This document shows positions 1-64,000 of a stretch of 64,000 bases of DNA, in pieces. The notes under the pieces were generated by a model that worked only from the letters and a program-made list of their open reading frames with translations, searched no databases and had not been told where the DNA came from. This stretch comes from a virus (lineage: Duplodnaviria > Caudoviricetes). How positions within the stretch are numbered: the first letter of the stretch is position 1; each line of letters opens with the position of its first letter. Where the stretch lies: IMG/VR virus record IMGVR_UViG_3300033551_000003, positions 815-64,814 of that record. One strand, given 5' to 3'. A program made the translations under genes and the position numbers.

Positions 1-1991
1 TCTCTACGGGATTCCGGATCCCAGGTTGTAACTGCCTGTATTGCTGTAACTGGAACCTGACCCCAAACTCCACCCCCATCCTTAGCTCGGGGGTCCGTGA
101 AGACATTTAGATTAAATTTAACACTGTCCTTCTCGTCGTAGACACGATCCAACTGGGCATTTAGGCGCGCGTTGGCTTCATACTCTGGTGTGCCTGGCAT
201 CCAAGCGCCTCTTGCAGGTTTGGCTTGCCACAAACGTCTCGACTCATCCATTAATCGTGCTTCCTCCAACTCCAAATCTTTCAGTTTGGCCCGTAACTCT
301 CCTTCGGTTAACCCACCACCCGAGCTAGTCCACTGACCGCTATCGTCCCGGGGCTGGTCGGGATCATAACCGGCCTTCTCTACAGGCTCGTCCTCGTCGC
401 CCATCTCTTCGAGCAGGCGCTGTATCCTTAGCAACACCTCCAGGACCGGGTCGTCCTCCTCAACAGGCCCACCCCCGTTGTGGGCCTTCTTTATGGGTTG
501 CTTGCGTAGGTTGACCAAGGCATCAACACTCCGCTTCAGTAGCTTCTTGGCGTCTGCCTTCGTGACGGCCGCCACCACGCCTATGTTGTTAATCACCTCG
601 TCAATATACTGATTAGTGATATTCTCAGTACCACCCAGATTACCTGAGGCCTGGTCCACAATGGCAGCAATACCTTTTGAGATAGCATCCTTGACCTTCT
701 GGGACTTAGCAATGCTACTCAAGACGTTAACAACATCGTCAGTCCGGGACCAGTCCTTGTACTGGTTGGGTGCGCTACCCCCAGACACTCGTGGGACGCT
801 GCTCCCACTGCTAGCACCACCCCCACCCCCAGACTCCGACCACTGGCCGTCCTCGCCACGGGGTTGGTTGGGGTCGAAGCCTGCTTTGATAACCTGTATC
901 TGATTGCTGCTGTTAAATTTAGGCAGTGGGTTGGGCGTTGTGGGGATCTTAGCCCGCACAATGAATTCATGAAGGGTGTATTCCTTAAGCGTACCCTTCG
1001 CATCTATAGCTACAGTACGCTTGCGAGGGATGTACTTAACTGGTTCCAGGATTGTATTACGGGGTAGGATAATCTCGCTCTCCTCACTGGGCTCCACTTT
1101 ACCCGACACTGCCACCGAAGGGACAGAGTACTTGCCACCACGCGGTACCATAATCTTCAGCAGTATACCGTCCCTAACCTCGTCCGGGGCCTGCTTCATA
1201 ACTCCACCAGTAGCAAAATCCACCGCCACGTCCTTATCCAGTGACGCAGACATGTAGCTACGGTCGAGTATTTGCGCAGAGTTCTTAATATGATCCAGCA
1301 TATCCAAGTCAACACCCCGGAACAGCAGCATTGGCTTGTCAGTTGTTACGAACGACTTATCAATCGCCTTCACCATGCCGTCCTTACCTAAGGAACTGGA
1401 CACCCCGTACCTAAGGTAGTCGTTCACCGAGTCCGACCCTGCTATAGCATAGTCAGCTAGCTCCCCACGCTCTAGCGGGTCGAACCTAAGCATCTTGGAC
1501 CGGTACTCACTAGCCGCGTCCAGGAAGTCCCGGGCATTGGGTATCTCACGCAATAGAGCAATATCCCCGGGCTTAGGACTGACCTCTGGTAGCTCGATCC
1601 TGTTCTCTGGTAGGGAGACCCACACCTTGCGCGTTGGCTCCAGATAAGTCAGGTTCTCCAACTCGTCCTTAATGTCTAAATTGAGCTTGACCTGCTGGTT
1701 CCATTCTGCCAGCATACGCTTATGCTCAGGGTCGTTAATATCCGGGATGGCCTTCATACCGGCACTTAGTTCGTCTATACGAGCACGTATCTTGGGTTGG
1801 TCGGCAATAATCTGCCTGGCCCGGGCTAGTCCCTCGGGAGTCATGATCGTTGCGGCATCTATAGGTTTGCCAGGCTTATAGGAGCCCCCACCCCCAACGA
1901 CCCACTTACCGCCTTCATCACGTGGCTGCTCGGGATTGAAGCCTGCCTTATTGATCAACCCTTCAGGGAGCTTGAGAATCCCTACTGGCAT
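1..1991 (-). CDS. Multidomain (polyvalent-like) protein with a VIP2/Alt-type ADP-ribosyltransferase domain; 3' end runs off the window
   Basis: Manual translation from ATG at 1991 (MPVGILKLPEG...) stays open to the window edge. R-S-E ART motifs: LLFRGV, YMSASLD, EESEIILPRNT (~1050-1330). Three KAG[FY][ND]PxQPRxxxGxW motifs separate the domains. Absent from the ORF track because it is truncated. Confidence 0.8.
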   Translation of the reverse strand, partial: MPVGILKLPEGLINKAGFNPEQPRDEGGKWVVGGGGSYKPGKPIDAATIMTPEGLARARQIIADQPKIRARIDELSAGMKAIPDINDPEHKRMLAEWNQQVKLNLDIKDELENLTYLEPTRKVWVSLPENRIELPEVSPKPGDIALLREIPNARDFLDAASEYRSKMLRFDPLERGELADYAIAGSDSVNDYLRYGVSSSLGKDGMVKAIDKSFVTTDKPMLLFRGVDLDMLDHIKNSAQILDRSYMSASLDKDVAVDFATGGVMKQAPDEVRDGILLKIMVPRGGKYSVPSVAVSGKVEPSEESEIILPRNTILEPVKYIPRKRTVAIDAKGTLKEYTLHEFIVRAKIPTTPNPLPKFNSSNQIQVIKAGFDPNQPRGEDGQWSESGGGGGASSGSSVPRVSGGSAPNQYKDWSRTDDVVNVLSSIAKSQKVKDAISKGIAAIVDQASGNLGGTENITNQYIDEVINNIGVVAAVTKADAKKLLKRSVDALVNLRKQPIKKAHNGGGPVEEDDPVLEVLLRIQRLLEEMGDEDEPVEKAGYDPDQPRDDSGQWTSSGGGLTEGELRAKLKDLELEEARLMDESRRLWQAKPARGAWMPGTPEYEANARLNAQLDRVYDEKDSVKFNLNVFTDPRAKDGGGVWGQVPVTAIQAVTTWDPESRR

Positions 1992-2188
1992 GTTTGCAGC
2001 ACCCGCTCATGGTCGTCGGGTAGTCTACCCGTACCACCGCACACTGGGCAAGGCTTCTGCGCACGCCCAGTACCAGCTTCGTCGTCGGCACCATCATCTA
2101 TCCAGCTGGTGCCGCCGCAGCGCCAGCAGGTAGTCTCATTAGCCATACCCCATCTGCGCATTTTGCGTATCCTCTCCCCTAGCTTCAC
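1982..2188 (-). CDS. Small zinc-finger protein (CxxCxGxG, DnaJ-type repeats)
   Basis: CWRCGGT and CPVCGGTG motifs. Confidence 0.5.
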   Translation of the reverse strand: MKLGERIRKMRRWGMANETTCWRCGGTSWIDDGADDEAGTGRAQKPCPVCGGTGRLPDDHERVLQTCQ

Positions 2189-2363
2189 TAGTTGATGTCG
2201 CCGTTACCCTTGAACACTTCTGCTGCACGCACGATACTCGCAACTGCCTCCCGCAGCAAGGAGGACAGTTGCTCTACCTCACGGACAGTTGCCGGTGAGT
2301 CTGCCTGACGGCGCGAGAGACTACGCTCCAGCTTCCAGCATTCGTCCACAATCTCTCGCAGCG

Positions 2364-2975
2364 TCATTTCTTGCGTTCCTCCTCCAGATGGACTACCGCC
2401 GCAGCACTGTTCTGCCTTTGACGCTCACCTAGTTCTGCTCGCAGTTCTTCTAGCTTGACGACAGTTTTCTGGATGTCAGCCGCCAACGCAGGGCTGGGCT
2501 CCTGTCCCAGCCGCTTAGCAGTATCGGCCATCTCGCGCATGTAGATCAGCTTGGCCTCGACCGCCTCGAACAATGCTACGGTCACCTTGGTCAGGTTGGA
2601 GTTGACAAGCGTATGAACCTCCTTCAGATCGCCCTTCAACCCATCAATCTTTCCAGCCAACTCTGACCTTGCAAGGACTGTCGTGTCGTTTGTTTCCTTG
2701 GCGACCTGTGCGACCTTGTCGTTCGATGCCAGCAGAAGCTCCGCAGCCTCGGAGGTCTTGTCAACCATGTCCTGCTGCTGAGCACCGAGCTTGGCGGCCG
2801 CGTCCCTTGCTTCCTTCTGACTCACTCTGAGTCGCTCGGCGACTAGGTCCTCGCGAGCACGGTCCTCCCGCTTGTCCATCCTGCGGCTGCGCTCCATGAG
2901 CAGCGGAGCGACGAACGACGTGAGCGCTGTCGGAATAGCCACGATCAGCGCCACCCACATTGCCTCGGAGATCAT
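2364..2975 (-). CDS. Membrane-anchored coiled-coil protein
   Basis: N-terminal hydrophobic helix (MWVALIVAIPTALTSFVAPLL) then coiled coil; likely ATG at 2975 overlaps the upstream stop (ATGA). Confidence 0.55.
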   Translation of the reverse strand: MISEAMWVALIVAIPTALTSFVAPLLMERSRRMDKREDRAREDLVAERLRVSQKEARDAAAKLGAQQQDMVDKTSEAAELLLASNDKVAQVAKETNDTTVLARSELAGKIDGLKGDLKEVHTLVNSNLTKVTVALFEAVEAKLIYMREMADTAKRLGQEPSPALAADIQKTVVKLEELRAELGERQRQNSAAAVVHLEEERKK

Positions 2976-3784
2976 CACACGCTCCACGATGTTGGATAGC
3001 CCCACCAGCGATAGCTTGGTGACCACTCGAAGCTGCGGTTGAGCAGCATGGCCCACCACGGCGTACGGAGGTTTAGGCCACCAGCCACCCAGATGGGCTG
3101 CGATCTGAAGTCATATGCGCAGTTGGTTATGCGAATATTGGCATAGGTGCCAGGGCTTCCATTGACACCTATGCAGGAGCCTTCGTTGCCGAAGAACTTG
3201 CATCTGTCTACCAAGACGTTCCTGATAGCCTGCTCGGGAAGATCACACTCCATGTCAATACCATCACCGGGAGGCGTTCCACCCGTATTGGAAAATACAC
3301 AATTCGAAACCAGTAAACCCTCGACCGCAATTGCGCTCAAGCCTTGACGACGGTTGCCATCGGAGATCACGCTATCGATCACCACGTTGGTTGCCTCTTG
3401 GACGTAGAGCCCGTCCGCGAAGCAGCGTGACACATGGGTTCCGAATACCTTGATTGTATGCGCCTTGCGAATATCGATGCCGTGTCCGAATCCACCAACG
3501 TCCCACTTTGTGGACGCCAGGTGCGTGTCGCGCTCTCCTATAATCCTGCCACCGATAATGCTGACGTTATCAACGTCCCAGAGCTTGAAGATACGATAGC
3601 CGAGTTCTGCAGTAGGCAGCGCCCTGACAGTGGCGTCCGTCAGGTCCAGGGTGATGCCCGACTTGAGGGTTATGCCACTGTTGGCGTTGTCATTGGTGAC
3701 GTTGACGTCATACGTCCCAGCTGGGACCTTGACAGTGTCGCCAACTCTGGCGGCGTCGATCATTGCTTGAATAGTCATGTTCAT
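2975..3784 (-). CDS. Right-handed parallel beta-helix (pectate lyase-like) protein, possible depolymerase
   Basis: IQAMIDAA..GDTVKVPAGTY start; repeated beta-helix rungs (DGLYV, GNRRQGLS, PGDGIDME). Confidence 0.8.
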   Translation of the reverse strand: MNMTIQAMIDAARVGDTVKVPAGTYDVNVTNDNANSGITLKSGITLDLTDATVRALPTAELGYRIFKLWDVDNVSIIGGRIIGERDTHLASTKWDVGGFGHGIDIRKAHTIKVFGTHVSRCFADGLYVQEATNVVIDSVISDGNRRQGLSAIAVEGLLVSNCVFSNTGGTPPGDGIDMECDLPEQAIRNVLVDRCKFFGNEGSCIGVNGSPGTYANIRITNCAYDFRSQPIWVAGGLNLRTPWWAMLLNRSFEWSPSYRWWGYPTSWSV

Positions 3785-4145
3785 TCACCCGTTGTGTTTG
3801 ATCGACGCCACCAGCGCTCTGCAAACTACCGCAGTTCTTCGATGGCGTAGTCAGCAGTATTCACCGTACACTTGTTGGCACCCAACCCGAGCCCCAACAA
3901 GCTAGCGATCAGTAGGATCTTAAGCATAAGTAGCCTCCTTTCACTTCGTCTTGTCGCAAATGATGCAGACACTGTAAGGTGTCGCATCAGAGACCGGCGT
4001 GTCCTTCCGTATAGCAGGATACACCGCCCGCCATTCGTGGCCGAGCAGCCAGCACCACCTAGCGCGATCGAAGAAGGCCCTACGCGGTGGTAGTTCCTTC
4101 ATATCACGCCTGTGACGCCTTATCCGCTCTTGCCACTTGTCCATG

Positions 4146-4457
4146 CTATTTAACCGGTACGACCCCGTATTCCGCTGGGTCCATCGCAACCTCCTTGATC
4201 TCGGGCGCTGCGTTGGGGCGGACCTCGATTGTGACGCCGGTCTGCGACCCAGCCTGCTGGGTAACAGCCTTGCCTCTATTCGAAATCCAGTCCAGTGCTG
4301 CCGACCCTAGCATGGGAACTAGCACAACCAGCGTTTCGGTCACAGGACCAGCTAGCTCAACCGGCATGTAGTTCCTGGCAACCAACCAAGCGATCGCGGA
4401 CGGGAGCACAACCCGCATCACGCCCGCGATCTGGTTGGATAGGATAGTGTTGTTCAT
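4146..4457 (-). CDS. Putative holin-like small membrane protein
   Basis: 103 aa with two hydrophobic segments and a hydrophilic C-terminus. Confidence 0.45.
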   Translation of the reverse strand: MNNTILSNQIAGVMRVVLPSAIAWLVARNYMPVELAGPVTETLVVLVPMLGSAALDWISNRGKAVTQQAGSQTGVTIEVRPNAAPEIKEVAMDPAEYGVVPVK

Positions 4458-4874
4458 GCCCGAACAACCTTGAAGCCTCGTGCCACGATGCGGTCGACGA
4501 CATCGGACGCGCCGCGCGCAGTCAGTCTCTCGGTGCGGCTTCCCGATATGCCCTCAACTCCTACGTCGGCCCCGGTCAGGGCTTCGACAACGGACTTGCG
4601 CAGCGCCACCAGTTCAGTCTCGGTAGGGGCTCCATTGCTCATTTTACACTCCTGTTGGTTGGTCTTCGCTTCTGCTTCCTTAAGTCCACGGCCGCATCCC
4701 TGAACATTCTAGCACATGACCACACCCAGTCGTAGTCAGCACCATTTGCAGCACACAGGTCACTAGCTATGCGCTCACAGTCCAAGGCCGCCGTCTCCAT
4801 AGCATCATTCCAAGTCTTATCGACCAGTGATAGCGTACCGTCCAGTTTAGAGTTTACGACCTGCATTACGTAGT

Positions 4875-5198
4875 CTAAGTCCTGAGGCTGTCCGGCACCT
4901 TCCCCCCACTCTCGGCAAGCTTGGTCATGACCTGCTTGTGAAGCCAGATGTTCATTTCCGCAGACCCGTCCAGGTCACCGCTGTAGCCTAGCTCCTTAGC
5001 GAGCTCCTTGCGGGCCGACAGGCTGCTGTCGAGCTTGAGAACCTTCATCAAGTCGACGATAGACTGCCTCCAGTTGAGATTCTCGTCTTGGTCGTCGGCT
5101 AGGTCCTTGATCTTCGCCTCAACCTCACTCCTGGTGATGGGAGTAGGTTTCGACAACGTTCCGAAGATTGCACGTACGATATCGCCTAGGATGCTCAT
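4875..5198 (-). CDS. DUF3597-family protein
   Basis: LNWRQSIVDLMKVLKLDSSLSARKELAKELGYSGD..SAEMNIWLHKQVMTKLAESGGKVP matches the recalled DUF3597 signature. Confidence 0.8.
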   Translation of the reverse strand: MSILGDIVRAIFGTLSKPTPITRSEVEAKIKDLADDQDENLNWRQSIVDLMKVLKLDSSLSARKELAKELGYSGDLDGSAEMNIWLHKQVMTKLAESGGKVPDSLRT

Positions 5199-5577
5199 CT
5201 TAGGTCCCTTATCATGTCATGCGAAGAACCACACGCTGACGAGAACAACCGCCGTCAAACCGACGCCCCACATCATGCCTTTGATGAAGGCAACAGTCTC
5301 GGGTGGTTCAGGGCCACTGCCATGCGGTCCTTCCATCACTCAGACTCCCTTACCCTCCTTGTAGTGCGTAGCCTCACGCACATCGGCAGCTTCACCAGCC
5401 GCTATCGCGTTCTTGATTATCTTGCGCAGTATGGCCTGCCCATCGGGGGATCTCAGTTGACGCATCGCCACGCTCTGCTCGTCGACGAACGGGATGTCTG
5501 GCAGTAGCCGCACCAAGCCATGCGCATCACGCATCGCGGATTCGAAAGCTGCGTTGAGAAAGTGTTCGCTTGCCATC

Positions 5578-5781
5578 TCACGTACCCTTGCCTTCTGCCT
5601 TTTCCTTCGCCGCAGCCTCTGCCGCCCGCCGCACATCCTCGGCGGCCTGCAAGGCGTCCTGCACGACACCGACCAGCTTGTCGTCGGGGATGTACTTGCT
5701 TGCTGGCTGACCGAATACGTGGATTTCGGCAAGCGCCGCCTTTGCGACAGCCACGGCAGCGTCGAGTTCTTTCTGGGTCAT
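5578..5781 (-). CDS. Hypothetical protein
   Basis: ORF coupled to neighbours (overlapping start/stop). Confidence 0.5.
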   Translation of the reverse strand: MTQKELDAAVAVAKAALAEIHVFGQPASKYIPDDKLVGVVQDALQAAEDVRRAAEAAAKEKAEGKGT

Positions 5782-6080
5782 AGGATCAGCGCTCTTCCCG
5801 CATTATGTTGGGTGGACGCGGCGACGGTCCAGGTAAGGGGCAGCACGACTCCTGATCTGCCATAAAAGCTAGGCCCGCGTAATTTTGGGCCACCTCCTGC
5901 CAGGAGGGTTATGACCGCGATAACGACCAGGAGTAGGATGACAAACCAGATGCCCTTTTCGAGCTTGTCGGGGATCTGGTAGACGAAGGTATTGAACCCG
6001 TAGAGCACGAGGTAGACGACGCCACATAGGATTATGACGCCGATCAGTAGCCACAGTACGTCAATGGCGAGAGCTAGCAT
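5778..6080 (-). CDS. Small two-TM membrane protein
   Basis: Two long hydrophobic stretches; GGAGG RBS upstream. Confidence 0.6.
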   Translation of the reverse strand: MLALAIDVLWLLIGVIILCGVVYLVLYGFNTFVYQIPDKLEKGIWFVILLLVVIAVITLLAGGGPKLRGPSFYGRSGVVLPLTWTVAASTQHNAGRALIL

Positions 6081-6185
6081 AGCGAACCTCCCTTATCCCT
6101 TAAAAGGGTGTGTCTAATCGACTACTACTGGGAAACCCAGTGGCTAGCTACTACCCTCTACAGATTGCTTGCCTTAAATCACGTC

Positions 6186-6467
6186 TTACGCTGCCAGGCC
6201 CACAGGGACCATCTTGGCGTAGCCTGCTTCCACCAGGGCGGCGATGCTTTCCAACACTTCGGAAGGGGTCATCTTACGCTTCCAGGTGAAGCGCTTCTCA
6301 CGTCGCCCAACCTCGAGCAGGATCTCAAGTACAGACTGGGGTTTGTTGAAGGACAACGTACAGCCTATCAGGCCGTGGGTCCTCCAGATCTTATCCACCT
6401 TAGCTCCCCGCGTCTCAGGCACCCGGCGTAGGAACTGCCGGTCTAGTACCGGTACGTTGGCACTCAT
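6186..6467 (-). CDS. Hypothetical protein
   Basis: ORF with AAGGA RBS in the minus-strand gene run. Confidence 0.5.
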   Translation of the reverse strand: MSANVPVLDRQFLRRVPETRGAKVDKIWRTHGLIGCTLSFNKPQSVLEILLEVGRREKRFTWKRKMTPSEVLESIAALVEAGYAKMVPVGLAA

Positions 6468-6734
6468 GATCTAGTCCTTTCATGATGTGTTTCACTCTAC
6501 CTGCACAACTCTCCTTTGCTGGTGGGTTGTAAACCTAATCCTGAACGCCATCGTCGACCTCACCGTCCTCCAGCAACGCCTCCTTAGCAGCTGCTAGAGC
6601 AATCCTTCTAATCAACCTATGACCCAGTATCCTACCCAGGCGTGGAGGTGGTGTCATCTGGGAGGATATACCAGTATTCACCCGTAGGCGGGTTAGGCGT
6701 TTTATGACTCTCTCGACAACCTCGTCAGACGGCC

Positions 6735-8531
6735 TCACTTTAGTGCCTTTCCATCTACAAAGACCTTGGGCCCCATCCCCACCATAACGAAGTCACTGGC
6801 CCTGGGCATGGGCCAGTAGGCCATCACAATAGCGTCAGCTAGGTTAGGGCTCCGGGTGCCATCAGGGGACTTATCAACAACTAGCTTCAGGCGCGAGCCT
6901 GTGCTAGCAGTGGCCTGGCACAGTTCCTTAATCACCTTATGTAGCAAAGGTAGGCGACTGTCGATGGAAAAGATGTCATCAGGGTCTGCTGATATCTTGG
7001 TTATTACCCCATTGGCATCAGGGATGCCAACTACAGCTTGGTAGGTTCGTAGTACACGCCCGCGCAAGGCCCACCAGGCTTGTGCCTTCAAGTTGGCGAA
7101 GAAATCCTTATTACGCACTGAGTCCCGATCATCAGCGTTAACCCGCTCCGCAGCATGTAGTACCTTGCCCCCAGCATTCCAGGGTACTACACGTAGCTTG
7201 TCAGGTAGGAGGTTATCATCCTTAAGGCGATTGACCTCACTCTTCACATTGGAGCCTATGGCGACAGCGTCATACTGAAGCTCAGGCACCTTCTGCGCTA
7301 CGCAATTAGCAATAGCCTTGCGCGCCGTCACACCAGGATCCCTTGCCACCCATTCATCAGCGAAGGTCAGTACCACACCGGAGCGAACCACCTGGGCGTT
7401 ACGATCACCATCCTCGCTGTCACCTATGTCTAGTCCCGAAATACGGTTCTGTCCAACATCAAAGCCAAGCTTAAGATGAGCATCAATGCAAGCATCCAAC
7501 CACTCCTTGGGTAGTATTGTACCGGTTAGCGAAGCAGCATAGTTACGCTCAATCTCCTGTGCGTAAATATGTGGCGTACCCTGGCTGAGGTGGTAGGCCT
7601 TCTTCTCCCTATGCCACTCCTCGCCAAACTCTGGGTGCTCATGGGAATCCATGACAAAGATACGGGTAATGCCCCTGGGTATCTGTGCGCCAGGGTACCA
7701 GTCCTGCCCTACCTCACGCTTCCTATGGAACAGATTACCCAGCCCATTCACCGAGGAGATGTCTATGGGCACCTTGGTGGTCTCGGACAGGGAGGCTTCA
7801 ATCAGTTCAGGGCGCTGATAGTGTGCGCTCTCGTCCTTGAAGAACAAACGTGTACGACCACCACGGCCGATCTTATCACCAACCTCACCCACAATAGAGG
7901 AACCAGTAGCCCGGTTATAGCACACGTACTGCTTGATGTCACTGTCGGTTAGGCCCTGTGGCTTAAATATCTCAGGCAGGCGATCAATCAATCCTCGTAT
8001 CTTGAAGAATATACTCTTAGGGTTGCCAATCTGATCCACCGAGTCCGCATCCTGGGATCCCCAACCTATAGCAACACCAGGGTAGAACAGCCATAGCCAG
8101 ACACTGATACAGACACACACCCATGTGGCCCCCATGGTGCGGCACTTCTCGACCAGGCCTGGCTGGTCCGTCTCCAGGCAGTCCTGCACGAAGTGTACAA
8201 GCTCCTCCTGGCGCTTAAAGAGTATAAACGGCATCCACACGGGCTTGGTGGTGCCAGCGTTACGGGGATCATGCGTATCGCACCAGTGGTTAATAAACGA
8301 CACACAGTCCTGCGCGTAGTAGGCCTTGGCCGCAGGTATCAGATGTGGATTAGTCTCCAGCGTAGCCAGCTGCCCCCTACGCCACAGCAACGCATCATCG
8401 TAGTTGGGAGGCCACTCATGGTTAGCCAGGGTACGGGGTGCACGTAAGGCCGAGTTCCGGGCCGAGCGCTGTAGCCGTTCAATACGGACAGCCGCAATCG
8501 CATCAGATACATCAACTGGCGCAGGCAGCAT
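6735..8531 (-). CDS. terL: Terminase large subunit
   Basis: Walker A-like EKCRTMGATW, Walker B FFKDESAH, ISS coupling motif, RNase H-fold GLDIG...D and SPNLADA. Confidence 0.92.
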   Translation of the reverse strand: MLPAPVDVSDAIAAVRIERLQRSARNSALRAPRTLANHEWPPNYDDALLWRRGQLATLETNPHLIPAAKAYYAQDCVSFINHWCDTHDPRNAGTTKPVWMPFILFKRQEELVHFVQDCLETDQPGLVEKCRTMGATWVCVCISVWLWLFYPGVAIGWGSQDADSVDQIGNPKSIFFKIRGLIDRLPEIFKPQGLTDSDIKQYVCYNRATGSSIVGEVGDKIGRGGRTRLFFKDESAHYQRPELIEASLSETTKVPIDISSVNGLGNLFHRKREVGQDWYPGAQIPRGITRIFVMDSHEHPEFGEEWHREKKAYHLSQGTPHIYAQEIERNYAASLTGTILPKEWLDACIDAHLKLGFDVGQNRISGLDIGDSEDGDRNAQVVRSGVVLTFADEWVARDPGVTARKAIANCVAQKVPELQYDAVAIGSNVKSEVNRLKDDNLLPDKLRVVPWNAGGKVLHAAERVNADDRDSVRNKDFFANLKAQAWWALRGRVLRTYQAVVGIPDANGVITKISADPDDIFSIDSRLPLLHKVIKELCQATASTGSRLKLVVDKSPDGTRSPNLADAIVMAYWPMPRASDFVMVGMGPKVFVDGKALK

Positions 8532-8792
8532 CAGCGCTCTACGGTTCTAGTATTGGACCGACAGTTGGCAGAGTACCAGGCCGTAGCCTGTCGCTTGAAT
8601 ACCTTCTGGGAAGGGGTCAGGGATACATTCGCGTATTGTACAGCCAGCTGCTCGAGTTGGGTACAACGTGAATCACGGGCCTGGGCTGGTAGCGACTGTA
8701 AGAATAGCAACAACATCACCAGGATGAGGATGATTATCCAGGTCAGGTAGCCCACTTCCGCCAGGTATCTTAATACGTCAAACTTTGCCATA

Positions 8793-9278
8793 TCAGTGCC
8801 TGGTTCCATCCTTGGGATCAGGGCTCTCGAGCAGGGCAGCATAGGAATTAGCATCAGCCTCCAGTACCGGGGTGCCTGCAGTCAGTAGTCCAGCAGCCAC
8901 CTGGGAGTAGAGGGATTCGAGCAAGGCCAGCTGCTCCTCTGTTGCACCCTTCAGCACAGCAGTGGGTAGGGCCATGATCTTTATAGGTCCATCAGCAGGA
9001 CCAGTCAGCTGGGTAGGCATGCACTTCTCAATCAAGCGCACCATGAGGCCAGTGTCCTCACCAGCAATCTTCAGGAAGTATCCTACAGCACCCATGTAGC
9101 CCTTGCCATCCTTCCCAAAGATATGGATGGCTTCCTCAATGGCAGCACGTAATCCAGCACTCCACCTATTCGGAGTACCCTTCTTGCGACCACCACGCTT
9201 CTTGTGGTTCTTTCTGTACTGCCCAGCATGCGTCTTTGTACGAGGCTTCCAGGGTTTGGTGATTCTTCTCGCAACCAT
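8793..9278 (-). CDS. terS: Terminase small subunit (putative)
   Basis: GGRKKGTPN motif and QLTGPADGPI tail typical of TerS; just upstream of terL. Confidence 0.7.
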   Translation of the reverse strand: MVARRITKPWKPRTKTHAGQYRKNHKKRGGRKKGTPNRWSAGLRAAIEEAIHIFGKDGKGYMGAVGYFLKIAGEDTGLMVRLIEKCMPTQLTGPADGPIKIMALPTAVLKGATEEQLALLESLYSQVAAGLLTAGTPVLEADANSYAALLESPDPKDGTRH

Positions 9279-9572
9279 GTTGGTTCTGTTACTCTCAATT
9301 CTTCACTAGGATGGTGGCATATATAACGAATAATAACAGGGTCGTATAGCCACAATATCAGTTTAATTTAGACATAAAAACAATTAGACAAAAAATCAAA
9401 GAATGCTAAAATCACGACCAGCAATTTTGCCTAGAGCGCGGCACGCATCATCTAGTTCTTTCTCGGTGTATCCAAGCCGATTAAGCGCACGCATAGCAGT
9501 CTCATGATAGCTCTTGCTTTCCAGGGTTTCGATGTAGTCAATCAAGGCATCAGCCTGTTCACTAGTTAGCAT

Positions 9573-10001
9573 CTAACTCTCCACAGTCCACGTCTTCACA
9601 ACCTGGGCAGGCTGGGGCTTGATGATCTCACCCTTGATAATCAGGGTACCGACCGTATACTCGATACCACGCCTATCAATACTATCCAGGAACACCTTGT
9701 CTACCTGATCGGCATAGTTCTCATTCAGGTAGGCTGGAAGGCGGTGTTCCTCGATGACATCCAGGCTGACCTCACCATCCTCAGAGAAGTCAAATACAAA
9801 CACCTGTGGGCCACGAGACATTTCAATCCTCCTCGTCAATTTCCTCACCAGATATGACCGAGCCGTCCGTGCGATTTGCTCGTCCGTCATGCAGGAGATA
9901 CCAAATTCGCTCTCGGCCAACTGCTTCTCGGTAATGAGACAGCGCTCGCAGACGTGAGTCAGCGGCGAAAATTGGTGTCTCGGCGGTTCACTCATCGGCA
10001 T
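9573..10001 (-). CDS. Hypothetical protein
   Basis: 142-aa ORF with AGGAG RBS. Confidence 0.5.
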   Translation of the reverse strand: MPMSEPPRHQFSPLTHVCERCLITEKQLAESEFGISCMTDEQIARTARSYLVRKLTRRIEMSRGPQVFVFDFSEDGEVSLDVIEEHRLPAYLNENYADQVDKVFLDSIDRRGIEYTVGTLIIKGEIIKPQPAQVVKTWTVES

Positions 10002-10185
10002 GACTCCTACGCATGATATCCTTGCCGCTACAGTACTCCGCTGCCAATTGTAGCAGCCGGTTTATCACCCGCTGGTCCCGGGGCTCAAACCTGGTGGCCG
10101 CCGCGCGCAGGAACAGATCAATATCCTGCTTCAGGTGACTCATCTCCATCAGTTCTTCCTTAGTCATTATCATCACTCCCTGTTA

Positions 10186-11070
10186 GAGTACGCTGGTGGT
10201 TATTGGGTTGCTAATTTGTAGTGGCACGCTAACTGGTCCTGGGTTACTATGCTTTAACGGCACGCTGACTTGTCTTGGATTTGGTTAATGGCATGTTGGC
10301 ACGCTTCCTTTCATTGGGTTTCCAATACGTGATGGCGCGCTAGACTTCTCTTGGATTACTGCTTGGAGTTGGCGCGCTGATTTGATCTGGGTTGCTCTTA
10401 CGCGATGGCACACTTGCCTTCTTTGGGTTGCTGTTGGCCGTTGGTACGCTAGTGAGTTCCGGGCTGCTTCTCCTCAACGACACACTACAAGCCTTTGGGT
10501 TATTGGGAGGGTATGGCACACTACGCGGTGTTGGGCTTCTCCTAGCTTTTGGCACACTGATAGTCCTCGGATTGCTAGCTTAGAGTTGGCACACTCGACG
10601 ATATTGGTTTCCTGCCTTTCAGTGGCACGCTGTACAACGTTGGGTTACTGGGCGGGTCTGGCACACTGGATTCTTGTGGATTGAACATCTTCGGCTTCGG
10701 CGCGCTGACTTGTCCTGGATTACTAGAGTTGCCTCTGACACACTGACCTGTCCCGGGTTACTTCTTCAAGAAGGCACGCTCCTTCATAGTGGGCTACTGT
10801 CACATACTGGCCCGCTAGCTTGGTCTGGGCTGCTTGAGGCGACTTGACACGCTCTTTTGTCCTGGGTTGCTGGTTACCAATAGCACGCTACGGCTCTTTG
10901 TACTCCATTCGATGCATTGGCGCGCTGTCCCTAATGGATTACTTGGCTTGTGTGGCTCACTAAACCTCCATGGGTTACTCGCGCTGGTGTGGCACACTAG
11001 TTGCTTTGGGTTTCCTGAGGTTTTGTGGCACGCTTACCCCTCAATGGGTTGCTTACACGGATTGGCTCGG
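10186..11070 (-). ncRNA. TIGR array 1a (~24 units of ~36 nt)
   Basis: On the minus strand AGYGYGCCA and AGYAACCCA repeats alternate, separated by ~9-nt variable spacers; GGCACGCT-type motif recurs at 10223, 10259, 10298, 10334, 10371... to 11027. Confidence 0.88.
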
Positions 11071-11074
11071 GCCG

Positions 11075-11320
11075 CTATGACCTCCGCTTCGTACCGAATA
11101 AGTAATCCACCCACGAGCGCCCGAGCTCCGGACTGACAGCATCGGCGGGGATCACTGCGACCGAATCGTGGTCTGGTGATACGACTACGACAGGGTGCTT
11201 AGGCACCGCGATTTGCAGCACGGTATCAGCCGGTAGCCTGACCTTCTTCATCTTGGTCTTGGTCTTGATCCGGGTCTTGACCTTGCGCTTGCTAGCAGTC
11301 TTACGCTTCTTCTTTGCCAT
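11075..11320 (-). CDS. Small very basic protein located between TIGR array segments
   Basis: MAKKKRKTASKRKVKTRIKTK...; AAGGAG RBS. Confidence 0.65.
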   Translation of the reverse strand: MAKKKRKTASKRKVKTRIKTKTKMKKVRLPADTVLQIAVPKHPVVVVSPDHDSVAVIPADAVSPELGRSWVDYLFGTKRRS

Positions 11321-11337
11321 GATCAGTCTCCTTTGGT

Positions 11338-12115
11338 TAGCACACTGTTAGTGTTTGGGTTACTCAGATTATCTGGCACACTGGCGATCAACGGGTTACT
11401 ATCATAGTGCGGCACACTGTTCCACGTTGGGCTTCTATTACGGCCTGGCACACTTTACCCCTTTGGGCTTATAAATCATACAGGGCTCGCTATCGAACAA
11501 GGGGTTTCTGTTATCCATCGGCTCGCTGGCTACGAGTGGAGGTCTCTCGAACCCTGGCACACTAGGCACTTTTGGGTTGCTTTCCAAAACCTGGCACACT
11601 AGTTCATTTTGGGTTTGCTCATGGCAGATGGCTCGCTGTCAACCTTAGGGTTGCTGGGAATTGACGGCACACTACTCGCATCCGGGCTACTTACGCTGCA
11701 TGGCACGCATCGGCGGCTTGGAGTTCTCACCGGCAGTTGGCACACTGTCACGTTATGGGTTCCTCGCAATCTGATGGCACACTACCGGGCCTTTGGGTTG
11801 CTTCATTGCCGTGGCACGCTATGAGGATTTGGGTTACTGCCTAATTTTGGCCCACTATAGTCCCACGGGATACTGGGAGGTCTTGGCACGCTGAACTTCC
11901 ATGGGCTACTACTAGGGGGTGGTGGCACGCTGGGCTTTCTCGGGTTACTAACCTTAATAGCACGCTTACGCATTTTGGTTTACTGAGTCCCTATAGCACG
12001 CTGCCGGTTCCTGGCTAGTTAGCTTTGTTACCTCGGCACGCTGATCTCTTCTGGATTTGCTGGCTGATCAAAGGCGCGCTCACCTGTTTTGGGTTACTGA
12101 GTTCTTGTGGCACTA
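11338..12115 (-). ncRNA. TIGR array 1b (~21 units)
   Basis: Same dual-repeat ~36-nt period (GGCACACT at 11375, 11411, 11447...). Confidence 0.88.
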
Positions 12116-12467
12116 TTCTCCACCTTCTCCTGGGTCCACCACCATCAATACGATGGCCGCCGCGAGCACCAGCACTAGATATGCCGCCAGGTCAGGCCCT
12201 GTCATCCGATTGGGTTGCTCGCAACTTGGCCGCTATGATCCTGGCCGCTGTGGACTCCGCCTGGTACTTGTTTATCAACGGCTGGGGGGCCTTGATCTTA
12301 CGCATTTGAACGGCTAGCCCCTCATCGGTAGCGGCCTCCTGCTCCAGGTAGGCCGCGAACCGATCCCGTTCCTCCGCCGTCAGCCGTAAACCCACAGCAG
12401 TTCTCCGATTATGTAGATGATCGTCACCACCAACACTAGCGCAACCAGGCCATAGGTCATAACACTG

Positions 12468-12902
12468 TCATTCACGACCGTACACCTTAAATACGCCATT
12501 GGGCCAGAGCACGTAGACGACCTTGCCCACCCTCTTAGCATAACGCACAGTCGCCCAAGTACCCGACCGAAGCTTTTCCTTAAAGCCAGCGGGGGCTGCT
12601 ATCAAGTAATCAACAGCATCCACTATGTCGTGGTTACGCTCCAAGTAGGGTTTTGGGGGCAGTACACGCTTGGCCTGCTTATAGGCACGGGCGCGGGGGT
12701 TATCAGGCGGGTGGATCACTGGCTTTAGACGTAAGGCCGTACAGATATCATGCGCCTCTGCGTCCGCCCCAATACAATCACCGTGATGTAATTCAGTCCC
12801 AACGGAATAGTCATTCAGGCACACACGCAGAGCGTCCAACTGCGCAGCAGTCATTCCGCGCTTGGTACCTGTAAAACCTATCCTATACACGGGGCGATCC
12901 AT
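12468..12902 (-). CDS. SLOG/YspA/DprA-like Rossmann-fold nucleotide-binding protein
   Basis: IGFTGT..., HHGDCIGADAEAH, ERNHDIVD, SGTWATVRYA; likely start MDRPVY at 12902. Confidence 0.75.
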   Translation of the reverse strand: MDRPVYRIGFTGTKRGMTAAQLDALRVCLNDYSVGTELHHGDCIGADAEAHDICTALRLKPVIHPPDNPRARAYKQAKRVLPPKPYLERNHDIVDAVDYLIAAPAGFKEKLRSGTWATVRYAKRVGKVVYVLWPNGVFKVYGRE

Positions 12903-13098
12903 CGGCCTGTCGCGTAATAGCAACATTGGCCCACATCGCAGTCGTACGATGGTTCCTAACCACCCAGGTCTTATCGGGGCCGTCCGGGAGCTCCTTCTCC
13001 AACACCTCACTAAATACCTTAGCAGCTTCCCGTACGCGCTGCATGCGCTCCACCTGCTCAGGGGTCGGTTGAAGATAATCGTAGGCTGACGTATGCAT
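12883..13098 (-). CDS. Acb2/Tad1-like helical-hairpin (cyclic nucleotide sponge family) protein
   Basis: YLQPTPEQVERMQRVREAAK.F...LPDGPDK......TTAMWANVAITR resembles the family consensus. Confidence 0.6.
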   Translation of the reverse strand: MHTSAYDYLQPTPEQVERMQRVREAAKVFSEVLEKELPDGPDKTWVVRNHRTTAMWANVAITRQADGSPRV

Positions 13099-13134
13099 GG
13101 TTTATCTCCCTTTTCCACGCCTATACATACAAAG

Positions 13135-13665
13135 CTAGGCCGCCGATGCAGCCTCCAGATCATTACCGCCAATCAATATTGTGGCCTTACGTCCAAGGTA
13201 ATCCAACAACACTCGTTCCCGATCCTTAGGACCAGTACCATCATAGATACCGACAAACCCTGTCAGGTGACCATTCACTACTCGCACAGTCTCACCCACG
13301 CGGAACCGGCTGTCCTCTCCATTGTACTTGGGAAGGTTAACAAAGCCATCCGACCCCTCTAGCAGGTGTAGCCGCTCAATCTCTGCATCGGGCATGATAG
13401 CGGGTAGGCCGCCCTGTAGTACAACAGTCAATACCCCAAAGGTGCCTAGCAGGAACCGCCAGCGCCCCTCGTTCTTCACAAATATGTAGCCCGGGAACAG
13501 GCTACTGACCTTCTTCTCGGCAACAGCCTTTGCCCGGGCTTTCTTACGCACAGCGATCCGTGGGTAGTAGAACGTACCCCCCTGATTAGCAATATTCTCG
13601 CAGGCCCAGGCCTCCCGCTGACTATGTGTCCGAACAACCAGCCAGCCACGCACCTCTAGAAGCAT
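13135..13665 (-). CDS. NusG/RfaH-family transcription antitermination factor
   Basis: WLVVRT, LFPGYIFV (NGN) and KOW FRVGETVRVVNGHLTGFVG. Confidence 0.88.
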   Translation of the reverse strand: MLLEVRGWLVVRTHSQREAWACENIANQGGTFYYPRIAVRKKARAKAVAEKKVSSLFPGYIFVKNEGRWRFLLGTFGVLTVVLQGGLPAIMPDAEIERLHLLEGSDGFVNLPKYNGEDSRFRVGETVRVVNGHLTGFVGIYDGTGPKDRERVLLDYLGRKATILIGGNDLEAASAA

Positions 13666-13746
13666 GCAGATGGTCCTCACCAGGGATAAAATCCCCAAAT
13701 CCTTAAACCTGGTGAGGATGGAAGTCAACGACCGATAGCAGAATCA

Positions 13747-14115
13747 TTACGTCAGGGTCAGAAACGGTCCCTGGATGATAAGTAAGTCACCATTGTGTAC
13801 AGCGATGGGCTTACCATAATCCCTAGTAATATCAAACCGTAGCAGAAGGCGCTTACCCAGCACCGTTACGTCTAATATCGCATAGGAGACGTCGTAAATC
13901 TCCTCTGTAGTGTTCTCCCACCTAACATCGGCTGCCAGGTCGGTAAGTGGTATAGACACAATCTCCCGGTCGAGCGTGTCGTCGTAGAGATAGAGCCTAG
14001 CCAAGTTCGGATCAGGCAAAGCCGGTGGCTCTAGTGCAGCAATAGCTGGACTAGCAGCAGCAACCCCTGCCGTCACTCCCCCCACCAGCACCGCACGCCG
14101 ATTAATCTCTACCAT
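13747..14115 (-). CDS. Hypothetical protein with twin-arginine (Tat)-like signal peptide
   Basis: INRRAVLVGGVTAGVAAASPAIA. Confidence 0.55.
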   Translation of the reverse strand: MVEINRRAVLVGGVTAGVAAASPAIAALEPPALPDPNLARLYLYDDTLDREIVSIPLTDLAADVRWENTTEEIYDVSYAILDVTVLGKRLLLRFDITRDYGKPIAVHNGDLLIIQGPFLTLT

Positions 14116-14280
14116 GGGCTTCCCTTTCTACCCGCTTGGGCGTATATCGCTCAACCTCATATCTCAGGGCTGCGGTAGCCTGCTGGTAATAGGCTAACTC
14201 CGTCCGCAGCCGCACAATCTCGGCCATCAGATCGTCATACAGCGCCGCCTTGGCGCAGCACTCGCGCTCTATGATATCAG

Positions 14281-14493
14281 TCATGGGCTAAAGTCCTTGG
14301 TCCATCCAACGTGTGCTGGCTCGATAGGCCCACATTTGCTGCACCGTATCTTAGGGAACCTACACATCCCCGACCAATTTTCTTTCCACGTCATTGTCTC
14401 GGGGAATTTTAGGAAGCGGGCACACTGGGGGCACAGCCGCTCGAATGCCGGGCCATCCTCTCCATAGCAAATAAGCGGCGCTTCGCGGCCCAT
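14281..14493 (-). CDS. Small Zn-ribbon protein
   Basis: CPQC and CSKC. Confidence 0.45.
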   Translation of the reverse strand: MGREAPLICYGEDGPAFERLCPQCARFLKFPETMTWKENWSGMCRFPKIRCSKCGPIEPAHVGWTKDFSP

Positions 14494-14496
14494 CGC

Positions 14497-14775
14497 TCAT
14501 GTCCCGCGAGTGCTGAGTTCTACGGCGGCTTCCCGTAGGAGCACTAAAAGTTCAGCGAGGTCCGGGGTGACGTGCGAGCCAATCTCGACGCACACCCGTT
14601 CGCCAGCAGCCCACTCACGTTCCGAGTAGTATCGGACGTGAGTGAACTCGCTGGTCCCGTCACGGTAGTTATGCGGCTGCTTCTCAATTACCCACGGCTC
14701 CGGGTACTTCGCAATCAACTCGCGGATACGGGCCGCTCTGGCTTCTGGGGTCATCTCACTAATCTCCATCGTCAT
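14497..14775 (-). CDS. Hypothetical protein
   Basis: ORF in tightly packed minus-strand run. Confidence 0.5.
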   Translation of the reverse strand: MTMEISEMTPEARAARIRELIAKYPEPWVIEKQPHNYRDGTSEFTHVRYYSEREWAAGERVCVEIGSHVTPDLAELLVLLREAAVELSTRGT

Positions 14776-15496
14776 CGCTCATGTCCTACGATTGCTCAAT
14801 CTCTCCACCAAATCAAACGGTGGGCCTTGCACTCCGTATCTCGCCCCACAGACATCGCAACTCTCGCACCAATCATGACCGCCGTCCTCATAGAACCAAA
14901 TGCCCACCGCTTTGCAGTTTCGGCATCGTGGCTTTCTTGAAAAGAAACCAAGTAGCTTTTTTATCAAACTCATCGCTCGCCTACCACGAGATAGTAGAGA
15001 CGCCGGAAGCTCGCAGCCGCTCTAGCCCTCGGATCAACGCCTGCATCTTGCGAGCGTGGCTATGGAGGTACTTGTCAGGGTTCTTGACCTGTACGTCGGG
15101 AAAGCTCCAGTCGATCGAGCGACGATCCGCCCGCATACGCTTGCGGAAGGTGGAGTCCTTACCGATGGTTATTAAACCCTTAAACGGTCCTGAGCGCATC
15201 ACACCTTTGCCGTACTGTTGATAAAAAACAAGGGCTGGCTCCCCCAATCCCAAGTAATGTCAGCCCCCGCTATTACTGATGTGCTGTAGTGACAAGACCA
15301 GGCTACAATCGGGCCATCGGCTAGTGGCATCCCGTAGATGATCACGGCCTGCTTCGTCACCACCACAGTCTCCTCCGACTCATTGACCCACCGTACCCAG
15401 GGCTTTTTGAGGCTAGCAATCGGTAGCTCAGCAATTATACGATCACCACTCCATAACACGAGGTCGGCGTTTACAACGTAAAGCGACTCGAAGGTA

Positions 15497-16588
15497 TCAG
15501 GTGTACTTGCGTCGTACAGGTTCAAATTGATGCTCGATGTCCGCCCACGCTTTGACAACGACTTGGCGGATCTGTTCCGCGCGCTTGGCGTACTCGGCAT
15601 TGGGGAGGCCTTCCATTTCCTGGATGAACTTAACCACAGCGCTATCAGGCCTAGCATCACCGCCATCTCCCTTACGTTTTAGCTTTTCACCAGCACGCTC
15701 CGCCTTGCTACGCTTAGCAATACCGATGCGGTCACCCAAACCTTGCTCTACCAGGAACTCTACGGACGCCTGGATATCGTCAATGCCGTAGCCGAACCTA
15801 ACCGGGAACATGCACTTGCGAAAGGGCACGCTGACCTTATTTTTCCGACAGTGGGCAAGCACCCGAATACCGGTGGCGCGCTTCTCCCCACGGATGGTCT
15901 GCGTCAGCGTCTTTATGTGCGACAACCACACAATATGCGTGGCGTAGAAGTCCAGGGACTTGCCCCCGGAGCGGCGCTGCTTCTCACCGATGACGTAGCC
16001 TATCTTGTCCCGCACCTGGGACACGATGATAAGGCACAGGTTACCTCGCTTAAAGTCACCAATCATCTGCTCGAATAGCTGCCCCAATATCTTTTGCTTC
16101 TCCAACGCGTAGGAGCCCTCCCCCGGGTCCCGGGCCAGCGCCGCCTTGGAGGTCAGCGCGTCCAGGGAGTCAATTATGTAGAGGCCTTCGGCATCGTTAG
16201 CGGCATGCCACTTACAAACCTTGCGTAGGTCTATAAAGACATCCTCGATGGTACGCCAATGCGTGTCAATGCCCTCCGGACCAAAGTCCACCCGATCCTC
16301 TGGCAGGCCCAGCCGTCCTGCGTAGGGAATGTCAAAGGCGGACTCGGCCTCCCGGTAGTAGATCCGTCCCTTGGGATAGGCCCGGGCAAAGTTAGCACAG
16401 GCCTCTATAGCCACCAGGGTCTTGCCAGTGGACTTATCACCGACGACGTTAGCTACCCGTTGCAGCACCCAACCCCCACCGAGTATACAATCTAGCAATG
16501 TACACCCGGTGGGGATAAACTGCTTGGGCTTACGTTCATCCGGGAAGTAATCACCCCCCACCCGGAGCGGTATGCGGCGCGCAACCAT
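15497..16588 (-). CDS. recA: RecA/UvsX-like recombinase
   Basis: IPTGCTLLDCILGGG, Walker A GDKSTGKT, YIIDSLDAL, SQVRDKIG, SGGKSLDFYA, KNKV. Confidence 0.92.
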   Translation of the reverse strand: MVARRIPLRVGGDYFPDERKPKQFIPTGCTLLDCILGGGWVLQRVANVVGDKSTGKTLVAIEACANFARAYPKGRIYYREAESAFDIPYAGRLGLPEDRVDFGPEGIDTHWRTIEDVFIDLRKVCKWHAANDAEGLYIIDSLDALTSKAALARDPGEGSYALEKQKILGQLFEQMIGDFKRGNLCLIIVSQVRDKIGYVIGEKQRRSGGKSLDFYATHIVWLSHIKTLTQTIRGEKRATGIRVLAHCRKNKVSVPFRKCMFPVRFGYGIDDIQASVEFLVEQGLGDRIGIAKRSKAERAGEKLKRKGDGGDARPDSAVVKFIQEMEGLPNAEYAKRAEQIRQVVVKAWADIEHQFEPVRRKYT

Positions 16589-16596
16589 TATAGGTT

Positions 16597-17976
16597 TTAT
16601 TCCCTACGCAACCGGCCTAAGGCCCGCTGGGCCTGACGGCTAGGGGTTTCCTCGGCGTCAGCGGCCCGCACTGGCCGCCTCACTGTCTTGCCACCCCTAG
16701 CCTCCGCCCGCCTACCCCGGGGGGCGTCTTCCTCGCCCTCATCGTCCTCACGGCCCTTACCGTTGGTGGAAGCCTCGTCCTCCTCGTCGTCGTCCCTAGT
16801 ACGACGGGCCTTAACGGTGCGGTCGCGGCGACCGGCCTCTTCCTCATCGTCATCCACCGGGGCAGCACGCCGTCGGCGAGGAGTGGGCTTCTCGGCCTCT
16901 TCCTCCTCGCCGGTCCCCTCGGTCGCGGCGTCATCATCGGCGTCCTCCTCCCGACGCCTAGCAGACCGGGGCTTATCCACATCAAAAGGGAGCTCCTCCT
17001 CATCGGGCTCCTTGCCCGTGCGCCGCCGCCGCGTGGGAGCAACCTCTTCCTCCTCACTAGCAGCAGAGCGAGGGCCAACTCTATGAAAGCGTGGATTGGG
17101 AGCTTCAGGTTCGTCCTTGGCCCGACGACGCTTCGAAGACGCAACCTCCTCGTCCTCAGCCTCTTCAGACCGGGCACGGCGGGAGCGGGCATCCTCCTCC
17201 TCATCCTCAGCATCCGGGCGAGCACGCCGCCGCTTCGTGGGGGCAACCTCTTCTTCCTCCTCGGTCTCGGTCTTGCGACGGTTCTCCGTCTTGCCTAGCA
17301 GGACCTTCTCGATATGCTCGTACTCGTAGAACTGGAGGATGGACGGCAGGGGGTTCTCCTCAATGTACTCCAGCCATTGGTTCTGCTTCTTCTCGCTCTT
17401 CTCGTTGATAGCCGATGCCTCCCGTGAGACCTCCAGCGCCGTGTACTGTGTCCGCAGGTCCCGGCCCTCGCGGTTGAACATGATATCGTAACCGTCCTCG
17501 GGGTGATCGATCTTGATAACGCCCCCGAGCTTCTTGTCCTGTGCCCGATTGTTGACATCGCGGAACATACGCAGGGGCATGGCCCACCACTGCGGACCGA
17601 TCTGTTCGTTGTCGCGGTCGATGAGCCAGATCAGCCCTCGCCACTTGGGGGAGGCCTCCGCCCACTCATCATCGGTCATCTCGGCGCGCGCATCACACAC
17701 CGGACAGGCCTTCTTCAACATCATCTTGGAGCAGAGATAGGCGCCACCATCCGCGCCCACCCTATAGTGCAGGAAAATGGGGATCTCCCAATTGTTCCCG
17801 TACTTATCCAGGTCGTCCCAGGTGGCCGGTAGGATACGGATCTGGTTCTCACCCTCGCGGGGCTTGAACATTGTAAAGTCCGGCAGCACGTAGCTGTCGT
17901 AGCCCCCACCCGACTGCTTCGCGCGCTTCATAACTGTTTCGACAGTGCGGCTGTTTCCACGGTACTTAAAAGCCAT
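16597..17976 (-). CDS. Single-stranded DNA-binding protein (gp32-like) with long acidic/Arg-rich tail
   Basis: GENQIRILP, CPVC, HPEDGYDIMFNREG..TQY; located between recA and a UvsY-like gene. Confidence 0.75.
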   Translation of the reverse strand: MAFKYRGNSRTVETVMKRAKQSGGGYDSYVLPDFTMFKPREGENQIRILPATWDDLDKYGNNWEIPIFLHYRVGADGGAYLCSKMMLKKACPVCDARAEMTDDEWAEASPKWRGLIWLIDRDNEQIGPQWWAMPLRMFRDVNNRAQDKKLGGVIKIDHPEDGYDIMFNREGRDLRTQYTALEVSREASAINEKSEKKQNQWLEYIEENPLPSILQFYEYEHIEKVLLGKTENRRKTETEEEEEVAPTKRRRARPDAEDEEEDARSRRARSEEAEDEEVASSKRRRAKDEPEAPNPRFHRVGPRSAASEEEEVAPTRRRRTGKEPDEEELPFDVDKPRSARRREEDADDDAATEGTGEEEEAEKPTPRRRRAAPVDDDEEEAGRRDRTVKARRTRDDDEEDEASTNGKGREDDEGEEDAPRGRRAEARGGKTVRRPVRAADAEETPSRQAQRALGRLRRE

Positions 17977-18119
17977 TTTACTTCTCTCCTTCTTTCGACT
18001 CTCTCTTGAACTGGCGCATATACTCGTACTTCGTCCTAAAGTAGGCGAACGAAGCGCTCCTTACAACAGCATACGCGAAGACCACTAGCATCAACCCCAG
18101 CAAAAACAAACGAGCAACC

Positions 18120-18698
18120 TCAGTCAGTTCCATCGTTGTCACCTTCCAAGCGTAGCCGCCGCCGTTCCTCCCCCTCCATCAAGGAGCGTGAGCGCGCAAT
18201 TATCTCATCGCGCGCCCCACCCATCGAACCGCGTGCTGATATACGTGATAGATGCGTACTAACTAATTCCTTAAGCATATAGGACCGTTGCTCGTAGGAC
18301 TCCTTAAGTACACCCCAACGTGCCGCTAATGTCTTAAACTCCAGGTATTCCTGCCCCAGGCGCTTGACCTCCGGGGCCTGCTTTATGGCCCGCTTTATCT
18401 CAGGCTCGGTGATCTTCTCCGCATGCTTGGCAGCTTGCGTACGCAGCCGATCATCCTCAGCGGCCTCAGCCTCCTCCAGCATGAGCTTAGTCGCATCACG
18501 GGAGGCGTTGGCCAGCACCTGGCCCTCCGACACCTGATAGAACAACTCCGGCTGCTCCTGTAGGCACAGGTCCAGGTCATCCCGATCTATGGCTAGCTTC
18601 CGACGGTAACGCTCCAACGCATTCCGATCATAGGCCTGGGCCTGGCCCGCCTTGGCCTGAAGCTGGACGGGTTCGGTAGACATACGTGGCTTAGGCAT
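18120..18698 (-). CDS. UvsY-like recombination mediator (coiled coil)
   Basis: LAIDRDDLD...QPELF, KITEPEIK, ESYEQRSYMLKEL; context. Confidence 0.55.
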   Translation of the reverse strand: MPKPRMSTEPVQLQAKAGQAQAYDRNALERYRRKLAIDRDDLDLCLQEQPELFYQVSEGQVLANASRDATKLMLEEAEAAEDDRLRTQAAKHAEKITEPEIKRAIKQAPEVKRLGQEYLEFKTLAARWGVLKESYEQRSYMLKELVSTHLSRISARGSMGGARDEIIARSRSLMEGEERRRLRLEGDNDGTD

Positions 18699-18699
18699 G

Positions 18700-19629
18700 C
18701 TACTCTCCTCCTAGGCATATTTTACCGCAGGCCATCACCAATGGGCTTACACCATCGGAGGAATGGAAGGGCTGCGAGAAGACATCTAGTATCTCCAGAG
18801 CCCCACCAGCCGCCTGCTCGGTCTTAGCGTTGAGCACCACCGTCGTCATATAGGCACGGATGATGTGCCGCACCGACTCCGGGTTATCCTCCTTCAACCG
18901 CGCCAGCAGGCTTTGTATCTCCTTCCAACCGGCCCGCTTCATCAAGGCCCGGGCCAGCTGAATAGCCTCAGCCGACTCCCCCGCCGACCGTAGCAGCTTG
19001 CGGGCGTCATCAACGGTGGCACTAGCGCACAGCGCCAGGTTGGAGATAGCCTGACGGGGGGAGCCACCAGCCGCCTCCGCACAAAGCACCAGGATGTCGC
19101 TATCGGTCTTGAATTTCTCTTCCTCCGATATAAACGACAATAGCTCTATCAGCTTGCGACTAGTCACAGGCCTCAGGTCGCAATGGACGCAACGGGTCTT
19201 AACGGTGGGTAGTATACGATTGGCCTCTGTAGTACACAGGAACCAATAGACCCAATCCGGGGGCTTCTCGAGGATCTTGAGTAGGGACTGGATGGCCGCC
19301 TTGCTCAAGGCGTGGGCCTCGTCCACGATCACAGCCTTAATAGTACCAGCACCGATAGGACGGTACATGAGCCCACTGGTGACGTTCCGCATGTCCTCTA
19401 TACCGGTATTGGTGGCGGCATCTATGTCCACTAGGTCCCCAGGCAGGCAACCGAGCTCATTCGCCATTATGTAGGCCAGAGTAGTCTTACCCACACCCGA
19501 TGGACCGGTGAATAGGAACGCTCGCGCCAATCCCTTCTTAAGGGCAAGCTGGAGCGCCTGCACCACGGCATCATGACCCACAACCGCGTCGAAGCGGGTC
19601 GGTCGGTACTTATCAATTAATGCAGTCAT
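18700..19629 (-). CDS. dnaX: Clamp loader, DNA pol III gamma/tau-like AAA+ ATPase
   Basis: LIDKYRPTRFDAVVGH, GPSGVGKTT, IVDEAHALS, LLKILEKPP, TVKTRC. Confidence 0.9.
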   Translation of the reverse strand: MTALIDKYRPTRFDAVVGHDAVVQALQLALKKGLARAFLFTGPSGVGKTTLAYIMANELGCLPGDLVDIDAATNTGIEDMRNVTSGLMYRPIGAGTIKAVIVDEAHALSKAAIQSLLKILEKPPDWVYWFLCTTEANRILPTVKTRCVHCDLRPVTSRKLIELLSFISEEEKFKTDSDILVLCAEAAGGSPRQAISNLALCASATVDDARKLLRSAGESAEAIQLARALMKRAGWKEIQSLLARLKEDNPESVRHIIRAYMTTVVLNAKTEQAAGGALEILDVFSQPFHSSDGVSPLVMACGKICLGGE

Positions 19630-22223
19630 TTCCAGGTATCCGATGAGAAGGTTCCGAACTCTTTCATATCCAGCCAGTTATCACCGATGCTCATTTCAGC
19701 GGTAATGGGTACGTTCACCCAACGAAACGGCACGCGTATCATAGCACCGATGATCTTTTCCGCTACATCGTCCACACGCTTCAACGGTACACTAGTGAAC
19801 GTGAGATCGTCGTGTATGTTAATCTCTGGCTGGAGATCCCAGTCCCCCACCTCGCTTAACCTAGACATACCGTCTAGGACTATTTCCGCAGCTGTACCCT
19901 GAACGGGCGTGTTTATTTGCTGGTTAGGCGAGAGTGGCCCCCGGCGACGGCGGCCTGTAAGACACTCCACGTAGTTATGTTCCTGATAGAAGCCCATAAG
20001 GCTTTCTTGCCAGTCCTTGACGCCCGAGAAGACCCTCCAAAACTCCTCGTATTCAGGACGCAGGTCCTCCACGGGTATCTGGAGGTACTCGGACGCCGAC
20101 TCTAGCCGCGCCCCGAAGAACAGTGGGAAGGTCCACTGGTTCTTGATATCGGTGCGGAAGTCCTTCATTACCTTCTTATCGTAGAAGTTCTTCTTACCCC
20201 CGACCCGTGCTGGGTAGGCCCGTGATATACGCTGCGCCCACTCCATATGGACATCGTACTTTTCCCACAGCGCCTTGCAGAACGCTTTGTCCTTGGAGAA
20301 CATCGCAATGACGCGGGCCTCTATCTGGCCGTAGTCAAACGACAACAGCACGCAGCCCGGGGGCGCTATGATCTGCTTACGAACCTCCTTGGCCTCATCG
20401 TCACGCTTGGGGAAGTTCTGAAGGTTTGGTCCTTCGCTAGACAACCTGCCTGTTTCCGCAAAAATCGTATTAAAGATCGTATGAAGCTTCCCATCCTCAA
20501 AGACGACTGAGAACTCGTTGTCCACGTCCAACGGATCAATGTAAGTAGCCTTCTGCTTATTAGTCTCGCGCAGACTAATAAGTAGTGACGCCAACGGATG
20601 GTCTATCTTGTCCAATATCTTCTTGTCAGCCGAATACTTTGCCGTCTTGGAATACTTATCTACCACCCGACACTCGGGGCGGTTAAGCATGTCCCTAAAT
20701 ATGTACATCACATCGGGATTTGAGAACGGCTTGAAGGTATAGCCCCGATTAGCCTTAAATTGACGGATGATTGGTAGCGAGTAGACCCTAGCAATAGTGT
20801 CGCTGTAGCGCGTCTGGTACTTAGTACTTAGTCGTTGATTCTCAACGCCGTCGACCATAACCCCCTTAATCTGACTGAGCACTACGGTGGGAACGCGCCG
20901 CTGCTGTAGTCGGTTAGCCTCCACCAGACCCTGCTGCTGTATCTCGGCCTCCTGCTCCAGACCGAGCAGGCAATGGAACTTCGCATCACCCCCGTTGTAG
21001 CGCAGGACTACGTCCAACGTGGTCTGGGCCAGCCATTTGGTGTCAATCATACTGATCTTTTTAAGATTGAAGCCAAAGTACTGCTGTACCAGGAACTCCA
21101 GGGAGAACGGTCCGGGCTTCTGCTTACCACGCCGCTCGTCTAGGATACAGGCCTGTCCCGCCGTATCCATCCACCGAGCAGCCCGCAGCAAGGACGGATC
21201 ATCAAAGTACACGCCTGTCCACTCCAACTCGAAGGCCAGGTTATGTACCCACAAGCGTCCCTTAGCACGCCGTAAAAAATTTGTGAACCGATCGCGTACA
21301 GTATCCTTCTCCGCCTTGGTCCATTCGGCCTCAGGGTGGTCGATGGGGAAGGCAACCCCCTTCGTACCCGTAGCGACGGCCACTGTTAGCAAGCGTGCGC
21401 TCTTATCATAGGGACGTAGCCGATCAGTCTCGTAGTCCACCCCAACATCTGGCTGCTCAGCCGCCCACGCCAACGCTTCAGTAATTTGGTCAATGCCCTC
21501 CTGACCGAACGTCGTGATACAGTCTATACCCTTGAAGACATCCTTGATGTCGTAGGGTTCGGGCTTGGGTAGACCTTGCGCTACCTCCGCGAAGGCCCGC
21601 TTCAGATCAAACCCGAACAACCGCTCCACCTCGTAGTTACCACGCATCTGCTCGTATAGCAGATAGGCCGGGTGTAGTATCGGGTAGTACCAGCAGGCGT
21701 GCGTCCCAATCCGGACGGGCATCCGCCGCCCTCGCCATAGAGTTATACCCGTAAAGCCGCTCACCCAACGCAGGGCCACGTCCCCCAAGCCGAAGATAGC
21801 CTGGGGCCTAGACTGCTCTATATCACGGATGACGGAGGGGCGGCAGGCCTCGATCTCAATAGGCGCGGGCGTACGATTATCGGGTGGGCGAGTACGGACC
21901 GTGTTATTGAACCGCACCTTGTTCTTAAACTCCCGGGGAATGCGCGCCCGCAATAGCTGCCCACTCTTACCGATGAGTTGTACACCTGCGTCATCCTCCT
22001 CCTCGCCAGGAGCCTCTGCGATGATATACACCAATGGCTTGGTGGCCCCAGTGGGGGCCATATCCGGATGACGGTTGCCAGTGACGTGCGCCAAGGGGCA
22101 AGCCTTACACTCCAGGCGATGGACCTCCCGTATGTCCATGCCTCCAAACTTAGCGCCCTTACGCCGATCGGGCAGGTCACCAAACAACGACATCAGGGAA
22201 CGTCCTTCCCATCTATATCCCAC
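19626..22223 (-). CDS. polA: Family A DNA polymerase with N-terminal uracil-DNA-glycosylase-like domain (SPO1-type)
   Basis: UDG: IAEAPGEEED..G..LIGKSGQLL, HPAYLL; exonuclease VDYET; polymerase TGRLSSEGPNLQN, DYGQIEAR, NTPVQGTAA, IHDDL. Confidence 0.92.
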   Translation of the reverse strand: MGYRWEGRSLMSLFGDLPDRRKGAKFGGMDIREVHRLECKACPLAHVTGNRHPDMAPTGATKPLVYIIAEAPGEEEDDAGVQLIGKSGQLLRARIPREFKNKVRFNNTVRTRPPDNRTPAPIEIEACRPSVIRDIEQSRPQAIFGLGDVALRWVSGFTGITLWRGRRMPVRIGTHACWYYPILHPAYLLYEQMRGNYEVERLFGFDLKRAFAEVAQGLPKPEPYDIKDVFKGIDCITTFGQEGIDQITEALAWAAEQPDVGVDYETDRLRPYDKSARLLTVAVATGTKGVAFPIDHPEAEWTKAEKDTVRDRFTNFLRRAKGRLWVHNLAFELEWTGVYFDDPSLLRAARWMDTAGQACILDERRGKQKPGPFSLEFLVQQYFGFNLKKISMIDTKWLAQTTLDVVLRYNGGDAKFHCLLGLEQEAEIQQQGLVEANRLQQRRVPTVVLSQIKGVMVDGVENQRLSTKYQTRYSDTIARVYSLPIIRQFKANRGYTFKPFSNPDVMYIFRDMLNRPECRVVDKYSKTAKYSADKKILDKIDHPLASLLISLRETNKQKATYIDPLDVDNEFSVVFEDGKLHTIFNTIFAETGRLSSEGPNLQNFPKRDDEAKEVRKQIIAPPGCVLLSFDYGQIEARVIAMFSKDKAFCKALWEKYDVHMEWAQRISRAYPARVGGKKNFYDKKVMKDFRTDIKNQWTFPLFFGARLESASEYLQIPVEDLRPEYEEFWRVFSGVKDWQESLMGFYQEHNYVECLTGRRRRGPLSPNQQINTPVQGTAAEIVLDGMSRLSEVGDWDLQPEINIHDDLTFTSVPLKRVDDVAEKIIGAMIRVPFRWVNVPITAEMSIGDNWLDMKEFGTFSSDTWK

Positions 22224-22407
22224 TCGTTCACTAGTGACTCGGCATCGCGTGGAGCGTACCCAAGCATCTCGAGCCGCGAAACGGCATCAATAAGCTCGAT
22301 CCTGCCGTTGAGGAAGTCCTGCCTGATAGCATCCTCACTGTCCATCATCACTCTCCTTGATCTCTGAGAGGATAGGTGTCTAAAGAGCAATTGCATGTTA
22401 GCTATCT

Positions 22408-23502
22408 TCAACGCGCACCCCCATCCACTGCCGCCACTATATACATAAACCGATCCTCATCACCAAACAGCATGATAGAGGTGGCATCCATCGCGAACCG
22501 ATTAGCCTCCCCAAACCCCCGCATAAGCACTGTAGCATTGTACCTAGCCGCCGCATTGGGGAGCTTACCATTCAACGTAATGTTCCCATTAACCGCACCC
22601 AACCGATACTTACCACTAAGCGTCAAGATGTTGCCCTTACAGGATAGATCACCATTGGCGTCCTCCTCACCCGCCAGGATACTTACACGCTCCAGCAGCG
22701 GACGCAGCCCGGGAGGCAGGTCAGCCCGATCACGGGCCGCCTTTCGGTACTTGCCGGCCAGCACGGCTAGGTCCGGTTCACTCTGCTCCTCAAGTAGGTT
22801 GCTGAAGAGACGAACCCCGTCCCCACCCTCCACCATAAGGTAGTCACCGATATGCAGCGTGGCCCCAGGCTCAACCAGGTCCAGGACGCAACTCACCAAC
22901 CCCCACGGTATGATCACCCGCTCCAGCCCCTTGGGAGGCTCCTCCTCAACGACGGCCTGTGCCAGACTGCGGCTATCGGTGGCATACAACTCCATCTTGT
23001 CCTTCTGAGCCACCAACGTGATCCCGTGGTGCATAGGCTGATCGCCACCGGACTTCCTGACAAAGCGAAGCTTATTGAATGCCCCCACCATAGCCTCGCT
23101 AAGGATGACGCGCGTACCGCCTTTAGGCTTACCCGCGAGGAGGAAAGGCCACAACCCCGCCTTATCCGCCTCACCAACGACCTCACCGAAGAAGATATCG
23201 CCCGGAAGGGAGACGAGGGTGACTTTGGCCTTGCCCATCTGGAGGACGACGTCATCCTTGACCTGGTCCAGGAAGACTTCCTTGAGTGTAGAAGTCTTGA
23301 GTAACTCGAGCAGGGGCTTGCCCGGTAAGCCGCAGTCCAATTCCGTCTTGAGCGGCAGGCGAATTCCCAACCCCCCATCGTAGGCGTAGACGTTCTTGTT
23401 ATCAAACCAGAAGTGCTTGTAGCCCTCCAGCATAGCCGTGCGGGCTACCGCAGGGCTGGCGTCGTTCAGGACGGATAGCAATTCCTCGCGATCGAAGGTC
23501 AT
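22408..23502 (-). CDS. Sliding clamp (DNA pol III beta-like)
   Basis: FDREELLSVL start, MELYATDSRSLA motif, 364 aa, adjacent to polymerase and clamp loader. Confidence 0.7.
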   Translation of the reverse strand: MTFDREELLSVLNDASPAVARTAMLEGYKHFWFDNKNVYAYDGGLGIRLPLKTELDCGLPGKPLLELLKTSTLKEVFLDQVKDDVVLQMGKAKVTLVSLPGDIFFGEVVGEADKAGLWPFLLAGKPKGGTRVILSEAMVGAFNKLRFVRKSGGDQPMHHGITLVAQKDKMELYATDSRSLAQAVVEEEPPKGLERVIIPWGLVSCVLDLVEPGATLHIGDYLMVEGGDGVRLFSNLLEEQSEPDLAVLAGKYRKAARDRADLPPGLRPLLERVSILAGEEDANGDLSCKGNILTLSGKYRLGAVNGNITLNGKLPNAAARYNATVLMRGFGEANRFAMDATSIMLFGDEDRFMYIVAAVDGGAR

Positions 23503-25014
23503 CTATGCACGCTCCGCATGCTTGTTGCTGTCACTAATCGGTACGGGACGGGGCTCCTGCTCCTCTGGATCCTCTGGCTCCTCAGCATCCGGGTCCAACA
23601 GCAGAAGGCGGTCCATAAGCCCCCGGACCTCAATCAGATCGGCCACAGCCGACCACGTGGCTAGCTGAAAGACGATGTCCTCCTCCTCCTTCCACAGCTT
23701 GTTGGCCTGCGCAAAGCTAACTACCTGCTGCGCCACGGCCGCCTCATTCATTGAAGCACGGGGCGGGGCAACAAATTCAACGCTCTCTATCAGCTTATCG
23801 ACGTAGTGCATTGCCTTTTGCAGGTCATCCTTACCGCCCTTCTTACGCCAGCGTGATAGGTACTTCGTTGCGTTGCCCTCGAAGTAGCCCAAGTTAAGCT
23901 GGAGCACCAGGTCCCAGTGCTCGTAAGCTGTCTTGTAGTGCTGACCACCAATCTGGCGCTTGTTGGCCTCCCCATTTATTGGGGCCGCCCTTTCCTCAGG
24001 CTTCATCCGACGCTCCATCCATTCCTGGGCGGCCCGCTTCCAGTCCGGGGATATCTTAGAACCCACAAGCTTGTCCCAGGCCTCCAGACGGTGCTTTGCC
24101 TTCCATAATCGGTTAATAGTAAATAACGGGGCCGCCGTTTCCTCGAACCAGGTGTTCCTTAAGAACGGTAGGGGTCCCCCAGGCAGCTTGGTCCATTCCA
24201 TAAAATCGGCTAGGTCGGAGTCAAACGCCAGGGAGCGATGGATCAAAGGCGTGGGCGTGTAGCCCTCGCTCTCGTACGGCTGAACGAATATTTGGCGGCC
24301 CCCGTTAGCAATCAGCTTGTCGATGATTTCAGTGTAGGCATGGAAGTTGTTGCTGACCTGGTAGTACTTACCTACACCCACACCAATCATTCGCGCCAGG
24401 TACTCCAGTAGCACCGAGAAGTGCACGGCGTTCGCCCCGTACGCCCCCCAGATGGCGTCGTTGGAGCGGCAGCATACGGTTATATCCAGCACGGGACCAG
24501 ACGACTCCTTACGCACCCGTAAGAAAGCCTGTGAGTTACATGGGATGTCCTTCTTGTCCTGCACACCCAGGTCCGAAGCCGGATCCCACATCGTCAACAC
24601 TGCCCGCCGGTCGTTGTTGTTAGTCCTTAGTATACGGATCAGGACCGGTAGCTGATCACTGTAGAAGTGATTCCTCCACCGATAGCCGTACGCCCCATGC
24701 TGCATCCCATCATCCTCAGCAAAGCGCGCCGAGAAGTCACTAACAAACTGGTCAAGCCAAGTAGCGTCGTTACGACCCGAGAGCATCCACAAACTCTCAA
24801 ATAAGTGGAAGAACGGATTGGCGTCCCGCACGGGGTCGAACAACACCCGCTCAGTAGGCTTCTCATAGACGGTCGTCAGTGGATACGGCAGCACAATGAC
24901 CTGGCCCGCCCGCGTGTCCTGCACCTCACCCTCCTTAAGCAGGTGGATCAGACCCTGGTCATAAGCATCGTTAACGTTCCGCGCGTTGATTACGTACATT
25001 TTGCCTCCATCCAT
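23503..25014 (-). CDS. Thymidylate-synthase-family dUMP hydroxymethylase fused to a DUF3310-like C-terminal domain
   Basis: RDANPFFHLFESLWML, GAYGYRWR, RRAVLTMWD, DIPCN, RSNDAIWGAYGAN, NNFHAY; C-terminal QIGGQHYK...EGNATKYLSRWRKKGGKDDLQKAMHY. Confidence 0.85.
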   Translation of the reverse strand: MDGGKMYVINARNVNDAYDQGLIHLLKEGEVQDTRAGQVIVLPYPLTTVYEKPTERVLFDPVRDANPFFHLFESLWMLSGRNDATWLDQFVSDFSARFAEDDGMQHGAYGYRWRNHFYSDQLPVLIRILRTNNNDRRAVLTMWDPASDLGVQDKKDIPCNSQAFLRVRKESSGPVLDITVCCRSNDAIWGAYGANAVHFSVLLEYLARMIGVGVGKYYQVSNNFHAYTEIIDKLIANGGRQIFVQPYESEGYTPTPLIHRSLAFDSDLADFMEWTKLPGGPLPFLRNTWFEETAAPLFTINRLWKAKHRLEAWDKLVGSKISPDWKRAAQEWMERRMKPEERAAPINGEANKRQIGGQHYKTAYEHWDLVLQLNLGYFEGNATKYLSRWRKKGGKDDLQKAMHYVDKLIESVEFVAPPRASMNEAAVAQQVVSFAQANKLWKEEEDIVFQLATWSAVADLIEVRGLMDRLLLLDPDAEEPEDPEEQEPRPVPISDSNKHAERA

Positions 25015-25514
25015 TCAACATAACGCTGGGCGGTTGCCCGATAATACTCTGGTAGCTGCTCGATGATATTCTTGATCACCGGCGCTAGGTCCCTGACAAT
25101 AGGTTCCGCGAAGCGGTTACCCATCGCCACCTCCAACATACCAAACTCCCACATCTCGATATAGTCGCAGAGCTTGGCCCGCACGCAGTCACCGGGACTG
25201 AGCTCCTCCATCCGACCACCCATATCCAACACCGCGTCAGCCTCCAAGTCATCAACCATAGCCTTAAGTTTCGGGTTTTGGCTCTTGACCGGATAGGGCA
25301 GGTCACCGACCACTAACTCACCCGCGTCGTGCCAGATAAAGTGGGTACTCACTCGGGGCGGCAACTCACCCCACATCTGGAACCATATTCGCATAGCGTG
25401 GTAGCTGTGCTCACCGACCGTCTGCTGTCGGAGAATAGGCCACGTGTGGTACCGACGCACCATTCCTGCTACGCGGGGGTTAGTACGTATTTGGTCGCGG
25501 TACATTATAGCCAC
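24990..25514 (-). CDS. HD-domain 5'-deoxynucleotidase-like (YfbR-like) hydrolase
   Basis: VRRYHT, QTVGEHSY, WHDAGELVVGDLPYPVK, KLCDYIE. Confidence 0.85.
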   Translation of the reverse strand: MAIMYRDQIRTNPRVAGMVRRYHTWPILRQQTVGEHSYHAMRIWFQMWGELPPRVSTHFIWHDAGELVVGDLPYPVKSQNPKLKAMVDDLEADAVLDMGGRMEELSPGDCVRAKLCDYIEMWEFGMLEVAMGNRFAEPIVRDLAPVIKNIIEQLPEYYRATAQRYVEWMEAKCT

Positions 25515-25954
25515 CAGAGTCCCGACGAGGGTTTGCGCTTGATCGTACGGGGAGGACTGGTACGGCGCTTGGCACGTTTGTACGCATCCACAGAGCGTTT
25601 AGGCGCGACCTGTAGCGGATGGCTCAACTCCAGAATAACCTTGCCGTCCACCCGCCCAATCCAGGCCTGTAGTTCCTTGATCGGTTGAAAGCGCGGGGCG
25701 GGAGTAATACTAGGATCCTTCAACCGCAGGCGGGACCGCCCCACCAAAGGACCACCAGCAATAGCAGCACGCCGCTTCCACTCTCGACCAAACGGATCAC
25801 GTCGCAACTCCGCAATCAAGAAACCAACCTTCCAGGCCGTCAAAAAGCGCACACCCTCATTGTATCCCAACCGATGCTGTACCCTAAGCGGGACGTATAG
25901 CTCGGGCTTCATATTCCTGTGCACAGTAACTGCACAGTTAGACTTCCTAATCAT
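25505..25954 (-). CDS. Hypothetical basic protein
   Basis: ORF fills the gap in the operon. Confidence 0.4.
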   Translation of the reverse strand: MIRKSNCAVTVHRNMKPELYVPLRVQHRLGYNEGVRFLTAWKVGFLIAELRRDPFGREWKRRAAIAGGPLVGRSRLRLKDPSITPAPRFQPIKELQAWIGRVDGKVILELSHPLQVAPKRSVDAYKRAKRRTSPPRTIKRKPSSGLWWL

Positions 25955-25956
25955 GA

Positions 25957-26844
25957 CTAGTACTCCGTTTCAGGTTTGTAGGTCGCACGAGGGCGGCCCT
26001 CTCCAGCAGCAACGCGCAGCATCTTATCCGTTTCACACAGCGCGTTCTGAACGTCCATAAGCGTCAACGTAACATACTCCGGCCCCAAAGCCCGGATAAT
26101 CTGATGGCGCCAAACCTTAAGCTGGCTACACCACACATCCTCCGGAACGCTTTGCTTGAGCGGGTTACCCATCAGACGATTGTACCCACGGATGGAGCCA
26201 GGCCCCTGTGGAGCCCACGCACACAGGTCACCGGCCCGCTCTAGCATCGGCGTGTAGGTCCAATCGGTGACCACTTGCCCCGCCATGAAGCGGCCCCAGT
26301 ACTTGGCCTTGGTCAGAGCCCCCCACACCAACCGTTGCTGCTTCACCACAATCGCATGCTCCAAGGACCCACGCACACTAGCCAGACCATCCCCGATGAC
26401 AACCTCAGCTACGAAGCGCCCCTTCCCCATCTTGCCGTGCAACGCAGGCTTAGGTGCACGGATCATGTACGCACCAGTCCAGGTCTTTAGATTAGAGGCG
26501 CAGCGCTGGTCTATAAAATCACCGATGGCCCGCAAGTCCAGCTTAGACTGGGGCCACAACCCCTCCTCCATAATAGCCGCGATTGTCGGGGGCCAGTTTA
26601 CCCATCGGCACAAAGCCGTGAACTGCACGAAGCTCCATCCCAGTCTTACAGACTTACTTAGAACGTTGCGTATCAACCACTGACTGACCCGATCATCACG
26701 GCGTCTAAGGTTGGTAAATCTGTACTTAGCCAGGATGGGATCGGTAGTCCAGGGTTCTACACCCTGCTCCTTACGCTTGCGGATGGCCTCCCGCTCCGAC
26801 GCCCAATATATCAATGCAGCACTAGAAGGACGACGGTCAACCAT
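25957..26844 (-). CDS. 5-hmdU DNA kinase helical domain (aGPT-Pplase1-like)
   Basis: EREAIRKRK..G..PWTTDPILAKYRFTNLRRRDDRVS, FMAGQVVTD, GPGSIRG, DVQNALCETDK. Confidence 0.85.
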   Translation of the reverse strand: MVDRRPSSAALIYWASEREAIRKRKEQGVEPWTTDPILAKYRFTNLRRRDDRVSQWLIRNVLSKSVRLGWSFVQFTALCRWVNWPPTIAAIMEEGLWPQSKLDLRAIGDFIDQRCASNLKTWTGAYMIRAPKPALHGKMGKGRFVAEVVIGDGLASVRGSLEHAIVVKQQRLVWGALTKAKYWGRFMAGQVVTDWTYTPMLERAGDLCAWAPQGPGSIRGYNRLMGNPLKQSVPEDVWCSQLKVWRHQIIRALGPEYVTLTLMDVQNALCETDKMLRVAAGEGRPRATYKPETEY

Positions 26845-27409
26845 CGGCTAGGAGCTTCTTGATAAGGGTTGGCGCGTTACCCGCACTAGTCGAGTAGGCC
26901 CGCATGATGCCGTCGGCCAGGACCTTCTTCCTTATCCGCTCGGCAGTCTTGAACTTGAGCGTGACGTTCTTAACCAAACGCTCGTCACGGGAATTGCCAC
27001 TGCGGGCTTCCACCCGCTTAAGGCACGTCTCCAGTGACGTATTCAGGAAGACAAAGACCGAATCCTTCTTGTATTTCTCCATCAACGCCCCAACCCTGCC
27101 GTATACGGATGTAATGATCACCCCCTCGAAGATCACGTGCCCCTTGGGCTCGTACTTCTCCAGCAGTCGCAAGACGGTGTCATACTTGAACCGATCACAC
27201 CCCCCACACTCCGTTAGGTGATACGGTCCAAGTATGAACACCGGTCGGCTCACGCCCCGAACCTCTAGCTGATACGCTTCCGGCAGGCGGCTACCCAACG
27301 CCCCATAGATAGCATGGTTGTGGCAGGAGGCTATAAGCGTACGGATCACCGTACTCTTAGCACTACCGTTAGTTCCTCGAAGAGAGATTAGCATCGACCG
27401 CACCTTCAA
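26837..27409 (-). CDS. P-loop nucleotide kinase
   Basis: LRGTNGSAKST, GGCD, VIFEG, CLKRVEAR. Confidence 0.8.
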   Translation of the reverse strand: MKVRSMLISLRGTNGSAKSTVIRTLIASCHNHAIYGALGSRLPEAYQLEVRGVSRPVFILGPYHLTECGGCDRFKYDTVLRLLEKYEPKGHVIFEGVIITSVYGRVGALMEKYKKDSVFVFLNTSLETCLKRVEARSGNSRDERLVKNVTLKFKTAERIRKKVLADGIMRAYSTSAGNAPTLIKKLLADG

Positions 27410-27989
27410 CGAGCTCTAATAATTTTTCTAGCGCCGCGTCACGGCGAACCTTTATCACCCTAGCACCCTGCGCCTGCATCTTGGTACAATAGTTGGCCGC
27501 CCGCACAAAGTTACCCTTGGTATTTTTCTTATCCAATAGCCGACCCTGCCCGCGCGCCGATCGGCGACTGTTGATAGATGCGACGCACGTCGCGTAGGGC
27601 ACGTCAAGCTGTAGGATAACGAACTCCTTCCCATACTCGGCGGCCAGCTGTGGACCACGAGTATGGTTCATAACAATCAGCCCCTCGTAGATAACATGAT
27701 ACCGTTTAGCCTTCTCCCGGATCAGGTCGAATATCTGGACCACGTCACGGATAGTATCACAGCCCGCCGTGTCAGCATCCTCATACGCCCCCATAAGGAA
27801 GAAGAGCACCCCCTCTATCCCAAAGGTGTACCCGATGGGGGGTTTGCGCCCCGCAATATACTGCGGCTTACAGGTGGCCTCCCCCACCCAGGATAGAAAC
27901 TCGCGGATCAGGTGGGTCTTACCCGATCCGGATGTGCCAGCTATATTGATTATCACTTGATCACGTCCAGCGCGTACCAGAACGACCAT
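27369..27989 (-). CDS. P-loop nucleotide kinase (paralog of the adjacent gene)
   Basis: IAGTSGSGKT, AGCDT, VIYEGL, CVASINSRR. Confidence 0.8.
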   Translation of the reverse strand: MVVLVRAGRDQVIINIAGTSGSGKTHLIREFLSWVGEATCKPQYIAGRKPPIGYTFGIEGVLFFLMGAYEDADTAGCDTIRDVVQIFDLIREKAKRYHVIYEGLIVMNHTRGPQLAAEYGKEFVILQLDVPYATCVASINSRRSARGQGRLLDKKNTKGNFVRAANYCTKMQAQGARVIKVRRDAALEKLLELVEGAVDANLSSRN

Positions 27990-29398
27990 TCGTTAGCGAT
28001 CACCATAGACCAGAACAGCCAGGCCCACAGACCGCAAGCCACCGCGCAGATGCCCCCATAGAGTGGCAACCGGAAGTGGCTCCGTCCACCTAAGGCATAC
28101 AAAACACCAATCGTGCCTGTAGCCGTAGGGGCCATGAAGCTAAAGTCAACGGAGAAGCCTGTCATCATAATCCAGGGCACAGGGTTGAGCCCCACCGATG
28201 GTAATGCTGTCGTCAGCAACGGGATCAGCATGCCGGCCGTTCCAGTATCGGAAGCAACCTGGGCCATACTAATACACAACGCCACCCAGAGACCCACCGA
28301 TACGAAGGGCTCGTAGCTCCAGATATTCCCAACCAGGTCCAGTACCTGCTGGCCCGCCCCGACCACACCAACCAGCGTGGATACACTCATCGCAATCGGC
28401 CACACACTAACCGCGTGGATAGGGAACTGCTTCAAAGCTTTAAGCGGCAGCACCATACCTACCTTTGGGACCCAAAGCGCCAACGTGACAACCAACAAAC
28501 CTACGTATATCCACGGCAGGCTGAATGGCAACCAAGGCCGGACGTAGGGGAGACCAACGGCTAGCGCGAGCAGGACAGCCACCACCTTCTCGTGACGCGA
28601 CCAGGGCTTAGGATGTGCGATCATATTAACCCGATCAGCAAACCTAAAATGCCTCCCACCCAAGGCCAGCACCCAAAATACAGCAGCGATGATTATCAAG
28701 CAGACCGTGGTTGGAAGCAGCATCCTAAGCGTAAATGACAGGGCCGTCACTTCGCCACCTAGCACCTTGTTTAGGCCCGCCCAGGTTATCGCGGCCTGGC
28801 CCCCTGCCATCGGTGTGAGGATGCCCCCTAGGGACGCTCCAATAGCCGTAGCGATAATAAGCAGCATAGCATCCTTGGAGCCTGCCACCGAGTCCAAGTC
28901 GTGATAGCCTGCCCGGTCAAGGATCTTCATAACGATCGGTATCAGTGCTAGGGCCACCACCACGTCCGCCGCGAAGTCCGAGATGATCGTGGAGAACACC
29001 AACCAGAACAGGGTCTGGGCACGCACGCTCGTACCGATCCGGGCAATGAAGAAGAGCGCCATACGCTCCATCAATCCACAGTGGACGGCCGCCACAATAA
29101 CTACAGTTGGACCCACGATCAGCAGCAACGCCGGATGGAAGAAGCTCAGCAGTATTGTCGTTATTGGCACCCCCATCAGACCGAAGCCGATGATGGGAAT
29201 AGCTGCAGTCCAGAGCACAGGCACCGCCCCACTAGCCCAGTAGATTGCTGCCCAAGCCATCACCCCAATAGCCGCGTAGCTAGGAGCAAGGCTCCAGGTC
29301 ATCAGGAACACCGCTGGACCGATGAAGGCTCCTATTATACGACCAGTCTCGAACCTCTGCAGTACGTTCTCAATCATGGGATCCTCACTTACAGCCAA
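27953..29398 (-). CDS. SLC13/DASS-family (divalent anion:Na+ symporter-like) transporter
   Basis: ~13 hydrophobic segments; GASLGGILTPMAG, QVASDTGTAGMLIP, FSFMAPTAT motifs. Confidence 0.8.
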   Translation of the reverse strand: MAVSEDPMIENVLQRFETGRIIGAFIGPAVFLMTWSLAPSYAAIGVMAWAAIYWASGAVPVLWTAAIPIIGFGLMGVPITTILLSFFHPALLLIVGPTVVIVAAVHCGLMERMALFFIARIGTSVRAQTLFWLVFSTIISDFAADVVVALALIPIVMKILDRAGYHDLDSVAGSKDAMLLIIATAIGASLGGILTPMAGGQAAITWAGLNKVLGGEVTALSFTLRMLLPTTVCLIIIAAVFWVLALGGRHFRFADRVNMIAHPKPWSRHEKVVAVLLALAVGLPYVRPWLPFSLPWIYVGLLVVTLALWVPKVGMVLPLKALKQFPIHAVSVWPIAMSVSTLVGVVGAGQQVLDLVGNIWSYEPFVSVGLWVALCISMAQVASDTGTAGMLIPLLTTALPSVGLNPVPWIMMTGFSVDFSFMAPTATGTIGVLYALGGRSHFRLPLYGGICAVACGLWAWLFWSMVIANEWSFWYALDVIK

Positions 29399-30411
29399 AA
29401 GCCTTTGCGAATACGGATAGTCTTGTGATCCGCGATCTCTTTAGTAACCTTATAGTGCTGGAGCGCGTAGTCCTGACGACCATCCCACTTCTGAACCTCT
29501 CCCAGGTAGCGCGGCGCGAACACCCGCCCTCGGGCCTCCCACACCTCACTAAGCGACATACGAATATTCTGAAGCTGTAACAATTCCTCAGCCTGCTTAA
29601 TGCGTTCCTGGTCGCGATCAATATCCCGACCGATGTAGTATCGACCCTTAGTCAGGGAGTTAAAGTCACAAAGTTGGCTCTCCATCATCGCGTAGTCGTA
29701 GTGGCCTTTGGGCAGATACGGAATGCGGGTCTTCATCTTGCCACGCATATACCTAAATAACCGATCCGCCAGCGGGTCCAGGATATCCGGGGTCTGATCC
29801 ACCGCCGCCACCCCGAAGAGCTTCGACAGGCCAGCGGCCGGACCAGTGCTGTCATCGTTCATAATATCACAAGGCCAGACCGGCAGCTTGTTAGCCTTCT
29901 GATATAGTTCCGCCGTCGTGTAGATACTCCAACGCCCATTGCCCCACGGCTCGCTTACGTTGGCCTTAAGCTGCGTCCAATCCTTCTTAGGGTCACCGAT
30001 GAACCCCTTGGTCAAGAAGGCATATGCAGACCCATACAGACGTGTGAGGCGGATAAAATCATCCAGGTGGTGGAGCACCTTACCCCCACGTAGATTACGG
30101 CGCTGCACCCCCACCGGCAGGACGCCTGTCCAGGCCGGGAGCTCCCGCCAGGGCGGGGACGCTTGAAAAGCCGCGTAGGCGCTACCGATATTGTAGAAGG
30201 CCATGTAGAGGGTTGACAGCCAAAGCCCTTCCTCCATAGGAAGACCCCTCCCCAAGTCCACAATCATAGGATGGAACGGATCGTAGTCCAGGCAGTCATA
30301 CTGCTGTTGGGAGAAGCTTACAAAGTCCCGCAGGAGTATTTCATCAAACTCATGTGATTGGTGGGCCACCGATAGTGACCCACCAACCTGCACACCCCAC
30401 CGGGCGACCAC
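29389..30411 (-). CDS. Amino acid:DNA transferase (aGPT-Pplase2-like) for thymidine hypermodification
   Basis: DYDPFHP, QRRNLRG, GNGRWSIY, MESQLCDFNSLTKGRYYIGRDID; cluster context. Confidence 0.75.
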   Translation of the reverse strand: MVARWGVQVGGSLSVAHQSHEFDEILLRDFVSFSQQQYDCLDYDPFHPMIVDLGRGLPMEEGLWLSTLYMAFYNIGSAYAAFQASPPWRELPAWTGVLPVGVQRRNLRGGKVLHHLDDFIRLTRLYGSAYAFLTKGFIGDPKKDWTQLKANVSEPWGNGRWSIYTTAELYQKANKLPVWPCDIMNDDSTGPAAGLSKLFGVAAVDQTPDILDPLADRLFRYMRGKMKTRIPYLPKGHYDYAMMESQLCDFNSLTKGRYYIGRDIDRDQERIKQAEELLQLQNIRMSLSEVWEARGRVFAPRYLGEVQKWDGRQDYALQHYKVTKEIADHKTIRIRKGFWL

Positions 30412-30415
30412 GTTG

Positions 30416-31048
30416 CTAGGCCAACGTGAGCACGCCCCGCTTCATATGCCGGTAAAGCTTCGCCCGAGGCACCCCCGCCTCAATGATCTGATCGACGGTC
30501 CGACCCACCTTGTACTGGGCAAAACATTTTGCCGCCTTGGAGCCCTCCCGGAACGGGCACTCCTTTGCCACCTTCGCCACCTTAGCGGTGGGCTCGAAGG
30601 AGCCCTTCCGGCCACGCTTGCCGGTCGATGCGCCGTTGCCTTTTGCAGCCTTGGCGGCCTTCCCATTCTTTGCCTTTTTCGTCGCACGCACAACCTTCTC
30701 CTTCTTTTCGACTGTTGACGTTTTGGCCTTCTTTTTCTTAGCGGTGGGTTCGGTCTCCGCCTTCGACTTCTTGGCCTCCTTCTCCGCGTCGTACTCTGCC
30801 ATCTCGACCAAGAGCTTCTTGACGGCAGAGGCATCGGACGGCTCAGGAATATCCTGGCCGGTCTGGCCGCAGTAGTTGGCCACGTTCACCCAATTCTGAG
30901 AGGCTTCGCTCAGATTGCCCCAATCTTCCTCAGGCACACGCCCCGCCGCCTGGGCCAGTGAGATCAGAAAGTCCTGGTCTTCCTGGTCCTCGGCCTGTTC
31001 GAGTTCGGTCAACTCAGTAAGTTCCTTCAACACCTTATCGTTCGGCAT
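30416..31048 (-). CDS. Acidic/lysine-rich putative DNA-binding protein
   Basis: Acidic N-terminus, K/A-rich linker, small C-terminal domain shared with 45415-45765. Confidence 0.55.
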   Translation of the reverse strand: MPNDKVLKELTELTELEQAEDQEDQDFLISLAQAAGRVPEEDWGNLSEASQNWVNVANYCGQTGQDIPEPSDASAVKKLLVEMAEYDAEKEAKKSKAETEPTAKKKKAKTSTVEKKEKVVRATKKAKNGKAAKAAKGNGASTGKRGRKGSFEPTAKVAKVAKECPFREGSKAAKCFAQYKVGRTVDQIIEAGVPRAKLYRHMKRGVLTLA

Positions 31049-31135
31049 AGCTTATCACTCCGACCGTTTCACCCGGGTAGGCACGGCTCATTCCGGGCCC
31101 ACCTATATAACTACATACATAACCCATGCAAAGCA

Positions 31136-31783
31136 CTATTTGGACAGGAAGTGGGATTCCACAAGCTCCCGGATTGGCGTGTCTTCTATCCCTAATAGCC
31201 GGCAAAACATCTGGTTTGTAGTCTCCCGGCGCGCAAAGGGAGTTCGACCTAGCCGCCGATGCCCGGTTAGCTCCAGCGCATCGTCTATCAGCAGGGTGAA
31301 CAACCGGGTAATTTCCTTGGGAGCCGACCGTAGCAGTACCACCGCCGTCATAACCTCCTGGACCGGGGGCAACACTGCCTCAAACGCCTGCTCGATTGTC
31401 TGGTCCCCCGCCAGGTCCGTCCCCAAAACCTCTAACCGGCGCGGGTAACGCAAGGCGAGGGTTTCTATCCGATTGAAGAACGCCCGCTTCACCAGCATCA
31501 TAAAATGCCTGTGGGCCACCGCATCAGGGTCGGTGGCCGGTAGGAAGCGTCTCAAGGAACCATCCGGGCGACGGGTCGGGGGTTGCCCCACGTAACGCCG
31601 CCTACAGTTGCAGTAGCAGATAAGTCCCTCCTGGACTAGATCCTCAATCTCAAACCCAGCGATCCGTCTATAGTGCTTGCTTGCCGTTTTGTAGATATAA
31701 CCACGCATACCTTTGTCTAGATACGGGTCCTCGTGCTTCATTGGCATACCCTTCCGTGTTGGATTCCCAGCGAAGAGACGCAC
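31136..31783 (-). CDS. Sigma-factor-like protein (region 2)
   Basis: FEIEDLVQEGLI...F..LVKRAFFNRI resembles sigma70 region 2. Confidence 0.6.
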   Translation of the reverse strand: MRLFAGNPTRKGMPMKHEDPYLDKGMRGYIYKTASKHYRRIAGFEIEDLVQEGLICYCNCRRRYVGQPPTRRPDGSLRRFLPATDPDAVAHRHFMMLVKRAFFNRIETLALRYPRRLEVLGTDLAGDQTIEQAFEAVLPPVQEVMTAVVLLRSAPKEITRLFTLLIDDALELTGHRRLGRTPFARRETTNQMFCRLLGIEDTPIRELVESHFLSK

Positions 31784-31839
31784 AACTAACTATCTGGAAC
31801 ATAAAAACCCTACCCCCGCTGCGCTACACGATCAAGCTT

Positions 31840-32832
31840 TTAATTAGCTAGTCTAACGCACATGTCTATTACATCCTGGGCTGGCATCTCACCAGGATCC
31901 TTGATACTGGTCGGCAGGTATTCGATCTCCAAGTCCAGGCCCGCGTGAGCCATACTGAACGCCTGAAACGAGGCCTCCGCGTCTAGCAGCAAAACCTGTC
32001 GGGGGAACCGGGCACGAAGCTCTGCCAACAGGTTCATCTGAGAGGACTGTAGGCTCAACCCGAATAGGCAGGTGCCGTACACACCGAAGAACCGTCCAAA
32101 GGTCGTGACCCGCATCGCGTCGAACGGACCCTCACAGATCACGAGAACCTGCGGGTCCTCGCACTCCCACAGCAACGGCAACCCTAGCAAAGTCTCCTTC
32201 GGGGCGCAGACCTGCTCGCGCTTACTTAGCGTCAAATAGCGGACCTCCTCCTTGGCTAGGATCGTGCGTGCCGTCCACGTCAGGAGCACCCCCTTCCGCG
32301 AGTACACCGGCACGATGACCCGATAGCGGAAGCGCCCCTGGGTGGCGTAGCGCAGGTCGTAGGCCTCACACAACCATTCCGCCTGTAGCTGGCGGTAGCC
32401 CCGCCCCCGCAGGTAGCGCTGGAACTGCTCCGCAAAGCGTGAGGCCCCTAGCAGGGGCTTGAACTCTTTAGGCATCCGCAACGCCTTAGGAGCAGATGGG
32501 CTGGCGTCCAACCCTAGCTGCGCCCGCACCCGATCAAATAGTTCCGCGTCCGTGGGGATGTCTGTACCCCCGCCCTCCCCGAGCAGGCGTTGGGCCTCAT
32601 CCTCCGTACAGTGTAGCAGCAATTGGATTAGTCGCAGCCCCGTATGAGGAATGCCCCGATGGGCACTACGCCAGCAGTTCCACTTTCCAGTACGAAGGTA
32701 GACCCCCAGATGCTGGCTAGGGTCCGCCGGACCGCAGAGCGGACAGTGTAGGCTCACCCAGCCACGCGCAATAGGCCGGGTGCCGTACTCGATACGGTGC
32801 TGGCGTAGGAACTTTTGCCAGTCAAGCGCCAT
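31840..32832 (-). CDS. DNA primase (Zn finger + Toprim)
   Basis: CPLC...WNCWR, RVIVPV, VICEGPFDAM, LLD, KDPGEM. Confidence 0.88.
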   Translation of the reverse strand: MALDWQKFLRQHRIEYGTRPIARGWVSLHCPLCGPADPSQHLGVYLRTGKWNCWRSAHRGIPHTGLRLIQLLLHCTEDEAQRLLGEGGGTDIPTDAELFDRVRAQLGLDASPSAPKALRMPKEFKPLLGASRFAEQFQRYLRGRGYRQLQAEWLCEAYDLRYATQGRFRYRVIVPVYSRKGVLLTWTARTILAKEEVRYLTLSKREQVCAPKETLLGLPLLWECEDPQVLVICEGPFDAMRVTTFGRFFGVYGTCLFGLSLQSSQMNLLAELRARFPRQVLLLDAEASFQAFSMAHAGLDLEIEYLPTSIKDPGEMPAQDVIDMCVRLAN

Positions 32833-33085
32833 TCGACTTTTTCTTCCTCTTCTTACTCGGCTTCCTATCCCGTAGCAAAAACTCCGGTATGCCCCCAAGC
32901 GCCTGGTGCTCCTCCTCCGTCATAAAAGTCTTACGATAATTCAGCTGGAAACCCCGGGGCCAGCCCTCGTCGCTGATTAGCGTCTGATCCTTAGCCGCAG
33001 CCGCCAAGACACGCGGTTCGACCTCAGCAAAATCCTGGGTCATAAGCGTAGGCGTGGGAGCCGGAATTGGACGACGAGCAACCAT
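32822..33085 (-). CDS. Hypothetical protein
   Basis: ORF between helicase and primase; IPEFLLR motif. Confidence 0.5.
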   Translation of the reverse strand: MVARRPIPAPTPTLMTQDFAEVEPRVLAAAAKDQTLISDEGWPRGFQLNYRKTFMTEEEHQALGGIPEFLLRDRKPSKKRKKKSNGA

Positions 33086-33087
33086 GA

Positions 33088-34665
33088 TTACATTCCTTTC
33101 AGCACCGATTGAGGATCACGCAGCAGGGCTTTCATCATATCCTCGCCCTCCTGGTGGTAGTATAGTATACGGGCATCCATAGACCCCCGTACGACTAGAT
33201 CAAATTGAAACACTCGACGGGTTTGGCCCTGGCGGCGCAATCGCTTCTCAGCCTGCTCGCGATCAATCACCGATACCGGGCTCTCGTAGAAGAAGCAGTA
33301 GTTAGCAACCTTGAGCTCATCCAGCGAGTAGGCCCCCACCTTGTTCTGGACCACGGCCAGGCGGCACTGCGGTTTCGTCTCAAAGTTGTGGATATCGGTG
33401 CGGTAGTCCTTGGTCCCGGCCCATACCCAGATAGGGTTAAGGCCCATCTCCTTCGCCCTAGCTGCGATCAATCGCCCCGACCAGGTGAAATCATAGAACA
33501 CCACCGCCTTGCGATCCACCGGGAGCTCCTCCAATAGCTCCAATAACCGATCCAGCTTAGGGTTCTCCTCAAACTCCACCTGCGCCTTCTCCCCGGTATC
33601 GTCATCCATGAAGCCCATGAAGCCCGACGACAGCTGTCGCATCCGTAGGAAGATGTTACTGACCGCCCGGGCGTTGCCCTTGGACTCGATGATGGTCTTG
33701 ATGGCCCGTTGGTAATAGGCCGCTGCCTCCTCCGGGAAGGAGACCTCCTCCAGTATGGACGTGAACTTGGGAACGTCCAGGCACTCCTTCTCCTCATAGG
33801 CGATAGACCGATGCTGTAGCATACGGCGCAGGATAGGCTCCTTGCGCCGGTCAAAGACGTACTCGCGTATGTATTTTTGCCTGTGTACTGGCACGAAGGG
33901 GTTAGGCTTATCGGTGAAGAAGGCCGCCCTAAACATACCCAACGTCGGCCCCAAGCTCGCCCCACCATCCACCAGGTAGTGCTGCGCCCACAACAGCGTG
34001 GGGTCCCGCCCGAACGGCCGCCCCGCTAGCGCGTAGCGTATCTTGGCGTGGTTACCTAGCTTCTCCACCAACCAATGGGCTAGCGAACCGTGGCCCGCCA
34101 CGGAGGTGCTCTCATCCAGGACGATAGCATCGACATCCTTAGCTAGCCGCGCCACCCGGTCCGGGTCCAGCGTCCATTTATTCTTACGCTTCTTACGTAC
34201 GGTTTTGCTAACCAAGGCCACCGCCCCAGGGTAGGTTAGGATCACAATACCGTGGACGAACTCATCTAGCTGCTGCCACTTATGCGTCGAGGACCCGTCC
34301 AGCATCACGTACGGTACGCCGATATCGTAGCGCTTGATCTGCTTCTCCCAGGTAGTGAATGCCTTGTCCGATCGCACGAAGACCAACACCCGCCGCATCC
34401 GTCCACACTTCCACCAGTACTTAATCAACTCCAGGGTTATCAGGGTCTTGCCCAGACCCATATCCAACCAGAAGCAGAACTGTGGGTAGCTCACGCCTAG
34501 CAGGAAGCAGGCCAGCTGGTGGTTGTGCAGCTTTGGGAAGAGCTCCGGCTTGGGCTTCAGCCGATCGATGGCGGCCTGAAGCTCCTCCCGATCCAGGCTC
34601 TTCATCCAAAGGTGATTGTCGCGCTTCTGCGCGATATATTTCTTAACTGCGCCGCTAGGTATCAT
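33088..34665 (-). CDS. SNF2-family helicase
   Basis: LHNHQ, LDMGLGKT, IVLDES, LRMRQLSSG, QAEKRLRRQGQ. Confidence 0.88.
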   Translation of the reverse strand: MIPSGAVKKYIAQKRDNHLWMKSLDREELQAAIDRLKPKPELFPKLHNHQLACFLLGVSYPQFCFWLDMGLGKTLITLELIKYWWKCGRMRRVLVFVRSDKAFTTWEKQIKRYDIGVPYVMLDGSSTHKWQQLDEFVHGIVILTYPGAVALVSKTVRKKRKNKWTLDPDRVARLAKDVDAIVLDESTSVAGHGSLAHWLVEKLGNHAKIRYALAGRPFGRDPTLLWAQHYLVDGGASLGPTLGMFRAAFFTDKPNPFVPVHRQKYIREYVFDRRKEPILRRMLQHRSIAYEEKECLDVPKFTSILEEVSFPEEAAAYYQRAIKTIIESKGNARAVSNIFLRMRQLSSGFMGFMDDDTGEKAQVEFEENPKLDRLLELLEELPVDRKAVVFYDFTWSGRLIAARAKEMGLNPIWVWAGTKDYRTDIHNFETKPQCRLAVVQNKVGAYSLDELKVANYCFFYESPVSVIDREQAEKRLRRQGQTRRVFQFDLVVRGSMDARILYYHQEGEDMMKALLRDPQSVLKGM

Positions 34666-36085
34666 CCGCTGAAAGCTCTTCACGCTTGGCGTCGTCAGGC
34701 AACAGGTCCCAGTAATTCTTAGGCAGGGGGTAGCTATCCAATACATACTGCCCGGTTTCATATGATTGCGTTAAAAGCAAAGTCAAACCCGCACGAGTTG
34801 TACGGCTGTGCTCAACGCTTAGACGCCCCAGCCCCTTGCGCTCCTCGGCCTCCGTCTGCGAGTAGGCCAACACCAAATCCGCCGTCTGGATGACACTAAT
34901 ATCCTCCGAGGCCATACTGGACCGCACACGCCGCGCCCCAATGGAGGCCCGGGTGCCCTGGTGCGGACACACCAAGGCTAGCCCACGCGCCGCCGCGATG
35001 CCTCGAAGCTCCTCCATATTACGCCCGATGCTGATACGGGGGTCCCGTCGATCTAGCTTCATGAGCTTGGGGTAGTCCACAATAAGCAGATTAGGCGTGA
35101 AGCCCTCCACCAACTCCAGGTAGTCCAGGTAGCCGATCAGCTGGTCTATTGTCAGGGAGCCCGTCGGGAAGTCCTTCACGACCAGCCGCCCCAAACGCAG
35201 CCCCCACTCCCCGATCTTGTTCTTAAGGATATTCCTGATGTTGGGGTGCTCAAAGTTTATGCGGGGCTTCACAGACTCACTCGGCAGGCCAACCAACTTA
35301 TCGGTTATGATCTTGTCGAACTTAAGCGCCGTGATATCCACCGACCCCTTCTCGGTAGCCGCCCCGAACAGGGCCTGGAAGTAACGCCCCATCACTTCCT
35401 CGGTGGGCATCTCCAGGCTGACGTGGGCTACACTCATACGCTGTAGCAGAGCCTGCTTCCCACAGTGGACGGCAAACCATGACTTGCCCGAACCCTTAGC
35501 AGCGACGTACAGCAACAACGTCTTGGGCACCAACCCGATGCGCTTGGCGTCCAATTCCTTTATACCGAGCGGTATAAAGTCCACGTTACTGCGATCCAGG
35601 AACCGCAGGGCCTTGGAATCAGTCAGGAACGTACCAGCGTCCAGCACCGTCTGGCGTGCAGTTAGAACCTCGTGGAAGATATGGTCCAGGTCCTCCAGCA
35701 GCTTCTCGTCGTCCTGCTGGTAACGCTCCCCGGCCTCCGCAATAGCACGCTTGTAGGTCTGGCGACGGATGAACTCGTTTACACGCTGCGCGACGTACTC
35801 GGCATTGACGGTAGGCCCCTCCGCCAGCAGCGTTGGTACCAGACGCTTTAGGACCAGGGAGTCCTCCCGCGCCCCGGTCTGGATTGCCAGATCCTCTACA
35901 TGATTGACACCCGGAGGGCGGTGGTGCTTGCGCCGATAGTTCAGGACCCTAGCCGCAAAGTCCCGGAATACCGCATCAAAATGGTCGGGCTGGACCTGGG
36001 CGGCGATCACCGCACCCCATGTATCATCGAAGCACAGCGCAGACAGCACTGATTGCTGTAGCGACGACGCTAACCGATCCGCCAT
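34655..36085 (-). CDS. dnaB: Replicative DnaB-like helicase
   Basis: AAKGSGKS, HVSLEM, LLIVDYPKLM, SEDISVIQTAD. Confidence 0.88.
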   Translation of the reverse strand: MADRLASSLQQSVLSALCFDDTWGAVIAAQVQPDHFDAVFRDFAARVLNYRRKHHRPPGVNHVEDLAIQTGAREDSLVLKRLVPTLLAEGPTVNAEYVAQRVNEFIRRQTYKRAIAEAGERYQQDDEKLLEDLDHIFHEVLTARQTVLDAGTFLTDSKALRFLDRSNVDFIPLGIKELDAKRIGLVPKTLLLYVAAKGSGKSWFAVHCGKQALLQRMSVAHVSLEMPTEEVMGRYFQALFGAATEKGSVDITALKFDKIITDKLVGLPSESVKPRINFEHPNIRNILKNKIGEWGLRLGRLVVKDFPTGSLTIDQLIGYLDYLELVEGFTPNLLIVDYPKLMKLDRRDPRISIGRNMEELRGIAAARGLALVCPHQGTRASIGARRVRSSMASEDISVIQTADLVLAYSQTEAEERKGLGRLSVEHSRTTRAGLTLLLTQSYETGQYVLDSYPLPKNYWDLLPDDAKREELSADDT

Positions 36086-36092
36086 GAGCTAG

Positions 36093-36593
36093 CTACTTAG
36101 GTTTGAACCAGCATAGAGACAGTAAGCCTGCCGCCAGGTAGCCTGGGAAGGAATGGTCTAGGCCCACCGGTATATTGCCTACGTTCAGCAACATAATCCG
36201 GGGGGTTATGACAATGGGGTTGTTACGGCTCTCCAGCCAGTGCGCCAACGCCCATGCCGATAGCTGACCGAGTGCGGCCTGCTCCTCGGACCGTAGTCTT
36301 GGCAGGTAGCGCGCAAACAGCGCCCGGACCTCCAAGGATGTACGTTGGTAGTTCGGTGGAAAGATCCGCTTCGGCAGGCGGTAGGCTGTCCCTAGCAAGC
36401 CCCGCCGCCGGAGCTCAGTGTGGATACCCTCCAGGAGGTAGTCGTAGGCCTGCGCTGTAGTATCGAGGGCCTCCGTATCCCCCAGGGGAAGAGTTCCCAG
36501 GAGGGACTTAATACGGAGCGCCACCGCCTGGAGATCGTTATTATCTAGTACCGGTAGGACCTTTAGAACGGCGTGAACGTCCCTAGACGCCAT
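36093..36593 (-). CDS. Hypothetical protein
   Basis: 166-aa ORF upstream of dnaB. Confidence 0.55.
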   Translation of the reverse strand: MASRDVHAVLKVLPVLDNNDLQAVALRIKSLLGTLPLGDTEALDTTAQAYDYLLEGIHTELRRRGLLGTAYRLPKRIFPPNYQRTSLEVRALFARYLPRLRSEEQAALGQLSAWALAHWLESRNNPIVITPRIMLLNVGNIPVGLDHSFPGYLAAGLLSLCWFKPK

Positions 36594-37038
36594 GATAAAC
36601 CCCGCAAGGTTTTTCTAAGGTTATTATTAGCCTGATAACGAACCATACACGCTGGGTCTTACCCTAACAAGAGGGCCAACCCATCTTCATTGTCGATCTA
36701 GGAGGTCGCTTTTCCGCGACCACGCCTTCAACAAGTTTAACGCCTTTCCATACGCCTTGTATTTAATAAGTGTCCGAACCGAATGCTCTACGTACGTATA
36801 GGAACCAGTCAACCAATACTCGTAACGCACTCCGTCTATCATCACAGTGATCGTGTGATCCTGGTTATCAACGGCAACGAGCTTTAGATTTTTAACCACA
36901 GGTCTACCCCGCATGATTGGTGGTCCTTCAGCACGCACGAGGATGAACGCCGAAGGACCACCGGGAGGTAACGGAAGGGCAGCGACCAACCGCTGGGAGA
37001 AGTCAGCCCCGGCCCAACACCCGTTACATACTAGACGA

Positions 37039-37467
37039 CTATTTACCTGTAAAGGACGCCTTAGCGATAGCGGCGCGGGCTTCCTTGCGCCAAACATCCA
37101 GCACGGTGATGCCACCGTCAGCAGCCAGTTCATTCGGATCATTTTCTAGCAGGGTACAAATTAACCCACGCAGCCGCTCCTCTGCACCTTGAGCCTCCGC
37201 CAACTTGGCGCGAAGCTCCTCCACCTCATCACGAAACTCCCTCCGCAGATTTGCCTCCACCTTGACGTTATCTTGTAATCGCTCTACCTGCGCTTTCAGC
37301 CGCTCGATCTCGGCCATCAGTTCCTTGTTCTCGTCATTGATATCGTGTCCCATGGAAATAATACGGCGGTTTTCGCTCTCCAGCCGCTCGATCTCGTCTG
37401 CGGCCTCTGCGCGCTCATGACGAATGCGCCGTTGAAGGGTGCGCAGCCGCTCTTCGATGTCAGTCAT
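37039..37467 (-). CDS. Coiled-coil phage protein
   Basis: MTDIEERLR...AADEIERL repeats; start inferred at the internal Met. Confidence 0.5.
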   Translation of the reverse strand: MTDIEERLRTLQRRIRHERAEAADEIERLESENRRIISMGHDINDENKELMAEIERLKAQVERLQDNVKVEANLRREFRDEVEELRAKLAEAQGAEERLRGLICTLLENDPNELAADGGITVLDVWRKEARAAIAKASFTGK

Positions 37468-37684
37468 CGGCCCCCCACACCATGCGCTTGATCTCGGCCC
37501 GTAGCCGCTTGATCTCGGCCTCTGCGCCCGCAATGAACTCGGCATTCGCCACGTCCGTCTCATGCGTATTGCCGTAGTAGCCGTGCAACTCCGGCCTAGC
37601 ACACCAGCAGATCGCATGCCCGGTCGATTGTTGGCGAACCACTGTATCATCCACTATCCAAGGTCCTGGTGTTCGTTCTGTCAT
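37460..37684 (-). CDS. Small phage protein (TPGPW family)
   Basis: MTERTPGPW...ANAEFIA; AAGGAG RBS. Confidence 0.6.
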   Translation of the reverse strand: MTERTPGPWIVDDTVVRQQSTGHAICWCARPELHGYYGNTHETDVANAEFIAGAEAEIKRLRAEIKRMVWGADD

Positions 37685-37703
37685 TGCTAATCTCCTTCCA
37701 CCG

Positions 37704-38025
37704 ATGGCACGCTTTCGAGCAAGGGGTTACTATTCTGATAAGGCACGCTTCACCGTTTTAGGATTCCTGTAACGTCGTGGCACGCTTTCGAGAAGGGGGT
37801 TACTAGACCGTTGAGGCACGCTTTCCCGTTTTGGGTTACTAGCAATCTCATGACACACTCGATTCCTGTGGATTTGTTTTGGTTTTGTGGCTCGCTATCC
37901 CGTTGTTGGGTTACTGACTGGTACCGGCGCGCTTCCTTTCGATGGTGTACTATTCCTGAACGGCACGCTGACGGACCTCGGTTTTGCTAACGAATGCTGA
38001 CACGCTGGTGGCTTCTGGGTTTCTA
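37704..38025 (-). ncRNA. TIGR array 2 (~9 units)
   Basis: GGCACGCT/GGGTTACT motifs alternating with ~36-37 nt period (37706, 37742, 37779, 37816...). Confidence 0.85.
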
Positions 38026-38449
38026 CATCGAATCATGGCGTGTACCTTCATTCTCCGGGATTATCATGTAGTCGTCACCATTCACCTCCCCCGCAAACGC
38101 TCCGGGCTCCATGCTAAACAACCGCATCAACTCGGTCGCCGCATCACCCTTGCAGTATACGCAGTCATCGGTGGCGAACACCCTTAGCCGTGCCGCCAAC
38201 AGGTCGCGGGCCGCCCACCAGGACAGTCCCGTGACCCGCAGACTCTCAGAGGCTGGATTACCGATGTACACCAGGTAGGTCATGACACCCCAGCGGGCTT
38301 CTCCACGAGCTCTATGCACTTAGCACGCACCATCGGGCCGTGTCCGGCCTCCACTGCGACAACCGCGCGCCGACAACCAGCCTCTGTCTCAAACGAAAAG
38401 CTCGCATCTAACTGACCAGTGGCTACCCAAAGTACAAGCATAACCCATT

Positions 38450-38746
38450 TCATGATTCCACTCCTCTGTCCCCATCCTCTACATCGTCAGGGTCGTTGTC
38501 CTCTGCCCACTGGCGGGCCAGTTCCTCGCTCTCTAGGGGTTCCGACGAGAAGGCCACGATGGCAGACTTACGGCGCGTCTTCCAACCTGTACCGTCCCAG
38601 TACGTCGCCCCCGGGAAGCGCCCCTCCAGGGGTTCCCAGCAGGTCAGCGTAGCGTACCAGCCCACTTCCACCGGATTGTACTGATACAGCCAGCGCTTCG
38701 AGTCGAAGGGCCGTATAACGACAATCGGTGGGAAGGTTCTAGTCAC
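38450..38746 (-). CDS. Hypothetical protein
   Basis: ORF in the small-gene region. Confidence 0.45.
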   Translation of the reverse strand: MTRTFPPIVVIRPFDSKRWLYQYNPVEVGWYATLTCWEPLEGRFPGATYWDGTGWKTRRKSAIVAFSSEPLESEELARQWAEDNDPDDVEDGDRGVES

Positions 38747-40905
38747 CCTAAGGCTATCCTAGCGGACCCCCCTCATCTAGGTACTGCTTGATGACCCTCC
38801 AGCGCTGCCACATATTGCTGCTTACCCAGCCAATAGCGAAACCCACAACGCAGCAGGCAATGATCCAAACCACGATCCAGTTAACCCCCGACAGTACAAA
38901 CTCGATAGCGTCCATAGGGATCACCCCATCCTGCTCGCGACCAACTCACGCTTGTACACATTGCAGCGCGAGCACTGATGCTGCTCGATCCACCAGCCCT
39001 TTGGTGCTTCCTCGTAAGGAAGCTGCACCCAGACGTGCCCGCGCAACCAGCATATTAGTCGTTTCATTAGTGCCAAGCTCCACAACTACACGGACCGGAA
39101 TTTGTGTCGCAGACTATTCCGCCGTTACGTCCATAATCTCGGTGTCCCTGTACAGTGTCAGCTACTTCCCTACACACAGGACATTTCTCATCAGCAAGCT
39201 GGGCGCGGAACGCCACGGTGCCTTCCCCCTTATTGTAGCCTTCGGTGGCAAAGTTGATCCTCATCCGCTTGCCGTTGCGGAACGTGGCCATGCCAAACGG
39301 GTGGGAGATCAGGTTCACTTGCATTTCGGCAGCTCCATCTTGGGAGCAATAAGCGCTGCAGTGAAAAGCGCTGGCCACACGGCAACGGCCGCGACCAACA
39401 CGAAAGGGTCAATCTCATTGCCGGGGCACCGCTTGAGCTGCGCGCCGAACGCGCCGCCAGCGATCAGACATCCCATGATCCAGTAGAGGAGCAGCCCGCG
39501 CATCCCTCACTCCAGCGTCAAGATCGGCCTTGCATGCGGTTGAGTAGCGCCGCAACCGCTTCGGCTTGTTCCTTGGTAAACTTGACGCCTTGCACATCGG
39601 CTACAAAAGGCCCTACGTGCCAGTCCTGGCAGGCGCGATGGCCGCAGTTACACCGGATAGCCTGGTAGTGGGTTGTGGTCATGGCGGCGCGCTCCATGTT
39701 ATACATACGCGCCGCCACCCAGTAGCTTAAGTGGCCATTCGGATCATGGCGTCGACACCAATTGATAAAATCCAACATGGTGGAGGCTGAGACCGCCATA
39801 TCACTTCCGTGTCATCTTGATGCGGAAGGCTTCTTCCTCTTCGGTCAGCTGCCTGCGCTTGCAAGGGGCGTACTTGATTAGCCTGTAGAGTGCGAGCAGC
39901 AGTACTGGTGTAGCTATCATCAGGTAGACCATAAAGATGCCTGTGCTCAGCGCCATGGACCCTGACCCTTCGGCTGTTGTATTGGACGCCGTGTAGCGGC
40001 ATCCCGCCATGTTGGCAGCAACCAACGCCGACATAGTGGCGCCTTAGTCTTGCCACGCGGGCGCTTGATCTTTACATGGATTTGCCTATGGGTCATTGCG
40101 GCGGCAACTCCGTGCTAGGCAACCGTACCACCCACTCTAGGATACGCTGTGCCACCCGCTCCAACTGGGACTGCCTGATTGCCAACTCGGGATCTTGCGA
40201 TGCCAGCAAGGCGACTGCTGCCTCCATGCATCGCATCCGCAGTTCTTGCTCGGGCATGACATCTCCTTCCCTAGATACGTTGTAGTGCTGCTACGAGCCC
40301 CTGACTTTCCATCCGTCCTCCGTTCCACCTAGCCACTACAACTAAAGCATACTGGGGCCAGGTCAAAGGCTATTTTGGTTCCATCATCTTCGGATAGACT
40401 GAAATAATCAAATTTTACCTGCAAGTATATCCTGGAATATCAATCATAGAATCTCATGAGAATCTTCATAGAATCCTTGAAATCATCTATTCTTCTCTAT
40501 TCCTCTTTGGTTCCTTATTCCTGAACCTGGGGTTAATTATGTCTCGGAGCATAGTGAGGCCTCCCCAGTGTGCTGCAAAAGCACAACTAGGGATCCTCAC
40601 TATGTGGAAGGAGTTAACCACGCCCCGTCACACAGTGTCGCTACATTTAATGTACACCCCGGAGGGTGTCCACCGCCGCGCAGGTCGTAGCGATTCGGCC
40701 GACCCTGCCTTGTGCGCAGCCTGCCCTTCGGTAGGCATTTCAACGCTGAGCCCCCAAGGTTACGAACCCCCAAGCTAGCTTCAGCGTCACCCTGCGTAGG
40801 ACCGATCAGTGCGTCAGTGCAAGAGTGGCAATCCGCCTATATGCTAAGTGCGCTATGGTCCTAGCCGCCTATTACATACTAGAGGGCTTTTGGGGGTACA
40901 AACCC

Positions 40906-40933
40906 TTGATTTCTTGCCGAAAATCACTATATT
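40906..40933 (+). promoter_or_regulatory. Sigma70-like promoter (TTGATT-N16-TATATT)
   Basis: Upstream of the AGGAG RBS and ORF at 40977; same pattern at 41319. Confidence 0.5.
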
Positions 40934-40976
40934 ATATGAGGCTAGCATCCCGCTAGCTAACTTAGGAGATTTGCCT

Positions 40977-41129
40977 ATGGAAAAGCGTTCTTGGCCGAGT
41001 GAGCGCGGCGTCGAAGATGCCGTTTATAAGCTCGTTACGGTGACCCCTCTTGATGAGGAAGAAATGCTGAACCTACTAAAGCGAGTGGCGGCGCGGGTCG
41101 CCGCTATCCCTAAGGTTAAAATCCGCTAG
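40977..41129 (+). CDS. Small hypothetical protein
   Basis: TTAGGAG RBS, ATG at 40977, followed by a terminator-like hairpin. Confidence 0.6.
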   Translation: MEKRSWPSERGVEDAVYKLVTVTPLDEEEMLNLLKRVAARVAAIPKVKIR

Positions 41130-41135
41130 TTAGCT

Positions 41136-41170
41136 CGGCCCCCGGCCTCGTGCTGGGGGCTTGGCTTTTA
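41136..41170 (+). terminator. Probable intrinsic terminator
   Basis: GCCCCCGGC-loop-GCTGGGGGC hairpin followed by TTGGCTTTT. Confidence 0.5.
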
Positions 41171-41318
41171 AGGTCCTCTGGACCCCTCCAGGGGGCCTTT
41201 TCACACACCCGCCCGTGTATGACTAGGTGAAGGGGGTCAGGACGGTGAAAATGGAGAAAATGCCCTAAAATGTGGGGTTTTTTGAAACATTTTTCTGTCT
41301 AAATCGACTAATATATAC

Positions 41319-41346
41319 TTGTTTTTTATCCAAAAAATCATATATT
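41319..41346 (+). promoter_or_regulatory. Sigma70-like promoter for the plus-strand arm (TTGTTT-N16-TATATT)
   Basis: AT-rich island at the start of the long plus-strand gene run. Confidence 0.5.
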
Positions 41347-41797
41347 AGGTGTATTAAAATCGTGGCAGGCACCCACGTTAAAAACATAGCCCAAGGCCCC
41401 TGTGAGGGGGCTACGCCCCTGATCTACAGGGGTGGGCGGCCCCCGCCCGGTTTAAGTGTTATTAGTTAGCGTACAGCGGGGGCAGGCGGGCGGTTCCCGT
41501 GAGCGTCCCACCTGATCCAGGGTGCGTTTCGCCGGTCGTCCCGGAAGAGAAACGGTCCCGGGCGTTGCCAAGAGAAGAAAAACAGTGTGACTAGAACGGT
41601 TTTGGATAGTGTAAACCGATTATCTGAAGCCGCGAGGGTCAGGCGATAGGACACCGAGAGGTGCACGCAAGATAGCGTGTTCTAGGCTGGACTGAAATAT
41701 CCAGGCCGACAACTATCTTGGGCCAGTGTGTTGGTAGGTGGTCCGCGATTTCTCTCTATACCTAGAGGGACGTGTGGACAAGCACACCCTTTAGGTA

Positions 41798-41862
41798 GCG
41801 AAACCGGGATAAAACCCGGTCTGCCGGTAAAGACCCTAGTCCGGCACCGATGAGCAAGGGTC
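41798..41862 (+). ncRNA. Type II hammerhead ribozyme HH1 (core CCGAUGA variant)
   Basis: GC-GAAA-CCGGG/CCCGG-UC-stem I-CCGAUGA-GC; GACCCU/AGGGUC pseudoknot. Confidence 0.8.
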
Positions 41863-41878
41863 AATTAGGAGCAAAATC

Positions 41879-42121
41879 ATGACTACCAAATCTGATGACG
41901 TTTACGGCCTCATTACCTGGGGCGTGGACGTGAAGGAATTCAATACCTTGAAAGCCGCCCAAAAGGCACTCGCTACCAGCGAGTATTCGGCGGCGATCTT
42001 CAAAGGTCCGCGTGGCGAAGTCTGCGGTGGCGAGCAAATCGCCGAGAACGACAAGCCCGAGGCCCCTTGGGAACTGACGAGGAAGACCATCGCGAAGAAC
42101 CTCAAGGTCGAGCGAATCTGA
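41879..42121 (+). CDS. Hypothetical early protein
   Basis: AGGAG RBS directly after HH1. Confidence 0.7.
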   Translation: MTTKSDDVYGLITWGVDVKEFNTLKAAQKALATSEYSAAIFKGPRGEVCGGEQIAENDKPEAPWELTRKTIAKNLKVERI

Positions 42122-42135
42122 CCTCGCCCCAAGAA

Positions 42136-42201
42136 GCGAAACCGGGGTACGCCCCGGTCTGCCGGTAATGATCCTAGTCCGGCACTGATGAGCACGGATC
42201 A
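42136..42201 (+). ncRNA. Type II hammerhead ribozyme HH2
   Basis: GAAA, GUC, CUGAUGA; UGAUCC/GGAUCA pseudoknot. Confidence 0.9.
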
Positions 42202-42216
42202 ATTAGGAGAATACCA

Positions 42217-42414
42217 ATGAAAGTCGTTCTATTTAACGCAACAAAGACGTTGATGACTGAACTTCATATACCAGTCAACAGAAAGGCTGAGATAATTGTC
42301 TATGATGGAGCAGTATTTGTGCTCGCTGAGACTCCGGCAGAGATTAAGGAAATCTGCTACGTCCAAGAGTCCAACACTGTATTCGTAGACCCTTATGAGC
42401 AGCCTGTACATTGA
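42217..42414 (+). CDS. Hypothetical early protein
   Basis: RBS after HH2. Confidence 0.7.
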   Translation: MKVVLFNATKTLMTELHIPVNRKAEIIVYDGAVFVLAETPAEIKEICYVQESNTVFVDPYEQPVH

Positions 42415-42480
42415 GCGAAACCGGGGTAAAACCCGGTCTGCCGGTAATGATCCTAGTCCGGCACTGATGAGCACGGATCA
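42415..42480 (+). ncRNA. Type II hammerhead ribozyme HH3
   Basis: Near-identical to HH2. Confidence 0.9.
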
Positions 42481-42495
42481 ATTAGGAGAATTAAA

Positions 42496-42753
42496 ATGAC
42501 TTATTATCCAAGATTGAGTGTTACCACACCAATTAGTCTTGAGTACCTCAACAACCACGTACCCCAAAAGGTCGTGAAGGAGGTCCTCAAAAAGTTCGGA
42601 ATAAGCGATCAGGTGATAAGCCTGGTCGACTGGAACAAATCGCGATTCCCCGGAGTCGCGTTTGAGCAGGCCTGCCCACGCTTGAAGAACGTGTGGGACT
42701 GGCCGACCTATGACACACCATTTATGAGCAGCCTGAAGCGAAACCGGGTTTAA
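42496..42753 (+). CDS. Hypothetical early protein
   Basis: RBS after HH3; stop in the stem III hairpin of HH4. Confidence 0.7.
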   Translation: MTYYPRLSVTTPISLEYLNNHVPQKVVKEVLKKFGISDQVISLVDWNKSRFPGVAFEQACPRLKNVWDWPTYDTPFMSSLKRNRV

Positions 42754-42802
42754 CCCGGTCGCCAGAGAAACTGATCCCACCCTGGCCTGATGAGCAGGGA
42801 TC
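42738..42802 (+). ncRNA. Type II hammerhead ribozyme HH4
   Basis: GAAA/GUC/CUGAUGA; GAUCCC/GGGAUC pseudoknot. Confidence 0.88.
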
Positions 42803-42821
42803 GTTTTAGGAGAAGAAAACC

Positions 42822-42965
42822 ATGACTACGAAGGAAAAGGTTGTTACCGCGTCCACCGCTCTGGGCGGATTCCTGGCCTACATCATCGTGGCGACCACCA
42901 TCAATCAGGTCATCGCGAGTGTGGTCAACGGAGCCGTCCAGAAGTACGTGTTCAAGACGAGCTAA
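42822..42965 (+). CDS. Small membrane protein (47 aa)
   Basis: MTTKEKVVTASTALGGFLAYIIVATT...; RBS after HH4; below the ORF-track cutoff. Confidence 0.6.
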   Translation: MTTKEKVVTASTALGGFLAYIIVATTINQVIASVVNGAVQKYVFKTS

Positions 42966-42986
42966 CAACGGGGCCAGGAGGCCCCC

Positions 42987-43051
42987 GGCCACAATGATCC
43001 ACCTCTACGCGGTGTGGCTAGAAACGGTTCAAGGGAACCGGCTAACGGATC
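42987..43051 (+). ncRNA. HDV-like ribozyme 1
   Basis: P1 GGCCAC/GUGGCU with G.U at position 1, P2 GAUCC/GGAUC, P3 ACC/GGU, L3 UCUACGC, P4 CGGUUC/GAACCG, J4/2 GCUAA. Confidence 0.8.
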
Positions 43052-43068
43052 AATTTAGGAGAAGTAAA

Positions 43069-43341
43069 ATGTGCAATACACACTTAACGCAGTTTAAGCT
43101 GCGTTGCACCCGAGGGGATGTTGATATTTTTGACGGCCCCGATGGAGTGTACTGGCAGAGTATCATCTACCGAGAGGAAGACGGGTACTTCTGCGAGCCG
43201 TGCAACGGCCCCTTCAAAACGGCGGCCGAAGCACTAATGCATGCCTACCCCATCTTGGAGCATACCAGATGGCTGTTGGCAAACGATGTTTTCGAATTCA
43301 AAGCCTACAATGAAGTGGGCACAACCAAAATGGGGGAATAA
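43069..43341 (+). CDS. Hypothetical early protein
   Basis: AGGAG RBS after the HDV-like ribozyme; start MCNTHL. Confidence 0.65.
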   Translation: MCNTHLTQFKLRCTRGDVDIFDGPDGVYWQSIIYREEDGYFCEPCNGPFKTAAEALMHAYPILEHTRWLLANDVFEFKAYNEVGTTKMGE

Positions 43342-43348
43342 ACCCCCT

Positions 43349-43413
43349 GGCAGCAACGATCCACCTCTACGTGGTGTGGCTAGAAACGGTTCAAGGGAAC
43401 CGGCTAACGGATC
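43349..43413 (+). ncRNA. HDV-like ribozyme 2
   Basis: Near-identical copy; P1 5' strand GGCAGC has one mismatch. Confidence 0.7.
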
Positions 43414-43430
43414 AATTTAGGAGAAACCAG

Positions 43431-43583
43431 ATGACTAAGAATAGTCGTGAGACCAAGCCGCAGAAGCGGGAGGATCTCAAACTGGAAAGACCAGATTACA
43501 CGCTTTCGGTGAAGGAAGAGCAAAAAAGCCCAACCGAGATATGGATGAGGCTTACATTCAAACCAAAGCGAAACCCGCAGTAA
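43431..43583 (+). CDS. Small hypothetical protein
   Basis: RBS after ribozyme; stop within HH5 stem III. Confidence 0.6.
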   Translation: MTKNSRETKPQKREDLKLERPDYTLSVKEEQKSPTEIWMRLTFKPKRNPQ

Positions 43584-43632
43584 GCGGGTCTGCCGGTAAA
43601 GACCCTAGTCCGGCACTGATGAGCAAGGGGTC
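43568..43632 (+). ncRNA. Type II hammerhead ribozyme HH5
   Basis: Stem III CCCGC/GCGGG covaries; CUGAUGA. Confidence 0.9.
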
Positions 43633-43647
43633 AATTAGGAGAAACCA

Positions 43648-43911
43648 ATGCCTACAGAAATCGAAGTTGAGTTCGACTGTGACAGCGAACTGGTGACCAG
43701 AGCCAAGGCTGTCGTTGGAGCCTTCGGAGGTGTGGTTTTGGACGTATTCCACGTTACCGCTGATAATGAGATCGTTGACGATCAGCCAGCGGATGATGGG
43801 TGGACTTTTATGTCCTTTAACATTTCCGACGACCAGGCCCATAACGCCGCCGTAGCTTTGAGCGCTGCCGGGTACGACGTGGTCGTCCACGTGTACCCAG
43901 CTGAGCACTAA
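43648..43911 (+). CDS. Small acidic alpha/beta protein
   Basis: RBS after HH5. Confidence 0.7.
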   Translation: MPTEIEVEFDCDSELVTRAKAVVGAFGGVVLDVFHVTADNEIVDDQPADDGWTFMSFNISDDQAHNAAVALSAAGYDVVVHVYPAEH

Positions 43912-43912
43912 A

Positions 43913-43972
43913 AGTCGAAACCGGGAACCAACCCGGTCGCCTGGTTAGAACCAGGCCTGATGAGACTTAACC
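43913..43972 (+). ncRNA. Type II hammerhead ribozyme HH6
   Basis: GUC-GAAA...GUC-GCCUGG/CCAGGC-CUGAUGA-GAC. Confidence 0.9.
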
Positions 43973-43992
43973 CAAATTTAGGAGAATGAAAC

Positions 43993-44241
43993 ATGACAAA
44001 ACGATCAACCGTTGAACTTACCTTCCAGGGTTACGACCCTAAGAAGGACGACAAGGCGATTAAGATCGCCGAGAAGTTCGGTGGGGAGCTTCTGGGAACC
44101 GGCGTGTGGATCAATGGTCCGCAAGCCGACCTACGGGACATGGAGTTTGCATTTCCAACCACGAAGGCCAAGGCAGCAGCCAAGGCCCTTAAGGAGGCAG
44201 GCTTCAAAGTCGAGGCTCCCCGGACTTACGAAGACGACTGA
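43993..44241 (+). CDS. Small alpha/beta protein, paralog of 44331-44582
   Basis: GGELLGTG...RDMEFAF vs ELGSGAGFGFRDHDFSF; both end in YE(E)DD. Confidence 0.7.
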   Translation: MTKRSTVELTFQGYDPKKDDKAIKIAEKFGGELLGTGVWINGPQADLRDMEFAFPTTKAKAAAKALKEAGFKVEAPRTYEDD

Positions 44242-44247
44242 AAAATC

Positions 44248-44316
44248 GTCGAAACCGGGATAAAACCCGGTCTGCCGGTGAGAGACCCTATTCCGGCACT
44301 GATGAGACACGGGTCT
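44248..44316 (+). ncRNA. Type II hammerhead ribozyme HH7
   Basis: Full core; AGACCC/GGGUCU pseudoknot. Confidence 0.9.
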
Positions 44317-44330
44317 TTTAGGAGAATACC

Positions 44331-44582
44331 ATGAAAAGCAAACGAAAGACTATTGACGTGTCATACCCTCTTCCGCTTAACGAGGAATACGATGATGCTG
44401 TCTGTGACGTGGCCAAGGACCACTACGGACAGGAGCTTGGAAGCGGTGCAGGTTTTGGATTTCGAGATCACGATTTTTCGTTCTCGGCCAAACGCGCCGA
44501 CCAGGCTTACAAAGCCTTCAAAGCGCTGCCCATCAAGGGCATCGAGGTTTCCGAACCTTATGAAGAAGAGGATGATGACTAA
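44331..44582 (+). CDS. Small alpha/beta protein, paralog of 43993-44241
   Basis: See paralog; RBS after HH7. Confidence 0.7.
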   Translation: MKSKRKTIDVSYPLPLNEEYDDAVCDVAKDHYGQELGSGAGFGFRDHDFSFSAKRADQAYKAFKALPIKGIEVSEPYEEEDDD

Positions 44583-44584
44583 AA

Positions 44585-44646
44585 GTCGAAACCGGGCTAG
44601 TCCCGGTCGCGTGGAGATGGTCTCCCACGCCTGATGAGACAGACCA
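44585..44646 (+). ncRNA. Type II hammerhead ribozyme HH8
   Basis: Stem I GCGUGG/CCACGC; UGGUCU/AGACCA pseudoknot. Confidence 0.9.
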
Positions 44647-44664
44647 ATTTAGGAGAACACAAAC

Positions 44665-45315
44665 ATGAAAATAATACACGTTAGATTCGTCTACACGCCC
44701 ACCGAGAGAAGGCCCGAAAAAGAACGCGAAGTTCTGAAAGCCATCAAGCAACTCGGGGGCAAGGACATCAAACAGGAAACCGAAGAAATTAGCCTCGTGT
44801 ACTCCCACGAAATTCGCTTCTCCATCGAGGACGAGGCGAGTGAGGTGGCAACTGCTGCTATGCGGCAGTTCGTAACCAAGGAGAGTAGAGGGGGTTGGGG
44901 TAACTACAAGTCGTTTAGTATTGTTGTATTCGGCCCCTACTCCCCAGAAGAGGACCCTGACGCTCCTGCCCGGCTCCCGCCAAAGGTTGCGCTGGCTCTT
45001 GAAGCCACTGCGCGCTACGAGGCGCGTGACGGGTCGGAGGAGGAGCTTAAATCCTGGATGGACAGCCTAACCAACGGCGACATCCCGAAGCACCAGGGTT
45101 CCAATCCCAAGAACGCGGTGATTGACTATCAACGCGCCGAGCGGTTTTTACAGACCCTCACCGATGAGCAAATCTCGACGATGGCACTAGGCGTTTACGA
45201 CTACTCCGAAGGGGAGCGTTGGAAACGCGCCTTGCCTCTGTTCGAGCATTCGGAAGAGGGTGTGTATGCTGCTTGGGCGCTACACGCCATGTTCTGGGAA
45301 GTTTGGGGCTCCTAA
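44665..45315 (+). CDS. Hypothetical protein
   Basis: RBS after HH8. Confidence 0.7.
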   Translation: MKIIHVRFVYTPTERRPEKEREVLKAIKQLGGKDIKQETEEISLVYSHEIRFSIEDEASEVATAAMRQFVTKESRGGWGNYKSFSIVVFGPYSPEEDPDAPARLPPKVALALEATARYEARDGSEEELKSWMDSLTNGDIPKHQGSNPKNAVIDYQRAERFLQTLTDEQISTMALGVYDYSEGERWKRALPLFEHSEEGVYAAWALHAMFWEVWGS

Positions 45316-45325
45316 AGCCCCAAAT

Positions 45326-45391
45326 GTCGAAACCGGGCTTAGTCCCGGTCGTCGGGAACCTGATCCTACCCGGCTTGAAAAGACAGGATCA
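45326..45391 (+). ncRNA. Type II hammerhead ribozyme HH9 (core UUGAAAA, U3-A8)
   Basis: Stems and pseudoknot intact; compensatory 3-8 pair. Confidence 0.8.
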
Positions 45392-45414
45392 TAACCTCCA
45401 CTTAGGAGAGAACT

Positions 45415-45765
45415 ATGTCTAATATCGAAAGCACGACCACGAAGCCGACCAAGAAGGCCTCGCCCCCGAAGAAGGTGAAGGACGTGGCTCCGGTCCCCCA
45501 GACCGAGCCCAAGGCAACGCCCCCCAAGGCTGAGCCCAAGGTGTCGCCCCCCAAGGCCGAGACCAAGGCCGACGGCAAGGCCGCTCCGAAGAGCCCCAAG
45601 ATCACGCTCCTCGCGAAGGAGTGCCCCTCCAAGAAGGGCACCAATCGTGCGAAGCGCTGGTCCAAGCTCGAGAACGGCATGACCGTCGCCGAGGCTCGCG
45701 AGGAGGGCGTTCCGTCCAGCTACCTTAATCGTATGGCGGATGCCGGCCACCTCAAGATCGGCTGA
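45415..45765 (+). CDS. Pro/Lys-rich protein with C-terminal domain shared with 30416-31048
   Basis: PPK repeats; AKECPSKKGT...GMTVAEAREEGVP. Confidence 0.7.
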   Translation: MSNIESTTTKPTKKASPPKKVKDVAPVPQTEPKATPPKAEPKVSPPKAETKADGKAAPKSPKITLLAKECPSKKGTNRAKRWSKLENGMTVAEAREEGVPSSYLNRMADAGHLKIG

Positions 45766-45769
45766 GCGT

Positions 45770-45849
45770 GTCGAAACCCTGGGAGGGGGCAATCCCCCTC
45801 CCTTGGTTTGCTGGAACCTGGTCCTACCAGCACTGATGAGACAGGACCA
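45770..45849 (+). ncRNA. Type II hammerhead ribozyme HH10 (GUU site, long stem III)
   Basis: CUGAUGA core; UGGUCCU/AGGACCA pseudoknot. Confidence 0.8.
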
Positions 45850-45864
45850 ATTTAGGAGTTTCAC

Positions 45865-46233
45865 ATGAAACAGGAAGTTGCCGAAGCGTGGGTCAAGGAC
45901 CTACGCGAAACTACTGCAAAGCAAACCTCGGGCATGCTATTCGACGGTGTAGGCTATTGTTGCCTGGGCCGTTTGTGCGTCGTGCTCGGCGTTGGGTTCA
46001 CACGTGCCCCCGATGACTCCGAGTGGTATTGGCTAATCGACGACGGCTCTGGAAAGGGCGACGTTTTGTCCCAGTCCGTTACAGACGAGGCCGGGATGAA
46101 GTCGAAGACTGGAATATTCTGCGAGCCTGATAAGCCGGAATACCAGCCATTCGACCTTGCCCAGCTTAACGACCAGGGCAAGACGTTCAAAGAGATTGCC
46201 GACATCATCGAAAAGTATTGGGAGCAGATATGA
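45865..46233 (+). CDS. Conserved-type phage protein (YCCLG...LND.G.TF.EIAD.IE)
   Basis: Recognisable phage hypothetical motif; RBS. Confidence 0.75.
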   Translation: MKQEVAEAWVKDLRETTAKQTSGMLFDGVGYCCLGRLCVVLGVGFTRAPDDSEWYWLIDDGSGKGDVLSQSVTDEAGMKSKTGIFCEPDKPEYQPFDLAQLNDQGKTFKEIADIIEKYWEQI

Positions 46234-46236
46234 ACC

Positions 46237-46302
46237 GTCGAAACCGGGGTACACCCCGGTCTGCTGGAACCTGGTCCTACCAGCACTGAGGAGACAGGAC
46301 CA
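46237..46302 (+). ncRNA. Type II hammerhead ribozyme HH11 (CUGAGGA)
   Basis: Full core and pseudoknot. Confidence 0.9.
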
Positions 46303-46573
46303 ATTTAGGGGATACACAATGATTCGTGATATCGTAACTGAACTGGCCGCGTTGTGCTACATCGTGGCCATCACTGGCGCCATCGTACTAACGGTGGTTG
46401 CCTTCCTCGGACAATAGAGGAGAAGACAAAATGGAAATTCGAATGAGCCCTGCGGACTTGGAGATGGTAATTGATGCACTGGCGTATGCACGTTGGTACT
46501 CTGCCACTAGCAAAGAGGAAGAGGACGGCTACTCCGTGCTTATCGAACATCTCAAGCTCCAACAGGACAACCA

Positions 46574-46639
46574 GTCGAAACCGGGGGAATAACCCCGGTC
46601 TGTCAGGAATGAGCGCCCTGGCACCGATGAGACAGCTCA
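46574..46639 (+). ncRNA. Type II hammerhead ribozyme HH12 (CCGAUGA variant)
   Basis: UGAGC/GCUCA pseudoknot. Confidence 0.8.
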
Positions 46640-46657
46640 AAATTAGGAGAATGAAAC

Positions 46658-47152
46658 ATGAATACCGCTGTACAAGACAGCACACCAAACACAATAGCCA
46701 CCATCACAAAGTGGTGGCAAGGCATAATCGAGGCGAGTACTGCGTGTCTGTTCGGCTGGGCGTTCAGATTCCCAGACGTGCAGGAAGCAGTACTCATTCG
46801 CATCAAGTGTGGGACACCGTTGGGCGAGGCCCTTGACAGCTTTGTCGAAGACAAGCTCGTCGACCTCGACGCTCGCGACATCAACGGGTTCGAGGAGTCC
46901 GTCGAAAAGATAGTCGATTCGGCTGTCGACGACGCTCTCAAGAACCTGGACGACGACATCGACACCGCCGTGGCAAACGCGCTCGGCGATATTGATGAGA
47001 AGGTCGAAGATGCTGTCGAGGAAGCATTCAATAAACTGGCTATCACCGATACGGTGACACGGATTATTGAAGGCATGGCCGCGAATAAGGACCACGACCT
47101 GGTCCGGCTGATCGCCCACCGTGTCTCTGAATTGTCGAAACCGGGGGAGTAA
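46658..47152 (+). CDS. Acidic helical-repeat protein
   Basis: Repeats (AVDDAL, AVANAL, AVEEAF); stop in HH13 stem III. Confidence 0.7.
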   Translation: MNTAVQDSTPNTIATITKWWQGIIEASTACLFGWAFRFPDVQEAVLIRIKCGTPLGEALDSFVEDKLVDLDARDINGFEESVEKIVDSAVDDALKNLDDDIDTAVANALGDIDEKVEDAVEEAFNKLAITDTVTRIIEGMAANKDHDLVRLIAHRVSELSKPGE

Positions 47153-47198
47153 CCCCGGTCTGCCAGAGATGAGCGCCTGGTACTGATGAGACTGCTCA
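47134..47198 (+). ncRNA. Type II hammerhead ribozyme HH13
   Basis: Full core. Confidence 0.88.
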
Positions 47199-47216
47199 AA
47201 TTAGGAGGTAAGACCA

Positions 47217-47648
47217 ATGGCAAAGACTAAGCCAGCTTACATCACTCGTAAGCTAACGGTCGCCGACGCGGTTAGCGAAGCCTACTCAATTCTAGAGGAG
47301 CTCGCTGGCGAAATGCGGGAGGCCTTTGATAACACTCCCGAGAGTCTTCAGCAGAGTGCCGTGGGCGAAGCCCGCGAAGCTGCTGCCGATGCTCTCGAGG
47401 GGTTGTCAGAGCCCAACGTACTTGATGAATTGGGCCGACTGGAGTTCGAATACACCGAACCCCCACCCAAGCGCAAGCAGTCCCGCCGCGATCGTCGTGA
47501 TCAAGCCACCGCCTTGTTGGGTGCCGTTATAGCGGTAGTTGACAATGTCGATGACGAGAACGCCGATGACGCCGTCGAGCTCCGCGATGAATTGGATGAC
47601 TTGACGTCAGAAGCAGATGCCGTCGAGTTTCCAGGCATGTACGGCTAA
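47217..47648 (+). CDS. Acidic helical phage protein
   Basis: DNTPESLQQS; C-terminal VEFPGMYG. Confidence 0.75.
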   Translation: MAKTKPAYITRKLTVADAVSEAYSILEELAGEMREAFDNTPESLQQSAVGEAREAAADALEGLSEPNVLDELGRLEFEYTEPPPKRKQSRRDRRDQATALLGAVIAVVDNVDDENADDAVELRDELDDLTSEADAVEFPGMYG

Positions 47649-47651
47649 CCA

Positions 47652-47719
47652 GTCGAAACCGGGGTAAGTCCCCCGGTCACCTGGAAACCGGTCCTACCAG
47701 GTCTGAGGAGACAGGACCG
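47652..47719 (+). ncRNA. Type II hammerhead ribozyme HH14 (CUGAGGA)
   Basis: Stem I ACCUGG/CCAGGU; CGGUCCU/AGGACCG pseudoknot. Confidence 0.88.
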
Positions 47720-47728
47720 ATTAGGAGA

Positions 47729-48241
47729 ATGAAAATGAAACTATGGACCGCCGGAGGCTGGCACAGAAAGCCAACCAACTGGCAAGAAGTCGGGATGCCA
47801 ATCCCAAATGAGGAACTGGAGGCTCTGCCCCAGTACACCTCCAAGGAATTGGGGATCGAGCGGCATATTTCTGCCGCTTTCAAGATCCCCGTAGAACATA
47901 ACTACTTCCTGGTCGCCCACGAGGGTGGCCTGTACGTGGTTAACACTGAGGGTGCTACGTACGCACGTTACGTGCGGTATGTGGGCACGGGTTTGCCGAT
48001 CGAGGGACTTAAGCACGAGTCCTTCCGGTCCGGCGACGATACCACCAAGTATGTCCGAGATGTTCTAAAGCAATCGGGGTACGATCCAGAAGAGATTATG
48101 GCGGCCTCGTTTGTTCACATGAACCAGACCGGCAAGGAAGTGCATATGATTGCCTTCCCCAACCCGGAGGACGAAGATTTATTCGATCACGGGTATGTCT
48201 ATATCTGGGAGGAAGATGGTCGCAAGCGCGCAGATTTCTAG
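47729..48241 (+). CDS. Hypothetical protein
   Basis: RBS after HH14. Confidence 0.7.
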   Translation: MKMKLWTAGGWHRKPTNWQEVGMPIPNEELEALPQYTSKELGIERHISAAFKIPVEHNYFLVAHEGGLYVVNTEGATYARYVRYVGTGLPIEGLKHESFRSGDDTTKYVRDVLKQSGYDPEEIMAASFVHMNQTGKEVHMIAFPNPEDEDLFDHGYVYIWEEDGRKRADF

Positions 48242-48252
48242 ACTTTCTTGAC

Positions 48253-48513
48253 CACGCCGACGTGCATAAGTAACCCTATCAACGCCAGCGTGTCAGAACT
48301 ATACAGAAGTCCAAGGAATTCTAGCGCGTCAATACACACCAGAAACCCAAACAGCCCGAGCGTGTCAGGACGTACCACAAAACCCGTGGAATGAGAGCGT
48401 GCCGTCTATACGAAGTAACCCTGAGTGGTTTAGTGCGCTAAGAGAGGGGAGCAATCCATGACACAGGAGCGCGCCGTTAGGAATAAGCAACCCAAACTTC
48501 AGTAGCGCGCCAA
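48253..48513 (+). ncRNA. TIGR array 3 (~7 units)
   Basis: AGCGYGYCA-N9-AG(T/A/C)AACCCA-N9 units; ends at HH15. Confidence 0.85.
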
Positions 48514-48520
48514 ACAAAAA

Positions 48521-48584
48521 GTCGAAACCGGGGTACGCCCCGGTCTGCTGGATTGAGCATTCCAGCACCGATGAGACTGCTCAA
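48521..48584 (+). ncRNA. Type II hammerhead ribozyme HH15 (CCGAUGA variant)
   Basis: UUGAGCA/UGCUCAA pseudoknot. Confidence 0.8.
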
Positions 48585-48598
48585 ATTAGGAGAATGAA

Positions 48599-49129
48599 AT
48601 GACAATAACTGGTAAAGCACCAGAACTAGCCAACCTCAATGATGAGGTAGACTTAAGAGATGCTACAATATTCTGCGACAGCGCGGCTGGGGTCTATATC
48701 CCGCAGCGCTTCGCACGAGAAGTGAGACGTGAGCTCGTTACCGGTGTGAGCAGCAAGGACTATGAAGTCCTTGAGGCCGGACCGGATCACGAGCACTACT
48801 GGGACGCCTGGGCAGACGTCCTGGATAACGCTTTGATTAACGACCCAGTCCGGGGCGAGTGCCACCTGCACCAAGACCAGGACCTTTGGGTCGTGCCCAC
48901 CGAGAATCGAAGGATCATGGGTTATTGGTTCCACCCGATGACCCAGGAGGACTGGGATGGTTTTGCCGGAGCAGACGCAGGAAGTTGGATACATCACTGC
49001 TCGGACGGCCGGACCATTCTGATCTACTCGCCGCAGTCCGGCCTGCTGTCTGAGATCGTTGTCAAGGATGACGGTCTCAGCGCAGAGATCCTATGGACGC
49101 CCCAACAGATAACCTCTCAAGGGCGGTGA
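48599..49129 (+). CDS. Hypothetical protein
   Basis: DSAAGVYIPQRF, GPDHEHYWDAW; RBS. Confidence 0.7.
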   Translation: MTITGKAPELANLNDEVDLRDATIFCDSAAGVYIPQRFAREVRRELVTGVSSKDYEVLEAGPDHEHYWDAWADVLDNALINDPVRGECHLHQDQDLWVVPTENRRIMGYWFHPMTQEDWDGFAGADAGSWIHHCSDGRTILIYSPQSGLLSEIVVKDDGLSAEILWTPQQITSQGR

Positions 49130-49194
49130 GTCGAAACCGGGATAAAACCCGGTCTGCCGGATTGAGCATTCCGGCACTGATGAGACTGCTCAAT
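49130..49194 (+). ncRNA. Type II hammerhead ribozyme HH16
   Basis: Full core and pseudoknot. Confidence 0.9.
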
Positions 49195-49208
49195 TTAGGA
49201 GACAAAAC

Positions 49209-49490
49209 ATGATGCAATTGAGAGTGACCTTAAACGGCACCGATCGCAACCCTTGGCATAGGTGGGGGTTAACGCAAAACCCGTTCCCCCAGCTGGGCAA
49301 GGCAGAGTACGACGCCCATTGCTTAAGGCTTCAGTCCTTAGGCGGGGACCCAATTCCCGACACCGATTACATTCGTAAGGTGTTGGAGGGTTGGAGCCCG
49401 GAGTTTGTTGAACTCTGCTGCCAACGCTTTAAGAAGGGTGCGATCGTACAGTTCCACGTGGCGTTTAACGAGTCGAAACTGGGGGTGTAG
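49209..49490 (+). CDS. Hypothetical protein
   Basis: RBS; stop in HH17 stem III. Confidence 0.7.
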   Translation: MMQLRVTLNGTDRNPWHRWGLTQNPFPQLGKAEYDAHCLRLQSLGGDPIPDTDYIRKVLEGWSPEFVELCCQRFKKGAIVQFHVAFNESKLGV

Positions 49491-49536
49491 CCCCCAGTCT
49501 GCCGGATTGAGCATTCCGGCACTGATGAGACTGCTC
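49472..49536 (+). ncRNA. Type II hammerhead ribozyme HH17
   Basis: Stem III CUGGGGG/CCCCCAG covaries. Confidence 0.9.
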
Positions 49537-49555
49537 CAACTTAGGAGATTAAAAC

Positions 49556-49777
49556 ATGACTGTTAAGGAGTTGATCGAACTGCTCCAACAGGAGGACCCC
49601 GAAGCTCAAGTCCACATCACCTACAACTACGGTGATTATTGGAGGACAATCGTTGCCCCTCGCGTTAACCACGTCGAGGAGGGCAGCGTGGCCTTTTCCA
49701 AATATCACAATATGCCAAAGGTGAGTGAAGGTGGGGACGAATCCCCAATTGAGATCGTGGTCCTACTGGGAGCATAG
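49556..49777 (+). CDS. Small phage protein (MTVKELIELL family)
   Basis: Typical N-terminus; RBS. Confidence 0.7.
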   Translation: MTVKELIELLQQEDPEAQVHITYNYGDYWRTIVAPRVNHVEEGSVAFSKYHNMPKVSEGGDESPIEIVVLLGA

Positions 49778-49791
49778 GAGGCTCCAAAGCC

Positions 49792-49962
49792 ATGGAAGTC
49801 AGAGAGCATACCTGCTTAACCTGCGAGCACCAATGGGTGAGCCCCGTGGTGTTCTCGCAGTATACGCAGAACCTGAGCGGTGAACGCACAGAGTTCTGCC
49901 CAAAATGCAACGGCCGGACCGTGTGGTCTGGCCCAGCCAAAACTGTCGAAACCGGGGATTAA
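49792..49962 (+). CDS. Small Zn-ribbon protein (56 aa)
   Basis: CLTC...CPKC; GGAGG RBS; stop in HH18 stem III. Confidence 0.55.
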   Translation: MEVREHTCLTCEHQWVSPVVFSQYTQNLSGERTEFCPKCNGRTVWSGPAKTVETGD

Positions 49963-50010
49963 CCCGGTCTGCTGGAACCCGGTCCTACCAGCACTGATGA
50001 GACAGGACCG
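49945..50010 (+). ncRNA. Type II hammerhead ribozyme HH18
   Basis: Full core and pseudoknot. Confidence 0.9.
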
Positions 50011-50019
50011 ATTAGGAGA

Positions 50020-50637
50020 ATGGAAATGAAAACAGTGAGATTAGGTTTTGATGTACGACTCGCATGCGCGCGGGCCTGGGAGCTCATTTGGGCTTCCAAG
50101 CTCGAGGCACGTGCCAAGGAGAAACATCCACGATGGGCAGGGGCGACGTACTACACCACTGCCAACGACATGGTCAATCAGGTACGAGCCTTCGCGTCAT
50201 GTCACGCCGAGGGCAAGCCCTGGACCGACAAGGTCGTGTACGGCAAGTGGTTTGGGTCTCCCGTAAGATTGCCCTTCAGACTGGAGACAGTCGTTCGCGA
50301 CTGGCTCTTCGAGCAGGCCAGAAACGGCAAGCTCGAGTATCACAATTTTGGACGGGGCCACATCAGTGGTGCCCGCTTCCGCCCGTACGGTGAGCCGATG
50401 GGGCCATCAGAGATAAAGACGATGGTCAACAATCTAAAGCAGCGTACCGATCCCAAACCCAAACCCAAGCATTATAGTAAGCAGGGGATACATGGTCGCC
50501 CGCTTTGCACCGCCCGTCAGCGCAGCGGGTTCTATAGTCGTCCGGACCCCCACGTTCGGACTACCAAGGACCTCCAAGAAGTGACGTGCCCGCGCTGCCA
50601 GAAGGCGCTGGCCTTAATCGCAGAAACCGGGAGGTAA
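50020..50637 (+). CDS. Hypothetical protein with C-terminal Zn-binding motif
   Basis: H...C...VTCPRC; stop in HH19 stem III. Confidence 0.7.
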   Translation: MEMKTVRLGFDVRLACARAWELIWASKLEARAKEKHPRWAGATYYTTANDMVNQVRAFASCHAEGKPWTDKVVYGKWFGSPVRLPFRLETVVRDWLFEQARNGKLEYHNFGRGHISGARFRPYGEPMGPSEIKTMVNNLKQRTDPKPKPKHYSKQGIHGRPLCTARQRSGFYSRPDPHVRTTKDLQEVTCPRCQKALALIAETGR

Positions 50638-50685
50638 TCCCGGTCTGCCGGATTGAGCATTCCGGCACTGATGAAGCTGCTCAAT
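50620..50685 (+). ncRNA. Type II hammerhead ribozyme HH19
   Basis: Core intact, stem II weak. Confidence 0.8.
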
Positions 50686-50700
50686 TTAGGAGAACCACAA

Positions 50701-50994
50701 ATGGCTAAAGCAAAGAAGAGATTCCCCGTGATCACCGAAGCGATCCGGGATCTATGTACCGACAGCGGCTGTTGCTTGGAGTTCCAAACCATAGTCCGCT
50801 GGCTACCACAACTTGCAAGAGTAGAGGCACAGCTGAAAAGGCTATCGCGTAAGCAGGACGGAACTGGCTTTTCCGAATTCAACCACTTTGTATTTGGTGA
50901 TGAGGAAGACCAGAAGCGTCTGCGCACCAAATACAAAATTCAGCTTGCCCACAAGTTCCTCAACGACGTGTTCCATGGCCGGTGGGTGGCATGA
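50701..50994 (+). CDS. Hypothetical protein
   Basis: RBS then ATG (MAKAKKRF). Confidence 0.65.
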   Translation: MAKAKKRFPVITEAIRDLCTDSGCCLEFQTIVRWLPQLARVEAQLKRLSRKQDGTGFSEFNHFVFGDEEDQKRLRTKYKIQLAHKFLNDVFHGRWVA

Positions 50995-51368
50995 AGCGAA
51001 CCAAGCTAGGCGTGGAAATCCCGGTCCAACGGGATCACCGCCGCAACACCATAAATAAACTGGCCAGAACCGAAGTGAGGGGCCAGGACAACCCCCCTAG
51101 CCCGAGCTACGGCCCGGGTTTTAGGCGGATGAAGGCGCGTTTGGGAGCCTCTAAGATGGAGGACATGCGCCAGGATACCATCGCGCAGCAATTCAAGAAG
51201 CGCGAGGAGGTGTCTGGCGAGTCCGTTCCCGAGCGTGACCGCTCATCCTACAAGGATTATCCAACCCCGCGCCAGCGCGCCGTACGCCGAATGGCTGAAG
51301 AAGCTATCGGCAAGGTGCTTGGTACGGTTGAGCCCCATACTGACAAAAAGTCGAAACGCCGCAAGTGA
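50991..51368 (+). CDS. Basic hypothetical protein
   Basis: ATGA coupling; stop in HH20 stem III. Confidence 0.6.
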   Translation: MKRTKLGVEIPVQRDHRRNTINKLARTEVRGQDNPPSPSYGPGFRRMKARLGASKMEDMRQDTIAQQFKKREEVSGESVPERDRSSYKDYPTPRQRAVRRMAEEAIGKVLGTVEPHTDKKSKRRK

Positions 51369-51417
51369 GCGGCGTCGCCTGGAACCCGGTCCTACCAGGC
51401 CTGACGCGACAGGACCG
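51350..51417 (+). ncRNA. Type II hammerhead ribozyme HH20 (CUGACGC; A9C, possibly impaired)
   Basis: Stems intact, core deviates. Confidence 0.65.
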
Positions 51418-51431
51418 ATTAGGAGACAAGC

Positions 51432-52007
51432 ATGACTCAAGAAGAGAAATTCAAACTACACATGTCCAAACTAGACGTACCGGAGGGCTTCTCCGGGGAG
51501 TTCCGGAGGGATATGCCGGAGTGTCTTCACACCGTGAATTACCTTCTCAAGAAGGAGGGCGTGGAGATAATGTTCGACATAACCGGCTCCGGCCACACCC
51601 GGTTCAAGGCCAACGGCGAATGGTACACCTTTGACAGGTTGGGAGTGGAGGATTCGTTCTACCACCTCCCGATGTACAAGGGTCAGAAGGTACCGAGCCT
51701 GAACGAAATCGTCGCCGAGCAGCTTGCGCGTGTCGAGAACCGCATCGCCTACCACAAGACGGCGGTGAAGGTGCCCGGTCTGCCGGGCACCTGGACGGTG
51801 GCACACGATAAGGTGCAGGAGTTGAAGGACCAGCTGAAGGCCAATGGCCATATTACCTTCACTCCGGCCGGTTTCGGAACCGGATACTGCGTCACCAGAA
51901 GGCGGCCGGCAGGCCCCCTGAAGTACGGGCGCAGTCGTGCCAAGCCGGAGCTCGAGGAGTTCCTGGAGTTCAGCCCCCTCTACGTCGAGAACATGGACTG
52001 CGACTGA
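51432..52007 (+). CDS. Hypothetical protein
   Basis: RBS after HH20. Confidence 0.7.
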   Translation: MTQEEKFKLHMSKLDVPEGFSGEFRRDMPECLHTVNYLLKKEGVEIMFDITGSGHTRFKANGEWYTFDRLGVEDSFYHLPMYKGQKVPSLNEIVAEQLARVENRIAYHKTAVKVPGLPGTWTVAHDKVQELKDQLKANGHITFTPAGFGTGYCVTRRRPAGPLKYGRSRAKPELEEFLEFSPLYVENMDCD

Positions 52008-52010
52008 AAA

Positions 52011-52073
52011 GTCGAAACCGGGGTACGCCCCGGTCTGCCAGAGATGAGCTACTGGCACTGATGAGATAGCTCA
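52011..52073 (+). ncRNA. Type II hammerhead ribozyme HH21
   Basis: UGAGCUA/UAGCUCA pseudoknot. Confidence 0.9.
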
Positions 52074-52088
52074 AATAGGAGAAACAAA

Positions 52089-52361
52089 ATGCCAAAGAAG
52101 AAGGAGAAAGACTACAGTATACCAAAACTCAATGATCCTCGCATAATTGGCTATTACCCCAGCCTCAATAAATTAAGTACCGAGGAGTTGGGAGTAATCA
52201 GATTAGACGAATCACAGAAATTCTATAGACGATTAGCAGCCGCCCAAATACGTGCAAAAAGACTGGGCGAGGACCCACGTAAGTGCATGTGGGGATTGGC
52301 CTGGACTGGCACGCCTGCCGAGCAGGCAGCGTTAGCCGATAGGCTGCAATGGAGCAAATAA
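52089..52361 (+). CDS. Hypothetical protein
   Basis: RBS after HH21. Confidence 0.7.
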   Translation: MPKKKEKDYSIPKLNDPRIIGYYPSLNKLSTEELGVIRLDESQKFYRRLAAAQIRAKRLGEDPRKCMWGLAWTGTPAEQAALADRLQWSK

Positions 52362-52363
52362 CC

Positions 52364-52427
52364 GTCGAAACCGGGAACCAACCCGGTCTGCTGGATTGAG
52401 CATTCCAGCACCGATGAGACTGCTCAA
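52364..52427 (+). ncRNA. Type II hammerhead ribozyme HH22 (CCGAUGA variant)
   Basis: Stems and pseudoknot intact. Confidence 0.8.
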
Positions 52428-52442
52428 CTTAGGAGAACTAAC

Positions 52443-52877
52443 ATGAGACAATTAGGTACAAAAGTTTATCTACTTAATCACCCAAAGCTGTCAATGGAAC
52501 TACAACACGGCAGCGAGGGGCCACAATATGACCCCTACTCCTTTCAGGAGATTATCGTCAGGACCCCACAGGGTCGTACGGTACTCCACGAGGGGTTGGG
52601 GTCATGGCTTAAGTTCAATGGCAAGGAGGTCAAGCGCCTACCTGGGCAGGACTATGACGCCTACGAGCGTATGCTAAGGGACGAAGCGTTCCCTAGCTGC
52701 ACGGGCTTCACCGTCACCCAGTTACACCGTATCGCGCGCAAGCTACGCTCGCGTTGCGCTCAGTGTGGTAGCCGAGACTTTCATTATGAGTCCGGCTTCC
52801 CAGGCGAGACCTTTGAGGTTTGCAGTCGGTGCAACCATATCGTTTCCACCAGCTTCAACATCTCTGCCATAGAATGA
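52443..52877 (+). CDS. Hypothetical protein with C-terminal Zn ribbon
   Basis: CAQC...CSRC. Confidence 0.7.
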   Translation: MRQLGTKVYLLNHPKLSMELQHGSEGPQYDPYSFQEIIVRTPQGRTVLHEGLGSWLKFNGKEVKRLPGQDYDAYERMLRDEAFPSCTGFTVTQLHRIARKLRSRCAQCGSRDFHYESGFPGETFEVCSRCNHIVSTSFNISAIE

Positions 52878-52880
52878 AGA

Positions 52881-52946
52881 GTCGAAACCGGGCTCAAACC
52901 CGGTCTGCTGGAAACCGGTCCTACCAGCACTGATGAGACAGGACCG
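52881..52946 (+). ncRNA. Type II hammerhead ribozyme HH23
   Basis: Full core and pseudoknot. Confidence 0.9.
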
Positions 52947-52961
52947 ATTAGGAGATAGAAA

Positions 52962-53240
52962 ATGGCAAAAGAGGTAAGATACTATACTGCAGGGGCCGCC
53001 ATAAAGGCGGTTCTACTGCAAGTTGACTTATACTCACTGGAGCAGTGTAACCCTAACGAGGTTGGGGACTACCTGCAGTTCGAGTACGACGACTATGGAA
53101 AATGCTATACCGTAACTGAGCAAATCGAAGGTATGGCCTTCGCAACAAGTCACGCGTATGGACCTGAATTCGACAGGAAGTTCGTCGTACGCTCTATTGT
53201 TGGTGCCCTTATGGCAGAATACATGGGCATCTACAACTGA
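52962..53240 (+). CDS. Hypothetical protein
   Basis: RBS after HH23. Confidence 0.7.
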   Translation: MAKEVRYYTAGAAIKAVLLQVDLYSLEQCNPNEVGDYLQFEYDDYGKCYTVTEQIEGMAFATSHAYGPEFDRKFVVRSIVGALMAEYMGIYN

Positions 53241-53306
53241 GTCGAAACCGGGCTGAGTCCCGGTCGTCGGGAACCTGATCCTACCCGGCTTGAAGAGACA
53301 GGATCA
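53241..53306 (+). ncRNA. Type II hammerhead ribozyme HH24 (UUGAAGA variant)
   Basis: Close relative of HH9. Confidence 0.75.
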
Positions 53307-53329
53307 TAAATCTTAGGAGAATCAAAATA

Positions 53330-54214
53330 ATGGCAAATAACAATCCACTAAAGGACGTGGCCGTTATAGCGTCTGTAAGTATCAGTCGCTGGACCGGCCG
53401 CAAACTCGATCGGGAAGTTACCGACGAGGTAAACGAGCGTTACGGTGCCGAGATGGATGCCGGACGCTACAACAAGCAACTGATCGCGAAGAAAGCCTTC
53501 GCGGATATCAACAAGATCACCAGGGAAGCGCGCACGCTCCACAAGATCATGACGCAGCCCTGGGTAGGTGACAAGCGTCTGCTCGCCAATAAGCTGATTG
53601 AGAAGTTCACGAAGCGGATGGGCGAGTTGAGGCTGGGCTTCGAAGATGCCGCAGACGAGTTCGACACGAAGTACACAACCTTCATGGAGAACTCGAGGAC
53701 GTCCCGCTTGAAGAAGATGTTCAAGGCCGAGGACTATCCGGATCCGCGCATCGTTCGCAAGAAGTTCTCGTTCCACTGCGCCATCGACTCCATCACCGAT
53801 AACGAAGACCTGCGCCCGAGTGCGTTGCAGGAGTTGTCGGATGATTGGTTGAAGGCGGCCGAGCGGGACTTCAAGGCGGGCCTCGAAGACGCCATGCGCG
53901 ACCCAGTCGAGCGGATCATCGCGGTAGCCACCAAGATGTCCAATCGACTGAAGGAATACAAACCGGCCGTCAACGGCAGCATGGCCGAGAACACGTTCCG
54001 CGACTCCCTGGTCAACAATATCAGGGACCTCGCGGATATGTTGCCGGCGTTCAACCTCACGGGTGATAAGAAGCTCGAGGCTCTCATTGATCGCGTGTCC
54101 CGCGACCTGTGTGAGATCGACGCTGACATCCTGCGGGAGAACGACGGGACTCGTGCCAAGGTTGCCAAGGCCGCCGATGATATCCTCAAGCAGGCCCACG
54201 CCTTAATGGCTTGA
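53330..54214 (+). CDS. DUF3150-like helical phage protein
   Basis: SVSISRWTGRKLD, AGRYNKQL, EDYP, FRDSLVNN, FNLTGD; recalled as often co-occurring with AAA/VWA genes. Confidence 0.6.
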   Translation: MANNNPLKDVAVIASVSISRWTGRKLDREVTDEVNERYGAEMDAGRYNKQLIAKKAFADINKITREARTLHKIMTQPWVGDKRLLANKLIEKFTKRMGELRLGFEDAADEFDTKYTTFMENSRTSRLKKMFKAEDYPDPRIVRKKFSFHCAIDSITDNEDLRPSALQELSDDWLKAAERDFKAGLEDAMRDPVERIIAVATKMSNRLKEYKPAVNGSMAENTFRDSLVNNIRDLADMLPAFNLTGDKKLEALIDRVSRDLCEIDADILRENDGTRAKVAKAADDILKQAHALMA

Positions 54215-54218
54215 GGCT

Positions 54219-54290
54219 GTCGAAACCAAAGGGGGGTATACTCCCTTTGGTCGGTGGGAACTGACCTACCCACCCTGATGAGACAGGTCA
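54219..54290 (+). ncRNA. Type II hammerhead ribozyme HH25
   Basis: Stem III CCAAAGGG/CCCUUUGG; UGACCU/AGGUCA pseudoknot. Confidence 0.9.
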
Positions 54291-54304
54291 TTTAGGAGAT
54301 GTAA

Positions 54305-54664
54305 ATGGCTGGAAACCCCAACAGCGCCCGTGCTCGCTTCAAAGCCTATTTGAAGGAGCATGGAGAGGAGGCCGCCCTAAAGTTCGGGGCGGAAATAGGG
54401 ATGCAACCTGCCCGCATAAAGCGGCTTATTCGCGTATTCACCGGCCAGGCCCCGATCAAGCAGAAACCCTCCACCGTGGAGGTGACTGTGGAACCCGTTA
54501 GGTTTGGTCGGTTTAAGCCGCAGGTTTACCTATTTGGAGACAAGACCTTGGTTGCTCGGTATGTAGCTAAAGGCCCCGAGCAGAGTGAGGTTAAGTTCCC
54601 GAATGGTAACGTGCAGACGGTTGACAATGATTGGCTAACGCCTTTCGAAACCGAGGAGGAGTAA
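54305..54664 (+). CDS. Hypothetical protein (C-terminal SH3/KOW-like strands)
   Basis: RBS; stop in HH26 stem III. Confidence 0.65.
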   Translation: MAGNPNSARARFKAYLKEHGEEAALKFGAEIGMQPARIKRLIRVFTGQAPIKQKPSTVEVTVEPVRFGRFKPQVYLFGDKTLVARYVAKGPEQSEVKFPNGNVQTVDNDWLTPFETEEE

Positions 54665-54715
54665 CTCCTCGGTCACTGGGGTGCTGATCCGACCCCGGTC
54701 TGACGAGATAGGATC
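54644..54715 (+). ncRNA. Type II hammerhead ribozyme HH26 (CUGACGA), 5' of tasA
   Basis: Stem III CCGAGGAG/CUCCUCGG; GAUCC/GGAUC pseudoknot. Confidence 0.85.
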
Positions 54716-54733
54716 CTTAGGAGACAAAGAAAG

Positions 54734-55750
54734 ATGGCTACAATAGACGATGTTGCTGCCTTGCGCCTGATGTGCAAGGGAGCGTATGACCTGCAAAAGC
54801 TGAGAATGCAATGCGGGTTGAGACTTTGGGCGAACTTTAACGCCAAGCTCAAGCAGCAGGCCAACCCCGCTGCCGAAGACACAGAAACCGATGCCGACGA
54901 GATGTCGGAGGAGGCCGAGAAGCTGATCGCTCAGCTAAAGGCCTCCTACGTGCGCCTTACCGATGGTATCGCGCGCAACCGCACACTCCCGGCCCAGAAG
55001 GGCTTCAATGGAGACGAGTTGATCTCGACCTTCACGGAGCTCACACTGGTGGACCAATATATCCAACTGGAGAAGCAGGAGGCCCGCCACTTTCGCCAGA
55101 TGACCCCGCTGCTGGAAGAGATACCGATCTACTCGACGTATCTCAAGCAGGAGCGTGGCATCGGCCCCGCGATGGCGTCCGTCCTTATAAGCTACCTCGA
55201 CCCCGCCAAAGCCGACCACATTTCCGCCTTCTGGCGGTATGCTGGCCTGGACGTGGGGCCGGATGGCATGGGCCGGTCGCGCCGCGAGGAGCACCTGGTC
55301 GAGCGAACCTACATCGACAAGAACGGACAGCAGAAGACGCGAATGGGCGTCACCTACAATCCGTTCCTGAAGACCAAGCTCGCCGGAGTGCTGGCGTCGT
55401 CCTTTCTGCGGCAAAAGTCGCGGTGGAGTGATGTGTACGGAAACTACAAGCATCGCATCACCACCGACCCGAACCGCACGAAGGTTACGGTCACGGAATG
55501 GAAGCGTATGCACAAGGCAGGCGGCATGGACGCCGTCCGTGGGGTTTGGACCCCCGGGCGTATCCACAACGCCTCGTCTCGGTATATGCTGAAGATGTTC
55601 CTGGCCGAACTCTGGACGAAGTGGCGCACGTTGGAAGGACTGCCCCTGACGCCCACGTATCACGAGGCCGTCATGGGTCACGTCCACACGCCATCCGCGC
55701 AGGAGCAGCGCCGTAGCGCCGAGGGTGATGGGGCCACAACCCACACCTAA
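54734..55750 (+). CDS. tasA: TIGR-associated Nop-domain protein (TasA-like, no RuvC or HNH)
   Basis: N-terminal YDLQKLRMQ coiled coil; IS110/Nop motifs RGIGPAMASVLI, SAFWRYAGL, YNPFLKTKL, RIHNASSRYMLKMFLAELW..WR.LEGL; directly followed by a TIGR array; no DEDD RuvC domain. Confidence 0.88.
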   Translation: MATIDDVAALRLMCKGAYDLQKLRMQCGLRLWANFNAKLKQQANPAAEDTETDADEMSEEAEKLIAQLKASYVRLTDGIARNRTLPAQKGFNGDELISTFTELTLVDQYIQLEKQEARHFRQMTPLLEEIPIYSTYLKQERGIGPAMASVLISYLDPAKADHISAFWRYAGLDVGPDGMGRSRREEHLVERTYIDKNGQQKTRMGVTYNPFLKTKLAGVLASSFLRQKSRWSDVYGNYKHRITTDPNRTKVTVTEWKRMHKAGGMDAVRGVWTPGRIHNASSRYMLKMFLAELWTKWRTLEGLPLTPTYHEAVMGHVHTPSAQEQRRSAEGDGATTHT

Positions 55751-55758
55751 GGCAAAAC

Positions 55759-56068
55759 GGCTCGCCACGGGAGCAAAGTAACCCATCGCACCTCAGCGAG
55801 CCATATGTCGCATGTACTCCACAACTGGTTAGCGTGCCGATACAAGCACTAGCAACCCAGAGGATGCTAGCGTGCCAAAGCCACTTAGTAGCTCAGGCAC
55901 TTTCAGCGTGTCATCTAGGTCCAGCAACCCAGGTGAGATCAGCGTGCCGTCAGGAGGAAAGTAACCCAAGATCGAAGAGCGCGCCAGCCTCTCACAGTAA
56001 CCCGTGGCACGATAGCGTGCTAGGAATTGGGAGTAACCCAGATTTCCTCAGCGCGCCAGACCACCAGT
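55759..56068 (+). ncRNA. TIGR array 4a (~8 units) directly downstream of tasA
   Basis: e.g. AGCGTGTCA-TCTAGGTCC-AGCAACCCA-GGTGAGATC; AGCGCGCCA-GCCTCTCAC-AGTAACCCG-TGGCACGAT. Confidence 0.92.
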
Positions 56069-56070
56069 GT

Positions 56071-56137
56071 GTCGAAACCGGAGGTACGCCTCCGGTCACC
56101 GGGAACCTGATCCTACCCGGTATGATTAGACAGGATC
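56071..56137 (+). ncRNA. Type II hammerhead ribozyme HH27 (AUGAUUA, A3-U8) inside the TIGR array, no RBS
   Basis: Stem III CCGGAG/CUCCGG, stem I ACCGGG/CCCGGU, GAUCCU/AGGAUC pseudoknot. Confidence 0.8.
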
Positions 56138-56151
56138 TGGCCTACCCGTTT

Positions 56152-56754
56152 TAGAAACCCAATGGCCAAAAGCGCACCGTGAAAGGATAGTAAACCCTGT
56201 CCGTCTAGTGCGCCAAAAGATTTTAGCAACCCATTAAGAAACAGCGCACCGATAGGAGTTAGTAACCCAACGTCCTTACAGTGCGCCGTTAGGAATAAGC
56301 AACCCAAACTTCAGTAGCGCGCCATATTGGATTAGTAATCCAAACCCTCGTAGCGCGCCAACAAAACGAAGTAATCCATGTCACGCCAGCGTGCCAAAGG
56401 AAACTAGCAACCCATTGCGCAAGCCAGCGTGCCAGTCTGTGATAGTAACCCACAACAGAAAAGTGTACCGTGAAAGCAGAAGCTAAACCCAATGACGCAT
56501 AGTGGGCCATGAGTACGCAGTAACCCATGTGTACAAAGCTTGTCATAGAAAACAAGAAACCCGTCGCGCGACAGCGCGCCGTAGAACACGAGAAATCCGT
56601 CAATCGACAGCGTGCCAGAAGTACGAAAGTAAACCAAAAAAGCATAGCGCGCCGAGAAGTCTTAGTTACCCACGGAAACGGAGCGCGCCAAAATTTCACA
56701 GTAACCCACAACAGAAAAGCGCGCCATAGCCATGTAGTAACCCACTAGCTCATA
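56152..56754 (+). ncRNA. TIGR array 4b (~16 units)
   Basis: 36-nt dual-repeat units continuing to HH28. Confidence 0.92.
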
Positions 56755-56756
56755 GT

Positions 56757-56823
56757 GTCGAAACCGGGGTACGCCCCGGTCGTCGGGAACCCGATCCTAC
56801 CCGACCTGATGAAGACAGGATCG
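56757..56823 (+). ncRNA. Type II hammerhead ribozyme HH28
   Basis: GUCGGG/CCCGAC stem I; CGAUCCU/AGGAUCG pseudoknot. Confidence 0.88.
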
Positions 56824-56853
56824 CAACTTAGGAGATAAACAAGGAAAACCACA

Positions 56854-57900
56854 ATGGCATCAATCAACATGGTTGAAGCAAGACAGATGCTGATAGACAT
56901 GTACGAGGCCAACGAGCCTTTCATGTTTCTCGGCAAGCCCGGAATGGGTAAGACCTCTATGGTCGAGGACGTCTGTCACTGCCTCGGCATCGGCTTCATC
57001 GACTTCCGCCTGACCCTTAAGGATCCGGTGGAGGTTGGTGGTATGCGCGTGCCGGACGTTAAGACGGGGATGCTCCGGCATTTTGTGCCGGAGGATATAC
57101 CCGATGTAAAGCGCCACGGTCCCAAGGGGATCTTCTTGTTCGACGAAATCAATGTAGTTTCTATGCTACTCCAGTCCACGGCTTATGGAATCATCCAGGA
57201 GCGCCGGATTGGGTCGTACAAGATTGATCTTGGTTGGGTACCGATGGCGTCGGGCAACCTCGTCACCGATCGGGCAGCGGCCCAACGCCTATCCACGGCG
57301 CTGGCAAACCGCTTCAATGTCCAGGTCGTCGAGCCACACCTGCCGTCATGGCTGAAGCAATACGGGTCTGAGCACGTGGATTCGCGGGGAACTGCGTTTC
57401 TGCGGTTTAGGCCAGCGTTGTTCAGCTGCATGCCGGGCCAGGTCATAACGATCGACGACAAGACCCAGACCCCGGTCTCCAAGGACGAGACGGCCTTTCC
57501 GTCGGCCCGCTCCTGGACCAAGGCGTTCAAGTTCATCGATAAGCCCCCGACCTATCGGCGCAAGATATTCGCTGGCTATGTTGGCGAAGTCCCGGCCGAT
57601 GAGTTCGAGGCCTATTGGCGAATCATGGAGAACGCCGTGTCCGTCGAGCAGGTTATCGCCGACCCGAAGGGTGCGCCAATACCCAAGGAGGAGGATGCCG
57701 GCACCTACTATGCGGTGACCGGCATGCTGTCGAGGGCGATGGACTTGAAGAACATCAACCCGATCATGACCTACGTCGGCCGTATGCACAAGGACTACCA
57801 AGTCGTTTGTGTCACCGATGCGATGCGGCGTGATGAAGCGCTGCGTAACACGCGGGCGTACGGCAACTGGGCGGTCAACAACCAGGACGTCATGATGTGA
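56854..57900 (+). CDS. MoxR-like AAA+ ATPase
   Basis: GKPGMGKTS, FLFDEIN, ASGN, ALANRF, PSARSW. Confidence 0.88.
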   Translation: MASINMVEARQMLIDMYEANEPFMFLGKPGMGKTSMVEDVCHCLGIGFIDFRLTLKDPVEVGGMRVPDVKTGMLRHFVPEDIPDVKRHGPKGIFLFDEINVVSMLLQSTAYGIIQERRIGSYKIDLGWVPMASGNLVTDRAAAQRLSTALANRFNVQVVEPHLPSWLKQYGSEHVDSRGTAFLRFRPALFSCMPGQVITIDDKTQTPVSKDETAFPSARSWTKAFKFIDKPPTYRRKIFAGYVGEVPADEFEAYWRIMENAVSVEQVIADPKGAPIPKEEDAGTYYAVTGMLSRAMDLKNINPIMTYVGRMHKDYQVVCVTDAMRRDEALRNTRAYGNWAVNNQDVMM

Positions 57901-57915
57901 CAAATCCCTGACCAT

Positions 57916-57980
57916 GTCGAAACCGGGGTACGCCCCGGTCGCCTGGAACCCGGTCCTACCAGGCCTGATGAGACAGGACC
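57916..57980 (+). ncRNA. Type II hammerhead ribozyme HH29
   Basis: Full core and pseudoknot. Confidence 0.9.
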
Positions 57981-57996
57981 AATTAGGAGAACCAAT

Positions 57997-58170
57997 ATGC
58001 CGACACTTCGCTTCAACGATGGCGTTAGCATCAACACGGATGGACACCTTCGCATCATTCACCTGAAGGACGGCTACTACGTGGTGGGCGAGGGCTTGTG
58101 CATGCCCGTCGACACCCGGGCCGAGGGCGAGGAGTTCATCGCCGAGGAGAAGAAGCGCAACGCCAAGTGA
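57997..58170 (+). CDS. Small hypothetical protein (57 aa)
   Basis: MPTLRFNDGVSINTDG...; RBS after HH29. Confidence 0.65.
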   Translation: MPTLRFNDGVSINTDGHLRIIHLKDGYYVVGEGLCMPVDTRAEGEEFIAEEKKRNAK

Positions 58171-58177
58171 AACGTAT

Positions 58178-58251
58178 GTCGAAACTAGGGGGCCGAAAGG
58201 CCTCCTAGTCGGTGAGGAACTGACCGGCCTCGCCCTGATGAAGACAGGTCA
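58178..58251 (+). ncRNA. Type II hammerhead ribozyme HH30
   Basis: Stem III CUAGGGGGCC-GAAA-GGCCUCCUAG; UGACC/GGUCA pseudoknot. Confidence 0.88.
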
Positions 58252-58265
58252 TTTAGGAGAATAGA

Positions 58266-59771
58266 ATGCAGACAATCGAGATAAACAACCCCTTATTGGC
58301 ACGAGTAGTACGCGCGAGAGCGTTCCTACTCCGTAGCCACCCGTTCTTTGGAAACCTGGCCATGCGGCTAAGGATCCGGGAACACAATGAGCTTAGAGTC
58401 AAAACCATGGCAACGGACGGGACATTCCTGTACTGGTGCCGTGAGTTCTTGGAGAAAGTTAGCGACAGCATGCTTTTGTTTGCTGTCGCCCACGAGGTAC
58501 TCCACTGCGCGCTGTGCCATCATACCCGTCGTGGTACGAGGGACCCGCTGCTGTGGAATATCGCGTGCGATCACGTCGTTAACCTGCTGCTAAGGGCCGC
58601 AGGGTTCCGTCCACCGGACTGGGCCTACTGCGACCCCAAGTATACTGGTCTGAATGCGGAACAAGTTTACCGCCTTCTGTACGAGGAACGTAAGCAGCAG
58701 CAACAGCAACAACCGGAGCCAACGCCCCAACCTGGTCAGGACGACCAGCAGGCGACCGGCTCCGGCGACCAAGACCCCGATCAGGAGGCCGACCCCAAGG
58801 GCGGCTCCCCCGGGGATGACGATGAAGAAGGTGACGAAGGAGAAGAGCAATGCGGTTCCAACGGTGGAGCTTCATCCGACCAGGATTCCAAGTCTGGTTC
58901 GGACAGCGAGGATGGGACGTCCGGTACCTCAACAGAGGACGATGCGCCCCAGGATGCTGGCTCTTCTTCCGAGGGCGGGTCTGCGGGGAGTCCCACATCC
59001 GACTCTTCGGATGGGACGCCTGGCCGATCTGGTCTCCCCCAATCCCATGGCGATCCTGGCGGATGCGGCGAAGTTCTAGACGCCGCGCCGTCCTATGATG
59101 ACACCAAATTGTCAGAAGCCGAGGGTGAGTGGCAGACCTACGTCCGTCAAGCTATCAACGTTGCCCGCAAAGCGGGGGAAGGCCGGTTACCGGGCTTCCT
59201 CGAGGAAGTAATCGACACGTTGAACGACCCCCGCACCGATTGGCGTCAAGCCCTTCGGGAGTGGGTGGACTACTCTAATACCAAGGACTACACCTGGACG
59301 ACACCGAACCGCCGTATGTTCGCGTTGGGGTACATAACCCCCGGCATGGTCAGCGATGGACTTAACAAGGTGGCGTTTATCATCGACTCCTCGGGGTCTG
59401 TTCACACCGAGTGGTTGAAGAAGTTCGGCGGTGAAGCCCAAGCCGCCCTCGACGATGGGGCAATCGACAACGCAATTGTAATCTTTGCCGATGATGGCAT
59501 CCACCGTATTGAAGAATACAGTAAGGGTGACATCATCGACTGGACTGTCCAGGGGCGCGGCGGAACTAGCTTCAGCCCCGCCCTGGGTTGGCTGATGGAG
59601 AACGTTCCCGATCTGTCGGGGGCGGTCTACTTTACCGACCTGGACAGCACGGACTTTGGACCGCAGCCGACCTTCCCACTTCTGTGGGCGGCCTATGGTC
59701 CCGATCCGAATGAACTGCAGAGGTTAATTGCGCGGTTGCCGTTCGGCGAGTGTATCGAACTGGTCGACTAA
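58266..59771 (+). CDS. DUF2201-type metallopeptidase-VWA protein
   Basis: PFFG, TMATDG, AHEVLH, WNIACD, acidic linker, IDSSGS MIDAS, GRGGTSF, YFTD. Confidence 0.88.
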   Translation: MQTIEINNPLLARVVRARAFLLRSHPFFGNLAMRLRIREHNELRVKTMATDGTFLYWCREFLEKVSDSMLLFAVAHEVLHCALCHHTRRGTRDPLLWNIACDHVVNLLLRAAGFRPPDWAYCDPKYTGLNAEQVYRLLYEERKQQQQQQPEPTPQPGQDDQQATGSGDQDPDQEADPKGGSPGDDDEEGDEGEEQCGSNGGASSDQDSKSGSDSEDGTSGTSTEDDAPQDAGSSSEGGSAGSPTSDSSDGTPGRSGLPQSHGDPGGCGEVLDAAPSYDDTKLSEAEGEWQTYVRQAINVARKAGEGRLPGFLEEVIDTLNDPRTDWRQALREWVDYSNTKDYTWTTPNRRMFALGYITPGMVSDGLNKVAFIIDSSGSVHTEWLKKFGGEAQAALDDGAIDNAIVIFADDGIHRIEEYSKGDIIDWTVQGRGGTSFSPALGWLMENVPDLSGAVYFTDLDSTDFGPQPTFPLLWAAYGPDPNELQRLIARLPFGECIELVD

Positions 59772-59778
59772 TGGGTGA

Positions 59779-59843
59779 GTCGAAACCGGGGTACGCCCCG
59801 GTCTGCTGGAACCTGGTCCTACCAGCACTGAGGAGACAGGACC
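59779..59843 (+). ncRNA. Type II hammerhead ribozyme HH31 (CUGAGGA)
   Basis: Near-identical to HH11. Confidence 0.9.
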
Positions 59844-59858
59844 GATTAGGAGAATGAA

Positions 59859-60140
59859 ATGAACAAGAGCAAAGACAAGGAGCGGGTAGCTTGGATGCAC
59901 GCCGCCATCGAACTAAACGCCAAGCGTGAAGGCTGGTCGTTATTCGAGTGCGATGACGGTCGCCTACGCATCCAACGCCTGGATTTTCCATACGACTCTA
60001 CGGGACGCCCCATCGATCCACTATTTGACAGCGACGAGTCCGCCGTGCAATTCGTCAAGGACCTCGCTGATACAGGGTCGTCCTTTCACCAAGTTACGCT
60101 TCGTCTGCACGGGATGAAGGTGTCGAAATCTGGAGAGTAA
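59859..60140 (+). CDS. Hypothetical protein
   Basis: AKREGWSLFEC..IQRLD..FDSDESAVQFV; RBS. Confidence 0.7.
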   Translation: MNKSKDKERVAWMHAAIELNAKREGWSLFECDDGRLRIQRLDFPYDSTGRPIDPLFDSDESAVQFVKDLADTGSSFHQVTLRLHGMKVSKSGE

Positions 60141-60142
60141 AA

Positions 60143-60364
60143 ATGCACACGTACCGACATTCCTTCGATGCGTTAGAAGAGTTCCCAAGTAAATGGGAAA
60201 CCGGCCTTTGGATTACCCACAAGGACGGTAATTATTGGCGTACGGTCGCCAGCTTTGACGCCGAGTGGAAGGCAGCGTTGTACGCCTCCTTCCTCAACGG
60301 CGGTAAGCCACCCATCGGTGTGCTGAACGAGCTCTTCGCAGGCGCCAATATCAGCTTCGAATGA
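60143..60364 (+). CDS. Small phage protein
   Basis: AALYASFLNGG motif; GGAG RBS. Confidence 0.6.
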   Translation: MHTYRHSFDALEEFPSKWETGLWITHKDGNYWRTVASFDAEWKAALYASFLNGGKPPIGVLNELFAGANISFE

Positions 60365-60366
60365 AA

Positions 60367-60434
60367 GTCGAAACCGGGGGTGTAACCCCGGTCACGGATG
60401 GGGTGGTTCCCCACCGTCTGATGAAGACAAACCA
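60367..60434 (+). ncRNA. Type II hammerhead ribozyme HH32
   Basis: Core CUGAUGA; UGGUU/AACCA pseudoknot. Confidence 0.82.
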
Positions 60435-60451
60435 ACTTAGGAGAATGAAAA

Positions 60452-60943
60452 ATGAAAACAAACGACCAAGACCGGAGCTCTGCTCCGGAGGAGAAATACG
60501 TCACTGAGTACATCCACGGCCGCGAGGTCAGGATGCATGAAGAGGACCACCGCGAGTACCTCGACCACTTGGCCGAGCGTGAGCTGTGGGACACGTTCAT
60601 CGAATCTTTAGTAGGAGAACCGATGACACCAGACTATCTAGCCGTCGTCCTTATTGGCGGCGGTAGTTCCTGGGGCCGCGCCCCAGACAAGGAAGCAGCA
60701 ATCCAGAGGGCGATGAAAGCCCTCAAGGATTGGACGATCTACTTCGACCTCTCCAACACAGAGGTCGAGATAAACGTGATTGACGTGGCCGGTTACAGTG
60801 ACTGCAACTGGGGTGGGAACCCTGGTGGGTGGTTACACGGTACTAACATAAAAACCGGCCAGGATGAGGCGATCAAGCGCCCCATCGAGATTGTCAAGCG
60901 CAGGACCCCCCGGTGGCGAATAAAGCGTCGGGGGCACCGATGA
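60452..60943 (+). CDS. Hypothetical protein
   Basis: RBS after HH32. Confidence 0.65.
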   Translation: MKTNDQDRSSAPEEKYVTEYIHGREVRMHEEDHREYLDHLAERELWDTFIESLVGEPMTPDYLAVVLIGGGSSWGRAPDKEAAIQRAMKALKDWTIYFDLSNTEVEINVIDVAGYSDCNWGGNPGGWLHGTNIKTGQDEAIKRPIEIVKRRTPRWRIKRRGHR

Positions 60944-61425
60944 CTGCGCAAGAGGAGCTAATTCAATATCTGAAGCAGATGGTGGACTTCTTCGAAGCCC
61001 CCATGTGCCCCCTGGAACGTTTTATCCTCGAGTGCGGGCAGGACTTTAAGCCCGCCAAGCGGCCCAAGGGTCTACGGAAGATGACCGATAAGCAATGCTA
61101 CCGGAACGCCACCGTGCTAAGCCGGGAGCGGGGACTACATTATGCTGAGGGCTTCGCCACCAGCATCATCCCCGTACTCCATGCCTGGTGCGTGGACGAT
61201 AACGGTACGGTCGTCGACCCGACCTGGAGACATCCTGAGACTGCCGCCTATCGAGGATTCATCATTCCTCAGGAGATTCTAGCTAGGGAAATCCTACGGA
61301 ACGGCTACTACGGAGTGCTCGGACAGGACATAATCGATATCAAGCTAATCGAGCGACTCCGCAAGTTCCACTTGGCTAATCAGCCAAAGTTGGCTAAAGC
61401 GGCCAGCGGCGGTATGACTAGCTGA
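60940..61425 (+). CDS. Papain/transglutaminase-like fold protein (C..N, HAW, D.T)
   Basis: KQCYRNA, YAEGFA, LHAWCV, VVDPTW. Confidence 0.6.
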   Translation: MTAQEELIQYLKQMVDFFEAPMCPLERFILECGQDFKPAKRPKGLRKMTDKQCYRNATVLSRERGLHYAEGFATSIIPVLHAWCVDDNGTVVDPTWRHPETAAYRGFIIPQEILAREILRNGYYGVLGQDIIDIKLIERLRKFHLANQPKLAKAASGGMTS

Positions 61426-61826
61426 GGCTAGGCAAGGGCGGTGCTTAGGGATGCGTTCTGGTAACAGCTTACGCGTCCCGATCTCCTAACCGTGTTGCAG
61501 GGTCCACGGTCCGCTCAGACCCTGCGGCTAATTCGCTACTAGAGAGAAATCGCGGACCACCTACCAACACACTGGCCCAATCACATGACCAACATAAGCA
61601 ACCAACTAACCGAACGTATTATTAAACGCATAAGCACCATCCCGGCCAGTAACCCGATGATGATAGAAGCTATACCTGGTACTTTGAGTTCTGTACTTAG
61701 CCGCACGCTCATTCGTAAGATCGCCGAGGAGGTTGTTGAGGAGACTGGGGAGTATCTTAAGGAAATCACCGAAGCGTTGGTGAGAAAATCGCAGAGTGAG
61801 ACGCCCTCTAACTAAGGAGAACAACG

Positions 61827-62135
61827 ATGCTACACAACCCAAATTGGGACAAGCCCTCACTTGCAGGGTTCCTAGCTTTTTGTCGATCCAAGTCAGAGGA
61901 GGTTTACTACTGGGGGAGCAACGACTCTTGCGCTTGCGCTCAGTACTACAAGTCTATTGGTATGTTTGCGCAATGGGAGCATCGCATGGCACCTTCTTTG
62001 TTTAGCATCCCCGATGCAGAGCTACAACTAATGCACAATCTTGACAAGCTGGCATTCAAGACAGCGTGTGAAGGTATTTTTCTCGAGACCGTGACTTTTG
62101 GTAACCTTGCCGATTATATCGAGGCAAATACATGA
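61827..62135 (+). CDS. Hypothetical protein
   Basis: AAGGAG RBS; CACAQY, TFGNL. Confidence 0.6.
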   Translation: MLHNPNWDKPSLAGFLAFCRSKSEEVYYWGSNDSCACAQYYKSIGMFAQWEHRMAPSLFSIPDAELQLMHNLDKLAFKTACEGIFLETVTFGNLADYIEANT

Positions 62136-62650
62136 GACGTGGTGGTGGCAAGAACAAGGGTTCTGCGTTCGAACGCAAAATCTGTAAACAGTTATCGCTC
62201 TGGGTGTCCTTCGGGAAGCAGTCAGATTGCTTCTGGAGGAGTGCCATTAGCGGGGGGCGTGCCACCGTCCAGCACCGCAAGGGTGTCAAGGTGCGCCAAA
62301 GCGGGGATATTGTATCGGTGAGTCCGGAGGGCCACGTCCTCACGAACTCATGGTACGTGGAGTGTAAGCACGTTCGTAGCCTAGACCTAGCATCCTTCAT
62401 CCTTAAGCGGAAGGGCAAGCTCGCTAAGTTCTGGCAGACCGCAACGCGCGAAGCTGAAAAGCACGACAAGGATGCCTTGCTGATTGCCAAGCAGAACAAC
62501 CAGCCTGTCCTCGTAATGGCAACTGTCTTTCCCAGTGGCGTATGTCGTCTTGTTGCCACCGTTTATATCGGACGCGAGGAAGTCCACATCGCCCTGTTCG
62601 ATGATATGATAAAGGCCCACGACCCCCCGGGGTGGAAGAGGGAAATCTAG
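62132..62650 (+). CDS. PD-(D/E)xK Holliday junction resolvase-like nuclease
   Basis: KNKGSAFERKI, GDI, VECKH, FWQTA, LIAKQN. Confidence 0.8.
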   Translation: MRRGGGKNKGSAFERKICKQLSLWVSFGKQSDCFWRSAISGGRATVQHRKGVKVRQSGDIVSVSPEGHVLTNSWYVECKHVRSLDLASFILKRKGKLAKFWQTATREAEKHDKDALLIAKQNNQPVLVMATVFPSGVCRLVATVYIGREEVHIALFDDMIKAHDPPGWKREI

Positions 62651-62651
62651 G

Positions 62652-63671
62652 ATGTCCTTCCTGGTTACAGGTGACCTGCACCTCAACACCAATCCCCGGG
62701 ACCGATACCGCCACGAGTTTCAGAAGCAGCTTAACACCCTCGCACGTCAATTCGATGTCGAGGGTATCATAATTCTAGGAGACCTAACGGACGACGCTGA
62801 CTGGCACCCGGCCGTGCTGGTTAACCAGGTCGTAGAGTACCTTTACCAATTAAGCAAGCACTGCCCGGTTATTATACCGATGGGGAACCATGATTATACA
62901 TCGCTAGCCGGGTCCGACACCCCCTACTTTTCGTTTGTCAGCCGATTGCAGCGCGTATTTTGGCTAGGGAGCCCCCGGGCTACCCCCGCCCCCAAGGACC
63001 CACTGAGCGACGTTGTGAGGGGGCTAGGCAAGGTGCTCTGGCTCCCCCATACCCCTAATTATAAGCGGGACTGGGCTGGGGTCGCTCCTAAGGGGGACTG
63101 GGACTGGATATTCACCCATAATACCTTTACGGGCGCTAGGGATCACGGGCACGTCCTGGAGGGCATTCCCACCGATGTATTCAAGCCTAAGGCCCGGGTA
63201 ATCTCCGGGGATGTCCACGTGCCCCAGACCGTTGGACCCGTCACCTATTGTGGGGCACCGTACCTGATCAAGTTCGGGGACGACTACACCCCAAGGGTGC
63301 TTATGCTGGAGGATGACCGGATGCGCTCGATTGAGTGCACCGGAGCGCAGAAGCGATTGGTCTCCTTGATCTACAAAAAGGCACCAAAGCGGGTCCCTGC
63401 TAATCCCGGCGACATTGTCAAGATCGAGGTTGTCCTTGAACCGGATGAGGTTGCGCGTTGGAGTGAGATAAAAGACCACATTAGGTCCTTGGCTGAAGAG
63501 CAGGGCTTAAATGTCTACCTAATCCAGCCTGTGGTTAACACCCCGGAGCGGCGTATGTCTAAGCGCGTTATGCAATCCCCCAGGTCCGACAAGGAACTCG
63601 TGGAGGCCTACGCCCGCGCCAGTAAGATAGACGACCACACCCTCAAGGTTGGATTAGAGCTCCTAAAATGA
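62652..63671 (+). CDS. SbcD/Mre11-like metallophosphoesterase (gp47-like)
   Basis: GDLH, LGDLTD, GNHD, THN, SGDVH. Confidence 0.88.
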   Translation: MSFLVTGDLHLNTNPRDRYRHEFQKQLNTLARQFDVEGIIILGDLTDDADWHPAVLVNQVVEYLYQLSKHCPVIIPMGNHDYTSLAGSDTPYFSFVSRLQRVFWLGSPRATPAPKDPLSDVVRGLGKVLWLPHTPNYKRDWAGVAPKGDWDWIFTHNTFTGARDHGHVLEGIPTDVFKPKARVISGDVHVPQTVGPVTYCGAPYLIKFGDDYTPRVLMLEDDRMRSIECTGAQKRLVSLIYKKAPKRVPANPGDIVKIEVVLEPDEVARWSEIKDHIRSLAEEQGLNVYLIQPVVNTPERRMSKRVMQSPRSDKELVEAYARASKIDDHTLKVGLELLK

Positions 63672-64000
63672 TTGACCTGCAATTCCAGCAGCTAACTGTC
63701 GGTAACTTTAAGTCCTTTATCGGTAAGCCCTCAACCGTTGATCTAGCGGGGCGTGGGCTGGTCTTTGTGCGCGGGCGCAATGACCTGGAACCCCGCCTGG
63801 GGGCCAACGATGTTGGCAAGACCACCCTATTCGATGCTATCACCTGGTGCCTGTACGGCCGCACCGTGGACAACCAGCGCAACCCGGACATCGCCCCCTG
63901 GACGGGGAACTCCGGTAATCCATCGGTGCGGGTGGCACTCCAGCGTGACGGGGAGGCGAGTACCATCGCACGCTCCACCAGCCCTAACCGCCTGACGATC
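63668..64000 (+). CDS. SbcC/Rad50-like ATPase (gp46-like), truncated at window end
   Basis: MIDLQFQQLTVGNFKSF...GANDVGKTTLFDAITWCLYGRT. Confidence 0.85.
   Translation, partial: MIDLQFQQLTVGNFKSFIGKPSTVDLAGRGLVFVRGRNDLEPRLGANDVGKTTLFDAITWCLYGRTVDNQRNPDIAPWTGNSGNPSVRVALQRDGEASTIARSTSPNRLTI

Follow-up and report, generated by a model that had tools for sequence, protein, structure and literature searches.

The tasA locus lies on the contig of a soil phage and is composed of a single-copy tasA gene, an adjoining TIGR array on the same strand and hammerhead-like elements which precede the gene, split the array and close it. The window analyzed here is a 64,000-nucleotide stretch of this contig, and all coordinates refer to it. 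The contig represents about 63% of the genome according to CheckV, a thymidine hypermodification gene set is present in the phage DNA, and no close cultured relative was found. The features of the locus are as follows, where R1 denotes our own covariance model:

54643..54717, + strand, hammerhead-like element upstream of tasA (R1 39.6 bits, E 2.5e-9)
54734..55750, + strand, tasA, encoding a 338-aa solo coiled-coil plus Nop-domain protein without a nuclease domain
55759..56067, + strand, first segment of TIGR array 1, with 8 loop repeats and a 5'-truncated edge repeat first
56070..56139, + strand, hammerhead-like element (70 nt) splitting array 1 (R1 49.3 bits, E 3.3e-12)
56135..56762, + strand, second segment of TIGR array 1, with 17 loop repeats
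56756..56824, + strand, hammerhead-like element closing array 1 (R1 63.5 bits, E 2e-16)

The product of the ORF at positions 54734 to 55750 is a Tas protein of the TasA type. It scored 120.4 bits (E 1e-34) against the NCBIfam equivalog model NF052498.1 (TIGR_Tas_endo), the cut-off of which is 100, and a phmmer search of PDB sequences paired it with TasH (E 1.2e-8) and with the TasR entry 9mty (E 2.9e-8). Homologs at E<=0.001 numbered 595 among 3731 candidates, with the 120 matches listed being 279 to 448 aa in length. An AlphaFold2 model of the protein (mean pLDDT 86.5, pTM 0.78) was submitted to Foldseek, a check put forward in the first-pass annotation, and TasH and TasR structures made up the entire top 10 of PDB matches (E about 1e-8). 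Pairwise comparison by VIA-align produced a Z score of 18.5 for TasH residues 65 to 298 and of 18.2 for TasR residues 112 to 302 (rmsd 2.0 over 189 residues). Across the solved structures compared (9w03, 9w04, 9vzx, 21kl, and 9mty), TasH of Salicola phage CGphi29 and TasR of Thermoproteota have the coiled-coil plus Nop fold in common with the phage protein, at Z 17.6 to 18.5 and 24 to 26% identity.

These structural alignments span residues 4 to 312 of the TasA model and start at TasH residue 63 to 66 and TasR residue 112, i.e., past the HNH and RuvC domains, respectively. The fold match thus extends only from the TasH/TasR coiled coil onward, and it is on account of this absence of a nuclease domain that the protein is assigned to TasA. 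Only helices are predicted within residues 1 to 130, no nuclease family was detected in Pfam at E<=10, and the aligned homologs (310 to 367 aa) include none with a longer N terminus. Because the phage TasA lacks both the HNH domain found in residues 1 to about 64 of TasH and the RuvC domain found in residues 1 to about 111 of TasR, no cleavage is expected of it. The first-pass annotation had described a 338-aa protein with the motifs GIGP, SAFWRYAGL, and YNPFLKTKL and without RuvC or HNH domains, a description borne out by the translation (residues 142 to 145, 164 to 172, and 208 to 216, respectively), by the starting points of the fold matches and by the Pfam result. Its designation of these motifs as IS110/Nop-type proved only loosely right, as the protein scores 15.2 bits against Pfam Transposase_20, under the cut-off of 21.3. 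IS110-family recombinases (IS621 and ISCro4) share the fold of the RNA-binding domain, at Z 13.6 to 14.0 and over recombinase residues 124 to 314 only, whereas the phage protein has no DEDD/RuvC-like domain and no bridge RNA, being accompanied by a many-guide array instead of one two-loop RNA. Identification of the protein as an IS110-family transposase was rejected on the basis of the subthreshold Transposase_20 score and the lack of a DEDD domain match in Pfam. PHROG 4285 labels the family "transposase."

Residues Y289 and H296 of TasH have been named in a published paper as those which process the pre-tigRNA, and this dyad aligns with a tyrosine and a histidine of the phage TasA, phmmer pairing Y289 with Y309 and H296 with H316. 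H316 varies within the family, the invariant histidine being H318, which, together with Y309, is conserved in 40/40 aligned homologs. Judged from the alignment, Y309 and H318 (or H316), located in a C-terminal loop, represent a candidate processing dyad; residues 316 to 320 of this loop were modeled with a pLDDT of <50.

Array 1 starts 9 nt past the tasA stop codon and ends at position 56762, with truncated edge repeats at positions 55759 and 56754. Its units, which have a period of 36, consist of an edge repeat (AGCGYGCCA) and then a loop repeat (AGYAACCCA), each followed by a 9-nt spacer. This layout and consensus, as well as the placement of the array directly after tasA, had been correctly reported in the first-pass annotation; the number of units, given there as ~24, is 25, and the array is not continuous, the hammerhead-like element at 56070 to 56139 intervening after the first 8 units and before the remaining 17. 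The 9-nt spacer length likewise applies to most but not all units, 7/25 containing a spacer of 10 or 11 nt. In the first segment, the last full edge repeat (position 56050) is followed by one further spacer, and the second segment terminates in a 3'-truncated edge repeat, AGUGUC, which doubles as the 5' arm of the hammerhead that follows. The chained motif score reached 35 to 36 in array 1, compared to a maximum of 30.5 when the whole contig was Markov shuffled 20 times. [quoted passage not shown] Tandem Repeats Finder misses the arrays, reporting in array 1 only two diverged copies at 56546 to 56616.

The contig harbors four arrays with the same repeats, amounting to about 86 units; the three beyond array 1, which had been missed in the first-pass annotation, are listed below together with associated features:

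10186..11079, - strand, second segment of TIGR array 2, with 24 loop repeats
11075..11320, - strand, lysine-rich ORF (81 aa) with a ribosome-binding site, between the array 2 segments
11338..12116, - strand, first segment of TIGR array 2, with 21 loop repeats
37705..38032, - strand, TIGR array 4, with 9 loop repeats
48251..48512, + strand, TIGR array 3, with 7 loop repeats, between the ORF at 47729 to 48241 and a hammerhead
48520..48585, + strand, hammerhead-like element closing array 3 (R1 74.3 bits)

Arrays occur on both strands and at distances of up to 44 kb from tasA. Each is co-oriented with its surrounding genes, in three gene blocks, and for this reason the arrays are probably transcribed within neighboring operons. 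Directly downstream of array 2, the largest, come small ORFs and the terminase gene, in the same orientation as the array, and the second segment of the array abuts the next gene (ATG at 10176). The 81-aa ORF within array 2 matched no Pfam family and has no homolog in 87 related loci. The first loop repeat of array 4 overlaps the stop codon of the ORF at 38023 to 38319, and the ORF at 37039 to 37650 begins, preceded by its ribosome-binding site, after the last edge repeat of this array. Duplicated and diverged units are visible in the arrays, and array 1 contains, at 56298, an exact copy of the last unit of array 3; because this unit is common to both arrays, contigs from other soil runs break at 56283 to 56324.

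All six array segments outscored 20/20 shuffles by chained motif score. Among 84 parsed units, 53 are regular, with two 9-nt spacers, and 31 contain a spacer of 8 or 10 to 12 nt, some of which may be nonworking. In the regular units, the repeat columns carry 0.5 to 1.9 bits of information and the spacer columns at most 0.22 bits. Positions 1 and 2 of both repeats are A (51 units) and G (50 or 52), so that the box D motif is AG in edge and loop repeat alike, and positions 7 to 9 are C, C, and A/G in both (box C, CCA). At position 3, the edge repeat has C in 37 units and U in 15, and at position 6 it has G in 51, such that a pair between these positions (C-G or U-G) is formable in 52/53 regular units, with variation on one side only. 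Arrays of this kind are a recurrent companion of the gene, as a period-36 array was found within 6 kb in 80/87 loci encoding TasA homologs, and one with a period of 37 in three more.

The + strand gene block contains 32 type II hammerhead-like ribozymes, some of which bound arrays and which had gone unnoticed in the first-pass annotation. The gathering score of Rfam model RF02276 (hammerhead type II) was reached by 7 copies in a scan of the whole window and by 8 in a scan of 41 to 61.5 kb, the latter returning 19 rows at E<=0.041. An Rfam search at E<=10 did not return the elements at 54643, 56070, and 56756, which match the R1 model only, as does that at 48520, which was not listed in the Rfam scan of 41 to 61.5 kb. 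A search by regular expression was rejected as too noisy. In the element upstream of tasA, GAAA and GUC are present, the core is CUGACGA, and stem III spans the stop codon of the ORF at 54305 to 54664. The element closing array 1 contains GAAA, GUC, and a CUGAUGA core with an extra A before stem II. The element closing array 3 has the core CCGAUGA (U4 to C). In the element which splits array 1, the core reads AUGAUUA (C3 to A and G8 to U), which makes it uncertain whether the element is active; the element retains the loop/tail pseudoknot (GAUCC/GGAUC). No T-run terminator was found after the arrays and no terminator-like site on the + strand past array 1, where a hammerhead-like hairpin occupies the place at which a rho-independent terminator is typical. 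A consensus promoter scan of positions 54000 to 57000 returned 0 sites.

TIGR-Tas systems were published in 2025 (Faure et al. 2025, PMC12045711), and the phage system is a genuine member of this known kind with some unusual anatomy. As in the known dual-repeat TIGR-TasA systems (PMC12045711; FpTasA, together with PlTasA and MbTasA from 2026 preprints), a solo protein made up of a coiled coil and a Nop domain is encoded in a phage setting beside a same-strand array of alternating 9-nt repeats and 9-nt spacers with a period of 36. Further features reported for those systems and shared here include the CCA 3' end of both repeats, the A-rich loop repeat, the 5'-truncated first and 3'-truncated last edge repeats and the Tyr/His pair in a C-terminal loop. 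The one extra pair of their edge repeat, which covariation would support, may also form here, with only one side varying. Box D is AG in this phage and UG in the solved TasR complex; such box motifs, according to PMC12045711, may diverge yet stay alike in both repeats. In contrast to the dual-repeat systems, the phage arrays have no T-run terminator, arrays 1 and 3 ending in hammerhead-like elements and arrays 2 and 4 running into the next gene, and an ORF is located inside array 2. The guide set of about 86 units in four arrays also differs from the commonest size of 5 to 15 units per array stated in PMC12045711. The ribozymes resemble the clustered phage and prophage hammerheads of Perreault et al. 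2011 (PMC3088659), which are likewise numerous, of type II, on one strand and flanking single genes or short blocks, and which were proposed in that paper to divide the long transcripts of phages into pieces the length of a gene, although some of the flanked "genes" in the present phage are noncoding TIGR arrays. A literature search found no paper with both "hammerhead" and "tigRNA," and passages of one paper mentioning both ribozymes and TIGR-Tas contained no link between them.

We propose, with a probability of about 0.8, that the soil phage encodes at this locus a dual-repeat TIGR-TasA system which binds DNA without cutting it. By homology, TasA would dimerize via its N-terminal coiled coil, and each Nop domain would hold one repeat by its two ends, box D (AG) and box C (CCA). 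The conserved Tyr/His pair of the C-terminal loop is presumed to cut the long transcripts of the arrays halfway through each edge repeat, thus yielding a 36-nt tigRNA consisting of half an edge repeat, spacer A, the loop repeat, spacer B and half an edge repeat. Within an 18-bp DNA site, each of the two 9-nt spacers would base-pair with a different strand, and the complex is predicted to bind and bend the DNA, thereby blocking transcription or replication, binding and bending being expected in place of cutting because the protein is without a nuclease domain. On the + strand, the hammerhead ribozymes probably free the array RNAs from neighboring messages by cutting. Action by binding or silencing, as opposed to cleavage, was conjectured in the first-pass annotation and would be in agreement with experiments on other TasA proteins, which are reported to bind 36-nt RNAs and target DNA and to repress reporters, TasA-mediated repression being the subject of a 2026 preprint.

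The paired-spacer site search envisaged in the first-pass annotation yielded no DNA target in the contig, in the 87 related loci or, for one 18-nt site, in viral_contigs. The target geometry, in which the reverse complement of spacer A comes after spacer B, was derived from published 8-nt 3' overhangs, and the reverse spacer order was tested as a second geometry. Against the contig, the 25 guide pairs of array 1 produced, in either target geometry, nothing beyond the level seen in controls with two other geometries and with 20 shuffled pairings. For 82 guide pairs from all arrays, no site at <=2 mismatches was present in the array-masked contig in either target geometry, the sole 2-mismatch match belonging to a control geometry, and nothing was found at <=1 mismatch in the 864,070 bases of the 87 related loci. 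Two-mismatch sites in these loci numbered 4 and 7 for the real geometries versus 1 and 2 for the controls, and 3 of the 7 correspond to a single array site that recurs in three near-identical loci. The 18-nt site specified by the unit common to two arrays had 4 exact matches in viral_contigs, in AT-rich contigs of which two were identical; these look like chance, and the search was ended at this point because 18-mers match by chance in collections of such size. For all 84 guide pairs, chance alone predicts about 0.01 exact sites per 5-Mb genome. Since the phage's own contig holds no target, host or rival mobile-element DNA is the most likely target.

If TasA served only to locate a site to which a separate phage or host nuclease is recruited, the locus would constitute a two-part RNA-guided cleavage system. 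Stand-alone nucleases are indeed encoded on the contig, in the form of a PDDEXK_15 protein (62132 to 62650) and an SbcD-like phosphoesterase (62652 to 63671), and the absent third or so of the genome could hold a partner nuclease or, equally, targets in the phage's own genome. However, the two candidate genes are located 6 to 8 kb from tasA and are part of common phage recombination sets, no tested neighbor recurs beside tasA in more than 11/87 related loci (those found elsewhere being a MoxR-like ATPase and a VWA protein), and repression by other TasA proteins has been reported as reversible, with the target kept; recruitment of this type is, therefore, considered quite improbable. It is barely credible that the RNAs guide the protein to RNA in the manner of a box C/D snoRNP, resulting in RNA modification or RNA binding: the guide ends are box C/D-like and the Nop fold is common to Nop5 and Prp31 (Z 6.2 to 6.6), but the fold is much nearer to TasH/TasR (Z 18) than to Nop5 (Z 6.6), and TasR is described as inactive on RNA substrates. 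A box C/D snoRNP of the Nop5/Nop56/58 kind was also rejected as an identity for the protein, given this Nop5 score, the absence of a Pfam Nop match and the absence of fibrillarin and L7Ae from the 93 ORFs scanned against Pfam in this ~63% of the genome.

The idea, raised for TasA by its discoverers, that a sharp DNA bend at guide-specified sites aids the phage's own recombination, packaging or partition finds some resonance in the position of the largest array upstream of the small ORFs and terminase gene; such a role is nevertheless very improbable, as zero guide pairs match the contig and no integrase or ParB family was detected among the scanned ORFs. To an equal degree, we doubt that the arrays are decaying relics from which no working guides are made. 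The irregular spacers in 31/84 units and several degenerate repeats, e.g., TGTACTCCA and TTCAATCCA, would accord with decay, whereas the 53 perfectly regular units and an intact tasA, whose alignment has 59 invariant columns in common with 39 homologs, argue against it. The covering contigs of four other soil runs furthermore contain zero base substitutions in array 1, compared to six in tasA.

Beyond the binding-without-cutting system proposed above, it is conceivable, though unlikely, that the phage operates a timed RNA-guided repression programme in which, on the + strand, array RNAs are released from the polycistronic message by self-cleaving hammerheads before trimming to 36 nt by TasA and in which its own modified DNA is possibly spared. 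This reading stems from the distribution of ~86 guides over at least three separately oriented gene blocks, from which different guide sets at different infection stages would follow. If true, it would entail ribozyme-assisted guide RNA maturation, a route undescribed for TIGR or CRISPR systems, with guides acting on unmodified host or rival DNA.

TIGR-Tas systems have attracted interest because they are DNA binders that can be programmed, need no PAM and are very small, and their natural role, notably that of the nuclease-free TasA forms, is taken up in published discussions. The present locus leaves the picture of the family mechanism unchanged and provides a clear natural example of TasA whose guides are unusually numerous and scattered and whose arrays are tied to neighboring operons and ribozymes. 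It thus bears on how guide arrays are expressed and excised and, through its duplicated and diverged units, on how they grow. It also bears on whether surveys of arrays near tas genes undercount guides, the array survey of a 2026 preprint having covered the surroundings of tas loci. Homologs of the phage TasA were also observed in MAGs of five different lineages.

The window encodes a member of the Tas family that lacks a nuclease domain, together with canonical dual-repeat arrays and a conserved Tyr/His pair, and its interpretation as a TIGR-TasA system, as proposed in the first-pass annotation, stands. The system itself belongs to the already known TIGR-Tas kind; it is of interest for its large, scattered guide set, for the AG box D of its repeats and for the ribozyme-like elements that bound arrays.

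The 338-aa plus-strand ORF at 54734-55750 (tasA), a single-copy gene in the contig, was confirmed in translation to carry the three IS110/Nop-type motifs originally quoted. Its sole Pfam match, to Transposase_20, falls below threshold (15.2 bits, cut-off 21.3), and PHROGs assigns the protein to phrog_4285, labelled "transposase" (E 3.4e-35), while the NCBIfam equivalog NF052498.1, "TIGR-Tas system RNA-guided endonuclease," is matched at 120.4 bits (cut-off 100). A phmmer search of PDB sequences retrieved TasH at E 1.2e-8 and TasR (entry 9mty) at E 2.9e-8; no PDB sequence besides TasH and TasR matched at an E value of ≤10. From 3731 candidates in a large protein collection, 595 homologues were retained at E≤0.001, among which the 120 matches listed range from 279 to 448 aa in length and share at most 68% identity.

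An AlphaFold2 model built with 40 homologues (mean pLDDT 86.5, pTM 0.78) was compared with known structures using Foldseek, as the first-pass annotation had suggested, and the best ten PDB matches were all TasH or TasR chains. In VIA-align superpositions on this model, residues 65-298 of TasH (Z 18.5) and residues 112-302 of TasR (Z 18.2, rmsd 2.0 over 189 residues) scored higher than residues 124-314 of IS110-family recombinases (Z 13.6-14.0) and archaeal Nop5 (Z 6.6). The ranges on TasH and TasR indicate that TasA begins at the start of their coiled coil. While TasH and TasR carry HNH and RuvC domains, respectively, the window protein was found by fold match to possess neither, and its residues 1-130 are modeled as helices only, which upholds its description as nuclease-less. 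The discoverers of TIGR-Tas (Faure et al. 2025, PMC12045711) define TasA as a solo coiled-coil and Nop protein without a nuclease domain, and this is the predicted architecture of the window protein.

The residues Y289 and H296 of the TasH of a Salicola phage are named in a 2026 paper as those cutting pre-tigRNA, and such a Tyr/His pair is, according to a 2026 preprint, retained in dual-repeat systems and lost from stem-loop systems. In the phmmer alignment these residues correspond to Y309 and H316 of the window TasA. In the family alignment, however, Y309 and H318 are invariant in 40/40 sequences and position 316 is variable; a Tyr/His processing pair thus appears to be present, with H318 the likelier histidine.

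TIGR array 1 (55759-56762, plus strand) begins nine bases 3′ of the tasA stop codon. Fuzzy matching and a register table confirmed the location and repeat consensus initially described, edge repeat AGCGYGCCA and loop repeat AGYAACCCA alternating every 18 nt, but revised the estimate of about 24 units to 25, with 8 loop repeats across 55777-56032 and 17 across 56153-56736. Between the two runs lies a 70-nt element (56070-56139), and one spacer is 10 or 11 nt long in 7 of the 25 units. Across 20 Markov shuffles of the contig the chained motif score peaked at 30.5, whereas it reaches 35-36 in the array. Tandem Repeats Finder, hampered by the variability of one half of every unit, missed most of the array and reported just two diverged copies (56546-56616). 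The first edge repeat is 5′ truncated and the last 3′ truncated, as in the TIGR arrays reported by the discoverers (PMC12045711).

A scan for chained repeat ends extended the search beyond array 1 and located three further arrays built from the same edge and loop repeats.

Further TIGR arrays and the ORF within array 2
12116-11338, minus strand: array 2, first segment, 21 loop repeats
11079-10186, minus strand: array 2, second segment, 24 loop repeats
11075-11320, minus strand: 81-aa ORF with a lysine-rich N terminus and a ribosome-binding site, exactly between the array 2 halves
48251-48512, plus strand: array 3, 7 loop repeats
38032-37705, minus strand: array 4, 9 loop repeats

All six array segments score above the shuffle maximum. 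The arrays together comprise approximately 86 loop repeats, and parsing yielded 84 complete units, 53 of them with two 9-nt spacers. Information content across these 53 regular units is 0.5-1.9 bits in repeat columns and does not exceed 0.22 bits in spacer columns. The 81-aa ORF matched no Pfam family and has no homologue in the 87 related loci described below.

In the solved TasR complex, box D (UG) is reported to open and box C (CCA) to close both repeats, the loop repeat being A-rich between the boxes and the edge repeat having one extra pair. Both window repeats likewise end in CCA, the middle of the loop repeat reads YAAC, and in 52/53 regular units the edge repeat has C-G or U-G at positions 3 and 6; in contrast to the UG of TasR, however, both repeats open with AG. 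According to the published rule, box D may differ between systems but is alike in edge and loop, and the predicted AG box D obeys this rule.

Several units are repeated within or between arrays: array 1 unit 56298 equals the last unit of array 3 (48486), two array 1 units (56444 and 56700) have spacer B in common, adjacent units 56555 and 56591 differ at few positions, and related spacers B (GGACAAGTC and variants) occur in four array 2 units (10762, 10724, 10284 and 10248). Such identity and near-identity suggests that the arrays grow as units are duplicated and then diverge, a point relevant to the question of spacer gain in TIGR arrays.

Homologue loci were collected from 80 viral contigs and 7 MAG contigs (n=87). 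A period-36 signal above null was present in 80/87 and period-37 arrays in three more (L018, L019 and L022); of the remaining four, which lack a clear period signal, at least two (L021 and L074) end near the homologue. The association of protein and array across the family is strong. Distant homologues are accompanied by different repeat sequences, e.g., AACGAGTCA and AGAAAACCA in locus L071 (6850-7220). In five related phage genomes (68-71 kb, 88-100% complete), arrays lie chiefly beside tasA, with a small distant array match in three. In each of two related phage genomes, a solitary loop-edge-loop stretch lies more than 20 kb from tasA, at G003:C1:48865-48909 and G005:C1:3774-3818 (the records of loci L011 and L030); the first spacers of the two stretches are near-identical (GCCAGACTG versus GCCAAACTG), and they may represent a conserved orphan guide. 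Array 1 is followed on the plus strand by genes for a MoxR-like AAA ATPase (56854-57900) and a DUF2201 metallopeptidase/VWA protein (58266-59771), homologues of which occur within 6 kb of tasA in 9/87 and 11/87 loci, respectively. The VWA protein bears the PHROGs label "HNH endonuclease," but no HNH domain was seen in it with Pfam.

The published cut position and 8-nt 3′ overhangs were used to derive a target site in which spacer B precedes the reverse complement of spacer A, and both this and the opposite order were searched against control geometries and shuffled pairings. The paired-site search which the first-pass annotation had envisaged returned no targets: none above these controls in the phage's own contig, either for the 25 array 1 guide pairs or, with arrays masked, for 82 guide pairs, and no site at ≤1 mismatch in 864 kb of related loci, where the few two-mismatch matches lie in some cases inside foreign arrays. 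One 18-mer gave four AT-rich matches in viral_contigs, which look like chance and were discounted as targets. A similar lack of success in finding targets is described by the authors of the 2026 preprint.

The contig, a 64,814-base linear fragment of a phage (55.7% G+C; CheckV completeness 63%), encodes a terminase, a family A DNA polymerase (19626-22223) with an N-terminal UDG-superfamily domain, a clamp loader, a RecA/UvsX-like protein, a primase, a helicase and a NusG-like protein. A search for relatives found no close cultured one. The locus occurs in soil metagenomes: at least half of its sampled words were found in each of 13 runs, and no RNA run was among those listed. In contigs from four of these runs, tasA differs by six substitutions, whereas the covered parts of array 1 are free of them.

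Thymidine hypermodification region
23503-30411, minus strand: thymidylate-synthase-like/DUF3310 fusion, HD phosphohydrolase and amino acid:DNA transferase
within 23503-30411, minus strand: 5-hmdU DNA kinase domain matches in three ORFs, one below the Pfam cut-off
27953-29398, minus strand: CitMHS-type transporter-like gene

Judged from this gene content, the phage probably modifies its DNA, and this may be relevant to the discrimination of self from non-self by the guides.

By analogy with other TasA proteins, TasH and TasR, the window TasA would form a dimer, process array transcripts into 36-nt tigRNAs by itself, base-pair each spacer of a tigRNA with a different strand of the DNA and bind without cutting, an activity that would amount to repression or blocking. 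Every array is co-oriented with its flanking genes, and arrays 2 and 4 lead into the ribosome-binding site of the next gene without a terminator-like hairpin; from this anatomy, the arrays are probably transcribed together with their operons. The NusG-like protein (13135-13728, minus strand; Pfam NusG E 1.3e-12; PHROG label "transcription antiterminator") is encoded on the same strand upstream of array 2.

The element splitting array 1 recurs in the contig. Rfam identified plus-strand type II hammerheads that reach its gathering score, seven when the whole window was scanned and eight in a second scan, which returned 19 type II rows at E≤0.041. A covariance model trained on 18 Rfam-found hammerheads detected 32 full-length copies (41796-60435, E≤1.1e-8), all on the plus strand and in intergenic positions, the next-best match scoring 13.3 bits. 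Many retain a covarying loop/tail pseudoknot, e.g., GGUCC/GGACC or GAUCC/GGAUC. The four copies beside tasA and the plus-strand arrays are absent from the Rfam scans and, as matches of our own model, are regarded as candidate ribozymes.

Hammerhead-like elements at tasA and the plus-strand arrays
54643-54717, plus strand: upstream of tasA; canonical core
56070-56139, plus strand: within array 1; core AUGAUUA
56756-56824, plus strand: 3′ of array 1; canonical core with one extra A
48520-48585, plus strand: 3′ of array 3; core CCGAUGA

Hammerhead clusters are known to flank phage genes, and a role in dividing long transcripts into segments has been proposed for them (Perreault et al. 2011, PMC3088659); the arrangement seen here suggests that hammerheads could free the plus-strand array RNAs. 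Our literature search found no published description of hammerheads flanking TIGR arrays. The covariance model gave 32 matches in a control run on the window's own record but none in five related phage genomes; the hammerheads are thus not a family trait. Two sub-threshold matches to the HDV-like ribozyme family RF02682 (gathering score 44) were also noted on the plus strand within the hammerhead-bearing gene block, at 42988-43052 (34.3 bits) and 43350-43414 (28.1 bits).

Follow-up and report, generated by a model that had tools for sequence, protein, structure and literature searches.

The dual-repeat TIGR-TasA systems described around FpTasA (Faure et al. 2025, PMC12045711) combine a Nop-domain protein of phage origin that has no nuclease domain with arrays in which edge and loop repeats alternate, with two spacers of ~9 nt, at a period of 36 nt, and these arrays lie on the tasA strand either upstream or downstream of the gene. 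The release of single tigRNA units is credited in the literature to Tas itself, through a tyrosine/histidine dyad, or to Tas together with a host RNase. In the text available for SpTasH, pre-tigRNA maturation is catalysed by Y289 and H296 (PMC13421893), and processing of the arrays by Tas proteins themselves is reported both there and in the accessible part of a preprint (bioRxiv 2026.09.09.750476); TaTasR is required for processing and is not its direct catalyst (Faure et al., PMC12045711). Ribozymes go unmentioned in the main text of each listed paper that uses the word tigRNA. The terms TIGR-Tas and ribozyme both occur in the available text of a preprint on a Cas12m circuit and of a perspective in Neural Regen Res.

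Hammerhead ribozymes that flank genes in prophages have been proposed to process long transcripts (Perreault et al. 2011, PMC3088659). In the available text of that paper they share one orientation, lie between the genes of phage operons and are proposed to cut the transcripts to gene length. Like the members of RF02276, they are of type II, in which stem II is open and loop I forms a pseudoknot with the 3' tail. Natural covariation at the 3-8 pair (U3-A8) is reported there, and covarying variants are stated to be active in vitro; A3-U8 is not among the variants seen in this part of the source. The hammerheads of the soil phage studied here are alike in architecture, orientation and placement. 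They differ from those clusters, as far as the latter are described in that text, in being far denser, with 32 copies in 18.6 kb or one per cistron, in that three copies border guide-RNA arrays, and in that one of these, HH27, stands without any gene. Unlike the RF02276 members, HH27 and HH28 are missed by the Rfam model.

In synthetic CRISPR ribozyme-guide-ribozyme cassettes, the guide has a hammerhead on its 5' side and an HDV ribozyme on its 3' side. The likeness to the locus described below is that flanking self-cleaving ribozymes free a guide precursor from a longer transcript, which is a prediction in our case. The synthetic cassettes, however, are engineered, hold one guide each and use the ribozymes to make the final guide ends, whereas here the ribozymes would do no more than delimit a precursor of 16 units, which has yet to be cut into single units. 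HDV-like 'theta' ribozymes adjoin tRNA genes in gut phages and have been proposed to trim that RNA. They too are phage self-cleaving ribozymes directly beside a non-coding RNA gene, but both the ribozyme class and the RNA are different, and the theta association is conserved in many phages whereas the one seen here is sporadic.

The window analysed here is a stretch of 64,000 nt from a virus contig (IMG/VR record IMGVR_UViG_3300033551_000003, positions 815 to 64,814), and its features are listed in Table 1. Its TasA has the Nop-type RNA-binding domain of Tas proteins, as judged by phmmer against the PDB, where it matched TasH 21kl (E 1.2e-8, over residues 140-337) and 9mty (E 2.9e-8). It also matched PHROG 4285 (E 3.4e-35) and had 595 homologues at E<=0.001. 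The sole Pfam match at E<=0.1 was a weak Transposase_20, and no HNH or RuvC domain was seen at that threshold, sequence profiles alone being weak evidence on this point. All 32 aligned relatives have Y309, and Y309 and H316 align with Y289 and H296 of SpTasH, for which the available text describes autonomous pre-tigRNA processing (PMC13421893); processing by the window TasA is putative. Since TasA retains the residues that SpTasH is shown to use for cutting pre-tigRNA, the ribozymes would not be needed for guide release.

The arrays also follow the FpTasA pattern. Directly 3' of tasA, a + strand repeat array with a 36-nt period occupies 55759-56754, where two 9-nt repeats, one of the AGTAACCCA type and one of the AGCGYGCCA type, alternate with spacers of ~9 nt, and repeat start-to-start distances of 36, 72 or 73 nt mark it as a dual-repeat array of 36-nt units. 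Its first part, 4a, ends in a full AGCGCGCCA repeat plus 7 nt, and a possible degenerate edge-like repeat (56135-56143) lies ahead of the second part, 4b, one 42-nt unit of which recurs without differences as the last unit of array 3. What sets this phage apart from the described systems is that it has six sub-arrays at four places with a single tasA, that one array is split by a hammerhead, and that no tasParB was recognised beside tasA (the two upstream ORFs gave no Pfam or PHROG matches). The two minus-strand arrays at 10187..12110 are divided by an 81-codon ORF (11320-11075), and all three minus-strand arrays of the phage lead straight into an RBS and ATG without a hammerhead. On the + strand, the 3' ends of all three arrays coincide with a hammerhead; array 3 follows ORF 47729-48241, and array 4a follows tasA, without an intervening hammerhead.

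Table 1. Features of the TIGR-TasA locus and of the hammerhead gene block (positions are those of the window).
Feature	Position	Strand	Description
Two minus-strand TIGR arrays	10187..12110	-	about 12110-11330 and 11070-10187; internal control
TIGR array 2	37700..38030	-	internal control
Hammerhead gene block	41795..60438	+	all 32 hammerheads of the window; HH27 aside, each stops a few nt short of an RBS
HH14	47650..47722	+	before ORF 47729-48241; predicted cut 47678/47679
TIGR array 3	48251..48518	+	directly behind ORF 47729-48241
HH15	48519..48587	+	closes array 3; core CCGAUGA (C at position 4); predicted cut 48545/48546
HH26	54642..54719	+	type II, directly 5' of the tasA RBS; core CUGACGA; predicted cut 54674/54675
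tasA	54734..55750	+	338-aa Tas protein; Nop-type C-terminal domain, no nuclease domain detected
TIGR sub-array 4a	55759..56065	+	~8.5 units of 36 nt; first base 9 nt past the tasA stop
HH27	56069..56141	+	type II, between sub-arrays 4a and 4b; custom model R1 and descriptor
TIGR sub-array 4b	56153..56754	+	~16.7 units
HH28	56755..56826	+	type II, closes array 4b; canonical core CUGAUGA and an extra A before stem II; predicted cut 56781/56782
AAA/MoxR-like ATPase gene	56854..57900	+	first cistron past array 4b; PHROG 1297 (E 2.4e-63); weak Pfam AAA matches

The hammerheads were identified with a custom model, R1, seeded with 28 window copies, and with a descriptor made up of GAAA, two closed hairpins, CUGANGA and stem II, which gave no matches in mononucleotide shuffles of 2.5 Mb. 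Among the 28 copies, 88 cells with changes on both sides of a pair were counted over the stems and the loop I/3' tail pseudoknot, against 26.8 in shuffles, and none of the 500 shuffles reached 88; the loop I/3' tail helix itself covaries, with two-sided changes in three of its five pairs. Of the window copies other than HH27 and HH28, seven reach the gathering score of RF02276 and 18 are matched by it at E<=10. When positions 3 and 8 of the core were left free, all 96 descriptor matches in the 2.5 Mb had a pairable 3-8 combination, again with none in shuffles: CG in 90, UA in four, UG in one and AU in one, the last being HH27. HH9 (U3-A8) and HH24 (U3.G8) lie at ordinary gene junctions, so that C-G, U-A, U.G and A-U pairs are all present in one phage genome.

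As in the phage operons described before, the copies are tied to genes. All 32 share the + orientation and 31 of them precede a start codon within 45 nt, which opens a frame of 32-501 codons; these 31 end a few nt ahead of a near-identical UUAGGAG RBS (AGGAG in 30, AGGGG in one). Ordinary genes are flanked by 29 of the 32, and in 22 of the 31 inter-hammerhead intervals the next copy abuts or overlaps the end of the preceding ORF (gap -52 to +13 nt). Sigma-70-like promoters were not in excess over shuffles between 41 and 60.9 kb, and none was seen on the + strand at 54-57 kb, for a consensus that may not be that of the host.

The exception is HH27. A preliminary description of this DNA had placed it in the middle of the tasA array (56071-56137) as the only hammerhead with no downstream RBS or ORF, and both statements agree with our results, the boundaries being moved by a few bases: R1 and the descriptor locate it between 4a and 4b, and the best frame downstream has six codons and no AGGAG. 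Its elements run in the order stem II 5' strand, GAAA, stem III, cleavage site, stem I, core and stem II 3' strand, forming a three-way junction with stems I and III closed and stem II open (stem II 4 bp, stem III 8 bp, stem I 6 bp by the descriptor). The minimum-energy fold of 56030-56190 also contains stems III and I, and the pseudoknot is intact, with GAUCC of loop I pairing with GGAUC in the tail 3' of stem II. The cleavage triplet is GUC (56095-56097), an NUH triplet, with the cut predicted between 56097 and 56098. Of the 13 conserved core positions (C3 U4 G5 A6 N7 G8 A9, G12 A13 A14, A15.1-U16.1), 11 match; in the core AUGAUUA, A3 and U8 stand in place of the consensus C3 and G8, keeping the 3-8 pair Watson-Crick in a core that is otherwise unchanged. 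Relative to HH28, two stem I pairs of HH27 are changed in a compensated way, and its stem III has one pair more. The R1 scores of HH27 (66.5 bits) and HH28 (75.9 bits) are circular because both belong to the seed, and RF02276 did not match either of them even at E<=10 in a 1.2-kb search, so the case for these two copies rests on the direct reading of their structure. Because the known 3-8 pairing, all stems and the pseudoknot are intact, HH27 is probably still active, though possibly slower than the other copies, and by this sequence evidence it looks maintained rather than decayed. It thus breaks the rule that a hammerhead equals RBS-linked punctuation and yet looks conserved, which hints at a function connected with the array.

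The split array is not an assembly artefact, since Logan contigs from two other soil runs, X12 (54200-56312) and X13 (55483-56324), span 4a-HH27-4b, with no differences listed within HH27. This is a comparison of contigs only, in which the uncovered parts of X11, X13 and X14 carry no meaning. Two apparent variants were set aside. A joint from 56324 to 56757 with AACAAAAA between, which would be a variant of the array-4 locus, is cross-mapping of the array 3/HH15 junction, as array 3 and 4b have the 42-nt unit in common, and a loose contig end at 56137 is the sequence downstream of HH9. The stretch is listed in 22 sequencing runs, all of them DNA.

The rest of the layout given in the preliminary description also stood. 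HH26 precedes tasA, ending 14 nt before its ATG (AGGAG at 54719, ATG at 54734), and scores 59.8 bits with R1 and 26.1 bits with RF02276 in its own record (record coordinates 55457-55531). HH28 follows directly on array 4b, starting 9 nt past the last loop-type repeat, and is succeeded by AGGAG and the ATPase gene. HH15 closes array 3 from 7 nt past its last repeat, with an RBS and ORF 48599-49129 next. The cleavage products that had been proposed fit this layout, as a tasA+4a RNA of 1423 nt and a non-coding 4b RNA of 684 nt (~690 in the preliminary description) are predicted. Finally, the preliminary description knew of no account of ribozyme-assisted pre-tigRNA biogenesis for TIGR-Tas, and our literature searches found no paper that connects ribozymes with TIGR-Tas.

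Hammerheads at other TIGR loci had been named as a check. A single-sequence TasA search of IMG/VR gave nothing and the relatives were found by an alignment-based search. Among 167 related TasA loci, an upper count of independent loci as there was no de-duplication and some contigs are counted more than once among the IMG/VR and JGI loci, only L267 and L272 have a hammerhead, and these are near-identical contigs of one phage type. R1 gave no match in 80 IMG/VR TasA loci (955,516 bases), 60 of which have arrays with the window repeat motifs beside tasA; the remaining 20 may carry diverged repeats and are not shown to be array-free, given a detector that uses the window motifs with <=2 mismatches. 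In the 80 metagenome TasA loci, R1 had two matches, L267 and L272. When the 40 closest loci were searched as whole records, RF02276 matched one of them, ~13 kb from tasA, and no Rfam ribozymes were found in 14 + 3 + 4 further loci. The descriptor agrees with R1 and Rfam on the related loci. The search for type II hammerheads, by R1 and the descriptor, extended to all loci, and that with all Rfam families to the loci of 23 relatives.

The hammerhead of L267 and L272 is a strong type II match (RF02276, 62.5 bits) placed exactly at the array-to-gene junction, where the contigs end at the hammerhead, and no further hammerhead was found in the 7-8 kb upstream. Their TasA is of an independent lineage (44% identity) with the same array-hammerhead-RBS junction as the window phage, and in both the hammerhead begins at the expected next repeat, 7-9 nt past the last one. 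L274, to which the L267 TasA is most closely related, has no hammerhead, and the stem III pattern of the L267 hammerhead had no match in IMG/VR. The relatives show tasA followed by one continuous array, with uninterrupted arrays of up to 107 repeats. A search of IMG/VR for an edge repeat followed by a hammerhead start within 5-30 nt returned 73 stretches; these are chance or unrelated, since the array detector finds no TIGR array in them. With 40 other hammerhead-carrying loci included, TIGR arrays were found by that detector at none of 113, and phage hammerhead clusters without TIGR (L081-L120 and L146) hold up to eight hammerheads each. A dedicated ribozyme-TIGR module is thus not what the co-occurrence shows, at none of the three minus-strand arrays and 2 of 167 relatives.

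We lean toward reading the hammerheads as a general punctuation of cistrons in one + strand unit, with the bounding of TIGR arrays incidental. From the computed positions, folds, covariation and distribution among relatives, we infer that the block would be transcribed as one long + strand unit (41.8-60.4 kb), that each hammerhead would cut the polycistronic RNA after GUC, ~45 nt ahead of the RBS, and that TIGR arrays within the unit would be bounded by ribozymes like any other cistron. The predicted products are ORF47729 with array 3 (867 nt), tasA with array 4a (54675-56097) and, from HH27 to HH28, array 4b alone (56098-56781). HH27 would be an extra copy without a cistron, probably active via its compensated A3-U8 pair, and the 36-nt guides would then be released by TasA (Y309/H316), perhaps with host RNases, so that the ribozymes would set the pre-tigRNA ends here and be neither required for nor general in tigRNA biogenesis. 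The preliminary description had gone further and taken the ribozymes as coupled to the arrays for guide production. On that account HH27, HH28 and HH15 would be selected, with array excision improving guide yield or stability or setting the guide-to-TasA ratio, and both ends of the 684-nt 4b RNA would carry a hairpin as a cap, that of stem I on the 5'-OH side and that of stem III on the side of the 2',3'-cyclic phosphate. The cistron-less HH27 with all its pairings and compensated core, the hammerhead at every + strand array 3' end, and the L267/L272 junction, repeated in an independent lineage with its hammerhead likewise at the next repeat position, speak for it. We nevertheless judge it quite improbable, and this part of the preliminary description is not supported, while its layout and predicted RNA products are: the hammerheads track the gene block and mostly adjoin ordinary genes, the minus-strand arrays have none, arrays 3 and 4a remain fused to the ORF in front, 165 of the 167 related loci (L274 included) lack a hammerhead, Tas proteins are reported to process arrays themselves in the available texts (PMC13421893; bioRxiv 2026.09.09.750476), and this TasA keeps the tyrosine and a histidine at the aligned positions. 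The in-register placement after arrays was dropped as evidence, as ordinary ORF ends are abutted as tightly, and the first bases AGUC/AGUG were rejected as a mimic of the repeat start, AGUC being the usual stem II strand at ordinary junctions too. An extended form of this account makes HH27 and HH28 a selected natural ribozyme-guide array-ribozyme cassette that frees a hairpin-ended pre-tigRNA, whose 684-nt ends could rebuild a hammerhead and ligate to an exonuclease-resistant circle because the stem II strands of HH27 and HH28 are identical, with L267/L272 as a second and independent invention. Such a cassette would uncouple guide supply from effector translation, and we hold it to be very unlikely.

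It is also possible, though unlikely, that HH27 is a relic, (nearly) inactive and left by, for example, a former gene junction or array recombination, in which case 4a and 4b would form one pre-tigRNA on the tasA mRNA as in the relatives with their continuous arrays. A3 and U8 do depart from the consensus at two of the most conserved core positions, where C3-G8 is by far the commonest pair, the Rfam model gives HH27 no match, and the 42-nt unit common to arrays 3 and 4b shows that array recombination occurs. Some hammerheads reportedly prefer a pyrimidine at 3 and a purine at 8, as Przybilski and Hammann are said to have found in 2007, and HH27 reverses this preference. On the other hand, the two core changes are together just those that bring back a Watson-Crick pair, the other core positions are unchanged, no pair is missing from the stems and the pseudoknot, whose differences from the paralogues are compensated, an unpaired 3-8 combination occurs in none of the 96 hammerheads, and covarying 3-8 variants are said to be active in vitro in the available text of Perreault et al. 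(PMC3088659). We find it hardly credible that the hammerheads mainly serve the RBS behind them, as insulators of the 5' UTR or as translation elements, with no RNA-processing meaning for TIGR. The synthetic part RiboJ is a parallel for such a function. The close spacing of 31 of the copies to their RBS would suit it, and ribozymes for translation initiation in RNA viruses are proposed in the available text of a 2026 NAR paper (PMC13725137), but insulation works by cleavage and so the arrays would be cut out anyway, and HH27 has no RBS to insulate. Between these accounts, punctuation of cistrons is the one under which the three array-end hammerheads are most likely a by-product of the general habit of the phage and not a special guide-making pathway.

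The coupling of ribozymes and arrays looks incidental, then, and is seen in two lineages. The locus predicts exact pre-tigRNA ends, 56098 and 56781, and it appears to be the first natural case of self-cleaving ribozymes bounding an RNA-guide array, a layout devised by engineers for CRISPR guides. With 32 copies, one per cistron, it is a compact system in which to study what hammerheads do in bacteria and phages, a role so far little understood, as well as natural variation of the 3-8 core pair, of which four types occur in this one genome.

The window covers nearly the whole of a 64.8-kb IMG/VR virus record, and the same DNA is present in soil metagenome runs. Its TasA matches the PDB chains of TasH (21kl, phmmer E 1.2e-8, residues 140-337) and 9mty (E 2.9e-8), has no nuclease domain detectable with Pfam, and has 595 homologues at E<=0.001 in a large protein collection. 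Nine bases past the tasA stop codon an array starts in which 9-nt repeats of two types, AGTAACCCA and AGCGYGCCA, alternate across spacers of roughly 9 nt; the unit is 36 nt, and this is the dual-repeat TIGR layout described by Faure et al. As the arrays begin and finish with AGCGYGCC, we infer that this is the edge repeat. Six sub-arrays are found in four places on both strands (10187-12110 and 37700-38030, minus; 48251-48518 and 55759-56754, plus) with a single tasA. A 42-nt stretch holding one whole tigRNA unit is identical at 48474-48515 (array 3) and 56283-56324 (4b) and 4b has two copies of a 20-nt half-unit (56444 and 56700), thus units have been copied between and within arrays.

TIGR arrays, hammerheads and adjoining genes discussed in the text
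Feature	Position	Strand	Remark
TIGR array	about 12110-11330	-	same repeats as tasA-adjacent array
TIGR array	about 11070-10187	-	same repeats
TIGR array	about 38030-37700	-	same repeats
HH9	45324-45394	+	U3-A8, ordinary gene junction
Array 3	48251-48518	+	same repeats
HH15	48519-48587	+	after array 3
HH24	53239-53309	+	U3.G8, ordinary gene junction
HH26	54642-54719	+	upstream of tasA RBS
tasA	54734-55750	+	338-aa Tas protein
Sub-array 4a	55759-56065	+	
HH27	56069-56141	+	between 4a and 4b
Sub-array 4b	56153-56754	+	
HH28	56755-56826	+	after 4b, before RBS of AAA ATPase gene
AAA ATPase gene	56854-57900	+	PHROG 1297, E 2.4e-63

The preliminary description had put the hammerhead HH27 inside the tasA array, HH28 right behind 4b, HH15 at the close of array 3 and HH26 at the head of the tasA mRNA, and each of these placements holds to within a few bases. 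Independent evidence argues against mis-assembly from the many hammerhead copies: Logan contigs of two further soil runs bridge 4a-HH27-4b, and no differences in HH27 are listed for them. The predicted cleavage sites (after C17, at 47678/9, 48545/6, 54674/5, 56097/8 and 56781/2) would give RNAs of 867 nt (ORF 47729-48241 with array 3), 1423 nt (tasA with 4a) and 684 nt (4b alone). Directly 3' of 4b on the plus strand lie the MoxR-like AAA ATPase gene and, at 58266-59771, a DUF2201 metallopeptidase/VWA gene (Pfam E 3e-43, 3e-18), each with its own hammerhead ahead.

These elements belong to a much larger set. The Rfam type II model RF02276 finds 7 copies in the window at gathering score and 18 at E<=10, on the plus strand only. 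Our own descriptor, which needs GAAA, a closed stem III ending in U, a non-G residue, a closed stem I, the 7-nt core and stem II, finds 29 copies with up to two core mismatches, and 22 with the canonical core and a stem-sum threshold, against 0 in shuffles of 2.5 Mb. Across 28 aligned copies, stems I-III and the loop I/3' tail pseudoknot contain 88 cells in which both sides have changed (26.8 in shuffles), a value reached by 0 of 500 shuffles, and slid controls were far lower. A covariance model made from this alignment, R1, finds 32 copies, four outside the seed, and every one is on the plus strand at 41795-60438. As had been claimed, HH27 alone lacks a gene start: no RBS was found downstream of it and its best frame has 6 codons, whereas a few nt beyond each of the other 31 come AGGAG (AGGGG once) and the start codon of a frame of 32-501 codons. 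Successive hammerheads are separated by 31 intervals, and in 22 of these the preceding ORF runs up to or into the following hammerhead.

With 32 copies in 18.6 kb, or about one per cistron, the hammerheads look like natural 5' UTR insulators, since a near-identical UUAGGAG RBS follows each of them within a few nt. No plus-strand promoter-like site was found in 54-57 kb and such sites across the block do not exceed the shuffle level, so a single long transcript over the block would be consistent with the sequence. Passages of Perreault et al. 2011 (PMC3088659) describe prophage hammerheads that flank genes and propose that cleavage divides long transcripts into RNAs of gene length; the arrangement is the same here, but the density is much higher, and it also far exceeds that of the other fetched phage loci (up to 8 per locus). 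What hammerheads do in bacteria is still called largely elusive in passages of a 2019 review (PMC6765202). Core position 4 is C (CCGAUGA) in the hammerheads at 41795, 46572, 48519 and 52362, all at normal gene junctions save the one closing array 3 (HH15, 48519), and in the copy at 51348 position 9 is C (CUGACGC). Two paralogous plus-strand elements (42988-43052 and 43350-43414) occupy hammerhead-free gene junctions, each followed by the same AAUUUAGGAG RBS and an ATG; their Rfam matches to HDV-F-prausnitzii, at 34.3 and 28.1 bits, stay under the gathering score of 44, and they may be a second ribozyme class with the same job.

The core of HH27 reads AUGAUUA against the consensus CUGAUGA, with A at position 3 and U at 8. 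In the active hammerhead fold these two positions are joined by Watson-Crick pairing. Work by Przybilski and Hammann from 2007 reportedly found that any Watson-Crick 3-8 pair keeps cleavage, and that some hammerheads favoured pyrimidine-3/purine-8, the order that HH27 reverses. Natural covariation to U3-A8, with covarying variants active in vitro, is described in passages of PMC3088659; in our literature search a natural A3-U8 hammerhead was mentioned nowhere ('A3-U8', 0 occurrences). This one genome holds the pair in four forms: C-G in 29 copies, U-A in HH9, U.G in HH24 and A-U in HH27. A descriptor run that put no constraint on positions 3 and 8 gave 96 hits in 2.5 Mb, namely CG (90), UA (4), UG (1) and AU (1); none is unpaired, and shuffles give 0 hits. 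That HH27 is a relic would fit its lack of an Rfam match even at E<=10, which HH28 shares, and the R1 scores of both are circular. We consider a relic unlikely, given the paired A3-U8, stem differences from HH28 that preserve or extend pairing (two compensated changes in stem I, one extra pair in stem III), and an intact GUC site, pseudoknot and remaining core; the minimum-energy fold in native context contains stems III and I. HH27 thus probably cleaves, possibly more slowly than its neighbors.

The preliminary description went further and proposed ribozyme-coupled release of guide precursors. The layout is borne out, but in four tests a coupling specific to TIGR mostly is not. Within the phage the ribozymes track the plus-strand block 41795-60438 and not the arrays. 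R1 finds no hammerhead at the three minus-strand arrays, which lie within apparent other gene blocks, with the RBS and ATG of the next gene directly after each. Array 3 follows ORF 47729-48241, and 4a follows tasA, with no intervening hammerhead, so two of the three plus-strand arrays would stay joined to coding RNA. Among relatives, a search with 32 aligned TasA homologues yielded 80 IMG/VR, 80 metagenome and 4 genome loci. Same-motif arrays stand beside tasA in 60 of the 80 IMG/VR loci, some with 71-107 uninterrupted repeats, and R1 finds 0 hammerheads in these 80 loci and 2 in the metagenome loci, the descriptor agreeing. RF02276 on whole records of the 40 closest IMG/VR loci gives one hammerhead, about 13 kb from tasA; Rfam at gathering score gives nothing in 14 loci. 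Conversely, 0 of 113 hammerhead-rich phage loci (up to 8 each) show a TIGR array. All this makes a dedicated ribozyme-assisted guide biogenesis quite unlikely, and we lean toward ribozymes that bound the arrays incidentally.

An exception speaks for dedicated biogenesis, namely two near-identical metagenome contigs (L267 and L272) whose TasA is 44% identical to that of the window. Their tasA is flanked by arrays on both sides, and the downstream array has a strong type II hammerhead (RF02276, 62.5 bits) 8 nt past the last loop-type repeat, then an RBS, with no other hammerhead in 7-8 kb upstream. Both contigs stop a few bases past hammerhead and RBS (L267 8469-8545; L272 9072-9148), and the assembly may have broken at an element repeated in that phage. 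Three relatives of the L267 TasA were added to the comparison. At E<=0.1 Rfam finds no hammerhead in the closest (L274, 68% identity), nothing in L274-L276 and only tRNAs in the four genome-derived loci L277-L280, so the array-hammerhead-gene junction arose in two distant TasA lineages, sporadically. Three of these four loci have a tRNA gene close to tasA: in L277 (6547-6630) and L278 (8503-8586) it is about 1.7-3.7 kb downstream, and in L279 (5703-5780) it precedes the tasA match by about 220 nt.

Published work assigns the cutting of single units to Tas. SpTasH itself cuts pre-tigRNA through Y289/H296 (passages of PMC13421893), and parts of the TIGRFinder preprint (2026.09.09.750476) state that in dual-repeat systems a Y/H dyad makes its cut inside the edge repeat, and describe TasA proteins as RNA-guided repressors; in Faure et al. 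processing needs TaTasR, which does not itself catalyze the step. Y309 and H316 of the window TasA align to the SpTasH dyad, and all 32 relatives keep Y309. Because of this the ribozymes would only define the outer ends of the precursors, with unit-level cutting left to Tas.

Our literature search, with supplements outside its scope, found no paper linking TIGR-Tas or tigRNA with a hammerhead or ribozyme; 'ribozyme' has 0 occurrences in each paper found that uses 'tigRNA', and the one preprint containing both 'TIGR' and 'hammerhead' handles the two topics separately. Overall the earlier observation is confirmed and its interpretation partly supported. The layout is not a new biogenesis pathway but an unreported form of phage hammerhead punctuation, here bounding guide arrays.
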